64,000 nucleotides of DNA from Macrostomum hystrix (GCA_950097015.1 CATNEN010000015.1:124001-188000); one strand, 5' to 3'. Numbered from the stretch's first letter, positions 1 through 64,000 are shown. Translations and numbers: made by a program. Notes: generated by a model not told the origin, from the sequence alone.

Positions 1-1419
1 GAATCGAATCATTCAAAAGTCATGTGACTACTACGATTATTACTCGTATTAATAGTATCAAATCAATTTTTATGTCATAGGCAACCAGCGATCCCACCAA
101 TCATGTTACCCAAAATCAATCAAAAGGTCAAGAAAGCGATAATCCATCTTTTTGCGCTTCTACTAGTTTAGTTGTAAAAAAGTCTATCCTCTCAAGTTGT
201 CAAGCGTTGACCCAGACTTTTTGACACCAGTTTGACACCTGTACTTTAAACGCTCTCATCGAACCCGAGAGGGTCCGATTCTCTATAAATACAAGAGCTC
301 CGAAGCGAGCCCAGATTCAGAGTCTCGCCGAGACGAGCAGAGTCTCGCCGAAAAGAGAAAACGGAGAGTCTGAAGTGAATCGGACTCCAGGTCCAAGACT
401 TGTGGTAAGAGTTCCTTGAGTTATCCTCATTAATTATTTTATTAGACGGCGTTCTTGAGCTAAGTTAAACCTCTCCGAGTAACCGTTAAACCAACGATTA
501 CAGCGTAATCACAGACGTGTGATTCCATTGATTATACTACAAAGGGTGAGCGCCAGACTCGTGGTAAAACCTACCAAGAACGGCTGGTAAGAAGGAACAC
601 ACTCCACAAGTGACTATTGGTTAACCGACATCAACGACAAATCAGAATCAGGAAGATACCACACCGGATTATAAATTAAATTAAATTCTCTTGCATTCAA
701 ATGATCCAGGTACCAGGAAAGATCCAGGATCTTTCCAGGAAAGGCAACCAGAAGCCAAGCGCATCAAGCACTCGAAGCCTGCAGCAACCAAAGAGAGAGT
801 GAGAGACAAGAGAACCACTAAACCAAGTAAGGTAAGATCTACAACTTCTGCTAATTAAGTATTAATTACTGGGGCACCCAGCAGTTGCTGGAAGTGATAA
901 ATTCCTAAAAAGAGAAACTAGGAACTTATCAAAACTATCCTGCCGCTAATTATTTCACAAAAGAATAAAAAAGTTAAGCTGAACAAGTACGCTCGAACAT
1001 GCATAAAAACAGATTACAGAATCGTGCCTTTTCTGATTACTACCGTGAGACTAAGACTAGAGATAATTACACAGACCGAATCTTATAGAACGCAGTAGAA
1101 GTGCTGCCCAAATGAAATGTACTTTTGAACAGAAAATTTATTCCGTTTAAAGGGGGAAGATTTTCAGGACATTGTTTCTGAATTGTTTTGTTGAATTTAT
1201 TTGAATAATAGCATCTTCGACCGATTCTTATCGACGTTTAATTCTTCGAACCTTTCCAAACCTTTGATGAGGTGTCGGTGCATTTAAGAGGGCAGACCTA
1301 TTATTAAGCATTCGACTCAAGCTGACTCAAGCATCTAGCTAAGTGTCTGGAGTGGAGTGCGAGCTACCAGAGTGCAACGAACAGTGCTTCTCTTGTCCTT
1401 TGTGCGGTCCGAGCCGCTT

Positions 1420-4400
1420 CTAGAATCCCGGAAAATCGAGCGGCTCCTTTTTCATGACGAACACCCACAGCAGCTCAACTGCTAGCAGCAGGACCCCGCA
1501 GACGTACAATGCGAGGCTGACGATGCAGGCACCACCGACACCCTCCAGAGGAATTGCGTCAGCCTCTGCTGCCGCACTGGCTGCCGTGCCGCACTCAGCA
1601 CTCTGTGGAATGAACTTGCCCGTGATCATGCCCATCACGCCGTTGGCCTTGCTCCGCTGGATTCTGCGGGACAGGCCAGGTGTTTTTTGTTAGACCTGCA
1701 CTGCATGACCTGCACTGCATGACCTGCACTGCATGACCTGCACTGCATGACCTGCACTGCATGACCTGCACTGCATGACCTGCACTGCATGACCGGTTCA
1801 AAAATCTATACAAATCGATATATTTATTTTGAGTAAGTTGGAGTATTGGAATGACAATAGCTCAAAATTAAAGATAAATTCAATAACTGAGGTTATTAAA
1901 ACAAGCGCATGTCGCTAAGGGAGCAAAATTTGGCTACTTCGCAGCTGTTTCTCGAGCCTCTGTCATCTGTGCTATGCAATGTGCCAGTAACTCTGTAAAT
2001 TCTCCATCTTCTGGAACCATCAAGTAGAGGGCAACCTTCTGGTTACTAAGTCGAAACGCAGCGAGTGCTTGACTTGCTCTCAGATCTGCACAAGAATGTC
2101 TGCTCGCCAGAAAGATAGAAAGCACTGACACCAAGCTCCGAAGAACCCCGTCAACCTTCCGACTCGGAAACCACCAGACGGTAAGAGCTGTTAGGTCAAA
2201 AGTCTCGACAGAAAATACCTAAAATCCAAAACCTACAGAAATCATAAATCAGCCTTTAATAAATTTTCCAAGAAACGATGTGTCCCGTCCTTCTGACTAG
2301 TTTGCGCGGGCTGCGCTAACTGGCGTTTGTGTACGCTGCCCACCCCTGCCACCCCCCGCGGCTTCCCCCCACCCCGGTGTTTGGGGTGGGCTGCGTGGCG
2401 GGGTGGTTTTACGAGTATGCTCCGAGGTTGGCTCTCTGGCCTCGCTGCCAATATAGAAGTAACACAAACACTTACAAGGTGTATTATAGAGATGACACAG
2501 AGAAGACAGCAACTGTCCTGAGGTTTAATTTAGAGTACGAGTATATATGCGCTGCCTCAAAGACTTATTAAGTATCTTATACCTTGGAATTCTGTTTTTC
2601 ATTTTCCAGCAGTCATTTAACTGCCGTTTAACGTTTTACTTGGATTTTAGTTTGTTATCTTTTCGTTACTCTACTTTTCTTTTGTGTTTTCTTTTAGTCT
2701 TTGTCGGTCCTTTTTTATTAAAAAAAGCAACACCCTATAAAAGAAAAAACAAAAAATTTGGATTTTAAACACGAGAATATTTGATCCAAGAAGTGATATT
2801 TTACACTCACAAGAAGTCAAAGGCTGGCAGGTAGTAGGCGTCCTTTGGGAAAGCCATCGCCAGGTAATAGGCGTTGAAATAGTTGTCAGCGTTGTAGATA
2901 TTCTGGCAGAGCTCGTTTGCATAGAACAGGCTGACGCTCAGGTCTGATATGCACACCAGGTACGGGTCCGGGATGTTGACCAACTGGGTATCGGATGAGT
3001 TCGGATGAGTGCAGCTAAAGTCGCTTTTTGGTCATGTTTTTTAAGTGCAAATTTCTATTTTCTTAATTCTTTCTAGCTACGTAAAGCACTTCAGAGTTCA
3101 TTTTCACGAACAAGCTCTCACTTAGCATATATTACATGGCAGTATTAATATATTCACAAAGGAGCTGGCAGAAAGCGAACAAATTATCAAATTACGTTGA
3201 CCCACATTCGTAGCACAGGTGTCGAATGAGTCTACTATCATCCACTGCTCGCGCAGCTTCAGCAAAGGACCGTCTGTAGCACTGAGCATTGCAGCGTAGA
3301 TGTTGGTGCCCCTGGGGACCATTGCTTTGTAGTAGGGCATTGATACCAGATCTTCAAGGCTTTGAATGGGATACTTAGCAACAGTCACTGCCAACTTAGC
3401 CGTGAGGTCACCTGCAGAGTAAAAAAGTTCATGTACTGAGATTTTAGCAGAAAGGGTGATGCGCGGAGTCCCGGCTGCCCAAGTAATATTCTCACCTGTG
3501 TACGCAGCAAATATTATTACGGTCAGCATCCACCAGAAAGCTAAAACAGTTCGTGGGCTCATGGCGAATGGATAAAAGTCCTGGCCCTGCTGCAAGAAGC
3601 TTCCGACAGCCGACCAGATGTACTCTTTCAGCCACACCTCGTCGGCAAATGCGAAGCCCAACTTGAGGTTCCAGCCCGAGAAGGGGCTGAGCCGGGCAAA
3701 GCCGAAGATGAGCAGCGGCACGGCCAGAAACATGGCCACAATGAGCGCCCAGGAGTCCCAGGAGAGCGGGGCGAACACGTTCCACAGCTTGGACTCGGCT
3801 TTAGGCCTTTTCACGAGGATGGAGTTGGAAGAAAAGAGAAATTCCTCCGAGTAGTCGATCACCTGCGAGCGGATTGTCGTGATGGCGAAGGGCGTAGCGA
3901 AGTCTGCTTCCTAAAATGAGTGAAAAGTGTTATTTAAATTCAATAGTTGGCAAATTTACGATGTTGGTTTCATAATGAACTTTTTGGCTCCAACCAAACA
4001 TTAAAAAGGATTTATAAAAACAAAAGCGAATTTTTGAAGAACAGAGGACAGTTCAGGACTTACACCCTTCTGTACCATGCCGATGCAACCCGTAAAGAAG
4101 GGAGACTCGGTCGATGGAGCCCCGAATTGGTTATCTGGCGGAGTGAAGATCTTGTACCTAAAATGATGAACACTCACTGATCAATCAGAAGAGGACTGGA
4201 CAAGCTATTTAAATAACTTACGTAAAGTTGAGATGCGCTGAAAAGAATTTCGCCAACTCGACAGTGATGCCAGATGGAATGCCGAAAGTACCATTCGAAT
4301 ATTCCGTGTAAGGTTTTGACTTGATTATTTAAAAGAAGAAAACTTTGTGAGAATTTCAAATCGAGATAATAAATTTGTCATTATTTCTGCGATTACAACT

Positions 4401-6170
4401 AGTCTCCTTACAGCAACGGCGCAGATCCGCAATGTTCTGTTCTTGAAGTCGATAAAAGTGTTGGGGAAGATGAGACTGCGCTCTCTGTAGCGGAAACTGA
4501 CTTCGAGCGACGCGTTCTCTACGAAGAACCGGCCGCTGCTCACGAACCTCACCGGATCTGTGAACTCGTCGTGGAACGTGGCGCGCGTCTCCAGGAAGTA
4601 GTTGCTCGGCAGCCAGCTGTGACCTGAGGCCAGAGGCTGGCGTTGCTGCAATGTGGGAGCGGTTTTCGGCGGTGCAGGATTCTTCAGGATTGCAGCTTTG
4701 AACCTCCGAAGTGAAGCGAGCTCCTGACCTGCTTCAGCTGGGCAGCCAGCGAGGGTCCCGCCGACCATTTTTGCAGCGGTCGACACGAAGCGTTGCTTTC
4801 GGGCAGGGCGGAGCCGTCCATCAGGCTTTGCATCGCACTGGCGAATGACAGAACGGCCTCCACCACCTTCAGCTCGACCATCTGCAGATAATGCAGCGAG
4901 GCTTATGTCATCAATGCTGCAGAGGCAAGTCCTAAGAGACTTCCTCGTGAAATTTTCCCGTAAGAGCGAACTTACTGAACGTGAGCTGAATTTGCAGTCG
5001 GGGAAGACGGTCTTGAGCTCAGTGCTGCAGTCTTCTACTGCGCCTTTGAGCATGACCAGAGACTCTCGGATCACGAGGATGTTCGCAGATTCATTTGTCG
5101 GAATCAAATCTTGGATATCGCTAAGTCGGATTGCAGTGTCGATTACAATCCAGAAGTAGTTGATTTTGAGAGTTCTTGTGGCTTGAGCCTAAAACAAAAA
5201 GTTCTCTCTGTGATTATGTCTTCCGACATTTTAATTCATAGCTCTTTTACCATTCGTACGAGATTCGCAACATTCTGTGGAGTGCAGATGACGACCTGGT
5301 ATCTAATTTTTGATTTGATGACATTGTCAAGGATGTATGTCAGGTTGCTTGCCGTGTCATCGATTTGGAAAGTCAGGCTGCTAATCTTCTTCTGTGAGAG
5401 AAGGGCCTGGAGTTCTTCAAGGATGCGGTGGTCTGTAAATTGTGTTTTGTGATTGTACCAGTCAAATAATTTATTTGGCCTGCATCGCGCACAATATCTG
5501 GACGAAAATCGGACCTTGAAACCTGTCATAAAACACGGCGACAGACTTGGCTGCGGCATTGTCCAGGATTGCCACGGCGGCCTGCAGGTAACTTTTGATT
5601 GTTGGATTGGAGACGAAAGCAATCTCTAGAATTAGAATTGTGTTATTCAGTTAACCGACTGATCTGGCCTTTGCTACACAGAATGCAAAAGCACCCGATC
5701 GGCTCTGCATTCGTACCTCCAGTGCTGTTGTCCATGCACAGTTCGGTTAAAATGGCGATTGCTGGCACCTGGATGGAGCCAGTTATTCCAAGGGCATCTT
5801 TCACAAACGAGCAGGACCCCACTGCCACAATGCCACTCAGTGCTGGCGTGTCGCACACTGCAACGTTTTAGTTTAGAAATCTCAGGAAAGGTCACATGGT
5901 TAATACGCCTTTTCACTGCCTACCTCTCTTCATCGCCTCGACCGCATCGGAGTCTTGCACGAATGCATACTTCATCACGTGCGTCTTGAAGGCCGGCAGC
6001 TTCCAGAAGTTGTTAACCAACAGATCGACAGTTCGGCGAACTGTGGAGTTGTCGACGATGCCATTCTGTGCAACCACCGCGAGCTGAATGGCGGCGCCGG
6101 AAATGCCCATCGTCCACAAGACGACAAGCGCTGAACCGACTGCTCGTTCGAATCTCGGAGCGGCTGGCAT
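1420..6170 (-). CDS. Ionotropic glutamate receptor-like subunit (signal peptide, ATD, S1, M1-M3, S2, M4), 13 exons, ~836 aa
   Basis: In-frame GT-AG exons: 5924-6170, 5717-5857, 5515-5625, 5251-5432, 4976-5188, 4729-4881, 4412-4645, 4222-4319, 4064-4157, 3496-3910, 3206-3411, 2811-2983, 1420-1663 (2511 nt). iGluR motifs: IFPNTFIDFKNRTLRI; DNQFG...GCIGMVQKGEADFATPFAITTIRSQVIDYSEEF (S1); WSAVGSFLQQG (M2); AAYTGDLTAKLAV (M3); AMAFPKDA...SKANGVM...C (S2); LEGVGGACIV (M4). Confidence 0.9.
1694..1791. repeat. 14-bp tandem repeat (ACCTGCACTGCATG) x7 in the last iGluR intron
   Basis: Seven perfect units are directly visible. Confidence 0.95.
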
Positions 6171-7601
6171 CCTTGACTTCAGGTTTCGCTCACAATGAAA
6201 CCTGTTTGAGTCAAGTTGCGGACCTTGGCAGCTTTGCCCAGCTTGTTTTGACAGGTTGGGAAAAGTTACGTGCTTGTCGTTTATATTCATCGCCAAGGGA
6301 CCAGCTAATTATTACCTTCAGATGCGCTAAGCAATGGCTCATTGGCTTGCAATCTATAGCTTAGCTTCCATGCGAACAAACTGCCAATGGAGATTTATCA
6401 CTGATGCACACTAGCAATTATCCTCGACCGTCCCGGGGCTACATAATGCCCAATAAAAGTAGCTTGGCATCAACGCCGCGGCTCTCGAGTTTCTAACGAC
6501 TCAGTGCTTCTCTCCCAAGCCCTGCACTCCGGTCGATAGACAATGCCTTTTGGCCATACACTTTGCACTTCGGCCTGAGTCCGATCGAAGATAGTCAGCA
6601 ACTGAAGGCTTTTGGCAGGTTAAATCGGTCAGATAATTTGGAAATCGGGAATTGGATTCGGTTGTGCTGGAATGAACATAAACAGTTTCGATTTCAAATG
6701 CTAAGATTGAGCCGACTGCGTCCTCCAATAGGCAAAATCGATGCATCGAATTGTCTTACAGGTTTATGCTCAAATATAAGCATGGAGTGCTGATTAAGAG
6801 CAACTTTCTCTCTTCTGATTGCGTACTGTCAATGACTATCAAATGGCTAAATGTTCACCAGCAGGCTTAACTGGTTGCGCTGCCTTTGGCTCAGAGTCTG
6901 CCATCGAAATTGATACTCACACCTGGACGCAAGGTGTCACTGTATCGTCATCTTCCCTTGAACATTCGAACTTGTAGAAAGGAAATTTTTGGAATGTTTT
7001 TAATGGGCTTCTAAATCTCCCTAAGTTAAAAAACTGCTTTTGAAACACTCTACCGATTAAAATCAAATTATATCAGCCAGAATTTCAGTTTTCGATTGAT
7101 ATCTCGTACTGCGACGCATTGGATCAGATCGCGATCAGTTTGACAGAAAATCGAAAACAAAAATTTTTAGATGTCATGCTACGAGTATATTTCTAAGCAG
7201 TTTAGGATTCGGGAGAAAAATAATGCACAAGTACGCTTATATTTACATTGAATATCGGTTGTGTGTGGGAACTAACAACTGTTAGATAACAGTTGAATCT
7301 CAGTCTTGGACTGAGGCATTTAGAACAGGTCATTACAGAGCAGTGTCAGCCACATTGGATTTTTTTAGTCTTGAAAAAAATAATTGCAAGAACATGGACT
7401 GCATATAACACAGCAACAGCACTGACTGTTGGAATTCAAAGCCTTTCTGTTACTATAAGTAGTACGTTCGTCAAAGTAATGCTTCTTTAAGGAGAAGGAA
7501 TTTTAATAGCCCTGCCTACTGCGCCATTATGTCATGTATGAAAGGACAAAATAAAACTTTTGCATACATTTATTGTTCAGCTCTGAAGGAATATTGTCTC
7601 A

Positions 7602-9260
7602 CTAGGCGAGATCGTTCAGTTGTGAGTGGCAGCTGGGGTCTGGCCCAACTCCGTTGCAAGCTAGCAACGGTCTGCGGCACTGTGGGTGCTGCTGCGACTG
7701 CTGAGACAGCTGCTGCTGTTGCTGCTCCGGCTGCTGACACCAGCTGAGCAGGTGGCCCTGATGACTACGACGCGTCTCTGGTGTGAGAAGCGAGTTGCGA
7801 AAGTACATGCTGTACTGCTGCTGCTGCGGTTGATGCGGCCGCTGCTGCTGCTGCTGCTGCTGACGCTGCTCTGGTGGGCATTCCAGTTGCTCACGGCGTC
7901 GAATGACCAAAACAAGAGCGGCGAGGGCTGTGACGATCAAGCAGAGCGACATGACTGGCACCGCGATGTAGACCGGGTGCACCAAGTCCGACACTCCGGC
8001 GTCCAGCGGGTAGTTGCCCTGGGAGCGACGTACGGACTGGCTCGGCGATGGAGTCGCTTGCCGAAGGACTGACATCGATTGGCGACCCGCATCGTCCTCT
8101 AACGAAGAGAGCGATGCAGCCGAAGACTCAGTCGGGGATGCGTCTTCTCTTGCCGATGCAGCTGCTGATCCAGCTTTAGAGGCTGATTGGGAAGCAATCG
8201 AGGATTTCATGATGGATGATGATACGGAGGCAGATGGTGCCGCAAACAGCTGTTTGCCAGTAAATGCGGGGTTGACTTGGTTCACGCGTGATGGTGCCTC
8301 AGTGGCCGCTTCGGCTCCTCGGACACCTTCCATGCTCCGGGCTGTAATATCATGGTATTTCTAAGGCTTTTGCATGCTCGAAAATAATTCCAGAATTAGC
8401 AGGGAGAATGACCACGCTATTTTCCCGTTGAGGAAAGACATCGGGGGAGAATTTCAAATGCCAACTACGCACTTAACGATAGCTCCCAAACCGAAGGACC
8501 GATTATCGTGAATTCCACCGTGAAATTAAAAATTTTCTGCCCCTTTTCAATCAACTAACTTTTGATGCCGTCCAAAGTCAGCATGGTCGAGATATTCAGC
8601 GATTCTTGTCGGAGACTCTGGTGACAAGGACAACTGACATTTCTCTGTATAAAACTCTATGGCGAATCCTTATTTGTTCACTAATTAACTCGTAAATAAC
8701 TAACAATGTAAACAGTTCAATATGATCTGGTTACATTAAGATTTTTTAGCAGAATAATTATGTCTTTATTAGGGGCTTTTGCCACCACGCACCCCTAACA
8801 GAATCGTTGAATATCTTGACGATGCCGATGCTTTGTGATTCCGGAAGTTGTTTCATGGGATACAGAGGAAAGTTTTGAGCTATTTTAAGATATGAAGAGC
8901 AGCTAATTTGGACGTATCGTGGACATGTGAAAGAGGCACTAGTTATTTCCTAAGAATAATTTCTGTCGTCAGAAAAAGTCTCACTGGTTGTCTGTTGCAG
9001 ATGTGGCAGACGTTCCAGGGTGACTCCGTTACACCAATGCCCGGTGCAGCAAACCTGGTAGGTGTCTTCATCCAGCATGGACACGGCCTGATCCCGGCAG
9101 GCCCGCTCGGCCATCCAGCCGAGGACACAGCCCTTCTCAATCAGCTGGACGGTGCTGCCGACTGTGGCGCGGACCCGACTGTAGCAGAACTCGCGCACCT
9201 TGCAGATGTCTGCGCCGCTCAACGTGCAGTCTGGCGTGGTGCAGGCACACACGAACTGAC
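7602..9260 (-). CDS. BAMBI: BAMBI-like TGF-beta/activin pseudoreceptor (activin-receptor-type ectodomain, Ser-rich stalk, TM, Gln-rich tail, no kinase); 5' exon not identified
   Basis: Exons 8985-9260 and 7602-8341 join in frame (phase 1). The ectodomain has 10 Cys, CAC..C..C..CYS..KGC..C..CCTGHWCN. TM YIAVPVMSLCLIVTALAALVLVI resembles BAMBI VIAVPIAGGLIL. Stop at 7602, with no kinase downstream. Confidence 0.65.
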
Positions 9261-12200
9261 CTGTAGCAGATGAGGAGACAAAGAGATCACACTTTTAACA
9301 AAGACTTAACCCATCTTGCAAGTCTCCCATTCGGATCGAAGGAAGGCGTGCAGCTTAGGGTTCGGCAACCTAATATTTCTTGCGGGCCTGCACAAAAGGC
9401 GACGAACTGTGCTTTCTGGAGAGATGAACGAGTAGAAACAGTAGAGAAATGAGAAAATAAATGAGATGAAACACGGGAGAGATGAGATCGGGGAGGGGAG
9501 TTTTGTAAGAGGCTAGATTTGGGATCTTTGAGGGCCTCGTCTGGCCCTCAGCTTTTCTGTTCATGGACTTTCGAGACAATGAGCTTATGTCTGAGACCTG
9601 TTGGTCATGAGTTCGAAGCGTTAACCATGGTGCTACGACGAGAAACGTGGGAATGAACCTCAGGAAATTTTTTGTCCTAAAAGCATCCAATTTCAGTAAT
9701 TACTGCAACCTTAATTAAAAGCCGGCATCATTGAATGAGCTAAACACAATCCATGCGTGGGCTAAGAAGTGCCACATGCGCGGCATTTAGATAGCACAGC
9801 TCAGCATCCCCTCATAGAAATTTCCACTTAACTTAACAACTTGGAATCTCTTGAAATTGAACCCTGAGCATTTCTGCCTCTTCATCCATTCAGCTTCCCG
9901 CTATGAGTGGGGCCTTACTTGACTGACGCCTTCTTTCACTGGCCAGGCCGCCAGGCCGAGGGGTCGCCTGACAGGGCAGGACAATGTCATCAAGGGGAAC
10001 CGGTGGCGAAAGAAGGGATGGACGATTGAGTCAAGGAACCACCAGCGGTCAGGCCTGTGTTGTGTGTCCACTCGAGTGGTTGGCATCTCTCATCTCAGCG
10101 CGAGAATGGGGAGAGGGAGAAAGAGGCCCCGCAAGCGACCAGGTTTTGAAGGACAAGGAGGCGCAATAGCGAGAGAGGCGGAGGCCTTCCTGACAGCGGA
10201 AGCCCACCCCACCGGCACAGCAAGATGCCTCTGAAAGTGCGCAGATTGGGAAGAAGACTCACTGCTGGGTCGGAGACTACGTCCAACTCGTATTTTTCTA
10301 CTCCGCTCCTTCGCAGCATCCTCTGTGTACCTGGCCAGCGGTGTATGAGCTTCCTATTTCTTCAGCAATATTGGGCTGGATTTGAGAGACAGGGGCCGCA
10401 CACACAGCTCACACACCGCTGACCCGCCGCTAGTCAGAACTGGCAGAGCGCGCGTGTTCGCATTGCCAGGCTGCGTGCACGCGATCGGCAGAGAGCTATT
10501 TCTGTGTTTTGATCCCTACGCCCGCCCGGATCTCTCTGGGAAGAGAGGAGAGAAGAATGAAGTGAGGGGAGCTGAAGTTCAAAGCGGCTGTCTGCCTTCG
10601 TCCTTCTCGCTCTCTTTGTCTCCGCCCACTTCTTCTCCACTTGCAGTCCCTCTCGAATTTTTCGCACACAATGCCTTAATCGGGCGCTCACCGCTGAGAA
10701 AGCGAGGTGAGGGAGAAGTAAAGGCTGTTTTCATAGGTCCAGGCTGATCGGCCGCACCCTTCATGGAGAATTACCATAACAGATTGTTCGGGCGTCCCTA
10801 CTATCCGATCTTGGATGAGCTGAGCATACAACTCCTGGGTCGCCTTGCCTTTTTTCTCCCTACTTTTCCCATTCGCGCGCAGGCCGCACAGACTGGCTGC
10901 CGCATGAGTTGGCAGGGCGCTGGTTCGGTGCTCAGTCTAGCGCAAAAACCGTTGAGTTCCTGCCGCTGCTGCTCTCAGCGGCTGAGCTGAGCTAGCTGCA
11001 TCCACAGGCATTCCAGGCTCTGCTGCGAACATTGCAGCAGTGTACAATAACCTCAGTTTAGGGAAAGCTAATCCCCTGAGACCAGTGAAGGCTGGGTAGC
11101 TTGCTAAACTCTTTCTTGAGGAGGTCCCATCATGCAAAGATACCAATTAAAGCACTGCGATTAAAAATTGCTTCAGAATTACTCTTTCTGATTGCAGCAT
11201 TGGTTGCTCACACTGGTAAATTGCAAATCATTTTTCTAATCTGCAGACTCAATCCGCAGAGACGAACAGGTGCTGAGGACAAAAATGATTGAATACGGGT
11301 TCCAGATTAGGATGACATCAGTCGCCTCCTGTCGGCGAGTCACAGCTTGTGAACGCAGGGGATCCGGAAATTGGTTGAGTTTCCTGCCTGGAAAATGCGT
11401 GGCAATTATTGCTGGATGCGCCAAAGACAGCTCCTGGAGATGGTTGGCCTAGTTGCTGGACACTTTCTAATTTCTCTGCTCTCGTCTGCTTGAGTGCGAC
11501 CTGGATGTCTTGTGCCACTGTCGCCGTAATACCAGTGCTTGAAAAAATGGAGCCGCGTGAAGTGATTGTCACTGAGGAGAGAAAGGCCAGTCAGGTAACA
11601 AAATTCCGCCACACGGCCGGCGATTGCGTACAGGCTGCACACATTCACCGATTGACCATGCGTCGGGCGGAAATGTCAGCTCTTGTGTAAAACTTCAGGA
11701 CAAAGTTTGTCGCCAGCGCTGTGGCAAGTACCCCACTGCTGGCTAAAGAGAAGCTGCAGTCCTGTAAAAAGTTTTATGGGGCCGTAACTTTAGCCACTTA
11801 GGCAGACATATCAGAGAGCTATTGAAGTCGAACTGGTGATGGAATGCTGGCAGTTCATCCTACAAGTTGCGCATGCAGATGTCCTGTCTTACTTTTATTA
11901 TTGTAAGGCTTGCAGAAACAGGCAGAGGTTGATGATATCAAGCCGAGTTCAGCCAGGATTTGGATTCTCCACCAGATATTAGACTTTCGCATGGAAAAGA
12001 GCACCTTCTAGGATCTGATTTGCTGGCGTGAATTCCAGTGAAGCAGAAAAGCAAGGTTACTCGGATCAGCTAAATCCATCGGATCTACTTTCCCTCGCAG
12101 TTACAATTAGTACCTGCTGTGTTTTCCGATCCCACTTTTAAATGGGGGATTGTGAGGAATACTGCTGCCGCTGCTGACTTAACTACAAAGAAGAATTAGA

Positions 12201-15200
12201 AGCATAAGGAAAATGAGTGGAAGTAGAAATTGCTGTGGCTAGTGTTTTGTCTTCTTATACAAATTATTTTATCAACTAAAGTAGTCCTGAGAAGTGAATA
12301 TTTTCAGGAGGGCTTTGGGCACCAGCACAACATTAGCTGACCCGCAGCCAGCAAAGAAGCAATTATTCCTCTTACTCCTAAACACACACGCACACAGATA
12401 CCGTACGCAGACACGCACAGGTGTGTACATGCGTGCTAAATTTCATTTTGTCCTGTACGAGTTGTGTGCACTCTCACTGTGCTTTGGTGGTTGGCCCTCA
12501 AGACACTCAAATTAAACGACTCGCCCAAAGTATTCGACCCGCAAAAATGAAGTCACAAAAGCCAATAATGTTTCCTCGCCGCGAATTTAAGCTCAGGGAC
12601 TTTGGTACGAGCTGCGAATGCGCTAACCACTTGGCCACTAACCTTCCCCGAAATCAGCCCTAAATACCTTATTACATTTAGAAATAAAGTTTCCACAGAA
12701 AAGTTCCAGACTGTACTAAAAGTGAGCACATCCGTGCTAGACACTCGGGTATCGGAAATCGGGTAAATAATTAACCCCAGTCTGGCTTACAGTCAGCAAC
12801 TCCGGTTAGGAAGGACGACAAGAAAAGCAAGCAGCAAGTCAGGCAGGCCACCAGCTGCCCCATTGTGCTGCACTGGCTGCTTCACAGGAGCTGATTTTAG
12901 GCGGTGTGTCTCGCCTGATGCTGAGCTCAGGAACCTTGCAGAAAAATGTTGGTGTTTCCCGGATTTCAGTTGAAATCTGACTGGGTAAATGAATTGGAGC
13001 GGTCCAGGTATTAGTATTTATGGCTTGAACATATGGCTAGGAGAGGATTGGGGTTGGGAACGGCAACTGGCTTCCACAGCTCATTCTTCCCCTCTGCAGC
13101 ACATTGGTCCCCGCTGTTTTCCTCTCGCTCATCTCGCTGGCTCCCCTCCTCCTTTCCTTCTTCGCTCCTGGCCTTTGAGCCTCAAGTGGAAAAGAAGCGG
13201 CAAATGATTCTTGAGTCGACCGCGCCGGCCGGTAGGCGGAGAGGCAAGATGAAGCGATCGACTCCGCACCAGGAGGAGGTGAAGGTAGTATCCGTGAAAG
13301 TCTGTTCACTTCCTGAGCCGCGGTTTTTTCACACGCCGAGGACGTCCGACTGCCAGCCGCAAAGGAAGCCCTGAACGCGCTGGCGATGAGGCAACCCGCC
13401 GGATTGTTTGGTGGATGAGAAGCGGAGCTGGGCAGATGGGGTAGTTTTTACCGACTTGCAATTTCCTTGGCTGACATAAGCTAACTTTGTGTTGCCCGGA
13501 CAGGCAGGAGTGTAGACTGAGCGTTTGCGACAGACTGTTGGGTGGAATATCCAAAAAAACTGGGGTTTGTGTGCACGCTCTCCTGGCGCTGCAGTGCTTT
13601 CTGGTCCATACGACTTGCCTTCAATAATTAGAGCAGCTTGGCGTCATTGCAGCAGCCATCCATCATCAGAGAGCATTCTCAGACACCAATTGAACGAGCC
13701 ATGCGGAGACTGCAGGCTTCCACCGATCAAAGAATAATTGCCTGCGCTATGACAGGGAAAAGGTTGGGCGCCACTTTCACCATTTGCTCATTTTACTGGT
13801 CCAACAATATAATTTGCTACATTGCTTGGAAATGCGAACCTAAAATGCGCTTGTAAAAAAAGAAAAAAGAATATAAATATTGCAAGAAATTAGGATTCTA
13901 TGACTTAGTATTTAAAGATTCTAAAGTAAGCAATAACTTGACCATGCAAGGGTTCGATCGCGACCTCTACTAGCAAACCCTCGAGATGATTGACGACTGC
14001 GAACTGTCAAAGATATGCCAGAGATATATCGCTTTTTGATTGATTATTTAATGATTGGCATTTTATGAGATTATCTGACCGATTAAATTTTATTGCCTCG
14101 ATAATTATGTACCTTGTGAACAATGTACTTGTGTACAATGGTATGTATTTGTTAGCAGCGCACTGTATTTTCTAACGTATCTTTAATTCATGCCTACGGC
14201 GCTTTTCTGCAGCTGGGTGCAATTCAGCAGCAACGATTCCCGCCCGTTATGACCGCCGGAATGATGTCAGCATCGTCATTCGCTAACGACACAGCATCTC
14301 ACCTGTCTGTCCGGGGCCGCAATATTCCTCTATGAAACAATTCGTCCAGAGCTGCAAGCACGAAGCAGAGCGCTTAAACAGGCACGATATGGTCAACAGA
14401 GGACTATTACGAATCCCTGACCGACGCCGGATTTACCCCGTGTTCAATCCAAATGGCCTCTAAGCCCGGGTCTCCCGATGGTTCGACGACGTCACCATCG
14501 TTTTCCTCTCTGGCGGGGCCTTCGAGCGGACCGGTCGATGGACAGGGACGCGACCATCATTCATTAGTACACTTGAAGCTACGTGTACCTGCCTACTCAG
14601 CGGTTGTGCAGCTGCTCAAGCTTAGGCTTGAAAAGGCCACGAAAGACGCCAATCGGAGCAACTAATTTTATTATTTTGTTTGTCGCTTAAGCATCAAGTA
14701 GCAATTAGGGCTTTAATTTGACACGCCCTCATCGCGCCTTCTACACGATATCGTTTAATGTTTTTTTGCTTGTACGTGCACAAGAATGAAAGAACCTGTT
14801 AAAATGCACAAATAACATTCTAAATTATTGTTTTAATTTTTTACTTCACTTTGCCTGGCGTTGTTAGCACAACATGAGGATGCAGTATTTATCACTATTG
14901 TAGAAAAAAGTTTAATTTTGCGTCAAGCAAAAGTGGCACCTTTAACTTCACTTTTTACTTACGACACTGTCGACTTTAGACAATGTCGACACTGCCTCTT
15001 ACCTCGCTATTCTAAATGTAATTGAAATAATAAATTATTACTTTTACTATGGACTTGTTTGAAAAATGTTTTACCAGACGAATTTAAACATTAACACTTT
15101 GTTATAAAATTTAAGTTTATCGGCCTCATTTTTAATTATATCTTTGTAATGAAATTATAGAAAGTTCTATAGATCTAGGTGGGTGGTCGTCATTTCAAAG

Positions 15201-16659
15201 AAATGAATAGGATGTTCGGAAGGCTGCACTCTCAAGCTTACTTAGCTGAAGTATTAATTAATATAATTCACTTGATAATGCTAATGACGCTTTGCTGACG
15301 CATAATACTAGTTCAGGGCGTCTAGACTAAAACTACTAGCAACATTAGTTAATTCAGTTATCTTGGATAGTAAACCTTTATACTTGTTCGTATTATAATT
15401 TAAAATAGAATACCGAATTCATTACATCTTCACGATAGAGTTTCTAGAAAGTTCTTTTTTAGAGAAAAATCGTCGTTTTACTTACAGTTTATGAGTTATG
15501 GGCTTATGGCATATGTCATGTGACTCATGTCATATGTACATGTAAATATAGGCCTAGTGAATTTATTATTGTGAACATTTTTTTATAAAATAATTTAAAT
15601 CCTGCAACTTTTTCTCGAGAGACCTATATGCTGAAACATGGATAGTTACAATAACATGAATAAATTATTTATGTAGTATAGAAAAGAGTCTGATCCTAGT
15701 CTTTTTTATAGTGAATATCACATTTTAGAGGTTCTTTTTAAGCCTATCTAGCTATAGCTCTGAATTTGACAACTCATAAGGCTGTTATAGCTTATAAAGT
15801 TGGTTAAATGCCCTCAACTGAAAGGATATCAAGTTTCTTTGTTTTTCTTACTTTTTATTAGCTATAGGGTCCCAGGTCATTTCGGTGACAAGACATTTCG
15901 GTGACAGTCATTTCGGTAACAGAATTGGTCAGTTCGGTGACAACTATTTTTGCACCTAAATATTCTGAGAAAACAGCCTTCCACGATCCAGCAGCTGCTT
16001 AAAGCCTGCACTCGCCTTCTCAATCCAAAACTTGAAAAATGATTATTATACACATTTAATTAGGAACGAATAACTATTGAAACTATTGACTAGGCCCTAC
16101 TCATTAAATAATTTAATAATTTAACTCATTTAAAGTAAAACCCTGACTTAAACAGAGTGATGCAGCTTCTTATTAATAATTTTAGCATTATTTAATTAAT
16201 CTATATATATAAAAGTGAAAACTCTGTCTGTGTGTGTGTGTGTGCAACCTTTTGTCTTTATAGACGCCGAAACTGCTCAACCAAATCGCACCAAACTTTG
16301 CACATACCTAAAACCACCTACGCTGAGTGCAATAGGCTACTCAAATTCCCGAAAAATCATTTCCTTCCTGCTCAAAAGTGCAAAAAATGCTCAAAAATCG
16401 TCAAAAAATCACTCAATTCGACATATCGTCGCCCCACTTTGTCAGATTTTCTCCAAATTTGATCCACTTACACTTTACATGTTTTCCAACAATGCTGTCA
16501 ATTTTGAACATCTCTACTCAATCCAGAGCAAAGCTGCATCATCTCAAAGTGAGTCACTTTTTGTTTTCCGAGGACAGCCACCCCAACTCCCCTCCGCCAC
16601 TCTGCGGGCCAAATTTTATTACAGCCACCCCCTCCCTTCCCCGGGTGCCGAAGCCCGGG

Positions 16660-17268
16660 CTGTCAGAGAGGGCAATTCTGTGTCCTAGAAATGATGCCGC
16701 CAACGAAATTAACTACCAACTGCTTCAGGAGTTGCCAGGTGCAGTTTTCACCTACAAGTCAATTGATACAACATTGACTGATGACACTGCTGTGGAGTAT
16801 CCTGTTGAGTTTCTGAACTCTCTAGATCCTCCTGGAACTCCATCGCACAACTTGCAGCTGAAAGTTGGGGCACCAATTATGCTCCTCCGCAACCTGAATG
16901 CGCCAAGGCTGTGTAACGGCACCAGACTGATAGTCAGGCGGCTCTTCCCACACGTGATTGAGGCCACAATAATGACTGGATCTGGCAGAGGAGAGTCTGT
17001 GTTTGTTCCCCGGATTCCAATTATCCCCACGGACCTGCCATTTCAGTTCAAGCGACTGCAGTTCCCTGTGAGAGTGTGCTTTGCGATGACTATTAACAAG
17101 GCTCAGGGACAGTCGCTGAAGGTGGCTGGCATCAACCTGGAGACTCCTTGCTTCTCGCATGGGCAGCTTTATGTCGCCTGCTCCCATGTTGGAACTCCAG
17201 CTGGCCTATTCATTTTTGCACCAAGGGGAAGAACAAAGAATGTGCTGTATCCCCAGGCCTTGAGGTGA
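16660..17268 (+). pseudogene. Helitron RepHel PIF1 helicase C-terminal fragment
   Basis: ERAILCPRN...PVEFLNSL.PPG.P.H.L.LKVGAPIMLLRNLN..RLCNGTRL...QFPVRVCFAMTINKAQGQSL..FSHGQLYVACS. The Rep domain and N-terminal helicase motifs are absent. Confidence 0.92.
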
Positions 17269-17420
17269 CTCGCAAGCAATTAATAGAAAAGTAGTCACGA
17301 ATTGACCTTGACCTGTCTAACTCTGAACTCTGAAACAGTTTAATTTTGTTTCTTTGACATTGTTATTGTTATGCCATGGCTATTTTCCTTATGTATACGC
17401 GTGTACATGCATACTGTATA

Positions 17421-17683
17421 CAGAGGCAGATTTAGGGGGGGGCAGTCGCCCCCATAAATTTTAATCATGGGAATAAGATGCCCCCACCAGGGGCGCCCGT
17501 CGCAGCACTGGCGCCCCTTTTTGGCCGCTGGCGCCCCTTTTTCAGCCGCTGGCTCCCGTTTTTCAGTCGCTGGCGCCCTTTCTTGGCTTCTGGCGCCCTT
17601 TTTCGGCCGCTGGCACCCACTGTGATTCTCATGGCGCTCCCCTGACAGACCGCCCCAAAACAAAATTCCTGGATCTGCCACTG
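17421..17683. mobile_element. hAT-type MITE (263 bp) nested in the Helitron
   Basis: TIRs CAGAGGCAGATTTAG / CTGGATCTGCCACTG. 8-bp TSD ACTGTATA at 17413-17420 and 17684-17691. Internal ~20-bp GC-rich repeats. Confidence 0.88.
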
Positions 17684-19531
17684 ACTGTATAGAGGAGTGG
17701 CTAAGAGACATGTTTCTAAAGAAGTAATCAAGAGGGAGCTGTTTGGACAAACTTTTCACTTATTTTTTACTTAAAACGCCCTTAAACAAACTCTTCACTT
17801 TTCATTAATGCAGTAAATGAATACATGGTGACCTTCACTATAAAGTTAATACAGAGACGTGAATTGCTTACTGCTTTGCTTTAAATTTCTGCCCCAGAAA
17901 CAACGGGCAAAAAAAGCTAGTATTTTATATGTGTGTATAGTTAAAATGGAAGGCTGTTTTTTAGCATATTTAGGTGCAAAAATAGTTGTCACCAATCTGA
18001 CCAATTGTGTCACCAAAATGTCTTGTCACCGAAATGACCTGGGACCAGCTATAGGGGCCTATTAAAATGGGTAGGCCCTAGGATCTTGGTTCTTGTCTTT
18101 TCATATGCCACCATCTCGTCTGCCAACAGTCATGTTGACTTACTTGTATGCAAGTAAAATTCATAAGCAGATAAGTTGGCAAACTTAGCAAAAACTGAGA
18201 TGAGATTAAAATAAATCTAGGCCAAATACCTTGCTATCATGCCAGTGTACATTCTAGTATTGGATAGTAGATTAACATATTTATTTATTATTTGACTATC
18301 TTAAATACATTGTTAGTCCTTAATAGCTCATATTTCTTGTTCCTTGTAAAAGTAAATGTCAACTTGCAGCTCAAATATGCCACACTGTTTTTTTAAACAA
18401 TGTGATATCTTACCTAAGCTTTCATGCCACTATGATTGTAGATAATTATATTTTTGTGATCATAAAAGCTATAGCAGATTATTTTATTTTTCATGTAGCA
18501 GATGTTTTTACAGGGTTTACTTTTAAAGACAATTTAATAATAGACAAAATAATGGCAGATAAAAAGACTAGAAACCATTACCTCGTGACTTACCTTGGCA
18601 GGTGGTCCAGTCCAGACAGGTTGGATAGGTGTTGGGCATGTATGAACCAGCTCACTTAACTGAGCTCTTTATAATCCTATATGTCTATTATCAGAGTTTT
18701 TCTCCAGCCAGACCCTAGGGGTAGATGTTGTGATCAGGCCTGACTGCCCAAACCCATGATGCCAGCCAGGTGCAACCAAAACTACACAGTGCAGTGTACA
18801 CATGCACTGAAACCCCCAGCCAATCAGAGTCAATAATTTTTACTGGCATGCTTGCAAATAACAAAGCTAACAATTGGCTAGATGACATTAAATAACAAAA
18901 GTATCATAATGTCAGAAATTTAAATGGCATGATGCAGCTCTACACATGTGGTGCATTCTCTTTTGAATACTTTGTTTAGGAAGTCCATGACATGCTCAAT
19001 GGGATTCATGTCTGGGAACCAAGAATGCCAACCCAAAGTGAGCAACTGAGCTGTTCTTTCAGTTGACAAATATCATTTAATTGGTGTGACGGCATGTTGT
19101 CATCCTGGACAATACATTCACCAACTCAAAAAGCAGCATTGCCCAATGGCAAATGATAGGAACCAAGTCTGCTTTAGATCTATCTGCATAACTATTGACA
19201 TTCACATAGGCATCCATGAATGTCAATACCTATCCTTGTTGTTTAACTTGTTGTTAGCAAAATACTAACCCTAAAAAATTGAATTCATTATTGTATTTTT
19301 TCTACCAAACTAATAATTAAAAAAGTTGATCCTAAAGTACACTAGCATGTGTGTCATTGCTGTACACTAAAGTGGTGGGTGTACACTAGATTACTCCAGT
19401 GTAAACAGCCCATAAATATTTTTTGTGAGTAGTACAATAGTACAATAATAGTACCAGAGTAAAATAACTGGCATATTTCTAACCAAATACAAGACAGTAA
19501 GCTATTGAAATAGAATTTATAAATAGTTGCG

Positions 19532-19605
19532 AGAGTTATGTTATGTTAGAGTTATGTTATGTTAGAGTTATGTTATGTTAGAGTTATGTTATGTTAGAGT
19601 TATGT
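19532..19605. repeat. 16-bp tandem repeat (AGAGTTATGTTATGTT) ~4.5 copies
   Basis: Directly visible. Confidence 0.85.
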
Positions 19606-20433
19606 TTTTAACTGCATACCATAAATTTTATGTTTCAAGTCATTACAAATACAAACATATAAAAATCTTATTTCCAAGCAAGTTCAAATGCATTTCAGCT
19701 AAAAAATAATATATAATGAAAACAAAATCAATACCAAATACCTAGTTGAATATTTTACAAATCAATTAGTTTTTGTAAGTTCCAGTTAATGTTTTTTTAC
19801 AAAAAACTAATTAACTTTCCTAATGTTAGGAAAGTGAAAAGTACATTCTTCATGTAAATTAATATGATCCTTTTTTACATTATATTGAAATTTGTCTTGG
19901 TACAACTGTCCATGTGTACTGCCCTTGTGTTTTACAAATTTTTAGTTTTTGCAAGATTTAACATGAGACATTTATGAGATTTTAATTACTTGGCTAGCAC
20001 TGGCCTGCAAAAAATGTTGTATCTAAAAAGTGCTCAAAAGTACTTCTATGGTACTTGATGTATTTCTAAAAAGTGTGTTTAGGTTAGTAATAATTATTAT
20101 TTAGAAATCGCAAACAAAGTATTACCAATCATGTTCCTAAGCGTACTGTTCACTTGGATTTGATTATCGACTTTGCATAACTTGCTACTGAAAGCTAATT
20201 TTCTATGGTAGGCAAGGTCATAATGCTTTCACTTTTCATAAGGTGAAAAACACAGGCTGAAAAATCTATTAGCGCTGAAAAGAACATTTTTAGTGGGTGA
20301 AACTTTGTTGTCATGGTTATTTGCTCATTATTTTTTACCACCCCTCTTATTGAATAGCTTCAGCCCTGAAACTTGCTGATCTGTGCTGAAGACTTTAGAG
20401 CAGTCACTGTCCGACAATATATACTGTCGCCTT

Positions 20434-23400
20434 ATGGAAGTCTTGCAGCCTCCGCTGCTGCTGCTACTCGTGGCTGTTCTGAGTCCATCCGCTGTCTTAA
20501 CTGATAGCAGCTCCAAGCTGGTTCGCATCGAGTTTTTGACTCGCGAGGTTCCCATTGTGAACGATAAGATCTTTGTGGTGAGATGCAGCCCAGACCCATC
20601 TTTGGCTGGCCAGGTGGACGAAATCTACTTTAGCTGGGGCGAACAGCGCATCAGGAACACGAATGACAGTCAGCGAATCGACCTGGGCAACGGCACATTG
20701 CTATTCACTGATGTGGCTTACGATTACAACAAGCTGTTGTGCTACGTGCAGCTGCGCAATTCTACTAATCTGATGAACAGCAAGATCTTCGTGCCGCTTT
20801 TCCCCCTCACCTACGCCTTCAGCGGCACCAACCAGCGGTACCTGCCCAGCTTTAAGTTTGACAGGGACCTGAAACCCGGCTTCGAGACTAAACTCTCCTG
20901 CTACGGCCACTGCTCCTGCCAATTTGAGCAGAAATGGTGAGTTCTTACACCTGCCAAGCCCTCAAAATAAGTCCTCAATCTACACGAGCCTCGCACGTAC
21001 TCCGGCAGGTACATCCGCGTAGACGATCAGGCTGAGAAAGAGCTGGTCCTGGACCTGGACGTGCGCGAACTGGTGGCCTCGCTGTGGCTGAAGTCGGGGC
21101 CGAACATGACCTACAACCTGCTGTTCCATTCCAGCCCGCACTCCAAGAACGCATTGTTCCTTGTGCCCGCTGGCGCGAAGATACAGGTGAGTGGCTGGCT
21201 GGACTACCCTGCCTGCAGCTGGACTGTACTTCAACTCTGGTCTATTCCCCTCCATTGCTGCCAGGTGCTCTGCCGCCTACGCGCCTTCACCGATGGCGAC
21301 GCGCTCGATCGTCACCCGGTGTTGAAGTTCTCGGCAGACGCCGCCGTCGGCATCTTCAACATGCTGCTGGCTGCACCTCCAGTGCCAGTCACCACCCGGC
21401 CTAGATTGATCGAGCGCTGCGACCCGCTCGAGTCTGTTCTGAAAGACACACACGGATCTTGCTTGCCCCACCTGCAGCAGCTGCTGAAGGCTAACGGCAC
21501 TATGGTCAGCGCTGACCGGCTGCGCAACGCGTCAGTTGTTCTGCCGCCTGCTGCAGCCCGCTCATTGGGCCCAGACAACTCACACCTGGTTCACTGTGCC
21601 GCCCTAGCTCAGGTGGGTCTGCGAGCTCCATTGAGATTCGAACTCCCAACCTCTTGGTCTGAGGCTCCAATTGTAACCGCACTGTGTGCACTCTCAATGT
21701 TAACCGACTGTGTGCACTGAAGTACAGAACCTAACTGTTGAAAGCTCCCCTCTGCGCCTCAGGCCCTGTTGTGCTCATCAGCCCTGTGCTCAAACCAGCC
21801 GTGCCGGCAGCACTGCCTGCTGGTGCGCGACCATGTCTGCCACGGTGAGGTGAAACTGCTGCGCCGATTCCCCGACTGCGACAGGTTCCCGGACGAGGAG
21901 TTTGAGCCGGCCTGCCGCGATCGCTTCAGCCTGGAGGACGTCATGCTGCGCCACTCGAGACCGCCCTCCGGTGCTCTGGAGTCCGATGCTTCCGTCAAGC
22001 CCAGGACGTGCTTTTCCAGGCGCGACTTCTGGCGAGGCTTGTTCTACCAGCAGCCCAGCCTTGAGCAGGTGAGACCACACGGACCTGAAGTTTAATATTT
22101 GGTGTAAGGGATTGTAACCTAATAGCTAGAGCGTTGGACTCGCGACTTAAAGGTTTAGGGTTCGATTCCCGACTCAACTGAAGCAATTTTGCCCTTTTTC
22201 AAGATACTAATCTCTGCATTGTTTCAGTTCACGCACCTGTTAGAGGTCAGTTTGGGGTAAAATTAATTTTAGCAATTGTTACACTGACTGCAATCTAAGG
22301 TACACCAGGCTGGTTTTAGTAATCATTAGCCACTTAAGGAATGAATAGATAAATGCATTTAGGGCTAACAATACTCTACAGTAGCCTGCAATGTCCTTCT
22401 GTCTCCGCTCTCGCAGTCGCAGTCCTCGAGCTGCGCCAACTGGAGCTCGGCCAGCAACCGGCTGCTTTCGGCCACCTACTTCGCCAGCCTGCGCAATGCC
22501 GGCAACCAGTGCCGCAATCCCGGGGCCCAGTTCCACCGGCCGTCCTGCGTTGACCGCTCCGATCCCAGGTCTGGCTGAAGCATTGTCCTTTAGGGCTGTC
22601 CCTTCCTTCAGCAGTGCTGGGTCATTTAAGGACCTCCTTTTAGCTATTGCCCTCTGGATGCTTTTTTCGCATCTGATATCATCCTTTGGTTTCATTTGCG
22701 TTAAACTTCTGCATCCTCTCCTCAGGCCTTCAGTATCCTCTCCTCAGGCCTTCAGTATACTCTCCTCAGGCCTTCACTATCATCTGCTCAAGCCTTCCGT
22801 ATACTCTCCTCAGGCCTTCAGTATACTCTCCTCAGGCCTTCACTATCATCTGCTCAAGCCTTCAGTATACTCTCCTCAGGCCTTCAGTATACTCTCCTCA
22901 GGCCTTCAGTATACTCTCCTCAGGCATTCAGTATCCTCTGATCAGGCCTTCAGTATACTCTCCTCAGGTCTTCAGTATACTCTCCTCAGGCTTTCAGTAT
23001 CCTCTGATCAGGCTTTCAGTATCCTCTTCTCTGGCCTTCTCACGCTGATTGAACCCTCCTGACCCCTGTGCCGCAGGTTCTTCGTCACCTGCCAGGTAGC
23101 GGACTGCGCAGACGAGCTGGGCCTGCCGCCGGTCTCCTCCGCTGGCCTATCCGAGCCCATCAAGACCGCAGCCATCGTGGTGGCGCTGGCGGCCCTCATT
23201 GCCCTGTGCGGCTGCGTCACCCTGGTTGTTGTGCTGCGCAGACGCTGCCAGAAGAAGAACAACGCCAAGGTGACCGGCCGCTTTGGTCTGGGATGTGGAT
23301 CTTACAGTCGCTAACAATGCTCACTGAGTTCATTTGTCTTATCCCCCATTCGAATCCCGCCGCCGCAGGAGCCGGGTGAGGAGACGGTCAGTCTGGCCCA

Positions 23401-23499
23401 GAGCCACCAGGTGCTTGCTGGCGAGGGTGCGCCTGACAGGCTGGTCCAGCGGAATGTGAAATTCGGCCAGAAAACCCACCTGGCCAAGACTTATCCCAA
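20434..23499 (+). CDS. MuSK/ROR/Nrk-family receptor tyrosine kinase, exons 1-7 (signal peptide, Ig-like, CUB-like, Frizzled CRD, Kringle, TM, juxtamembrane); same gene as 37709-40259
   Basis: Exons 20434-20936, 21009-21186, 21265-21612, 21763-22068, 22417-22568, 23077-23269 and 23369-23499 join in frame. FZ-CRD: HCAALAQALLCSSALCSNQPCRQHCLLVRDHVC..FPDCDRFP. Kringle: TCF..FWRG..SCANW..NQCRNPG..PSC..CQVADC. TM: AAIVVALAALIALCGCVTLVVVL. Confidence 0.85.
22109..22176 (+). mobile_element. Degenerate tRNA-derived SINE head (intronic)
   Basis: A-box-like TAATAGCTAGAGCG and B-box GGGTTCGATTCCC at tRNA-like spacing. No clean cloverleaf. Confidence 0.35.
22712..23040. repeat. 22-bp minisatellite (GGCCTTCAGTATACTCTCCTCA) in RTK intron 5
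   Basis: About 15 variant copies are visible. Confidence 0.9.
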
Positions 23500-23956
23500 G
23501 TGAGTTGGCTATGCTTAGGCATAATCATTTGAGCATTGGGACGCTAAATCATCTCCAGCACTGGGAAAGTTTTTTTCTCGTCGTTTAATATTTCATGGCC
23601 TCTGAACATTCTTTAAAAATTTTAACAGAGAATTTCCCTTTGCAAAACCCACTCGAGGTCTAAGCGGTAAAGTAATTTCACTTTCCCTGAACCCCACTGG
23701 GTGGTCTTATCTGTGCAATAGCTTCTGCATTTCCTCTGCTCAGTTGCAGTTGCTTTAAGCCGGGTGTCTGAAAAGCCAGCTGTGCGCACAGCTGCAGACT
23801 TGGCGCCACAAACCCTAGGGCTGTGTTGTATCAATTTGGCTAGCTGATTATTGCCCGGCGTCTCTTGCTGTAACTGGTTTTTACACTTTGGACCAGGCGA
23901 GGATCGAGTGCTAGACCTGTCTGGTGTCATGCCGTCACAGATGAATACTTTAACTA

Positions 23957-25650
23957 GCCATTGCCAGTGCCTCAAGCAATGTGATAGCAGTATTAATCAA
24001 TAACAATTACCAGTGCCTCGAGCAATGTGATAGCAGTATTAATCAATAACAATTACCAGTGCCTCGAGCAATGTGATAGCAGTATTAATCAATAACAATT
24101 ACCAGTGCCTCGAGCAATGTGATAGCAGTATTAATTAATAACAATTGCCAGTGCCTCGAGCGATGTGATAGCAGTATTAATCAATAACAATTACCAGTGC
24201 CTCGAGCGATGTGATAGCAGTATTAATCAATAACAATTGCCAGTGCCTCGAGCGATGTGATAGCAGTATTAATCAATAACAATTGCCAGTGCCTCGAGCA
24301 ATGTGATAGCAGTATTAATCAATAACAATGGCCAGTGCCTCGAGCAATGTGATAGCAGTATTAATCAATAACAATTGCCAGTGCCTCAAGCAATGTGATA
24401 GCAGTATTAATCAATAACAATGTCCAGTGCCCCAAGCAATGTGGTCGCAGTATTAATCAATAACAATTGCCAGTGCCTCAAGCAATGTGGTCGCAGTATT
24501 AATCAATAACAATGTCCAGTGCCCCAAGCAATGTGTTGACAGTATTAATCAATAACAATGTCCAGTGCCCCAAGCAATGTGGTAGCAGTATTAATCAATA
24601 ACAATGGCCAGTGCCTCGAGCAATGTGATAGCAGTATTAATCAATAACAATGGCCAGTGCCTCGAGCAATGTGATGACAGTATTAATCAATAACAATGGC
24701 CAGTGCCTCGAGCAATGTGATAGCAGTATTAATCAATAACAATTGCCAGTGCCTCAAGCAATGTGATGACAGTATTAATCAATAACGATGGCCAGTGCCT
24801 CAAGCAAGGTGATGACAGTATTAATCAATAACAATGGCCAGTGCCTCAAGCAATGTGATGACAGTATTAATCAATAACAATTGCCAGTGCCTCAAGCAAT
24901 GTGATAGCAGTATTAATCAATAACAATTACCAGTGCCTCGAGCAATGTGATAGCAGTATTAATTAATAACAATTGCCAGTGCCTCGAGCAATGTGATAGC
25001 AGTATTAATCAATAACAATTGCCAGTGCCTCAAGCAATGTGATGACAGTATTAATCAATAACAATGGCCAGTGCCTCAAGCAAGGTGATGACAGTATTAA
25101 TCAATAACAATGGCCAGTGCCTCAAGCAATGTGATGACAGTATTAATCAATAACAATGTCCAGTGCCTCAAGCAATGTGATGACAGTATTAATCAATAAC
25201 AATGGCCAGTGCCCCAAGCAATGTGATGACAGTATTAATCAATAACAATGTCCAGTGCCCCAAGCAATGTGTTGACAGTATTAATCAATAACAATGGCCA
25301 GTGCCTCAAGCAAGTGATGACAGTATTAATCAATAACAATTGCCAGTGCCTCGAGCAATGTGATAGCAGTATTAATCAATAACAATTGCAAGTGCCCCAA
25401 GCAATGTGGTAGCAGTATTAATCAATAACAATTGCCAGTGCCTCGAGCAATGTGATAGCAGTATTAATCAATAACAATGGCCAGTGCCTCGAGCAATGTG
25501 ATAGCAGTATTAATCAGTAACAATGGCCAGTGCCTCAAGCAATGTGATGACAGTATTAATCAATAACAATGGCCAGTGCCCCAAGCAATGTGTTGACAGT
25601 ATTAATCAATAACAATGTCCAGTGCCCCAAGCAATGTGGTAGCAGTATAA
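23957..25650. repeat. 46-bp satellite (CCAGTGCCTCGAGCAATGTGATAGCAGTATTAATCAATAACAATTG), ~37 copies
   Basis: Period 46 (23964, 24010, ...). No unique spacers. Confidence 0.97.
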
Positions 25651-26384
25651 CAGTATTCTCTATGCTAACAGGTGGCCCCTCTTGGCTCACTAAACTGAAT
25701 CAGCTGTCCATTGTGCTCCGCTAGCTGTCGTACTAATTGAGACTTTTGTAAAGCCAGTCTCTGCGCCTCTGTGCCAAGCCTCTATTACGGGTCAGCGCGT
25801 CTGAAAACAAACCCATGAGTCGCTCTCAATGAATATCAGCGCTGCTTTTATTCTTTCTGGACAATGTAGAGAGCTGCTAGTTTGGAGTGGGTGAGGCTGG
25901 CCAGGTGCACAGATAAGCTGCACAGTAGCAGCTGTATTGACTGGGATGCTACCTTACCCAAGCATTGCTAGCTGGCTGCCTATTGACACTGGAGCTCGTT
26001 TTAGTCTCCGTGTGCAATGCTCTTCTTGAGCACTTCTCAACTACTAAATACCCCTGCCGCATGCCCCAAATATCTCGGGCTGGGCTCTGTAAGTTGTACT
26101 CGTAAATTAGAAATTTACCTAGTCATTAGACCCTCCGATATGCCAAGTAACTCGAGGGATAGGACTCTCTGAAAAGCCAGTAGAGCCCAGGCCTTCCTTA
26201 CTCCTGACATGCAGCTCCTACCAGCTGTTTATGCGCATAGGAAATTAATCATTACAATTGACTAACTTTACAAACTTCGTAGCAAATACTGGCTAGAATT
26301 TAGTATAAAAAACTATTTGCGCACCTGCTGAGCAGCTATCTATAATTCCTACGATTTTGTCTCCGAAAAAATACATTTATCCCC

Positions 26385-26641
26385 CACTTGGGCTGGGGGA
26401 TGGCTCCGCCAATAGGAAAGCAAGATTCATTTATCTAGCCCGGCCAGTTTTTTACTATAGACTACAGACTTTGGCGCCGTCAGCCAAGCGAGGGATAAAT
26501 AGAGTATTACCCCTATGGATTCATTTAATTTGGGCCTTAAGAGTGACCTCGGGCTGCATTTCGTAGCTCGGCTTCGCCTCGGCCAATAAATGCAGCCTCG
26601 GTCACTCTATCGGCCAAATAAATAAATCCATAGGGATAATA
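26385..26641. repeat. Two adjacent imperfect inverted repeats (double hairpin; probable non-autonomous DNA element)
   Basis: ATTTATCCCCCACTTGG (26385) pairs with CCAAGCGAGGGATAAAT (~26484-26500). CCCTATGGATT...GCTGCATTT (26511) pairs with AAATGCAGC...AATCCATAGGG (to 26635) around the loop CTCGGCTTCGCCTCGG. Confidence 0.7.
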
Positions 26642-27701
26642 TAGGATTTTTCGTTCGATTTCATAAAATAGCCATTTGATTTTGTCCATAGAAGTTGGCA
26701 GCGCAGCCATAGAGTCTATGGCATTATAGTGCGCTGTTTTCGGATTGAATTCATAACTTTGCCACTTCATTTCGACATACCCAGTAGAAAGGCAACAGAA
26801 AAGTCGATGCGCTTGTCCAGTACAGAAAGAACTGTTAAAAACAGAAAGCTGTGTATTTAAGTCACATGAGGAAGTAGACAGTTGCAACAGTGAAATCAGT
26901 TATGTCCGCCAAAGTTAATGCTCGTTCGCTGCAGCAAGCTACAAATGTCACATTAATCGCTGCTCATTGATGCACAGGGGCAGAAACCGCATCACATGTC
27001 GTTCCCAGGCTAGGCACTTCGCGGCGGAAATTTCCTCTAGTGCAACGTAGCCGCAGCGGAAAAGCACCATGTGTCTACACTGCGTTAGGTTGATGCCATC
27101 AGGCGGATTGCTAAGTTCCTGTTGAAGCTCAGGTGTTGCTAGCTGGCGTTTTAGCGAAGCCTTGAGACACTGATTGAGGTACTGAGACCAATATCGACAG
27201 CATGCGTCGTGTGCAGTTTCGCCTTCATCTCCTTTAATGTCAACATTGGATTGTCTTCTATGTCAGAAACGAGTTCTTGTACGATTGGATCGGCCAGCTT
27301 CTTAGGATTGTTTCCTCCTTTCGGCAGCTTGTCGATGCGCCCAGTCTCTTCGTACACCTTCACTATGGAGTACACTGTCTGTTTGTTGATGTTGAGCCAT
27401 CGCGCTATGTCCGTCACTTTCTCACCCCTGTTCATTGCTTCAATGACAAGATGCCTTCTGTCGTTTCCAATGGACGCGTATGCAGCCATTTTTAGGCACA
27501 CAAGGAAGGTGACTGTTGCCCAAGGAGAGGACACGTTCAAATAGGCTTTTCATTCCTATGAGAGGTTTGGCCGAAATGAAGTCGAAGTCAAGTCGAAATG
27601 AAGTGGCAAAGTTATGAATTTAATCGGAAAACAGCGCACTTGCCATAGACTCTATGGCCGCGCTGCCAACTGCTATGGACGAAATCAAACGAAAAAACCT
27701 A
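26642..27701 (-). mobile_element. Internally deleted IS630/Tc1-mariner transposon
   Basis: ~110-bp TIRs TAGG(A/T)TTTTTCGTT...CTTCATTTCGAC, flanked by TA at 26640-26641 and 27702-27703. Encodes a paired-type HTH N-terminus (RHLVIEAMNRGEKVTDIARWLNINKQTVYSIVKVYEETG..DNPMLTLKEMK). The DDE core is missing. Confidence 0.85.
27151..27489 (-). pseudogene. Truncated IS630/Tc1 transposase (HTH DNA-binding part only)
   Basis: ATG at 27489. Two HTH motifs. After ~105 codons a frameshifted segment resembling an IS630 C-terminus follows (..EISAAKCLAWERHVMRFLPLC). Confidence 0.8.
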
Positions 27702-29438
27702 TACCATATACTTATGCTTACGTAATGATGGGTTCAATAGTCGGTTTTGAGTGCTTAAATGTCGAGCCAGTCAATGTCACTCTGCGCGAACGAGTGCCAT
27801 GGACATTGTATAGGTTTCTTTCGCGATTTGCGAAAATAGAAATGCGACAACAGTTTCATTGCATGCCGGAAAGTGATGTCTATGGCCTTATGTGTATGTC
27901 TTTATCGAAGTTCTCCTTTAGAAACAGCCGCCAACATGCATACACTGTAAAATATTGCATTATTTTACAATCGCTTCGCGCACTCGTGCCAAGACATTTA
28001 AGCACGCAAAACCAAGTACTGAATACTATATTTAAGCTAGAAAACTGGCTATTGAGCAGCATTACGATTTAATTCTGGAGTCTCGACCATCAACTTTGCA
28101 TTTATTGCGTGCATTAAATGACTCGGCGTCCCTCATTGTCTAAAAAGCATTCAATGCAGGCCAGCCGATATGGCCTGCTAGAATATTATTGTCGTGCCTA
28201 AGCTAGGTTATTTCCCGTGGCCAAAAGTGCAACAATTTCGGGACATTCTTGCAGCATAGCCGGCCTCAGTGCGAGCTGGGAATTCCGATGTCGGTAAAAG
28301 GTCAGAGCTGGGCTGCGCAGACATACCAGTGTATGTGTGCTTACATAGACCGTTGTTTTGACAATGCGTTAGGTGGACCACTTAGTTTTGGTTAGAAAAT
28401 TGGGGAATAAACCTAATTTGGGACGCTTGGAAAATACTGTTGCATTTTTAAGCTCAAGAGGTCTTCAATTTGAGTGAATTGAACTGTTTGAACTGTGTTT
28501 TTAGGTGGACCAGGTTTAAACGGACCTTTAGAACAAGGTGGTGTAAGTGGACCAATATACTAGACAAGTAAGATTCCTAAACAGTCAATTTTTTCCGTAC
28601 TTGCGAAGCATGAAAGCTATGCAGAAATTTTTCTGCATAGAAATTTTTTTCTATTTTTATTTGTTTAAAAATTGTTTAACAATGCAGTAGTGAGTAACTG
28701 ATAGTATAGGTACTAAAATACATTTTCGGAAAAGTTTATGAGATATATATGATGAAATAAAGTGAAAAATGCGAATAAAATTTACCAGACATTACTAAAC
28801 TGCAAAGCAAAACTTAAACAAGAGTGAATAATTAGACAATAATTGTTAGCATTTTTTAGACGTGCAGTACGAAAAATACATAGTTTTGCCATTAGACAAG
28901 CCAAGCCAAAGTTTTTACATTCAAGTACGGTTTTAAGCTGCAGTTTGAAGGCACGCAGCGTTACGAGGAGAGGCGTTACAAATCAATTGTAAAAATGGTG
29001 GGTACACCGCGAAATGATAGGAAAAATTGCTAAGGCTAACTGCCTCAATGTCACGTCGGTATGCTAGAATATTTAAATGAATTTTTTTTCCAGAATATTC
29101 ATTTATTCTGGAGAGATATTCAAAACCTTTCAGAGACCTATTACGTGCAATGTACTTGCAACAACGGGTGCGGCCTTGTAAGGGGTATATAATATTTCTG
29201 ATATTTTGGGCACAGCTCTTTTTAGGGCTAAACGCCAATATTTATGGTACTCTAGTGTAAAAGAAAATGGTGCATCTTGCAAACGATACAATCGAATTTT
29301 TGCTATCGAGGTGACATAATTAATCAATCTCAGCCATCAATTATTGAGGTTAGGGACGATATTATTGAATAAGTCCTGAGTGAGCTCAGCGCAACAGAAA
29401 AAGGTACCATGAGTTCGTGAGACTTAGAGCCGAACCAG

Positions 29439-32400
29439 CTATTTTTTTAGTTTCTGAATTTCATTAAAAAACTTGCTTTTAAGCTTCAGAACAGATCGAT
29501 CCTTCAGAGCTGGCTCATCTAGCTTTAGCTTATGCAGTGCATTTAATCCAGGAACTTTTCCACCTGATTCTTCGAGCATTCTTTGGAAAGCACGTTGGAA
29601 CGCCGCGTCCTCCGCTTCTGACCACTTGACATGCACCTGCTTTAGCTTTCGGTCTTTCTTCCTGCTGACTTTAGACGGAGGTTCGAAGGAGGGATCATCC
29701 TCGGAGGAATCAGGCGGAGAATTCGGATGCGATTTTGTCTCCGGCTTTCTCTTTTTCTTAGATTCTTTTAATTCCTTCAAAGAAAGAGGTGCACCGCGAA
29801 AATCAAGCTCTGTCTGCTGTTCGTCATACTGTTCTGATGGAGCTCCGGAGGTAATGCGACATGGACGCTTTGATTTCCTCAGGGTGGAATTAGCTGGTTG
29901 TGGTCGCTTTCTAATCAAACAAGACTTGCTACTCAAACTTTCTTCATTCTCGTTTGCTGACTTTGCTGACTTCTTTGTCTTGGAAACAACTTCGGCCTCA
30001 TTCGAGTCATCCAAATCAACGTCAATGTCATCAACCTCGATTTCCTCCAGTTTCTTTCCTTTCAGCTGATCTAGCTTCCCAGATTCAATCGCAAGCATCA
30101 GCTTTCCGACTTTTGCTAACTCGATTGTTCGCTCATGAATTCGATAAAACGTATGATGCACTTGGAGGCTGTGGCCTAGATGTCTGGACAGCCAGCCTAA
30201 TTCGTTTTCATTCAATTCGAGGATTTGTGACACTGTTGCCACATATTTCCTCAGTTTTGTTGACGTTAAGCGTTCAGGATGTTTTAGGTCTGCACACTTT
30301 GAAGTGACATTTTGAATGGCTTCAAACGGTGATAGATAACGCATTCCGTTGAGCATGCCAAAAACGTACTCGTTGCCCGTTGGCGAATGGCGCGTGCTTA
30401 TGAGCTTATCTATTAGAGTGGCCACCTCTAGGGGCACAAGCAGAGGAACCTTTTTTTCTGCTCGTTTGCCGCGGACATACGGAAGAAACATTCGCCCTTT
30501 AATTTTTAACTCAAGCTCACTGAGTAGAGAGTCAGTAGTGTCGTCATCTTCTTGATCGAGCTTTTTTGCTGCTTCCCAGTCTTTAAGCGTCAATTTGAAG
30601 GTTTCTGACGCTCGCCTTCTGTTCAAAATCATGAGGCGGACTGCAACTAGCTCAGCAACGCTTTTCCAGTAGGCAGGTTCGGATAGATTATCATCAGCAA
30701 CCTGTGCCAGCGCCTGCTTTAAATGACATGTGATGGTCCTAATGTCCTCCGTCAAGGGCAGAGTTTCGGCTTTGTCGGCTTTTCTTTCCTTTAAAGTTAA
30801 ATGTGCGATGGTTGTAACTTTTCGCTTCCAAAGACTCTCAAAGACGGAAATAAAGTTTCTTCTTTCCTCAACCTTTGATTTAAGATCGCTTTTTAAGGCG
30901 AAAACCATGGAGACTTCGGCAGCCGTCTTCAGGCTAAAGCCGATTTTTAGCGCAATCGAAGGAATGTCAAAGCTGTCAGATGTCGCTTCGCTTTTCTTGC
31001 TCATAAATCCTGCGACTGTTCTTGTCGCCTCAACAAGATCATCGAAATTACGAGCGGTTAGTGAATTCTCCAAATCAATGGACGGCTTCTCTACACGATC
31101 TCTAAACGCTACTAACAAGCGTGCAAGCTCCCTCATCTTAGTCGAAACAATCTGTCGGCCTGTCTTTCCAGCTGTGTAGCCTTCAAACCAAAAGTGTCCA
31201 AGACTTAAAATTAATTTGTCAGAGCGGACGACTGTAGAAAGATGGTCCTTTTTCATTCGGCTGAGCAGATCTTGGTATTCTTGAGGAAACGTTGAAGGGA
31301 GGCACGACGACAGCAACAGACAATTTCCTTGCGAAGCAGCATCCGAACGACTTGTAGATTTCGAGTTGATTCTAAATTTGCAGCGGTCCCAGTGTCGACT
31401 TATTTCGCGTCCATAAAAAAATCCAAAGCAGTGAACACAAGGCAGATAGGTGTGTACTTCCGCAGACTCCATGGTCACGCTTTTCTCCCGACAGACAATA
31501 ATTTTACCGTCCTTTTCATCCTTCAGTACAGCAATGTTGTGATGAAAATCGCCTAGAAGTCGCAGTCTGTCCATCTCCCGATTGTAACCTAACAGAGGAA
31601 TTAAAAAATGTTGCCAAATAAATACACGATACGATCACAAAAAAGAATAATCGATTTATATAATAATTGAAATCATACATCTAGAGGTTCTTAATAGAAC
31701 CTGTTACGCACGAGTACATTCTGACTTGCCTCTCAGACAAAATTAAGAATAGCTAGTCTATAATAGAAAAGAAAACACAAAAATCTTAACTACGAACCAT
31801 TCATTCAAGCTATCTAGACAATCTAAACAAAAAAGCTGCTTTAACTTAGACGATGAAAGAAACTTGAAGAAAAGAAACTTAACTAAAAGAAGCAGATCAA
31901 CTTAGACTTACCATCTGAATTAGAATCATACGAAAGCGCGCGCTGCACGTCTAGTTGATCACTATGACAACGAAGGATATGCCTTCGTATTTTCGAAAAC
32001 AGCTGATTACAAAAAACGCAATTGTGGCGCTTCTTCTCAAATGATCGGCCGTTCATCTTCTTCTGTGCATTTAACTCAATTTTTTCATTTTCATCAGCAA
32101 TCATTTGAAGAGCTGGATGTAGTTCTGCCGACAACTCCTCGAGCTCAACGTCGCTAAAGTCGAATTCAGGCCCACCATCAACATTCCCAGCAGCAGTACT
32201 TTCTTCAACACAGGAATTCATCACCTTCTCAAACTCTTCGTCGTCATCTAAATCACTTGCTTCGCTTTCATCGCTCTCATCTAAGTCAACTTTTAATTTT
32301 CTAAAGCCAGCAACACCTAACTGCAACTTATTCATAACACGACTTCTAAGAGCAGTGAGCCTTGAATTTGAAACGTCATTCGTCGACGGGACATTCATCC

Positions 32401-34965
32401 TCGTAGTCTGCTTCAAGGGAGGACGTCCGAAAGAATTCTGAGTAGCTGTCGTCAACCTGGCCGATGCTGAGGGTTGTTCACGCAACTTCTGAACTGATGT
32501 CGGCTTGGTCACTGCCTTCTCTAAACTCGGTTCATCGCCAGACGCGCACAGCTCGCTGTCGCAAGCGTCAGCATCAGCAGGTACATTGGAAGATCCCTCT
32601 GCTTGTGGGATGGTCACGTCGCTGTCCATCTGCACAATGATTGATTTCGATGAACTTGTGTAAAAATATAATGCTAAGATACTGACAAACACATTATGAT
32701 TCAATGAGGGTTTAGCTGGACCCTGCGTCTGAAAGTCTGTGTGGCAGTCGGTGCTTGAAGCACGCACAGTCAATGTGAACGAGATTCCATGAGGGTTTAG
32801 ATGGACCCGCAGCTTATAATTCGCCCAATTATAATGATATTCATTAAGTAAAGCCAATGCACTATTGCAGCTTTGGTGTAACTAAACTAAGCAACACTCA
32901 CCGATTCAGAATGATGACGTTGTGGTGACGGCTTTCGGTCTTGTATTTTGTTAGCCGATGACCTGATCATGAGATGCACAGCACTTGAGTCGGATTCTTC
33001 GACAATAGCATTCTCCTTTGATGGCTGGAGCGCCAAGTTACTGGGAGAGTTCTTCTTGCCTCCAGTATGATTTCTCCGAGTCTGAAGAGCAGTCGCTGAC
33101 TCTTGAGTAGCTGTGGTCAACCTGGCCGATGCTGAGGGTTGTTCACGCAACTTCTGAACTGATGTCGGCTTGGTCACTGCCTTCTCTAAACTCGGTTCAT
33201 CGCCAGACGCGCACAGCTCGCTGTCGCAAGCGTCAGCGTCAGCATCAGCATTGGAAGATCCCTCTGCTTGTGGGATGGTCACGTCGCTGTCCATCTGCAC
33301 AATGATTGATTTCGATGAACTTGTGTAAAAATATAATGCTAAGATACTGACAAACACATTATGATTCAATGAGGGTTTAGCTGGATCCTGCGTCTGAAAG
33401 TCTGTGTGGCAGTCGGTGCTTGAAGCACGCACAGTCAATGTGAACGAGATTCCATGAGGGTTTAGATGGACCCGCAGCTTATAATTCGCCCAATTATAAT
33501 GATATTCATTAAGTAAAGCCAATGCACTATTGCAGCTTTGGTGTAACTAAACTAAGCAACACTCACCGATTCAGAATGATGACGTTGTGGTGACGGCTTT
33601 CGGTCTTGTATTTTGTTAGCCGATGACCTGATCATGAGATGCACAGCACTTGAGTCGGATTCTTCGACAATAGCATTCTCCTTTGATGGCTGGAGCGCCA
33701 AGTTACTGGGAGAGTTCTTCTTGCCTCCAGTATGATTTCTCCGAGTCTGAAGAGCAGTCGCTGACGACTCTTGAGTAGCTGTCGTCACTGATGTCGCATG
33801 GCGTTGATGCGTTTTCTTTTGATCAGCTTTACGAAATGTGGAATCCAAGGCAACTGGGTGTTCGTCTGTGCGGACGGCGAAAATCTGGTTGACTGCTCTC
33901 ACTTTTGCTTCTCTTTTATGTACCCTGGCCGATGCTGAGGGCTGTTCACGCGACTTCTGAACTGATGTCGGCTTGGGCAGCGCCTTCTCTAAACTCGGTT
34001 CATCGCGAGACGCGCACAGCTCGCTGTCGTAAGCGTCAGCATCAGCATTGGAAGATCCCTCTGCTTGTGGGATGGTCACGTCGCTGTCCATCTGCACAAT
34101 GATTGATTTAGATGAACTTGTGTAAAAATATAATATAAGATACTGACAAACACATTATGATTCAATGAGGGTTTAGCTGGACCCTGCGTCTGAAAGTCTG
34201 TGTGGCAGTCGGTGCTTGAAGCACGCACAGTCAATGTGAACGAGATTCCATGCATGAGGGTTTAGATGGACCCCACGTATGAAAGTCTGTTTGGCAGTCG
34301 CTGTTTGAAGTACCCAAAGTTATTTTGAACGAGATTCAATGAGTGTCTAGCTTGGACCCACTTCTGAAAGTCTGTTTCTTACAGCACTTCATGTTTGTGA
34401 ACTGGATTCAAAGAGGGTTTAGCTGGACCCCGCCTTTGAAATAGGAATGTCTCGAATGAAATTGGGGCTCGACATTTGATTTTGAGTTAAAGAGCAATAA
34501 ATCTAAGTAGCACTAAAGTTAGCAGTTCCTACCTTCATTGCTTTGTCCTGCTCGTTTGGTGGGAAGCATTTTTCTGAAATGTTTTGAGATTGATGGATTT
34601 TGAGTCAGTTTGCTTGGATAGTGTTTGACGGTGAATTATCTGACAATGGTTATGACATGTGATCATTAATATTTCTTACCACAAGATGAATGCAGACTTA
34701 GAATTACACTTGTTGGTATGTTGCTTCGTGGCTCCCAAGAATTTTGATTGCTGGAATATAAAAGCACTGTTTATTAGCCGAACACATATGGGAATATGCA
34801 AACAACTTTCAATAGTATATAGAAGGAACAGAGTGCAGTGGTAAATAAGTATTTTGAAACTCACCTAGAATATCCTTTCCACTTAATGTAGAGCTTCTTT
34901 TTTGTGCACTTGATAATATTTTCAACGTAGAAACGCCTGCTATCTTGGGGCTTTTTCTTCTGCAT
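29439..34965 (-). CDS. Chromodomain - low-complexity - Zn-motif - tyrosine recombinase - Myb/SANT-like protein, 7 exons, ~1,332 aa
   Basis: Exons 34865-34965, 34680-34750, 34533-34573, 33567-34091, 32902-33294, 31912-32629 and 29439-31588 sum to 3999 nt with no internal stop. Chromo: RFYVENIIKCTKKKLYIKWKGYSSNQNSWEPRSNI. Zn: CVFC..RHILRCH and LPCVHC..RHWDRC. YR: LNRRRASE, RGKR, STKLRKYVAT, HLGHSLQVHHTFYR. C-terminus: KWSEAEDAAF..VPG..LKDRSVLKLKSKFFN. Exon 3 and the links across 34092-34532 are the least certain. Confidence 0.85.
32440..34250. repeat. Tandem exon-intron duplication (665-bp period, three related exon starts)
   Basis: Near-identical 272-nt introns at 32630-32901 and 33295-33566. 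Three exons begin ATGGACAGCGACGTG (MDSDVTIPQAEG). Confidence 0.92.
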
Positions 34966-35080
34966 GCTGGCGTGTAAGAACAACTAGTTGACAGAATCAG
35001 TCTGTGAGGTCAACTAAATCATTTTGAAATCTTGTTTTTAGAGTTGGGGATTGGTGTCTGTTGTTGTGGTTAGGATGATG

Positions 35081-35131
35081 TTTATGTAGACCCTCCATCT
35101 TTGATTATGACTCAGCCAGCTACGGACCAAT
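35081..35131 (-). promoter_or_regulatory. Candidate promoter of the chromo-YR gene
   Basis: TATA-like TACATAAA (35088-35081), TGACTCA at 35108-35114 and a CCAAT box at 35127-35131, ~120-170 nt upstream of the ATG. An in-frame stop precedes the ATG. Confidence 0.35.
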
Positions 35132-37708
35132 TAGAGCCCATCGGGAGGAAGAGAAGGGAATGGCCAACGTTCAGACGGACGAATAGAAAGGAATGGAAGA
35201 AGGGTTGAATGGGTTGAGACACCCCATCATTGACTGTCCATTTAAACACAGGATTGGCTAGCTGTTTTGAGGTTGGCTTGGACCTCAGTCAGGAGGGTTC
35301 GGCTTTTCTTAACTTCATTATCTAGCCCATAGGCTGCCGACACTACAAACGTTTGAATGTGAAGCACAAAAACTATTTTCGGAGTCCGTGCCTTAAGCAA
35401 GGAAGGCAATTTCTTTTTTTGTCTCCTTAAATTAAGCAGTGCTGCAAATGCAGTCATTCGAAATTATTTAAATCATGGCCTTCAATCAGGGTTCTCTAAA
35501 ACCAACACTATGAAGCATTTGTTTCAAGTATGATAGCAACAGGACAATATGTGAACCATCTGAGTTCATAAATCACAATAAATAAATAGAAAATAAGACA
35601 ATAAATAAACATCTAATCTTTAGTTATTGCGGATGCATCGCAGTTTCCATTTGTATGCTCATCGAATATATGTTAATCTAGTTTTACAATCCACTCACTT
35701 CAGCCAGTTCAGCAAGCTCTGCAACTCAAAAATGCCACAATGTATTAAATATGTTCTCAAAAGTGCTTAAATATGCATCCTGAAGAGCTCTGTCATGAAG
35801 CAAAGAACTTTTCATACAAACAAAACATACACTTTGTATGTATGAATTTCGTCTGTTTTTGGGTTAGGTGGACCTCGGCGATGTGGTTTAGGTGGACGGA
35901 GTAAAAGGTCCTTGTAAACTACAATACTCATTACTTAAAATCTAAACTACTTTAAGTAGAGGGACGTTGACCACTGCAATGACTGCCTTTTAGACTATGG
36001 AGTCGGTCAAGCTAAACCCCCTCTGTACTTTCCATTAAAGAAATATGAAGTGGTCCACTTAAAGGGTCCATGCAATCGAAAGGTCCCGCTAACGAGGCTT
36101 TTAAACCGACGAAGAGTCTACACAAACACACATACACTAACACATACAGGTAAACTGCATTTCAGTCGCGGGTTTCAGCCCGCCAGCCCGCCCACCCAGT
36201 CTTTAGCGAACTCGAGCTTGACTTGTCACGCTTCTCAGGAGGCGGTGGGCTCGCTTTCTCTCTCCTCCCTGCCCCCCTGTTCCCTAGGAGTGGGTGAGTT
36301 GCGCTCTGCCGTTGACTCACAGGCTGGGCCGTGCGTGGCTAGCCTTGCCGTGCCTGTAGGAAAAGCACGATGCAACTTGCAGAGCAGCTCAGCTCGCCTT
36401 GTGGAGCTGTTCGCATCCTTAGCTGCCGTAGTGCATCTGCAAGCGACCTTTCCCCTTTATTACGCCTGCCCTAATTGGGTCATATGTGCTGCTGACAGCA
36501 CAGCCGCAGCTATTGCGTGGCGCATCTGAAGGCTGCGTACGGCTGTTCAGTCCATGGACTGGGGGGACGCCAAAGCCACCTCAATTACCCCAGCTGATGC
36601 CGGTACCCATTTAACAGCTTGGTGAACTGAAGCAATGCAGATTTAAGTGTCTTGCTAAAGGACATTAATTGTTCCAGTGGAGTCGAGTGAAGCATGGTCA
36701 TAGACCAGACGCCAGCTAGCGGAGTCTCCAGTGGAGTCGATACTTTTGTGAGTGAAGCATGGTCATAGACCAGATGCCAGCTAGCGGAGTCCACAGAAAG
36801 CAAATAACGGATTCCTGCCGAGTGGCGCCTTTGTGTGTGTGTGGGAGTTTCTGTGTTGCTTACCGCTTCGACTTCGGACAGGCCGGAGTCACCTGGCTAC
36901 TGATAAGGGCGTTATCGCTAGTGTACACACGGGCGGCCTCTGCCCAGCGCAGTTGGATTGAGAATACCCTGGAGAAGTTCTCATTTTCTCACAGTAGTTA
37001 AGAGTGACGGCATCATCGGTTTGGAGTTGTTCCAGTTGAAATCTGCTCTTATCAGCGGCTGTCTGAAGTTCCCTAACATCGCACCATGTAGTTATAAATA
37101 CTGCTTGCTTAGCAGCCGTGCAGCAATCAGTAAACAAAAATTTAACAGAAAAAATAAGCATTCTATGAGGTAAGCAAAGTAGGTAAGCAAGCAGTTGGGC
37201 AAACATGTTACCAAACACGCGCAACACCGGCAAACGTTTATACTGCTAAAATATATTATTTTGGCAGTCTTTAAAATTGTTGCCGTAACCACCTGTGGTA
37301 TTTCTTAAGAAGCAAGCTTGAGACCGTCAAAAGTCAACATGTGATTCACTATTTAATTTTTACCGTACCGAGTGGCACGCAAGCCCCTTCATGTCTTTGA
37401 ATGTCCACAGACCATTGTGTTCGAATGCCTTAACATTACATTTTCCGAGGTCTCCGTGCCTATTTTGGTCTGAGCACAGCTGAGAACAGCGCCGATTCTA
37501 AAGTGAGCTCAGCTTTGGCGGAAATTAGCCCTTAAAGCGCTCTTAGCTCGTAATAGAATTATTATGTGTCCTCTATACTCTACTTATCATGCGACTCAGT
37601 AGTAGCAATGTGAACATTTTACACTTTTCTAATCCCTTTACTAAAATTCAAAACTATCTATATATATTTTTTTATGCTAAAATTCGGAATGCCCGCATCG
37701 CCCTGCAG

Positions 37709-40259
37709 GCTGGAGCGCCTGGCCTACTCGCATGACGACTTCTCCGACCTCGGCAAGCTGATCGGCAATGGCGCGTTTTTCTCCGTGCACCTGGTTGAGA
37801 CCACCAAGTACAAGGAGGCCCGGCCTGACATGCCGAAACGAGTGGCGCTGAAGGTTTTGGATGAAACAGCGGACGATCAGATTGTTGAGTCCTTCTTCTC
37901 AGAGGCCGAGCTGCTGCTGGGCATGGAGCACAGATACATCATGCAGGTGGGTGCCAGCGGGTTCTAACCTGGCTCTGACTGTTTTGTTGCTAAGCCAATC
38001 GCCAGCAGAAACGAGCCATGGGGAAGGGGCTATGTGCATAATATATTAGCCGATATGTATCGAAAATTAGCAAACATGTATTGTAGCTCTTAGATGGTGA
38101 CAAAGAACGTGGTTTTAATAATAATTTTTTGTCTAATATTTTTATAACGAAGTTCCATGCTTACTACTATAAGTATAGCAGCTTCAATGTTAGCATATTT
38201 TTTGTGGTTGCTACAGCCAAAAAAACTTTCGTATATAATATATTCGCGCAAAACCTGCCACTGATTCTGCATATAACAATACGGGCTATTCTTATTCTCT
38301 CAAGACTGTTTGTCTCTTCTCTTCCTGTTGCAGATTTGATAGTTCCAAGAGTCCAGTGTGGGATATGTTTATTTGCTTATTCATTATGTGCATTTCAACT
38401 ATATGTAGCACTGCACTGTGCTAATATCTACCTGTTAGTAAATAAGAGTGATTCTGCGCAGTAAACATGCTGTGCTATATTTAGCTATCCGCAGTGCGCA
38501 CATGGCACATTGTACCCGGTACAGTGCCATCTGCGAACTATTATTTTACTTGCTCACATAAATTTTCTCCTGCCTATTGTGTTAACGAGTTCTGCTGCTC
38601 TGCGCATTATTACTCACTTCTCGCTGTCTCATAGCTTGTTTTTGTTTCCATTGGCCCGGACCAGTAGTTATTTATGTTCACTTGTTATCCGAGTTCAATA
38701 TATATTTAAGATTCAGGTGAGAGAATGAGACTCAGGTGAGAGAATGAGACACAGGTGAGAGAATGAGACTCAGGTGAGAGAATGAGACACAGGTGAGAGA
38801 ATGAGACTCAGGTGAGAGAATGAGCCTCAGGTGAGAGTATGAGCCTCAGGTGAGAGAATGAGACTCGGGTGAGAGAATGAGCCTCAGGTGAGAGTATGAG
38901 CCTCAGGTGAGAGAATGAGACTCGGGTGAGAGAATGAGACTCAGGTAAGAGTATGAGCCTCGGGTGAGAGAATGAGACTCGGGTGAGAGAATGAGACTCA
39001 GATAACAGTATGAGCCTCGGGTGAGAGAATGAGACTCGGGTGAGAGAATGAGACTCGGGTGAGAGAATGAGACTCAGGTAAGAGTATGAGCCTCGGGTGA
39101 GAGAATGAGACTCGGGTGAGAGAATGAGACTCAGATAAGAGTATGAGCCTCGGGTGAGAGAATAAGATTCAAGGGAGAGAATGAGACTCAGTTAAGAGAA
39201 TGAGCCTCAGGTGAGAGAATGAGAGAATGCGCTAAAAGTATGGTACTGTAAAGCAAATATGAGATCATTTTAGCTTTGCTTCCGTCTCGACAGTGTAAAG
39301 GTTTTACTTTTTGTCAGAGCTTAAGTTGACTTTCTGATGCGCAAGCTCTATAGAACGGGGCAATTTTGCGGAGAATTGTCAGACTGCATTTCCTATCCCT
39401 GACCTGCCGCAGTTCCCTAATTTCGTCATCCCCACCGCAATGTGCCATGCCGCAGGTATTCGGCATCTGCGCCAGCACCCGGCCTTTCTGCCTGCTGGTG
39501 GAATACTGCGAGTTCGGCGACCTGCAGACCCTGCTGCGCCGCACAGCCAGCGGTGACCTCGGCCATCAGCGAAGGAGCCACTTGGTGCCCAACGGCAGCT
39601 CCTACAACTCCACGGTGGCCACCAACGTTGAAGCCGTCGAGCTGATGCCGTCCACCTCTGCCATGGGGGCATCGCCGCCAACGACTGCTGTGGCGGATAC
39701 TTCAGCTGCAGACGACTCGGCGGTCGAGCTGCGGACGCGACCTCTGGAACTCGAGGACCTGCTTCGCATGGGGTCGCAGGTGGCCAACGCCCTGAGCTAC
39801 ATCAGCAAGCGCGGCCTGGTGTTCCGCGATCTCGCCAGCCGCAACATCCTCGTTACCGCCGACTACGACATCCGGCTTGCCGACTTCGGCATGTGCCGCA
39901 AGCTGCCGCTGGGCAACCGCGCCGCCTGCGTGGTGTCCGAGTCCGAGTGCCTCCCAGTCCGCTGGCTGGCGCCCGAGACCGTGCGAGAGTCCCGCTTCTA
40001 CCCGGAGTCTGACGTGTACGCCTTCGGTGTACTGCTGTGGGAGCTGTTCAGCATGGGCGAGCAGCCCTGGACCGGCTACTCTGTTGAGCAAGTCTGGGAG
40101 ATGAAGCTGCAGAATGCTGACTGTCAGCTGCCGCGGCCGCAGCGGGCTCCGGAGAATGTCTGGGCCCTAATGCGTGCCTGCTGGTCTGCGGACCGGGCGG
40201 CAAGGCCCGGCTTCAGCTCGCTGACCTACCAGCTGCACCAGGCCGCCACGCACTGCTGA
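37709..40259 (+). CDS. MuSK/ROR/Nrk-family receptor tyrosine kinase, exons 8-9 (kinase domain); same gene as 20434-23499 (total ~950 aa)
   Basis: Exons 37709-37946 and 39456-40259. The phase-2 junction gives TYPK|LERLAYSHDDF, similar to MuSK NPKLLSLEYPRNN. Motifs: IGNGAFFSV, VALK, FRDLASRNILV, DFG, LPVRWLAPE, SDVYAFGVLLWE, CW. Confidence 0.92.
38712..39225. repeat. 19-bp minisatellite (TCAGGTGAGAGAATGAGAC), ~27 copies, in RTK intron 8
   Basis: Period 19 is visible. Confidence 0.95.
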
Positions 40260-40782
40260 TGGGAGACGGTGACGTCATTCGTGCCATGGGACCATCAAAC
40301 CGAGCTCTGCGATATCATAATTGGATTTGCTTTCTAACGCACGGCCATGGAGGGGTCGGTGGCAGAGCGGTGAAAGCGTTTGCTTCTCGCACCGCGGTCG
40401 CAGAGAGAATTCTTGTCGTGTAATATAGGCCCTTGAAGTCCAACCACCAAGCACTTTAAAAGTGTACACTGCCTGACGATAAGAAAGACAGGGCAGATGT
40501 ACACACCTGTGTGAGCGTATGCCTGCGTACAGTATGTGTGTGCGTGTGTGCTCAGGAGTCAGCGAAATGGGCATAATTGCCTCCTCGCTGGCTGCAGGTC
40601 TAGTGTCATCAAATTATGTGCCACTGCCCACAGCCCTCCTGCAATTTTTTTAATTATCACTTGGCCATATTCGTTGCTTTCGTATTGCGCGCTTTTAAAT
40701 GTTATCTGAACAACCAGGGGCATGCTGGGCAGCCTGCCAGTGCACAGAGAGGGTAGTTCAAAAGTCGTCTAAAATTACCTAC

Positions 40783-41462
40783 TCCCCAGAAACTCCATGG
40801 ATTCCGCTCCCCAGAAACTACAGGGATTCCCGCTCCCCAGAAACTCCATGGATTCCCGCTCCCCAGAAACTTCAGGGATTCCCGCTCCCCAGAAACTCCA
40901 TGGATTCCCGCTCACCAGAAACTTCAGGGATTCCCGCTCCCAGAAACTCCATGGATTCCCGCTCCCCAAAAACTTCAGAGATTCCCGCTCCCCAGAAACT
41001 CCATGGATTCCGCTCCCCAGAAACTTCAGGGATTCCCGCTCCCCAGAAACTCCATGGATTCCCGCTCACCAGAAACTCCATGGATTCCCGCTCACCAGAA
41101 ACTCCATGGATTCCCGCTCACCAGAAACTTCAGAGATTCCCGCTCCCCAGAAACTCCATGGATTCCCGCTCACCAGAAACTCCATGGATTCCCGCTCACC
41201 AGAAACTCCATGGATTCCCGCTCACCAGAAACTCCATGGATTCCGCTCCCCAGAAACTCCATGGATTCCGCTCCCCAGAAACTTCAGGGATTCCCGCTCC
41301 CCAGAAACTCCATGGATTCCCGCTCCCCAGAAACTTCAGGGATTCCCGCTCCCCAGAAACTTCAGAGATTCCCGCTCCCCAGAAACTCCAGGGATTCCCG
41401 CTCCCCAGAAACTTCAGGGATTCCCGCTCCCCAAAAACTTCAGGGATTTCCGCTCCCCCAGA
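40783..41462. repeat. 26-bp minisatellite (CCCCAGAAACTCCATGGATTCCCGCT), two alternating variants
   Basis: Period 25-26 is visible. Confidence 0.95.
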
Positions 41463-41852
41463 AACCCAAGCGATTCTGCGTCGCTCAGAATCTCAACGGA
41501 TTCCCACCACTCAGACGGACGCTTTCTAAAAATAAGTCAAAAAAGAATTCGGTTGGCAGGCTCTCGTCTCAGCTCGCAGCCCAGAGAACTGTCAGGGACC
41601 AGAATTCATTCCTTGTTGCTTTTTAGTGCTCATTTGTACAGCGTTTTATTCACTTTCAGTGCCAACCGTCTGGTCTCACCCATTCCCGTGCGATAAAGCC
41701 ATCCTACTCATTCGCTCTGATTGTAAAAATGTAATTGTTCCATTCCCTGTATGATCCACCATCACTCTTTTTGAGCTGCCTTGCCTTGCTTTTGTAGGCT
41801 TCTCATTGTGCGCTTATCTTGTGCTACGCTTGTTGGATATTTTTATGAGCCC

Positions 41853-42803
41853 ATTAGGCCAAGAAGGTCATTAGGCCAGTAGGTCTAGAAGGTCATTAGG
41901 CCAGTAGGTCTAGAAGGTCATGAAGCCAGTAGGTCTAGACGATCATGAGGCCAGTAGGCCTAGAAGGTCACGAGGCCAGTAGGTCTAGGTCATGAAGCCA
42001 GTAGGTCTAGAAGGTCATTAGGCCGGTAGGTCTAGGTCATGAGGCCAGTAGGTCTAGAAGGTCATGAAGCCAGTAGGTCTAGAAGGTCATGAGGCCAGTA
42101 GGTCTAGGTCATGAAGCCAGTAGGTCTAGAAGGTCATGAAGCCAGTAGGTCTAGAAGGTCATTTGGCCAGTAGGTCTAGAAGGTCATGGGGCCAGTAGGT
42201 CTAGAAGGTCATGAAGCCAGTAGGTCTAGAAGGTCATTTGGCCAGTAGGTCTAGAAGGTCATGGGGCCAGTAGGTCTAGAAGGTCATGGGGCCAGTAGGT
42301 CTAGAAGGTCATGAAGCCAGTAGGTCTAGAAGGTCATGAAGCCAGTAGGTCTAGAAGGTCATGAAGCCAGTAGGTCTAGAAGGTCATGGGGCCAGTAGGT
42401 CTAGAAGGTCATGAAGCCAGTAGGTCTAGAAGGTCATGGGGCCAGTAGGTCTAGAAGGTCATGAAGCCAGTAGGTCTAGAAGGTCATGGGGCCAGTAGGT
42501 CTAGAAGGTCATGAAGCCAGTAGGTCTAGGTCATGAAGCCAGTAGGTCTAGAAGGTCATGGGGCCAGTAGGTCTAGAAGGTCATGAAGCCAGTAGGTCTA
42601 GAAGGTCATGGGGCCAGTAGGTCTAGAAGGTCATGAAGCCAGTAGGTCTAGAAGGTCATGAAGCCAGTAGGTCTAGAAGGTCATTAGGCCAGTAGGTCTA
42701 GAAGGTCATGAAGCCAGTAGGTCTAGAAGGTCATGGGGCCAGTAGGTCTAGAAGGTCATGAAGCCAGTAGGTCTAGAAGGTCATGAAGCCAGTAGGTCTA
42801 GAA
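41853..42803. repeat. 25-bp minisatellite (GCCAGTAGGTCTAGAAGGTCATGAA)
   Basis: Period 25, ~38 copies. Confidence 0.95.
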
Positions 42804-43254
42804 TGTGAATCGCTGCTCACTATTGTATGGTTTCCTATTACTTTATTCTGGTGCTACTGAGCTAATGCCAGTCCTGTGCAGCAAGATTATTTTGAGTGTT
42901 TTTGTCTATTTAAATTCAGCCGAGGACAAAGAGTTGCCCTCAGAGGCTGCAGAGCTGCAGCAGGCGATTGTCATTGCGCCAGAGCACAGCTCCCAGTTCT
43001 TGAGCCAACTGTTATCCCCTTCTCCGCCTGAGCTCAGCCATGCCGAGCAACTAGATGAGAATTTTACTGTAGAGTCCGCGATTCCCTGCATAAGCAGTTT
43101 TTTATTCTTTTTGCTGTTGTTTTTAGCATCGGATGCCTTTTTTGTATTTATTAAATTGTTTATTCGATTAGCTGTTATAACGACCTACTTGTTATACTGT
43201 TTTCATTTTGCTATGCCAGACATTTGAACTCCAGTTGCAGGCCTAGTGCTCAAC

Positions 43255-43700
43255 TCTCCCTCTGCCTTCTAACCTCCCTTCGTCTTCTCCCCCCTCTGCC
43301 TTCTAACCTCCCTTCGTCTTCTCCCCCCTCTGCCTTCTAACCTCCCTTCGTCTTCTCCCGCTGCCTTCTAACCTCCCTTCGTCTTCTCCCCCTCTGCCTT
43401 CTAACCTCCCTTCGTCTTCTCCCCCTCTGCCTTCTAACCTCCCTTCGTCTTCTCCCTCTGCCTTCTAACCTCCCTTCGTCTTCTCCCCTCTGCCTTCCAA
43501 CCTCCCTTCGTCTCCGCCCTCTGCCTTCTAACCTCCCTTCGTCTCCGCCCTCTGCCTTCCAACCTCCCTTCGTCTTCTCCCCCTCTGCCTTCTAACCTCC
43601 CTTCGTCTTCTCCCCCTCTGCCTTCTAACCTCCCTTCGTCTTCTCCCCCTCTGCCTTCTAACCTCCCTTTGTTTTCTCCCCCTCTGCCTGCCTTCTAATC
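43255..43700. repeat. ~33-bp pyrimidine-rich minisatellite (TCTGCCTTCTAACCTCCCTTCGTCTTCTCCCCC)
   Basis: About 13 copies are visible. Confidence 0.93.
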
Positions 43701-44674
43701 TCATTTTCGTCTCCCCCTCTGCCAAATCTCTTCCGTAAGTTTCCCTAGTCCACTCTCCGTGCTCAAAACCCTCGCACACTACTTTGGCTATGCAAAGGCT
43801 ATGCTGAGATGTAGGCAGGGTAAGTTGACCAGATTGGACAGATGTGACTCATCTGGGGAGGGGTTGCTGTTTGAATGCGCACAGGCGCGAAGGCAGGGGT
43901 GGCTGGCCGCACTGTTTACTGTTCACAGTAAACACTTTGCTATCTGGCCCAGCCCGTGTGCTGCCGTGTGCTGCCTGTTTCTGTTTGTGTACTCCTGTCC
44001 TGGTCAAAGAATAATAGAACTTCCTTGATCTGAATTCGGCCGTGCAGTTGAAACCCATGTAGTCTGCCTATAGGGCACGATCTTGGTTGAAGGTAATGCT
44101 CCAGCCATAATGAGTTGCAGCAGCTAAATAATTCACGGGTCTGTTTCTACTTCTGATAGTTGCGTCCATCAATTAGAACCTGGAATAGTCCGATTATAAA
44201 AGTGCAGCCAGCTCCATTGGACAGTTGGACCTACTCTGCGCTTCCCAGAACTTATTCCGCTTGATGACGTTGGCGCAGGATCAAGTTCAGCCGTGTGGCC
44301 TCATTAATTATTCATGATGCTGAGAGCTGGGACCATTCTGCAGCCGAGGCTTTGCGTGGGAATATGACCGTGCCCAGTAAATACTGTAAATTAATGTATT
44401 GCGAGCCCCACACTTGGCTTGAGCCTGTACGGAAACAAATAATTTATTCACAAGCCTCGCCGAACTAAGCAGGCAAGCGCCATTGGCTGGCAGGCTCTGC
44501 AAGGGGATAGATTGTGTGCGCATTGAATGACTCAGGTATAAATATGCACAGGTGTGTTTGTGCATTGCGGCACAGTGCAGACTGGCCACAATAGCAGCAA
44601 GCAGTGCAATCAAACAGCAAGAAAACTTTAATTACATTGCAGTAGCGCTTAGCGCCTGCGACATTCACCAGACT

Positions 44675-47163
44675 ATGCAGTCTGGAGCACCGGAGGACGA
44701 ACTCGGTGCCTGCGGAGGCGGCTGCGGCCATGAACAGCAGCTGGCGGACATTGACAATGTGGACCCCGCTGAGATCTGCTTCAGCTGCCGGTCCAGGCTG
44801 CCAAACATTCAGGTGAGCCTTTGTGACTCACCTTCACCTTACCCTGATCGGATGATAGCCTGTTTTTGTATGTGTGTGCATCACGATGCCACACACTGGT
44901 GTGTAAACACGCTGCAATTCCGGTCACGAGTGCTGTTTTGGGTCAGCTGCCTTTTTATCATGGTTATCGAGTAGCAAAGATGCTTGCAAGTCTTAGGCAT
45001 TCAGAATAAGCAATACTTTCACAGCTGCAATTTGCAGAATGAGAATTTCAGATTTGCTGTTTCTGGTGTTGCCAAAATTAATAATGATAGATTGACATTG
45101 TGATTGTGATAGAGTGCCAGTTTGTGATGGACTGACAGTTTTTGATGGAGTGCCAGTTTGTGATAAAGTGACTGTGATGGAGTGCCAGTTTGTGATGGAG
45201 TGCCAGTTTGTGATGGAGTGCCAGTTTGTGATGGAGTGCCAGTTTGTGATTGAGTGCCTGTGTGATGGAGTGGCAGTTTGTGATGGAGTGACAGTTTGGG
45301 ATGGAGTGCCAGTTTATGATGGAGTGATAGTTTGTGATGGAGTGCCAGTTTGTGATGGAGTGCCAGTTTGTGATGGAGTGCCAGTTTGTGATGGAGTGCC
45401 AGTTTGTGATTGAGTGCCAGTTTATGATGGAGTGATAGTTTGTGATGGAGTGCCAGTTTGTGATGGAGTGCCAGTTTGTGATGGAGTGCCAGTTTGTGAT
45501 TGAGTGCCAGTCTATGATGGAGTGATAGTTTGTGATGGAGTGCCAGTTTGTGATGGAGTGCCAGTTTTTGATGTAGTGCCAGATCCAAGCAGCTTCTTCT
45601 CCCAACCCCTCCAGGTGGACAGCTCGCTGTCGGAGCGCCTGCAGCGGCTGCGGCTGAACGGGCTCAGCAAGGCGGTGGCCGTGGACCTGCTTCGCTGCCC
45701 CCCGCCGCGAGGCATGCGTCGCCGCTCGCGCTCCGGTCTGAACACGGCGCTGCTGCTGGCGGTGAAGGAGATTTACAGCCTGCAGGACTTCAGCAGCGTG
45801 CAGCTGCTGGCCAAGGGCTTCTTCTCCAATGTCTACCGGGTGACGCTGGAGCGCAGTGGGCGGCAGCTGGCGCTGAAGATGAACGGCGAGACGCACCAGA
45901 GATCCGCGTACAGGGAGCATGAGATCATGTCCAAGCTGAGCCACCCGAATGTGCTTCGCTACCACGCAGTGTGCATTCACGGCGGCCGGCTGCACTGCCT
46001 GTTCGACTACATCGACGGTGGCAGCCTGGAGCAACTGCTGGCTGAGCCCGGCCGACGGCTGAGCTGGCGAGTGCGCCTCGGACTGGCCCTGGATGTGGCC
46101 AGAGCCATGGCCTATGTGCACGGACAGGTGAGCTGGGGCTGCAGCATTGCCTGTGCGGGCCAGCCTCGCTTTCGTGTAGGCCGATTACATGAGGTTTTTG
46201 GGGCTTGGAGACTGACCAGACGCAACTTGACTCTCGCCCCCGTCCCCCCCGATCCGGCAGGGCTATTTCCACCGCGACATCGCCTCCAAAAACATTCTGA
46301 TTCGCACGGACTCGGACGGCCCGCGCCGCTACCAGGCCGTTGTGGCGGACTTCGGCCTGGCCGTGAAGATTCCCCGCTACGCCACCCAGCGGCTGTTGGA
46401 GTGCGTCGGCAGCCCCTTCTGGATGGCGCCCGAGTGCATGCGCGGCTGCGGCTTCAGCGTTAAGGCGGACGTCTTCAGCTACGGCATCGTGCTGTGCGAG
46501 ATGCTCACCCGCCTGCCGGCAGACCCGGACTTCCTGCCCCGCCTGCCCAGCTTCGGCGTCGATGCAGCCGTCCTCGAGTCCTCGCTGGTGCCGCCCGACT
46601 GTCCGCGCCAGCTGCTCCAGCTGACCCTGTCCGCCTGCTGCCTGGAGCCCGCCGCGCGGCCGAGCTTCAGCGACCTGGCCGGAGCTCTGCAGCGCCTGCT
46701 GGACAAGCTGGAGGCCGGCGCTCTCGTGGAGACAGTTCGCGGCGTCCCCGCTGCCGCCTCAAATGACGCCGCTGCTGACATTGACAACGAGGACGACCTG
46801 CTGGAACAGCAGCGGCTAGACGCCAGCTGGCAGGAGCGGCGGCAGCAGCAGCGCTGCTGGAACCCCGGCATGAAGCACAACCCGTTCGTGACGGTGCGCT
46901 GGGAGAGGAATAAGTCCTGCCTGCAGGCTGGCGGTGCGCCCGCCCTCCTGCTGCCCACCGGCCCCGAGCTGCGCTCGCCCTCCGGCCTCAACCGGGCCTG
47001 GTCCTACCCGGACCTGTCCCAGGACCTCATCGAGTTCCTGGAGATTGCCCGCCGCTGTAGGCCGTGCCATGGCGCCACAGACGACTCAGGCGTGTCCTGC
47101 GTGTCCTGCGTGTCCTGCATGTCCTCCTCCATGGACACCCTGGGCGACTCCAGCTTCGCCTGA
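44675..47163 (+). CDS. TESK: TESK/Cdi-family (LIMK-related) dual-specificity kinase, 3 exons, ~517 aa
   Basis: Exons 44675-44812, 45615-46127 and 46261-47163 join in frame. TESK signatures: KGFFSNVYRV, ALKMN, LSHPNVLRY..VCIH.G.LH, LSWRVRL.LALD, FHRDIASKN, VVADFGLAVKIP, VGSPFWMAPE, KADVFSYGIVLCE..RLPADPDFLPR..FGVD. The start exon is less certain. Confidence 0.9.
45112..45583. repeat. 18-bp minisatellite (GAGTGCCAGTTTGTGATG) in TESK intron 1
   Basis: About 26 copies, ending ~30 nt before the acceptor at 45614. Confidence 0.93.
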
Positions 47164-47349
47164 GCGGCTGTTCAAAGTTCTCCGATAGCGCAGTTCACTG
47201 CTGTCTATAGCTGAAGAGATTTGTGCAACTGATTTCAGAGATAGGATATGGCCTACTCAAGCCACTGACTTGTACAGCTCTTCTATAGGTAGCCTTTAAA
47301 TAAATATTTGCAATATAACGCCGCGTAAAGCTCAGTCAACGTCTAAGCA

Positions 47350-47580
47350 GTGCACTACTCAGTGTACTACTCAGTGTACTACTCAGTGTACTACTCAGTG
47401 TACTACTCAGTATACTACTCAGTGTACTACTCAGTGTACTACTCAGTATACTGCTCAGTATACTACTCAGTGTACTGCTCAGTGTACTACTCAGTGTACT
47501 ACTCAGTGTACTACTCGGCTAACTACTCATGTACTGCTCAGTTAACTACTCATGTACTACTCATGTACTGCTCATTTACT
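47350..47580. repeat. 12-bp minisatellite (GTGTACTACTCA)
   Basis: Visible, degenerating toward the 3' end. Confidence 0.9.
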
Positions 47581-48054
47581 GCTCAATGTTCTGCTCAATG
47601 TACTGCTCCTTATATACTCAGCTTAATCGGCACCTGGTCATATTCCACGAGTCATGTACTTATTTAGCTCATCTCTTGTAATCTCCCAGTCTTCCTGTTT
47701 TGCTAGATTTTCATCCAATAGCCTTGTCTCCTCGCCTAGGGTGGCTGATGTTCCGCTTTGTCCTCGGACTCGGCCACCTGCTGTGTCAGTATGTTCGATT
47801 AGCCTAATCTTGGTTGCTCTCTGTTCGAGTCTTCATGTTGGCAGTATTTTTGCGTCATAAATTTTACGAAATTTTTACGGCTGTTAGTGACATCAGAAAT
47901 ACAGATATTAGCCACATCAGACAAGGCAAGACTTTGTATTTTATACAATTATAAATTATGATTTACAGATTATAATTATCGATCTGTTTATACTAAAAAG
48001 CGAACACCTAGGCTGATAAGTAGCTTTTGACCAGCCCTTTTAGACCAATATGCA

Positions 48055-48335
48055 CTATCCGACCAACCCCACTCCTAATGTACACTCTCCGACCAAATCC
48101 GCTCCCAATGTACACTCTCCGACCAACCCCACTCCAAATGTACATTCTCCGCCCAAACCCACTCCCAATGTACACTCTCCGACCAACCCCACTCCAAATG
48201 TACATTCTCCGCCCAAACCCACTCCCAATGTACACTCTCCGACCAACCCCACTCCCAAATGTACATTCTCCGCCCAAACCCACTCCCAATGTACACTCTC
48301 CGACCAACCCCACTCCCAATGTACATACTTCGACC
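48055..48335. repeat. 30-bp minisatellite (CCCACTCCCAATGTACACTCTCCGACCAAC)
   Basis: About 9 copies with alternating variants. Confidence 0.9.
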
Positions 48336-49602
48336 AACTTAAATCTTAAATTACACTTATTCGAATAATTCTAGTCGTACATACACGCACACACAACATA
48401 CATACTTTGACCAAACCCTTTTCCATGTACATTATCACGTGCTTCAATGTCATAGCCATTTGTCTCCGTCTGATTCAGCCTCAGTCACCAACACTGTTGT
48501 TAACCGTGAGCAGATAAAATTGTTCGCTAATCTCCTCAGTGCAGCGCACATGTTCAGCACAAAAGCATTATTTTATTTTTTTACTGTCGCTGGCATTATG
48601 TATCGACTTTTCTGCGACGTGTCACAATTTCCAAAACAGATTTATATTACTTTGAGTAGTGGATGATTTTCTTAGCAGTATTAAAATGCATACAAAGAAG
48701 TGCTCATATTTCTAAACAGAGTCACAGTACATCGTTTTTTGCTGAGTATGTCAACGCACAGTGTGCTCACAGTTGAGCACATATTCGGTTTAGCACTGTT
48801 ACCCTTTAGCTTATTCTTGGAATTTTTATCTGCAATTGCAATTGCTGTCTCACCACCCCAAACGAGTGCTGACTGAGTAGTATTATCTGATACCAGCCTG
48901 CTAGCCATGCTATCTATTTATGCAGGCCTGAACTGCAGCAACAGTGATTTCTGGTCCGCTTACCTCTCATTTACTGTTTAGAATGCTATATTCACAGCTG
49001 CACACGCGATGTTAACTTCTGTTTTGGCGCTCTTAAGCCGCCCATTGTTTTCTAATACACACTTTACACCATAACCTGGCACTGTTTTCTATAATTAGCA
49101 TTTTAACTGAGAAATTCACGAACAATCACTTCGTTCCTTCTTTACCTGCTATCGGCTGCAGTGAGTTTCCTGCACTCAGCAACAATCAAATGTAACAGAA
49201 TAAATGTAGTCAGCTAAAATAACAGCTGCGCGCTCTGCACTGGCCTTCCTTGTCCGCAGACATTAATCCCATCGAGCATGTCTCGTCGGAAATCCCAAAA
49301 AGTCACAAGTCGAACTGAATAATGCATTAAAATAAAATTCTGGTTTTGTGGGACTGACGTTTTTTTATTGACTGACATCAACTTTCCCTTCCTCGCGGCG
49401 GCTTGGTTCCGTAACCTTAGAGTTGAATTGTGAGTGGGAAGTTGTGCGGCTTGGTTCCGTATCCTTAGAGTTGAATTGTGAGTGGGAAGTTGTGCGGCTT
49501 GGTTCCGTATCCTTAGAGTTGAATTGTGAGTGGGAAGTTGTGCGGCTTGGTTCCGTATCCTTAGAGTTGAATTGTGAGTGGGAAGTTGTGCGGCTTGGTT
49601 CC

Positions 49603-51769
49603 TGTCTTGAATTCTTATGCAACAAATTGAGTCCTCGCAGTAAGAGTCCGTTCATACGGCTGTGAGCCAATTCAGGCCGAGAGTCAAAATATATTTAAGT
49701 TAACAGAGCGATAAGGAAGGGGGGTTGGCGGTACGATAACAAGAGTGCGCGACTGAGGGTAGGAGAGGAGGCTAGAACGTGAGCGGCGGACCAATCAGAG
49801 AGGAGGAAAGAAAGAAAGGATAGAGAATGAGAGATCAGCCGCAGAGATAACGAGAGAGAAAGAACTAGATTGAACTGGACGATATAAACAAGAAAAGTGC
49901 AGAGAACCAAAGAGTGAATAGAGGACAGAAGGCAGAGACGAAAGTCGCGACACTCCCCCAAAAAATGCAACATTTTTTAGAACAAGAGATTAGAAATAAC
50001 TTAGTTAGATTCTCCATAGATTTACATTCTGATCTGCAAAACAGGCAAATTAAAGCAGAGATCAGACACTGAAGAGCTTCAAACAAATAGAGGTTGTTGG
50101 TTGAGAGTAAAATATAATACACCAATGGTTGTGAATACACAAAACTAAAACTTTTACGAATTCTTGCAGACGTTGATTTTACACACAAGCCTCGACGCGT
50201 AGAGTAGAGCCACAACTCTCCCCCCGAAAATGAAGAATGTTTTAATCGAAACTTTCAAATTTAAAAACTAATTTAACGAGAGAATTTTGCCCTATAAGGA
50301 AAAAACAAAATAATGCATTTAACGAACAAATATCAATTGATGTCTACAATATTATACTCGTGCAGACTATTGCGAAACGAGGGAAGGCTAACGAGACAGA
50401 CACCAACATAGGTTCTTCGATAAGTTAAACAAATTTTACTTTTTGAAACAACGAAGCATTTGTTGTAGAAAATGAAAAAAAGATTTTTTTTCGAGCGTCC
50501 ACAAACAAATAATGAAATGGAGAATATGAAACTCCTGCCGGCACTGCCACCGTAATGTAATGAAAACGAGCGAATGAATCGTGCGGCAATCCCGAAGAAC
50601 GAATGAGAGACCAGGAACCGGCGGTCGCCACATGGGACGAACTGAGGCGAGACGAGACGAGCTGAGACGAGACGAGTCCTGTGGCGATCCCGGCGAACGA
50701 ATGAGAAACCAGGAACCGGCGGTCGCCACATGGGACGAAACTGAGGCGAGACGAGACGAGCTGAGACGAGACGAGTCCTGTGGCGATCCCGGCGAACGAA
50801 TGAGAAACCAGGAACCGACGGTCGCCACATGGGACGAAACTGAGGCGAGAAGAGATGAGACGAGACGAGGCTAGACGAGGCGAGTCCTGTGGCGATCCCG
50901 GCGAACGAATGAGAGACCAGGAACCGGCGGTCGCCACATGGGACGAACTGAGGCGAGACGAGACGAGCTGAGACGAGACGAGTCCTGTGGCGATCCCGGC
51001 GAACGAATGAGAAACCAGGAACCGGCGGTCGCCACATGGGACGAAACTGAGGCGAGAAGAGATGAGACGAGACGAGGCTAGACGAGGCGAGTCCTGTGGC
51101 GATCCCGGCGAACGAATGAGAGACCAGGAACCGGCGGTCGCCACATGGGACGAACTGAGGCGAGACGAGACGAGCTGAGACGAGACGAGTCCTGTGGCGA
51201 TCCCGGCGAACGAATGAGACCAGGAACCGGCGGTCGCCACATGGGACGAACTGAGGCGAGACGAGACGAGACGAGACGAAGATCGTTTTATGCAAAATCA
51301 ATGCAGGCCGGCGGACGAGAACGACGCTGATGAGATGAAAGCCAGAAGGAGCTGGCAGAAAATAATTCTACATTTGGGTTCGATTTCGTTCGGGCGCCAT
51401 GTCCCACATTGGGCGCCATGTCTTGATTTCTTATGCAACAAATTGAGTCCTCGCAGTAAGAGACCGTCTTTAAGGGCTGTGAGCCAATTCAGGCCGAGAG
51501 TCAAAATATATTTAAGTTAACAGAGCGATAAGGAAGGGGGGTTGGCGGTACGATAACAAGAGTGCGCGACTGAGGGTAGGAGAGGAGGCTAGAACGTGAG
51601 CGGCGGACCAATCAGAGAGGAGGAAAGAAAGAAAGGATAGAGAATGAGAGATCAGCCGCAGAGATAACGAGAGAGAAAGAACTAGATTGAACTGGACGAT
51701 ATAAACAAGAAAAGTGCAGAGAACCAAAGAGTGAATAGAGGACAGAAGGCAGAGACGAAAGTCGCGACA
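49603..51769 (-). mobile_element. Non-autonomous LTR retrotransposon (TRIM/LARD-like), 2167 bp
   Basis: TG...CA LTRs at 49603-49952 and 51419-51769. 5-bp TSD GTTCC at 49598-49602 and 51770-51774. PBS TGGCGCCCAATGTGGGAC lies directly after the 5' LTR (51418-51401). PPT TTTTTTGGGGGAG precedes the 3' LTR. No gag/pol inside. Confidence 0.95.
50597..51280. repeat. Seven 98-109-bp tandem repeats inside the LTR element
   Basis: Unit starts at 50597, 50695, 50794, 50903, 51001, 51110 and 51208 (GAACGAATGAGA...GGCGATCCCGGC). Confidence 0.93.
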
Positions 51770-54265
51770 GTTCCGTATCCTTAGAGTTGAATTGTGAGTG
51801 GGAAGTTGTGCAGCTTGGTTCCGTATCCTTAGAGTTGAATTGTGAGTGGGAAGTTGTGCAGCTTGGTTCCGTATCCTTAGAGTTGAATTGTGAGTGGGAA
51901 GTTGTGCGACTTGGTTCCGTATCCTTAGAGTTGAATTGTGAGTGGGAAGTTGTGCAGCTTGGTTCCGTATCCTTAGAGTTGAATTGTGAGTGGGAAGTTG
52001 TGCAGCTTGGTTCCGTATCCTTAGAGTTGAATTGTGAGTGGGAAGTTGTGCGACTTGGTTCCGTATCCTTAGAGTTGAATTGTGAGTGGGAAGTTGTGCG
52101 ACTTGGTTCCGTATCCTTAGAGTTGAATTGTGAGTGGGAAGTTGTGCGACTTGGTTCCGTATCCTTAGAGTTGAATTGTGAGTGGGAAGTTGTGCGGCTT
52201 GGTTCCGTATCCTTAGAGTTGAATTGTGAGTGGGAAGTTGTGCGGCTTGGTTCCGTATCCTTAGAGTTGAATTGTGAGTGGGAAGTTGTGCGGCTTGGTT
52301 CCGTATCCTTAGAGTTGAATTGTGAGTGGGAAGTTGTGCGGCTTGGTTCCGTATCCTTAGAGTTGAATTGTGAGTGGGAAGTTGTGCGGCTTGGTTCCGT
52401 ATCCTTAGAGTTGAATTGTGAGTGGGAAGTTGTGCGACTTGGTTCCGTATCCTTAGAGTTGAATTGTGAGTGGGAAGTTGTGCGGCTTGGTTCCGTATCC
52501 TTAGAGTTGAATTGTGAGTGGGAAGTTGTGCAGCTTGGTTCCGTATCCTTAGAGTTGAATTGTGAGTGGGAAGTTGTGCGGCTTGGTTCCGTATCCTTAG
52601 AGTTGAATTGTGAGTGGGAAGTTGTGCGACTTGGTTCCGTATCCTTAGAGTTGAATTGTGAGTGGGAAGTTGTGCGGCTTGGTTCCGTATCCTTAGAGTT
52701 GAATTGTGAGTGGGAAGTTGTGCAGCTTGGTTCCGTATCCTTAGAGTTGAATTGTGAGTGGGAAGTTGTGCGACTTGGTTCCGTATCCTTAGAGTTGAAT
52801 TGTGAGTGGGAAGTTGTGCAGCTTGGTTCCGTATCCTTAGAGTTGAATTGTGAGTGGGAAGTTGTGCGGCTTGGTTCCGTATCCTTAGAGTTGAATTGTG
52901 AGTGGGAAGTTGTGCGGCTTGGTTCCGTAACCTTAGAGTTGAATTGTGAGTGGGAAGTTGTGCAGCTTGGTTCCGTATCCTTAGAGTTGAATTGTGAGTG
53001 GGAAGTTGTGCAGCTTGGTTCCGTATCCTTAGAGTTGAATTGTGAGTGGGAAGTTGTGCGGCTTGGTTCCGTATCCTTAGAGTTGAATTGTGAGTGGGAA
53101 GTTGTGCAGCTTGGTTCCGTATCCTTAGAGTTGAATTGTGAGTGGGAAGTTGTGCAGCTTGGTTCCGTATCCTTAGAGTTGAATTGTGAGTGGGAAGTTG
53201 TGCATCTTGGTTCCGTATCCTTAGAGTTGAATTGTGAGTGGGAAGTTGTGCAGCTTGGTTCCGTATCCTTAGAGTTGAATTGTGAGTGGGAAGTTGTGCG
53301 GCTTGGTTCCGTATCCTTAGAGTTGAATTGTGAGTGGGAAGTTGTGCAGCTTGGTTCCGTATCCTTAGAGTTGAATTGTGAGTGGGAAGTTGTGCGGCTT
53401 GGTTCCGTATCCTTAGAGTTGAATTGTGAGTGGGAAGTTGTGCAGCTTGGTTCCGTATCCTTAGAGTTGAATTGTGAGTGGGAAGTTGTGCGGCTTGGTT
53501 CCGTATCCTTAGAGTTGAATTGTGAGTGGGAAGTTGTGCGGCTTGGTTCCGTATCCTTAGAGTTGAATTGTGAGTGGGAAGTTGTGCGGCTTGGTTCCGT
53601 ATCCTTAGAGTTGAATTGTGAGTGGGAAGTTGTGCAGCTTGGTTCCGTATCCTTAGAGTTGAATTGTGAGTGGGAAGTTGTGCGGCTTGGTTCCGTATCC
53701 TTAGAGTTGAATTGTGAGTAGGAAGTTGTGCAGCTTGGTTCCGTATCCTTAGAGTTGAATTGTGAGTGGGAAGTTGTGCAGCTTGGTTCCGTATCCTTAG
53801 AGTTGAATTGTGAGTGGGAAGTTGTGCGACTTGGTTCCGTATCCTTAGAGTTGAATTGTGAGTAGGAAGTTGTGCGGCTTGGTTCCGTAACCGCTTAGAT
53901 GGTGAAACTTTTGGCTATTGCTGAGTACGAGCACAGATAAGATAATATATAATATATACTCACAGTTATATATTATCTGTGAGTACGAGTACATTTTAAA
54001 AAACGTCCGTTTTGAAAAGAAATGAGGCACAGCGGCCTAATAATAAGGAGCTTTCTGTGTATTGTTAGAAGATTGTAACGTCTTGCTTAGCTTGCGAAAA
54101 TCTGGATAAACATATTAGCAGCTCATTAGTTATTTGCTCAAGTATAAAATAGGTTTTTAGCTTGGCTATTTTGGTGTGTTAAACAGTTCTAAACCAGCAC
54201 TTGCAGTGAACTTCTGATTTGTTAAGATTTGGTATCGTCAGTGATATTTTCTCTTTCAAGAACTT

Positions 54266-54395
54266 GTAGCCCTGTGGTTAGTGCTACGAGCTACTGACTT
54301 CTGATCGGTAGGTCGGAGGTTCACTTCTCAGCCCAAGGGAGACACTTTGTGTCCTTGACCAATCGCTTCAAGCCACCCAGTTGTAAAAAGGTGTT
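54266..54395 (+). mobile_element. Degenerate tRNA-derived SINE
   Basis: A-box-like GTAGCCCTGTGGTTAG and B-box-like GGAGGTTCACTTC, then a SINE-core-like TTGTGTCCTTGA...CACCCAGTTGTAAAAAGG. Confidence 0.35.
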
Positions 54396-54630
54396 CCAGC
54401 ATCAGGGGTAGAAATTTGGGTGGTTGTGAAGGCCTCCCTAGTCCATAGACTCAACAGACTCAACCGACTAAATCTTCTGTACAGAGATTTCAGAAGTTTA
54501 TGCTTGGTGATTTGAGCTAATGCTACCGGGTTAACTAAATAACTAAGCTCAGCTCATTTAAGCATAGCATTGTAAAAAAGCATCTGATTAAAAAACTTGG
54601 ATAAGTTCCCGAGCACAGTTTTCCAAGCTG

Positions 54631-57600
54631 TTAAAATATCTTGGCCTGTTCCTCCAACTTCCAGTCCTCCACCTGGCCGGGCGAGACTCCAAGGAGCTTC
54701 AGCTGCTGCTTTCCCACTGCCGGTTGGCATTTGCTGCCGGTCTCACTGAGCACTGCTGAGCACACATCCGAGGCCTGAATTTGGGTTATGCTGCAGTTCA
54801 TTTACAAAGGGCTCCCTGTCTGTTGTGAGCCCGAGTGAGCGGGTGCTGGATCTAGACTGGACTGTCTGTTGTGAGCCCGAGTGAGAGGGTGCTGGATCTA
54901 GACTGTGGACTGTCTGTTGTGAGCCCGAGTGAGAGGGTGCTGGATCTAGACTGGACTGTCTGTTGTGAGCCCGAGTGAGAGGGTGCTAGATCTAGACTGG
55001 ACTGTCTGTTGTGAGCCCGAGTGAGAGGGTGCTGGATCTAGACTGGACTGTCTGTTGTGAGCCCGAGTGAGCGGGTGCTAGATCTAGACTGGACTGTCTG
55101 TTGTGAGCCCGAGTGAGCGGGTGCTGGATCTAGACTGTGGACTGTCTGTTGTGAGCCCGAGTGAGCGGGTGTTGGATCTAGACTGGACTGTCTGTTGCGA
55201 GCCGCCCGAGTGAGAGGGTGCTGGATCTAGACTGGACTGTCTGTAGTGAGTCCGAGTGAGCGGGTGCTGGATCTAGACTGTGGACTGTCTGTTGCGAGCC
55301 CGAGTGAGCGGGTGCTGGATCTAGACTGGACTGTCTGTTGCGAGCCCGAGTGAGCGGGTGCTGGATTACGTTGACGGGATGGTGTAGGAATGAAGGCTGT
55401 GCTTTGATTTGTGCTCGGAATGGCGAACTGCCTGTTCGAACAGAGTGGAAGCTGAGTAAAATCAGCCGTGATCACGAACGGGATATTTTCTCACCCAAGC
55501 ACGCAGAGCTGCCTCGATTCCCATAGGTTTGTTGCTGAGAGAGTCCAGCAGCTGCTTGGCCCTGGCAGCGATGGCCGGCTCTACCTCGCTGGCCTTCAGC
55601 GACTTCAGCTGGTCGAAGCTCGTTTTAGGTATCATCCGAGCTCGTTTCCACGACTGCAATGGTGAGTGTAAAATGTCCCGTGACAGAATTCCAGTCTCTA
55701 CCACAGAACTCTGCAGTTGTTAGTGATGGTGAGTGTAAAATGGCCCGTGACAGAATTCCAGTCTCTACCACAGAACTCTGCAGTTGTTAGTGATGGTGAG
55801 TGTAAAATGTCCCGTGACAGAATTCCAGTCTCTACCACAGAACTCTGCAGTTGTTAGTGATGGCGAGTGTAAAATGTCCCGTGACAGAATTCCAGTCTCT
55901 ACCACAGAACTCTGCAGTTGTTAGTGATGGTGAGTGTAAAATGTCCCGTGACAGAATTCCAGTCTCTACCACAGAACTCTGCAGTTGTTAGTGATGGTGA
56001 GTGTAAAATGTCCCGTGACAGAATTCCAGTCTCTACCACAGAACTCTGCAGTTGTTAGTGATGGTGAGTGTAAAATGTCCCGTGACAGAATTCCAGTCTC
56101 TACCACAGAACTCTGCAGTTGTTAGTGATGGTGAGTGTAAAATGGCCCGTGACAGAATTCCAGTCTCTACCACAGAACTCTGCAGTTGTTAGTGATGGTG
56201 AGTGTAAAATGTCCCGTGACAGAATTCCAGTCTCTACCACAGAACTCTGCAGTTGTTAGTGATGGTGAGTGTAAAATGTCCCGTGACAGAATTCCAGTCT
56301 CTACCACAGAACTCTGCAGTTGTTAGTGATGGTGAGTGTAAAATGTCCCGTGACAGAATTCCAGTCTCTACCACAGAACTCTGCAGTTGTTAGTGATGGT
56401 GAGTGTAAAATGTCCCCTGACAGAATTCCAGTCTCTACCACAGAACTCTGCAGTTGTTAGTGACCTGTAAAAAAGTCATCTAAGCGTCTTCCTGCGTATC
56501 TCCTGCCTCACCTGGGTCTCCAACTCGCAGTGTCCCAGCAGCAACAGGGAAGCCTGCACCACTGTGTGCAAATTGGAATTCGGGTTATTTAAACTACTTA
56601 TCTCCACCAAGCTGTGCCTGTTCAGCTCCGGTGGCGGCTGCTGCTGCTGACGGAATTGCGAGCTGGTCACCTGCCGCTCCTGGGATTTGATCAGCTCCTT
56701 GGCCTTGCTGACCTCTGGCTCTATGCGACTCGTAGACATAACCACCTTGCTGAAGCTCTTATTTTCGATCTCGTTCACCAGCGCCTTCAGTGCTGACGGG
56801 TTTTTAGACTTTCTAGCGCTGAGCATTTCGTTTTCCAGGTCTGCGGGTTAAAGAAAAAAAAACCGTGAACTGCTGACTGCGCAACGCAGTAACGCGCATG
56901 CAACGAAATAAACGATTCATGTCGGTTCAAGTGCTCCCGCACCACCGTACCCCGCTTGTACTCCGCCGCCTCCTTTTTCCTGACGGAGAGTAGCAAAAGC
57001 GCTTCATCGTCCGAGTTGCAGTCCCCCTCCTGCATCTTCTTCACGAGCTCGTCCAGCTGCAGGGACTTGCAGTCCGGGTCCCTGTAGAGACTCAGGGCCA
57101 GTTTGTTGCGGAGTCGCTCCTTCTGCTTCTCGGCTTTCTTAGTTTTCCTCACCACCGCCGTCTGCTCCTCGCGCCGCTTCTCCTTGGCCCGGCGACGCTC
57201 CCGCTTCTCCGCCTTCCGCCGAGCCTCAGCCGCCTCCAACGAGCGGCGAATTTCCTCGCGAGTTCCCAATCGTTTGGCCTCTGAAGCCTCTCTCTGCCGC
57301 TTCTGCTGCTCCTCTCGACGACGCTGCTTCTCCTCTATATCGCGGCGCCGCTCTTCCTCGCGCTGTCGCTCGGCCTCCTCTTCCTCCCTCCGTCTGGCCT
57401 CCTGCGGCAGATGGTTTGAAACCGGTGCATCGACTATGAGATAGATGGTCAACCCTGCTATACACTTTACTGCAGCATCATCACTACTTATTGTACGTAA
57501 AACTTCTGTACGCTCGTATATTCAAAAGAAGCATGATCCAGTATTGTTAGATGTATATGCGTTCGCAGGTAGCTATGCATCCTACTCACCTCCTCCTCCC

Positions 57601-60600
57601 TCCGCTTCCTGTCCTCTCGCCTTCGCTTCTCGATCTCCAGCTTTTTCCGCTCCTCTTCTTCTTCGCGTCGTCGCTTCTCCTCCTCCTCCTTCCTCCTCTT
57701 CTCCTGCTCCAGCCGCCGCTGCTCCGCCTCCTGCTGCAGCCGGATGCGCTCTCTCTCCTCCGCCTCTGGATCCTCGGGCAGCAGCTCCTGGGCCTGCTCA
57801 GCGCGCTGGTAATTCTCCTGCTTTCTCTGGCGCAGCCGCTCACTGCGGGCCCGGCGCTGGTTCAGCTCCTCCGCCTCCTGGGCGGATTGGTTTCGAATGT
57901 TGTGGTCTCCTTTTGACTCGAACTGGTAGCCCAGCAGCTCTTCGCAGTCGTTTTTGTTATTCCCAGCGATGACCTTCAAAGGCTTTCCCGCGGACTCCCG
58001 ATGGGCCTTGACGCTGCCTTCCCAGAGACCGTTTTTGCTCTTCTGCATGAGTGAACGTTCATTTTTAGCTTCGTTCACCAGGTAAGCAACTGTAACATTT
58101 TCGATTTTCAGCCGGAATGTCACAGTGACATTTAGCGGCAGCAGTTTCTGCATCGGCTGCACCAGCCGGTGGTCGCAGCTCCAAGGGTCCAGCCTGTCAG
58201 GAAACCTTTCTGCCAGGCCGTCGAGCTGCCCCAACGAGCGCACGAAGTAGTTGCCGTAGTGCTTCCACTCATCTGATCGCTCGCGCCTGGCCTTCAGTCT
58301 GACCACGTAGTGACCGGCAAGGCGAAACCTCACGTCCACGCAGAAGCCTCGCTGGGTGCCGTTGACGAAAGCGAAGCCATCAGACAGTGAGTCCTGGCCT
58401 TCGGAGTCGATGAAGATGAGCTCCACCTCTATGTCAATGTGAATCTTCAGGGCGAATTGCAGCTCCAGACTTGCCTCCTCGCACGTCACGCAGGGGTCCG
58501 GGTGACTGTCTGGGTGGATTAGCTCGTTCAACTCGCTGTCTGGAAATCCCAGGCCCCCCAGCCTCTCCAGGTCCGGAATGGGAAAGTGCCGAGCATCCCG
58601 GTACCAGGATGGAGAGTTGACAAGGAACTGGCAGACCGGTGTTTCTCTCTGCTGGACAACCAAAGCGAAGGAGCCAGAGTCCGGGGACAGAAATAGGATG
58701 CAGATCCTGCGACCCGTCAGCCAGATTAGCACATTGTTTGCGGGCAAAGTCTGGTTTGATGCATCCATGAGGACGCAGCTCAGCATATCGAGCCTGTACT
58801 GAAACGTGAGGGACTCGAAGATGAGCTGGCGCTCTCCGTTATTTGCTCTTAGCTCTCCAGCCTCTTCGGTTGTGAGGCCAGCTGAAATGAGTGCTGGCCC
58901 CGGCCCAAAATACTGGAGCAGTTCCGAACCCTCTGGCAGCTCTTGGGCGTTCTGGTCAGCTTGCGGGCAGTGAATTACGTAGGTGATGAAATCAGCAGAG
59001 TACGTTCTACCCTGTGTGCCTTTTGTCACTTGTATCACCAGCAAGAATTTGCCACTGCAGGGCGGCACTAATTTGAACTTCACTTCGTCCTTTCTTTCAG
59101 TTCGAGTCCCTTTCGATAAAAAGCGCTTGACGTTTCGTTGCTCCCTGATGGCAGCTCGGGCTTCCTCTGTCAGGCTGTCTTTGTGGATGCTGATGGTGGT
59201 GCTGTACTCGTACTTCTCAGCTGTGAGCTCCTTCAGAAATATCCTGAGCGTTCCAGGTGGAGCGATGATAACATTTAGTGGGTGACTCTGTGGAACCAGC
59301 TGAAATTTATCGATTGAATCTCTGTATGATTCAAAGAATCTCGGCATCCGTTGAAACTCATCGAACGTGAGTGGGCGGGCCAGCAGCTGCCACTGTCTCT
59401 GCTCATCGTCTGGGAAATGTGTCAATATAAGTTTGTCTGGGTCGGTGAGGAAGTAGGCTTCATCGCAGGCGTACACCGTGTGCCCCTCACGTTTCTCAGC
59501 AGATGCAACATTTCCGGACTCGTCCAATAGTGCATAGTTTCCTGTGTCGAAGTCAGAAACGGACGTGGAGCCCCAGTAGGCGTCTATGAAGCGCCACTCA
59601 CCCTCGACGTAGCAGGCGAACCAAGAGCCTACTCGCCTTCCCGGTGAGATTCCGTTCTCGTAGCTAACTCCCTTCTTGGTGCCGTTGATGCGCTGCACTG
59701 GAACATCTGCTAGACTGCGGGAAAGCATTCAACAGGATTAGGGCTTGATAGATCGCAATATACCCTTTGTACATCATATCATTAGCCATGAGAACAGTGT
59801 GCAAGTGCCAAACAGAGGGTTAAAACGAGACTCATTTCTTTATGCGGTACAAAGAGGTATGCTACCACCCGCAGATACCATAATTATTTATACTATATGC
59901 CTGGTAACACCAGACGAATTTCTTTTTTGAAAACTCACTTTCAAATTTCTAACAACAGTAAATAACTATCATAATTAGAAAAATGGAGCGAACTGATTCG
60001 GCGCAAGTAATGAACTCCTTTCGGAAAATTGGAACTGCTAACTTTGGTCCATTCTATCTGTCTATCCGGTTCTCCCTTTGCTGAATTCCCTCACAGGAGT
60101 ACAACTGGTGTAAAATGGCCGAATCGAACTCACCCCAAAAGCCTCTCGAACACGTATTCAACAGTGTTCTCAGACCGCATCAGCCGGATCACATTGTAGA
60201 TGTTAGATTCACCCTGCATCGGTGCGAGCTGCTCCACCTCAGCGGTGCACACAAAATAGAAGGCCGCCCGCACCTTGTCCAGGTTGGAGCTGCTCTTCTT
60301 GAACAGCCTGGCAGCGAAGCTCTGCTCCGACTCGAAGGGCTGCGGCACTTGCGACTTCACGTAGGCGTCTTTTTCCGCGTAGCTTTCTTCTCTGAAGAGC
60401 TCCTCCTTGCGCCTGCGCGGTGGGAATGGAGCCACGGACTTGGCGCGGGGGTCCCTCGGTGCCTGGCCTTTGGTGCGCTGCAATTGGCTCAGCATGGGCA
60501 GAGTGGGGTAGGCGCATGAGGCAATTCTGCCCTCCACATCCTCGTCCAGCAGGTAGGAGCTGAGGTCGATCTCATCCTTGGCTAGCCTGTAGTTCTTGTA

Positions 60601-60654
60601 GTAGTCCAGCTGTTGGAACAGGTCCCGAGTCAGGTGGATGGCCTCAGCCGCCAT
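54631..60654 (-). CDS. Hillarin/kyphoscoliosis-peptidase-like protein (inactive transglutaminase-like domain, beta-rich repeats, E/R/K coiled coil, dynein-stalk-like C-terminus), 6 exons, ~1,242 aa
   Basis: Exons 60134-60654, 57590-59714, 56951-57401, 56512-56840, 55495-55653 and 54631-54774 join in frame (3729 nt). Motifs: KVRAAFYFVC, FERLLGLADVPVQRINGTKKGVSY, WFACYVEGEWRFIDAYWG, YFLTDPDKLILTHFP..WQLLARP..FDEF. An upstream exon is possible (acceptor at 60667). Confidence 0.82.
54818..55366. repeat. 46/48-bp minisatellite filling the last intron of the hillarin-like gene
   Basis: Unit CTGTCTGTTGTGAGCCCGAGTGAGCGGGTGCTGGATCTAGACTGGA, ~12 copies. Confidence 0.93.
55658..56463. repeat. 67-bp minisatellite x12 filling an intron of the hillarin-like gene
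   Basis: Period 67 (55725, 55792, ... 56395). Confidence 0.96.
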
Positions 60655-61550
60655 GCGTGGCAAAGTCTGTTGTTAGACAGTTTAGGTCTGGGAATTGCCG
60701 TTTTTTAGCACTGAGAATGCCTCCGGGCACGAGTTTTATAGTTAGTTTTTCTTTTGTTTTGTCAGGTCATTGCTCGATTATGGCCGAACTCGTCCAACCT
60801 ATTTTATTTTTTAATCTTTTTCATCATTTGACAAGCTGAATTGCATTTTAGCAGAAGATGCGGCTGCTGTACACGCAGGCTTTGTGGCAGGAAAATGCCT
60901 GTCATCCTTTAATAAATTTAAGATAGTAGATATTAAAATAATAACGAACCTGAAACGAATATAATAAGCATGAGGTTCGTTTAAAACCGAGACTGGAGAG
61001 TCAGGGGCGCGCTCACGTTCATAGTTCTCGGAACAATGCGCATTCAAATTCGTGGCATAATTTCTCATAATTCACAAGGCGACAGTGCCTGGGGTTGACC
61101 AGGCGCGCACTCCTTGCCTTCACTGGTTGAGTATTGAATAGGCTACATAATCGGGCATAAGCAGAGCTGCTGCCACATCGCCGTGCTCACCGAAGCGTGG
61201 ATATTTTATTCCTAAGCACTGAATGCATCCTTTTTGCAGTGCCAATTTAGTGCTGCGGAGGCTGCACAGTTTTTAGTTAGCCGCAATTCGGAAGAATGGT
61301 GGAGTTTTTTTAATTACCTTCTCTACGCAGGTCTCACAGAGCTGCATTGAGTTAGTTGTTGCGTCTATTTCAAGGCACGGCACAGATGCGCCTTTGTCTA
61401 TGGCTTTTTATCACCGAAACCAAGAGGGCGATTAATAACGGCACTCAAGCAAATAACTGATTGATTCACACTAGCACTGAATCTCAGATATTGAGCGTGA
61501 GCCTCCACCGGCTTTTCAATTGCTATAGACCCATAAAATTGATTTGAACA

Positions 61551-64000
61551 ATGTCCTTGCGTTGCACGAGGCCCAAGACATCCAGAGGCTTAGTGATTCC
61601 AGTTCGCCTTTTGTCCAGCTGCCCAACCCCGTCGGACAATGACAATTTCAAGGGCCGTTTGAAAAGGCACTCGCCGGACCAGCGAAACAGCAGCAACCGT
61701 CCGGTAGAGAATGGTAGTGGTGCAACCGGTGGGAATTTGGCACTACAGTGCAGCTACAGGAATCGACAGACTCGAGGTTTCGAGAGCAATGATCAGGTAC
61801 GGCTTCGAATTTATCTAAAAAGCCTCAGCAGCAGCAGCAGCAGCGATGGCAGCAGCTCTGGCAGTATGGTCAATAGGCAGGCCAGGCTCAGAAAGGTAAC
61901 AAAGTGCAAAAAGAATAAAGCAGATGCCACTAATGCAGTAGCCATGAGAACTCAGACATTTGCTGGAGGCGGCCACAGCAGCATGGCATACAAAAATAGC
62001 CACAGTTACTTCCGAGGCGGTCACTGCAACTCGGTGGCTCGTGGCGCCGGCTTCAGGATCTCTAAGGAAGAAGAGTCTGCCATTGGTCATCGCCTGGAGT
62101 TCGAGTTCCTCTCCAAAAGTCCTCTCGGACTGGAACCGGAGTCTCCTGACCCCACAAACGGTCTTGTTGGCGCAGCCAAAATGGCCTGCACAGTTGCTCC
62201 GGACCAGGAAGCAGCTCAGCAAACTGGAGCAACCATCACCAGCCAGAGTGATGCGTCCTCGATGCAGATGGGTTTCAGCGGCGAAGCCCGGGACAGAAAT
62301 CGGCCGACGGAGCCGCAGCCGCAGGAACAGTCGGGCAGTTTCAAACGGGACGGAACTCAAAGGCAACCTGGAACGCGGCTGAAGGAGCTCTTATTAGGCA
62401 TGGAGCCCGGCTACAGGAACACGCGTCAGGCCCGTGCGGTACAGAAAATTAACCAGAAGCGGCCGCTGAAACAGCCTCATCACCGCCCCGTTGCCATCTG
62501 GCGAAGATTGGACCAGACGCCACTTCAGCAGAAAAAGCAAAGGAAGCACAGGCGGTCCGAATCGACGAGCCCGGTTGTCCAAGCAAATCGCAATGTTTAT
62601 GGGCAGCCTGAAGCTCAGTCGTCGCGTCGAACCAGCAGTGCCAGACAATCCTGCTGCTGCCAGGCTGGCCAGCGCCCAACTGGCGACGATGAGTGGCCGC
62701 CGATGCATCTGACTCGCAATCAGCTGGTGAAACCGTGCGTCCGACAATGTGGAACCACGGACTACTCATCCTTCTCAGTTGGCCGCCCTGCCATGGACAA
62801 TCGTTTGATGGCTGGCACGTTCAGCCAGTGGCCGCCACAGTCGCTGCCGTGGCCGCGAAGTCGGATCCAGCTCACAATTCGCGCCGGGGAAGCCACCTGC
62901 CGCCAAGCCACACTCAACAAACAGGCGAAGAAGTCTGCCGCCTCCACCGCTGCTGTTGCCGACCCTGCTACTTCTGCTAATGCTGCCGCAAGCCGCGCTA
63001 ATGAGCGAATTTCGTCAAATCCTACATCGTCAAATTTGTACTGGACTGGCTCGGCGGCTGCCCATCCTAGATCAAAGAGTACAGGTAAGTCTGGTTGAAG
63101 CTTGAGCTAGCCCGAAGAACAGACTGAATATTTTATCAACACGAGCTCAGTCTTCATTGATCCGAACACTCGATTAGACGACATAGGAGAAGGAAGGAAA
63201 AACAGTGGAGGATATGTCGTAGACAGATTTTAGAACTCAAAGTCAGTGATTTGACTCACAGCGGTAATAGGCTCAGAATCGTTTTTGTTTTCTCCATTCG
63301 TCACAGACAAACGCGTCGTCAAAGCCACGAGAAATAACAACAGCAATAACAGCAACGCCAATAACTCTAGCACCATTGCTGGATTCAGAAACTGCGCTTC
63401 CTGCCATCAGTGCCGTAGTTGCTGCAGGTCAAGCTCAGTCTACCGCAAGATTCGCTCCATATACAGCTGGACAAAAGGCTTTAGCGATGAGCAGCTAATG
63501 CGGCAGTTCATCCGACCAGACGACGATGGACTGCGAGCGGCTCTTGAACAGTTCAGGGTTCAAGTCCAGGGGCAAGAGCAGCCGGACGAGCGACTGTTCG
63601 ACTCGAAAGGCGGCCGCGGGCTCTACAGCCTGACTGAGCGGCTGTGTGCGGCGGCGAGTGCCCCGTCGGACTGCCCCAGTGGTGCGACTGCTTCAGCTGG
63701 CGAGCCGCAGTGCGAGCGGTGTCGGCGCGAGCGGGTCTATCTTTACCAGCGCGACACTCGGCCCGCGATTTTGGGTTTGAGGGAGTTCAGCGATGTCCAG
63801 AGCGACAACAGAAACCATCGGCTACATGCCGCCATCGACGAATATTCGACGGAACTTGACTCGAATGCTTCCCATCTTAGCCAGCAGAATCGGAAGCGAA
63901 AGCGGCTGTTTGCACCCTCGCGAGCTCTGAAAAATGCAAACTCATCGGAGCAGCGGGCCAGAAGGAGTGACAGCAGCAGCAGCGATTTAGCAGAGTTACA
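61551..64000 (+). CDS. Uncharacterised protein, runs off the window end
   Basis: Exon 61551-63084 (ATG; donor ACAG|gtaagt) joins in phase 1 to an exon starting at 63307 that stays open to 64000 (..NCASCHQCRSCCRSSSVYRKIRSIYSWTKGFSDEQLMRQF..RKRKR). No family recognised. Confidence 0.6.

Follow-up and report, generated by a model that had tools for sequence, protein, structure and literature searches.

A probable Crypton-like tyrosine recombinase transposon with a chromodomain-containing gene in Macrostomum hystrix

We found that a 64,000-nucleotide stretch of Macrostomum hystrix DNA (GCA_950097015.1 CATNEN010000015.1:124001-188000; hereafter, the window) probably carries an intact Crypton-like tyrosine recombinase (YR) transposon, a reading to which we assign a probability of roughly 0.8. 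In this reading, a single seven-exon gene encodes a chromodomain-zinc finger-YR protein, and the element would excise as a circle and cross over within GTCT-type sequence. More tentatively, the chromodomain may bias this recombination.

The limits of the element were determined by comparison with three full copies in M. lignano (L001, L002, and L003). Homology to these copies, at 72-88% identity, ends abruptly on both sides. The window copy and the three M. lignano copies share base-precise ends, and their flanks are unrelated. The element, its termini, and its repeats are located as follows.

28318..36149, minus strand: whole element, 7,832 bp, from the nucleotide homology limits against the three M. 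lignano copies
36116..36138, minus strand: 5' terminal inverted-repeat arm, 23 nt, 83% complementary to 28328-28350
28328..28350, minus strand: 3' terminal inverted-repeat arm, 23 nt, from an inverted-repeat search and the M. lignano alignment
36139..36149, minus strand: 5' outermost GT-rich tail CTGTATGTGT, a degenerate GTCT-type repeat, candidate crossover region
28318..28327, minus strand: 3' outermost tail GGTATGTCTG, a GTCT-type repeat, candidate crossover region
35863..35874, minus strand: subterminal motif GGTCCACCTAAC, 275 nt inside the 5' end, a candidate site for protein binding
28368..28379, minus strand: subterminal motif GGTCCACCTAAC, 50 nt inside the 3' end
32439..34431, minus strand: internal tandem array, roughly three units of 665 bp that each contain a coding exon

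The three M. lignano full copies were near-identical (ORF difference below 0.2%, dS = 0), and each was bracketed by (GTCT)n, which at the 5' end occupies the position of the tail CTGTATGTGT. The ends of the window copy have only one or two GTCT units. Tracts of at least three GTCT units were almost confined to element boundaries, with a single orientation, and the observed insertion sites look sequence-defined by these tracts. The brackets may be the target of the element or else may be carried by it. The M. lignano tally comprised only the three full copies and one internally deleted derivative, the latter seen in two runs as a contig joining 31126 to 35862 with non-canonical ends; empty sites, circle junctions, and polymorphic insertions were not among the observations. 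The window and the M. lignano loci showed no synteny. Comparison of the window ORF with that of M. lignano gave a dS of 0.22 and a dN/dS of 0.14, indicating purifying selection. The sharp ends, unrelated flanks, shared termini, and dN/dS of 0.14 therefore point to a mobile Crypton-like YR element and not to a syntenic domesticated gene. An earlier note on this DNA had likewise favored a mobile element over a single-copy syntenic gene, and the sharp ends of four copies in unrelated flanks agree with it. The GTCT tracts are not mentioned in that note.

The 5' arm was kept in the M. lignano copies and partly kept in a sister family. Allowing up to two mismatches, GGTCCACCTAAC had 12 matches in the 64 kb, all of them within the element (2.98 expected; 0/100 shuffles), and it was present at matching positions in L001-L003. 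The internal array also holds 85-89-bp satellite units with the motif variant GGTCCA[G/T]CTAAA, including 89-bp units at 34159-34377. The copy number of this array differs between copies and between individuals, with expansion to about 32 kb. A further satellite, a 19-bp array at 38709-39224, lies beside the element, as had been claimed. The nearest coding ORFs contain tyrosine-kinase domains (39366-47163) and a Pif1 fragment (16378-17268).

Seven GT-AG exons, running from 34965 to 29439 on the minus strand, encode one spliced protein of 1,332 aa. We rebuilt the model that had been proposed, with five exons beyond the first two, and obtained the same length; its 3,999-nt frame is open throughout in the window copy, with no internal stop. 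From N to C terminus, the protein consists of a chromodomain, a repeated Ser/Asp/Glu-rich linker, two zinc fingers, a YR core, and a three-helix C-terminal domain, which are distributed over the exons as follows.

34865..34965, minus strand: exon 1, with the start codon and the N-terminal half of the chromodomain (splice sites, Pfam, open frame)
34680..34750, minus strand: exon 2, with the C-terminal half of the chromodomain (splice sites, Pfam; M. lignano RNA contigs show the joint with exon 3)
34533..34573, minus strand: exon 3, linker, 41 nt (RNA-contig joints 34574>34682 and 34092>34535)
33567..34091, minus strand: exon 4, first repeat-unit exon, linker rich in Ser/Asp/Glu, with an extra in-frame segment of 132 nt (open spliced frame)
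32902..33294, minus strand: exon 5, second repeat-unit exon (open spliced frame)
31912..32629, minus strand: exon 6, third repeat-unit exon, with an acidic stretch and zinc finger 1 (frame, family conservation)
32020-31961, minus strand: zinc finger 1 (CVFC...H...H), within exon 6 (conserved Cys/His columns)
29439..31588, minus strand: exon 7, carrying zinc finger 2, the core-binding and catalytic domains of the YR, the C-terminal domain, and the stop (ORF, homologues, fold)
31439-31380, minus strand: zinc finger 2, within exon 7 (conserved Cys/His)
29657-29442, minus strand: C-terminal three-helix domain, within exon 7 (AF2 model)

The Cys/His columns of zinc finger 1 were nearly invariant among 55 relatives, and both Cys/His motifs first noticed in the window are conserved across the YR family. 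The YR is the sole enzyme among the element ORFs; the other long ORF in 28318-36149 is an antisense one within the gene. When the element ORFs and the spliced N-terminal peptide were searched against Pfam, Chromo was the only domain above threshold.

The N-terminal domain is, by its sequence, an HP1/Polycomb-class chromodomain with a full aromatic cage. The peptide from exons 1 and 2, which are flanked by canonical GT/AG sites (34965-34865 and 34750-34680, minus strand), matched Pfam Chromo PF00385 at E=2.6e-8 and 34.1 bits, above the curated gathering cut-off of 25.1 bits; the chromodomain claimed from these two exons is thus supported. The M. lignano counterpart scored 29.2-31.5 bits. Among solved structures, the best relatives were HP1, CBX2, CBX5, and SUV39H1, with E values as low as 2e-6. 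When aligned with 1kna and 6asz by phmmer, F12, W28, and Y31 pair with the HP1 cage residues, which we take to be Y24, W45, and Y48, and the cage of F, W, and Y is complete, as the earlier note had it.

The recombinase region was modeled with AF2 (pLDDT 78.6). The best Foldseek matches were XerH, XerA, lambda Int, XerD, and Cre, with probability up to 0.98, and in a second structural comparison every one of the best 36 matches was a tyrosine recombinase or a type IB topoisomerase. The match to XerH had Z 10.3 across 272 residues; for the catalytic domain of XerD, Z was 9.1-9.4 and rmsd 3.5-3.7 over 150-158 residues. The AF2 model has the two-domain YR fold of a helical core-binding domain and a catalytic domain. 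The catalytic positions were assigned from an alignment of 26 homologues and are numbered on the 711-aa ORF.

30144..30614, minus strand: catalytic residues
30614-30612, minus strand: R321
30467-30465, minus strand: K370
30260-30258, minus strand: T439, replacing the HxxR His
30251-30249, minus strand: R442
30173-30171, minus strand: H468
30146-30144, minus strand: Y477

R321, K370, R442, H468, and Y477 were invariant or nearly so in the 26 homologues. The R-K-R-H-Y set read from the window is therefore conserved, with the correction that the usual HxxR His is replaced by an invariant Thr (T439), leaving five of the six catalytic positions. Because of this replacement, catalysis by the recombinase is putative. 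With E up to 1, the window ORF matched none of the Pfam models, the integrase domain (PF00589) and DUF3504 included, and the family profile matched no solved recombinase among PDB sequences. Among the relatives, P0028 alone matched PF00589 (Phage_integrase; 2.5e-6). Of the Chromo and YR matches anticipated, that to Chromo was obtained, but a YR match for the window ORF was not.

The C-terminal domain forms three helices in the AF2 model, arranged as a homeodomain-like bundle of DNA-binding type. Its best structural matches were homeodomains, RAD Myb, and GT-1 (TM 0.5-0.77, E above 1). The family profile of this domain reached SMRT SANT, Tbf1, and Myb at E 0.2-0.7 only, and the Pfam search gave no Myb/SANT match for it. 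The domain is conserved in the family; of its conserved Trp residues, the Macrostomum proteins have lost the second. Of the Myb/SANT-like end described previously, the three-helix fold stands, but the sequence match to Myb/SANT is not significant.

The YR family to which the protein belongs has more than 11,000 clusters, and its partner domains are often SET and also ATF7IP-binding and BRCT domains. This placement in a SET-associated metazoan family, and not with DIRS or classical Cryptons, had been suggested earlier and is supported: the YR has no DUF3504 match, and the element has no reverse transcriptase of the kind found in DIRS. A search of 26 relatives for DUF3504 (PF12012), with E up to 0.01, also gave no match. 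Membership in CryptonA or CryptonI was rejected on this absence and on the presence of a conserved C-terminal domain. A DIRS/Ngaro YR retrotransposon was rejected since RT and RNase H domains and long terminal repeats were all lacking, and a domesticated Crypton-derived host gene of the ZMYM, KCTD1, or KIAA1958 type since the copies are non-syntenic and keep five of six catalytic positions. The sister family (M. lignano L004) has 47% protein identity and no chromodomain. The sister element and the window element share their termini, their GTCT brackets, and GGTCCACCTAAC, of which the sister element carries 46 copies, and the termini can be aligned across both families.

Crypton DNA transposons were reportedly described by Goodwin et al. 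in 2003. In the Crypton model, the element is excised as a circle, which integrates through a crossover at a short core of matching sequence (PMC3212892). The active CryptonF-1_cRei, which has CACCG ends and targets CAYCG, confirms the Goodwin model (PMC9977147). By analogy, the recombinase of the window element, assisted by its zinc fingers and C-terminal domain, would bind both of the inverted arms (23 nt each) as well as the GGTCCACCTAAC motifs. The element would then excise as a circle with a GTCT-type spacer between its two arms, in a lox/att-like arrangement, and the circle would reintegrate by crossover within GTCT-type sequence, per the Goodwin model. Such a crossover would explain why the copies lie between (GTCT)n tracts. 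Putative binding of methylated histone tails by the chromodomain, in line with the targeting to methylated chromatin envisaged in the earlier note, might further bias where, or from where, recombination occurs. Like Cryptons, the element has YR as its only enzyme, no reverse transcriptase, internally deleted derivatives, copies at multiple loci, and defined ends at which the same short direct repeat, here of GTCT type, lies on both sides; in Cryptons, terminal direct repeats of 4-6 bp serve as the recombination substrate. Unlike classical Cryptons, which have neither inverted repeats nor C-terminal domains (PMC3212892), it has imperfect 23-nt inverted arms, iterated subterminal motifs, zinc fingers, and a C-terminal domain. 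It also differs from Cryptons in its six introns, its internal exon-bearing tandem array, its chromodomain, and its microsatellite-unit (GTCT) candidate core, and from animal CryptonA/I in having no HMM-detectable similarity to DUF3504, their mark. CryptonV is a Repbase group named in PMC5753468.

The M. lignano gene annotation is transcript-derived (PMC5730564), and the gene models P0001 and P0048 carry the same Chromo and YR architecture. RNA contigs confirmed three introns, at the exon joints 2-3, 3-4, and 6-7 (removal of 31589-31911). Exons 1-3 had been expected to join exon 4; the joints 2-3 and 3-4 were seen, but the joint 1-2 was not. None of the available M. lignano RNA contigs showed intron 1, which divides the chromodomain, spliced out, and both contigs covering this intron retained it. 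This would fit an alternative in which the chromodomain exons belong to a separate or non-productive transcript, the recombinase is made from a downstream start (for example, the Met opening the repeat exon or that of the 711-aa ORF), and the fusion is an assembly artefact. Model P0047, which has no Chromo match, and the 326-aa short models of the M. lignano gene also listed in UniProt would fit it too. We consider this alternative unlikely. One intron-1-retaining contig begins inside the flanking microsatellite and is therefore probably read-through RNA or DNA and not the element's own mRNA. In two runs, exon 2, which encodes half of this domain, is joined in frame to exons 3 and 4, and exons 1 and 2 give a complete, above-threshold chromodomain across a GT-AG intron that is kept between lineages at dS 0.22. 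In addition, the entire 3,999-nt frame is open, and the two independent loci of P0001 and P0048 yield an identical 1,184-aa Chromo-bearing model. The strong purifying selection, the multi-exon structure, the change of the HxxR His to Thr, and the many vertebrate relatives whose annotation is that of ordinary genes carrying SET or ATF7IP domains would suit a host gene family, that is, a domesticated recombinase serving as a chromatin- or DNA-binding factor. Segmental duplication or ectopic recombination mediated by microsatellites, and not its own recombinase, could have dispersed such a family, and the M. lignano assembly is rich in recent duplication (PMC5730564). We regard this as very improbable, given base-precise identical ends at four places whose flanks share nothing and loci without synteny. 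Inverted arms and motifs kept at the ends of a family only 47% identical in protein, the conservation of the remaining catalytic residues in 26 homologues, and the internally deleted derivative also argue against it.

A different alternative accepts a mobile element but holds that the chromodomain does not pick targets, target choice being purely directed by sequence through the GTCT core. The chromodomain would instead read H3K9me on the element's own satellite-rich copies, allowing excision from or retention in heterochromatin, or would recruit or antagonise host HP1-type silencing. We see this as a possible, though lesser, explanation. All M. lignano copies lie between GTCT tracts, and because the chromodomain-less sister family does so too, site preference needs no chromodomain. 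The internal satellite arrays of up to about 32 kb are typical heterochromatin substrates, and the SET and ATF7IP-binding domains of the relatives are writers or cofactors, not tethers. Against this, the chromodomains of chromovirus integrases are established targeting modules. In chromoviruses (Ty3/Gypsy LTR retrotransposons) and Polinton/Maverick elements, DDE integrases carry a C-terminal chromodomain, and that of chromoviruses directs integration to heterochromatin. The intact Crypton-like transposon that we favor resembles both in the fusion of a mobile-element recombination enzyme to a chromodomain. It differs from them in that the enzyme is a tyrosine recombinase and the HP1/Polycomb-class chromodomain, with its full aromatic cage, is N-terminal.

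A Crypton-like YR has been described in an intron of vertebrate ATF7IP (Kojima & Jurka 2011, PMC3212892, section 9). As in the window element, a YR ORF is there tied to a heterochromatin-pathway protein. That YR is fixed, syntenic, and probably domesticated, whereas the window element is multi-copy and non-syntenic, with its own ends and a chromodomain partner. The tarpon gene model P0131, in which an ATF7IP-binding domain is joined to a YR core of the same family, matches the fusion transcript that the authors of PMC3212892 guessed for birds, the bird case being compared by description only. Our literature search found no paper describing a chromo-YR fusion, in agreement with the earlier suggestion that such a fusion is undescribed, but the fusion is not unique to the window element, as the pipefish gene model P0146 is an independent chromo-YR fusion.

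The gene of the element was determined on the minus strand of the window, where exons 3 to 7 were placed using P0001, a chromo-YR gene model of M. lignano.

34965-34865, minus strand, exon 1 (101 nt), from the start codon to a GTGAGT donor
34750-34680, minus strand, exon 2 (71 nt), behind a pyrimidine-rich AG acceptor
34573-34533, minus strand, exon 3, GT-AG borders
34091-33567, minus strand, exon 4, GT-AG borders
33294-32902, minus strand, exon 5, GT-AG borders
32629-31912, minus strand, exon 6, GT-AG borders
31588-29439, minus strand, exon 7, GT-AG borders

The seven exons joined give 3,999 nt, coding for 1,332 aa with no internal stop. The result is identical to the spliced 1,332-aa model of the earlier note. 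The peptide of exons 1 and 2 matched Pfam Chromo with E = 2.6e-8 and 34.1 bits, above the gathering score of 25.1, and its nearest solved structures were those of HP1, CBX2, CBX5 and SUV39H1. In the alignment, F12, W28 and Y31 matched the cage residues of HP1, which bears out the chromodomain with an aromatic cage that had been read from the sequence. Each of exons 4 to 6 opens with the same unit of about 130 aa, rich in Ser, Asp, Glu and Ala, because a 665-bp exon-plus-intron unit has been tandemly triplicated. The first of these exons (33567-34091) holds a 132-nt in-frame extra segment that is absent in units 2 and 3 and in the M. lignano protein; it could be a small unrecognised intron or an insertion. 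A C2H2-like zinc finger lies at the end of exon 6 and a C2HC finger at the start of exon 7, and the Cys/His columns of both were nearly invariant among 55 relatives.

We then examined the 711-aa ORF of exon 7. Pfam gave no match to this ORF or to the repeat ORFs alone, and a 26-sequence family profile run against PDB sequences gave weak zinc-finger matches only and no recombinase. Sequence models by themselves did not reveal a YR, and a fold search was needed to recognise it. An AlphaFold model of residues 95-540 (pLDDT 78.6) had XerH, XerA, lambda integrase, XerD and Cre as its best Foldseek matches. In a second structural alignment the top 36 rows were all tyrosine recombinases or type IB topoisomerases, with Z 10.3 over 272 residues for XerH, and Z 9.1-9.4 at an rmsd of 3.5-3.7 Å for the catalytic domain of XerD. 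In an alignment of 26 homologues (26-54% identity), R321, K370, R442, H468 and Y477 were invariant or nearly so, and one homologue matched Pfam Phage_integrase. The conserved residues, the Pfam match of this homologue and the predicted fold indicate that the 711-aa ORF is a tyrosine recombinase. These conserved residues are the catalytic R, K, R, H and Y named in the earlier note. The HxxR box of the ORF, like that of the homologues, deviates in having an invariant Thr where His is expected. A conserved three-helix domain makes up the last 72 residues of the protein. Similarity of its model to homeodomains, a RAD Myb domain and GT-1 was found without significant scores, so the Myb/SANT-like end proposed before holds at the level of the fold only.

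The protein closest to the window ORF was P0001, 93% identical over the ORF and annotated in UniProt as a chromo-domain protein. We compared the window with the M. lignano locus of P0001 and with those of its two cluster mates. Nucleotide homology was confined to 36149-28318 and stopped abruptly at each end, and the flanks of the four copies had nothing in common except small unrelated repeats. Divergence among the M. lignano ORFs was below 0.2% and included no synonymous change, and the window copy differed from them with a dS of 0.22 and a dN/dS of 0.14. A syntenic, domesticated single-copy gene, which the earlier note had named as the finding that would speak against a mobile element, was rejected on account of the unrelated flanks; several copies with shared ends were found instead. 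The unit thus has the behaviour of a transposon whose protein is under selection, and the element is a real one, with intact copies and recent activity. Runs from the organism of the window carry the exact window sequence, and M. lignano-like runs carry a 90-95% relative, which places the origin of the window in a close relative of the M. lignano reference or in a divergent lineage of that species. In two M. lignano runs, one contig connects the 5' subterminal region with mid-ORF sequence through non-canonical ends (31126 / 35862), and is an internally deleted derivative of the element.

The sites at the ends of the element were compared among the copies.

28328-28350 and 36116-36138, 23-nt imperfect inverted repeat arms at the termini of the element
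within the element, 275 nt from its 5' end and 50 nt from its 3' end, 12-nt motif GGTCCACCTAAC, at the same positions in every copy

Directly outside each inverted arm, the window copy has GT-rich sequence of GTCT type, with only one or two GTCT units at its ends. All three M. lignano copies are bracketed on both sides by (GTCT)n tracts of 30-560 bp in the element's orientation, and such tracts occur almost nowhere else within those loci. All 12 matches of the 12-nt motif in the 64-kb window fell inside the element (about 3 expected; 0 of 100 shuffles), and variants of it occur in each unit of an internal 85-89-bp satellite. The 7-mer GTGGACC was not enriched across the window (7 observed, 4.9 expected), in contrast to the longer motif. 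A sister element of M. lignano (L004), whose protein is 47% identical to that of the window and lacks the chromodomain, has termini that can be aligned with those of the window element. It is bordered by a (GTCT)n tract of about 400 bp at the 5' end and three GTCT units at the 3' end, and the motif occurs in it 46 times without a mismatch, mainly within an internal satellite of 71-bp units. That the termini, the GTCT sequence and the motif were kept despite the divergence of the proteins speaks for these being the cis-acting sites. In the deletion derivative, one breakpoint adjoins the 5' subterminal motif at 35863-35874, and may reflect aberrant recombination there.

The exon-bearing array varied in length, with 3 units in the window and in the M. 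lignano copy L001, about 9 in the copy L002, and about 25 units or 32 kb in the copy L003.

L003:10800-43240 (NIVC01001364), expanded array, M. lignano
L002:3500-13600, expanded array, M. lignano

The annotated protein remains constant at 1,184 aa despite this growth, so most repeat exons must be skipped. In three runs of the window's organism, contigs pass directly from 32435 to 33690, with five additional letters at the joint. They represent an allele or copy two repeat units shorter, and the array length is polymorphic. In M. lignano runs, word depths over the 85-bp satellite part reached 500-950 and greatly exceeded those of the exons, which indicates that the satellite is abundant elsewhere or highly transcribed.

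We next examined whether the fusion is transcribed. The GenBank annotation of M. lignano rests on transcripts, assembled both de novo and under guidance of the genome, and on TransDecoder (PMC5730564), and two independent loci gave an identical 1,184-aa chromo-YR model. Splice junctions, proposed earlier as a check, were found in Logan contigs of M. lignano RNA runs for exon 2 to 3, 3 to 4 and 6 to 7, but intron 1, inside the chromodomain, was covered only unspliced in the contigs of M. lignano runs. One of these unspliced contigs starts in the flanking microsatellite, which suggests read-through RNA or DNA and not the element's own mRNA. Runs from the window's own organism are colinear through the introns and have the appearance of DNA. 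A chromo-YR fusion transcript is likely, with the first junction as a predicted one. At L001:1331-26587 in M. lignano, a large ankyrin/armadillo-repeat gene has one copy of the element within an intron, in its own orientation, a position that may account for read-through RNA over the element's 5' end.

We consider a Crypton-like YR transposon with a seven-exon chromo-zinc finger-YR gene to be the main explanation, with a probability of about 0.8. Of the interpretation in the earlier note, the fusion and the mobility are supported, and the sequence-defined association with GTCT is an addition to it. By definition, and in comparison with CryptonA/I and DIRS/Ngaro, the element is a Crypton-like YR DNA transposon. 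CryptonA/I is ruled out because similarity to DUF3504 is lacking while a C-terminal domain and inverted arms are present, and DIRS/Ngaro because a reverse transcriptase is lacking. In the model proposed for Cryptons, the excised element is a circle, which integrates when a short terminal sequence crosses over with a matching target (PMC3212892), a model borne out by CryptonF-1_cRei, which ends in CACCG and targets CAYCG (PMC9977147). By analogy, the Crypton-like element of the window would circularise, placing its two inverted arms around a GTCT-type spacer in the layout of a lox or att site, and a crossover inside the GTCT sequence would leave the integrated copy between GTCT repeats. The long tracts would be either the target or carried along, and the 12-nt motif may be read by the zinc fingers and the C-terminal domain.

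For the DDE integrases of chromoviruses, guidance of integration by a chromodomain is established, but no report of it was found for YR elements. The chromodomain of the window element might anchor its enzyme on methylated chromatin, like its counterpart in chromoviruses, or might read a silencing mark on the element's own satellite-rich copies. Because the chromodomain-less sister family has the same GTCT association, the preference for GTCT sites is independent of the chromodomain. A recombinase dependent on chromatin state, tethered to H3K9- or H3K27-methylated nucleosomes and integrating or excising at GTCT mainly in heterochromatin, is a tentative reading to which we give rather low odds.

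An exhaustive profile search for the wider family returned 11,521 cluster representatives at E <= 0.001, and 3,214 at E <= 1e-30. In an atlas search the family was found mainly in chordates, cnidarians and arthropods, mostly without a Pfam label. A Pfam scan of 55 long N-terminal regions from the best profile-search hits found SET in 18, BRCT in 2, Chromo in 2 and the ATF7IP-binding domain in 1. The last is a RefSeq model of the tarpon Megalops cyprinoides (P0131, LOC118774233), and fits the ATF7IP-YR fusion proposed for birds, where Kojima and Jurka had reported a Crypton-like YR, still intact, within an ATF7IP intron and guessed at a fusion transcript (PMC3212892). The two Chromo cases are the Macrostomum protein and a RefSeq model of the pipefish Nerophis ophidion (P0146, LOC133564121), with a full chromodomain at E = 8.5e-15. 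When the chromodomain end of P0001 was used as query in a word-based search, P0001 itself was the only match, and the pipefish protein was found only by the exhaustive profile search and the scan of N-termini. In an ML tree of 186 cores, the Macrostomum chromo-YR grouped with other Macrostomum-type proteins in a small clade of full support, and the pipefish chromo-YR was nested well inside a fish clade, next to the ATF7IP fusion. These separate positions indicate that the chromodomain was gained at least twice. As part of the same tentative reading, the metazoan YR family may have repeatedly recruited modules of the H3K9-methylation pathway (SET, ATF7IP-binding, chromodomain) and would be an undescribed class of chromatin-coupled recombinases.

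The literature on Crypton and YR elements with a chromodomain or SET, or in Macrostomum, gave no description of a chromodomain-YR element. The earlier note likewise named no described fusion element of this kind. The pipefish gene model also joins the two domains, and the proteins of the element are already in public databases under automatic names. YR elements are among the least studied eukaryotic transposons. The element is a tractable case, with intact and recently active copies and clear candidate cis sites (arms, 12-nt motif, GTCT core). M. lignano can be made transgenic (PMC5730564). With this element one could test directly whether targets are chosen jointly by a histone-mark reader and a sequence-specific crossover core. 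The recurrent SET, ATF7IP-binding and chromo fusions suggest that animal YR elements are more widely connected with H3K9-methyl heterochromatin, a connection that matters for how the elements persist and for how domesticated YR genes, including that in ATF7IP, arose. Genome engineers, too, would be interested in a site-specific recombinase that brings its own chromatin reader.

Other features were observed around the element. An ORF at 16209-17268 contains a Pif1 helicase 2B domain (E = 2.5e-19) and lies in a repeat common to M. lignano L001:24827-25202, which is probably a Helitron-type or other helicase-bearing repeat. ORFs with a tyrosine-kinase catalytic domain lie at 39366-40259 and 45504-47163 on the plus strand, opposite to the element and 3-11 kb from it, and are separated from it by a 19-bp satellite (38709-39224, 27 units).
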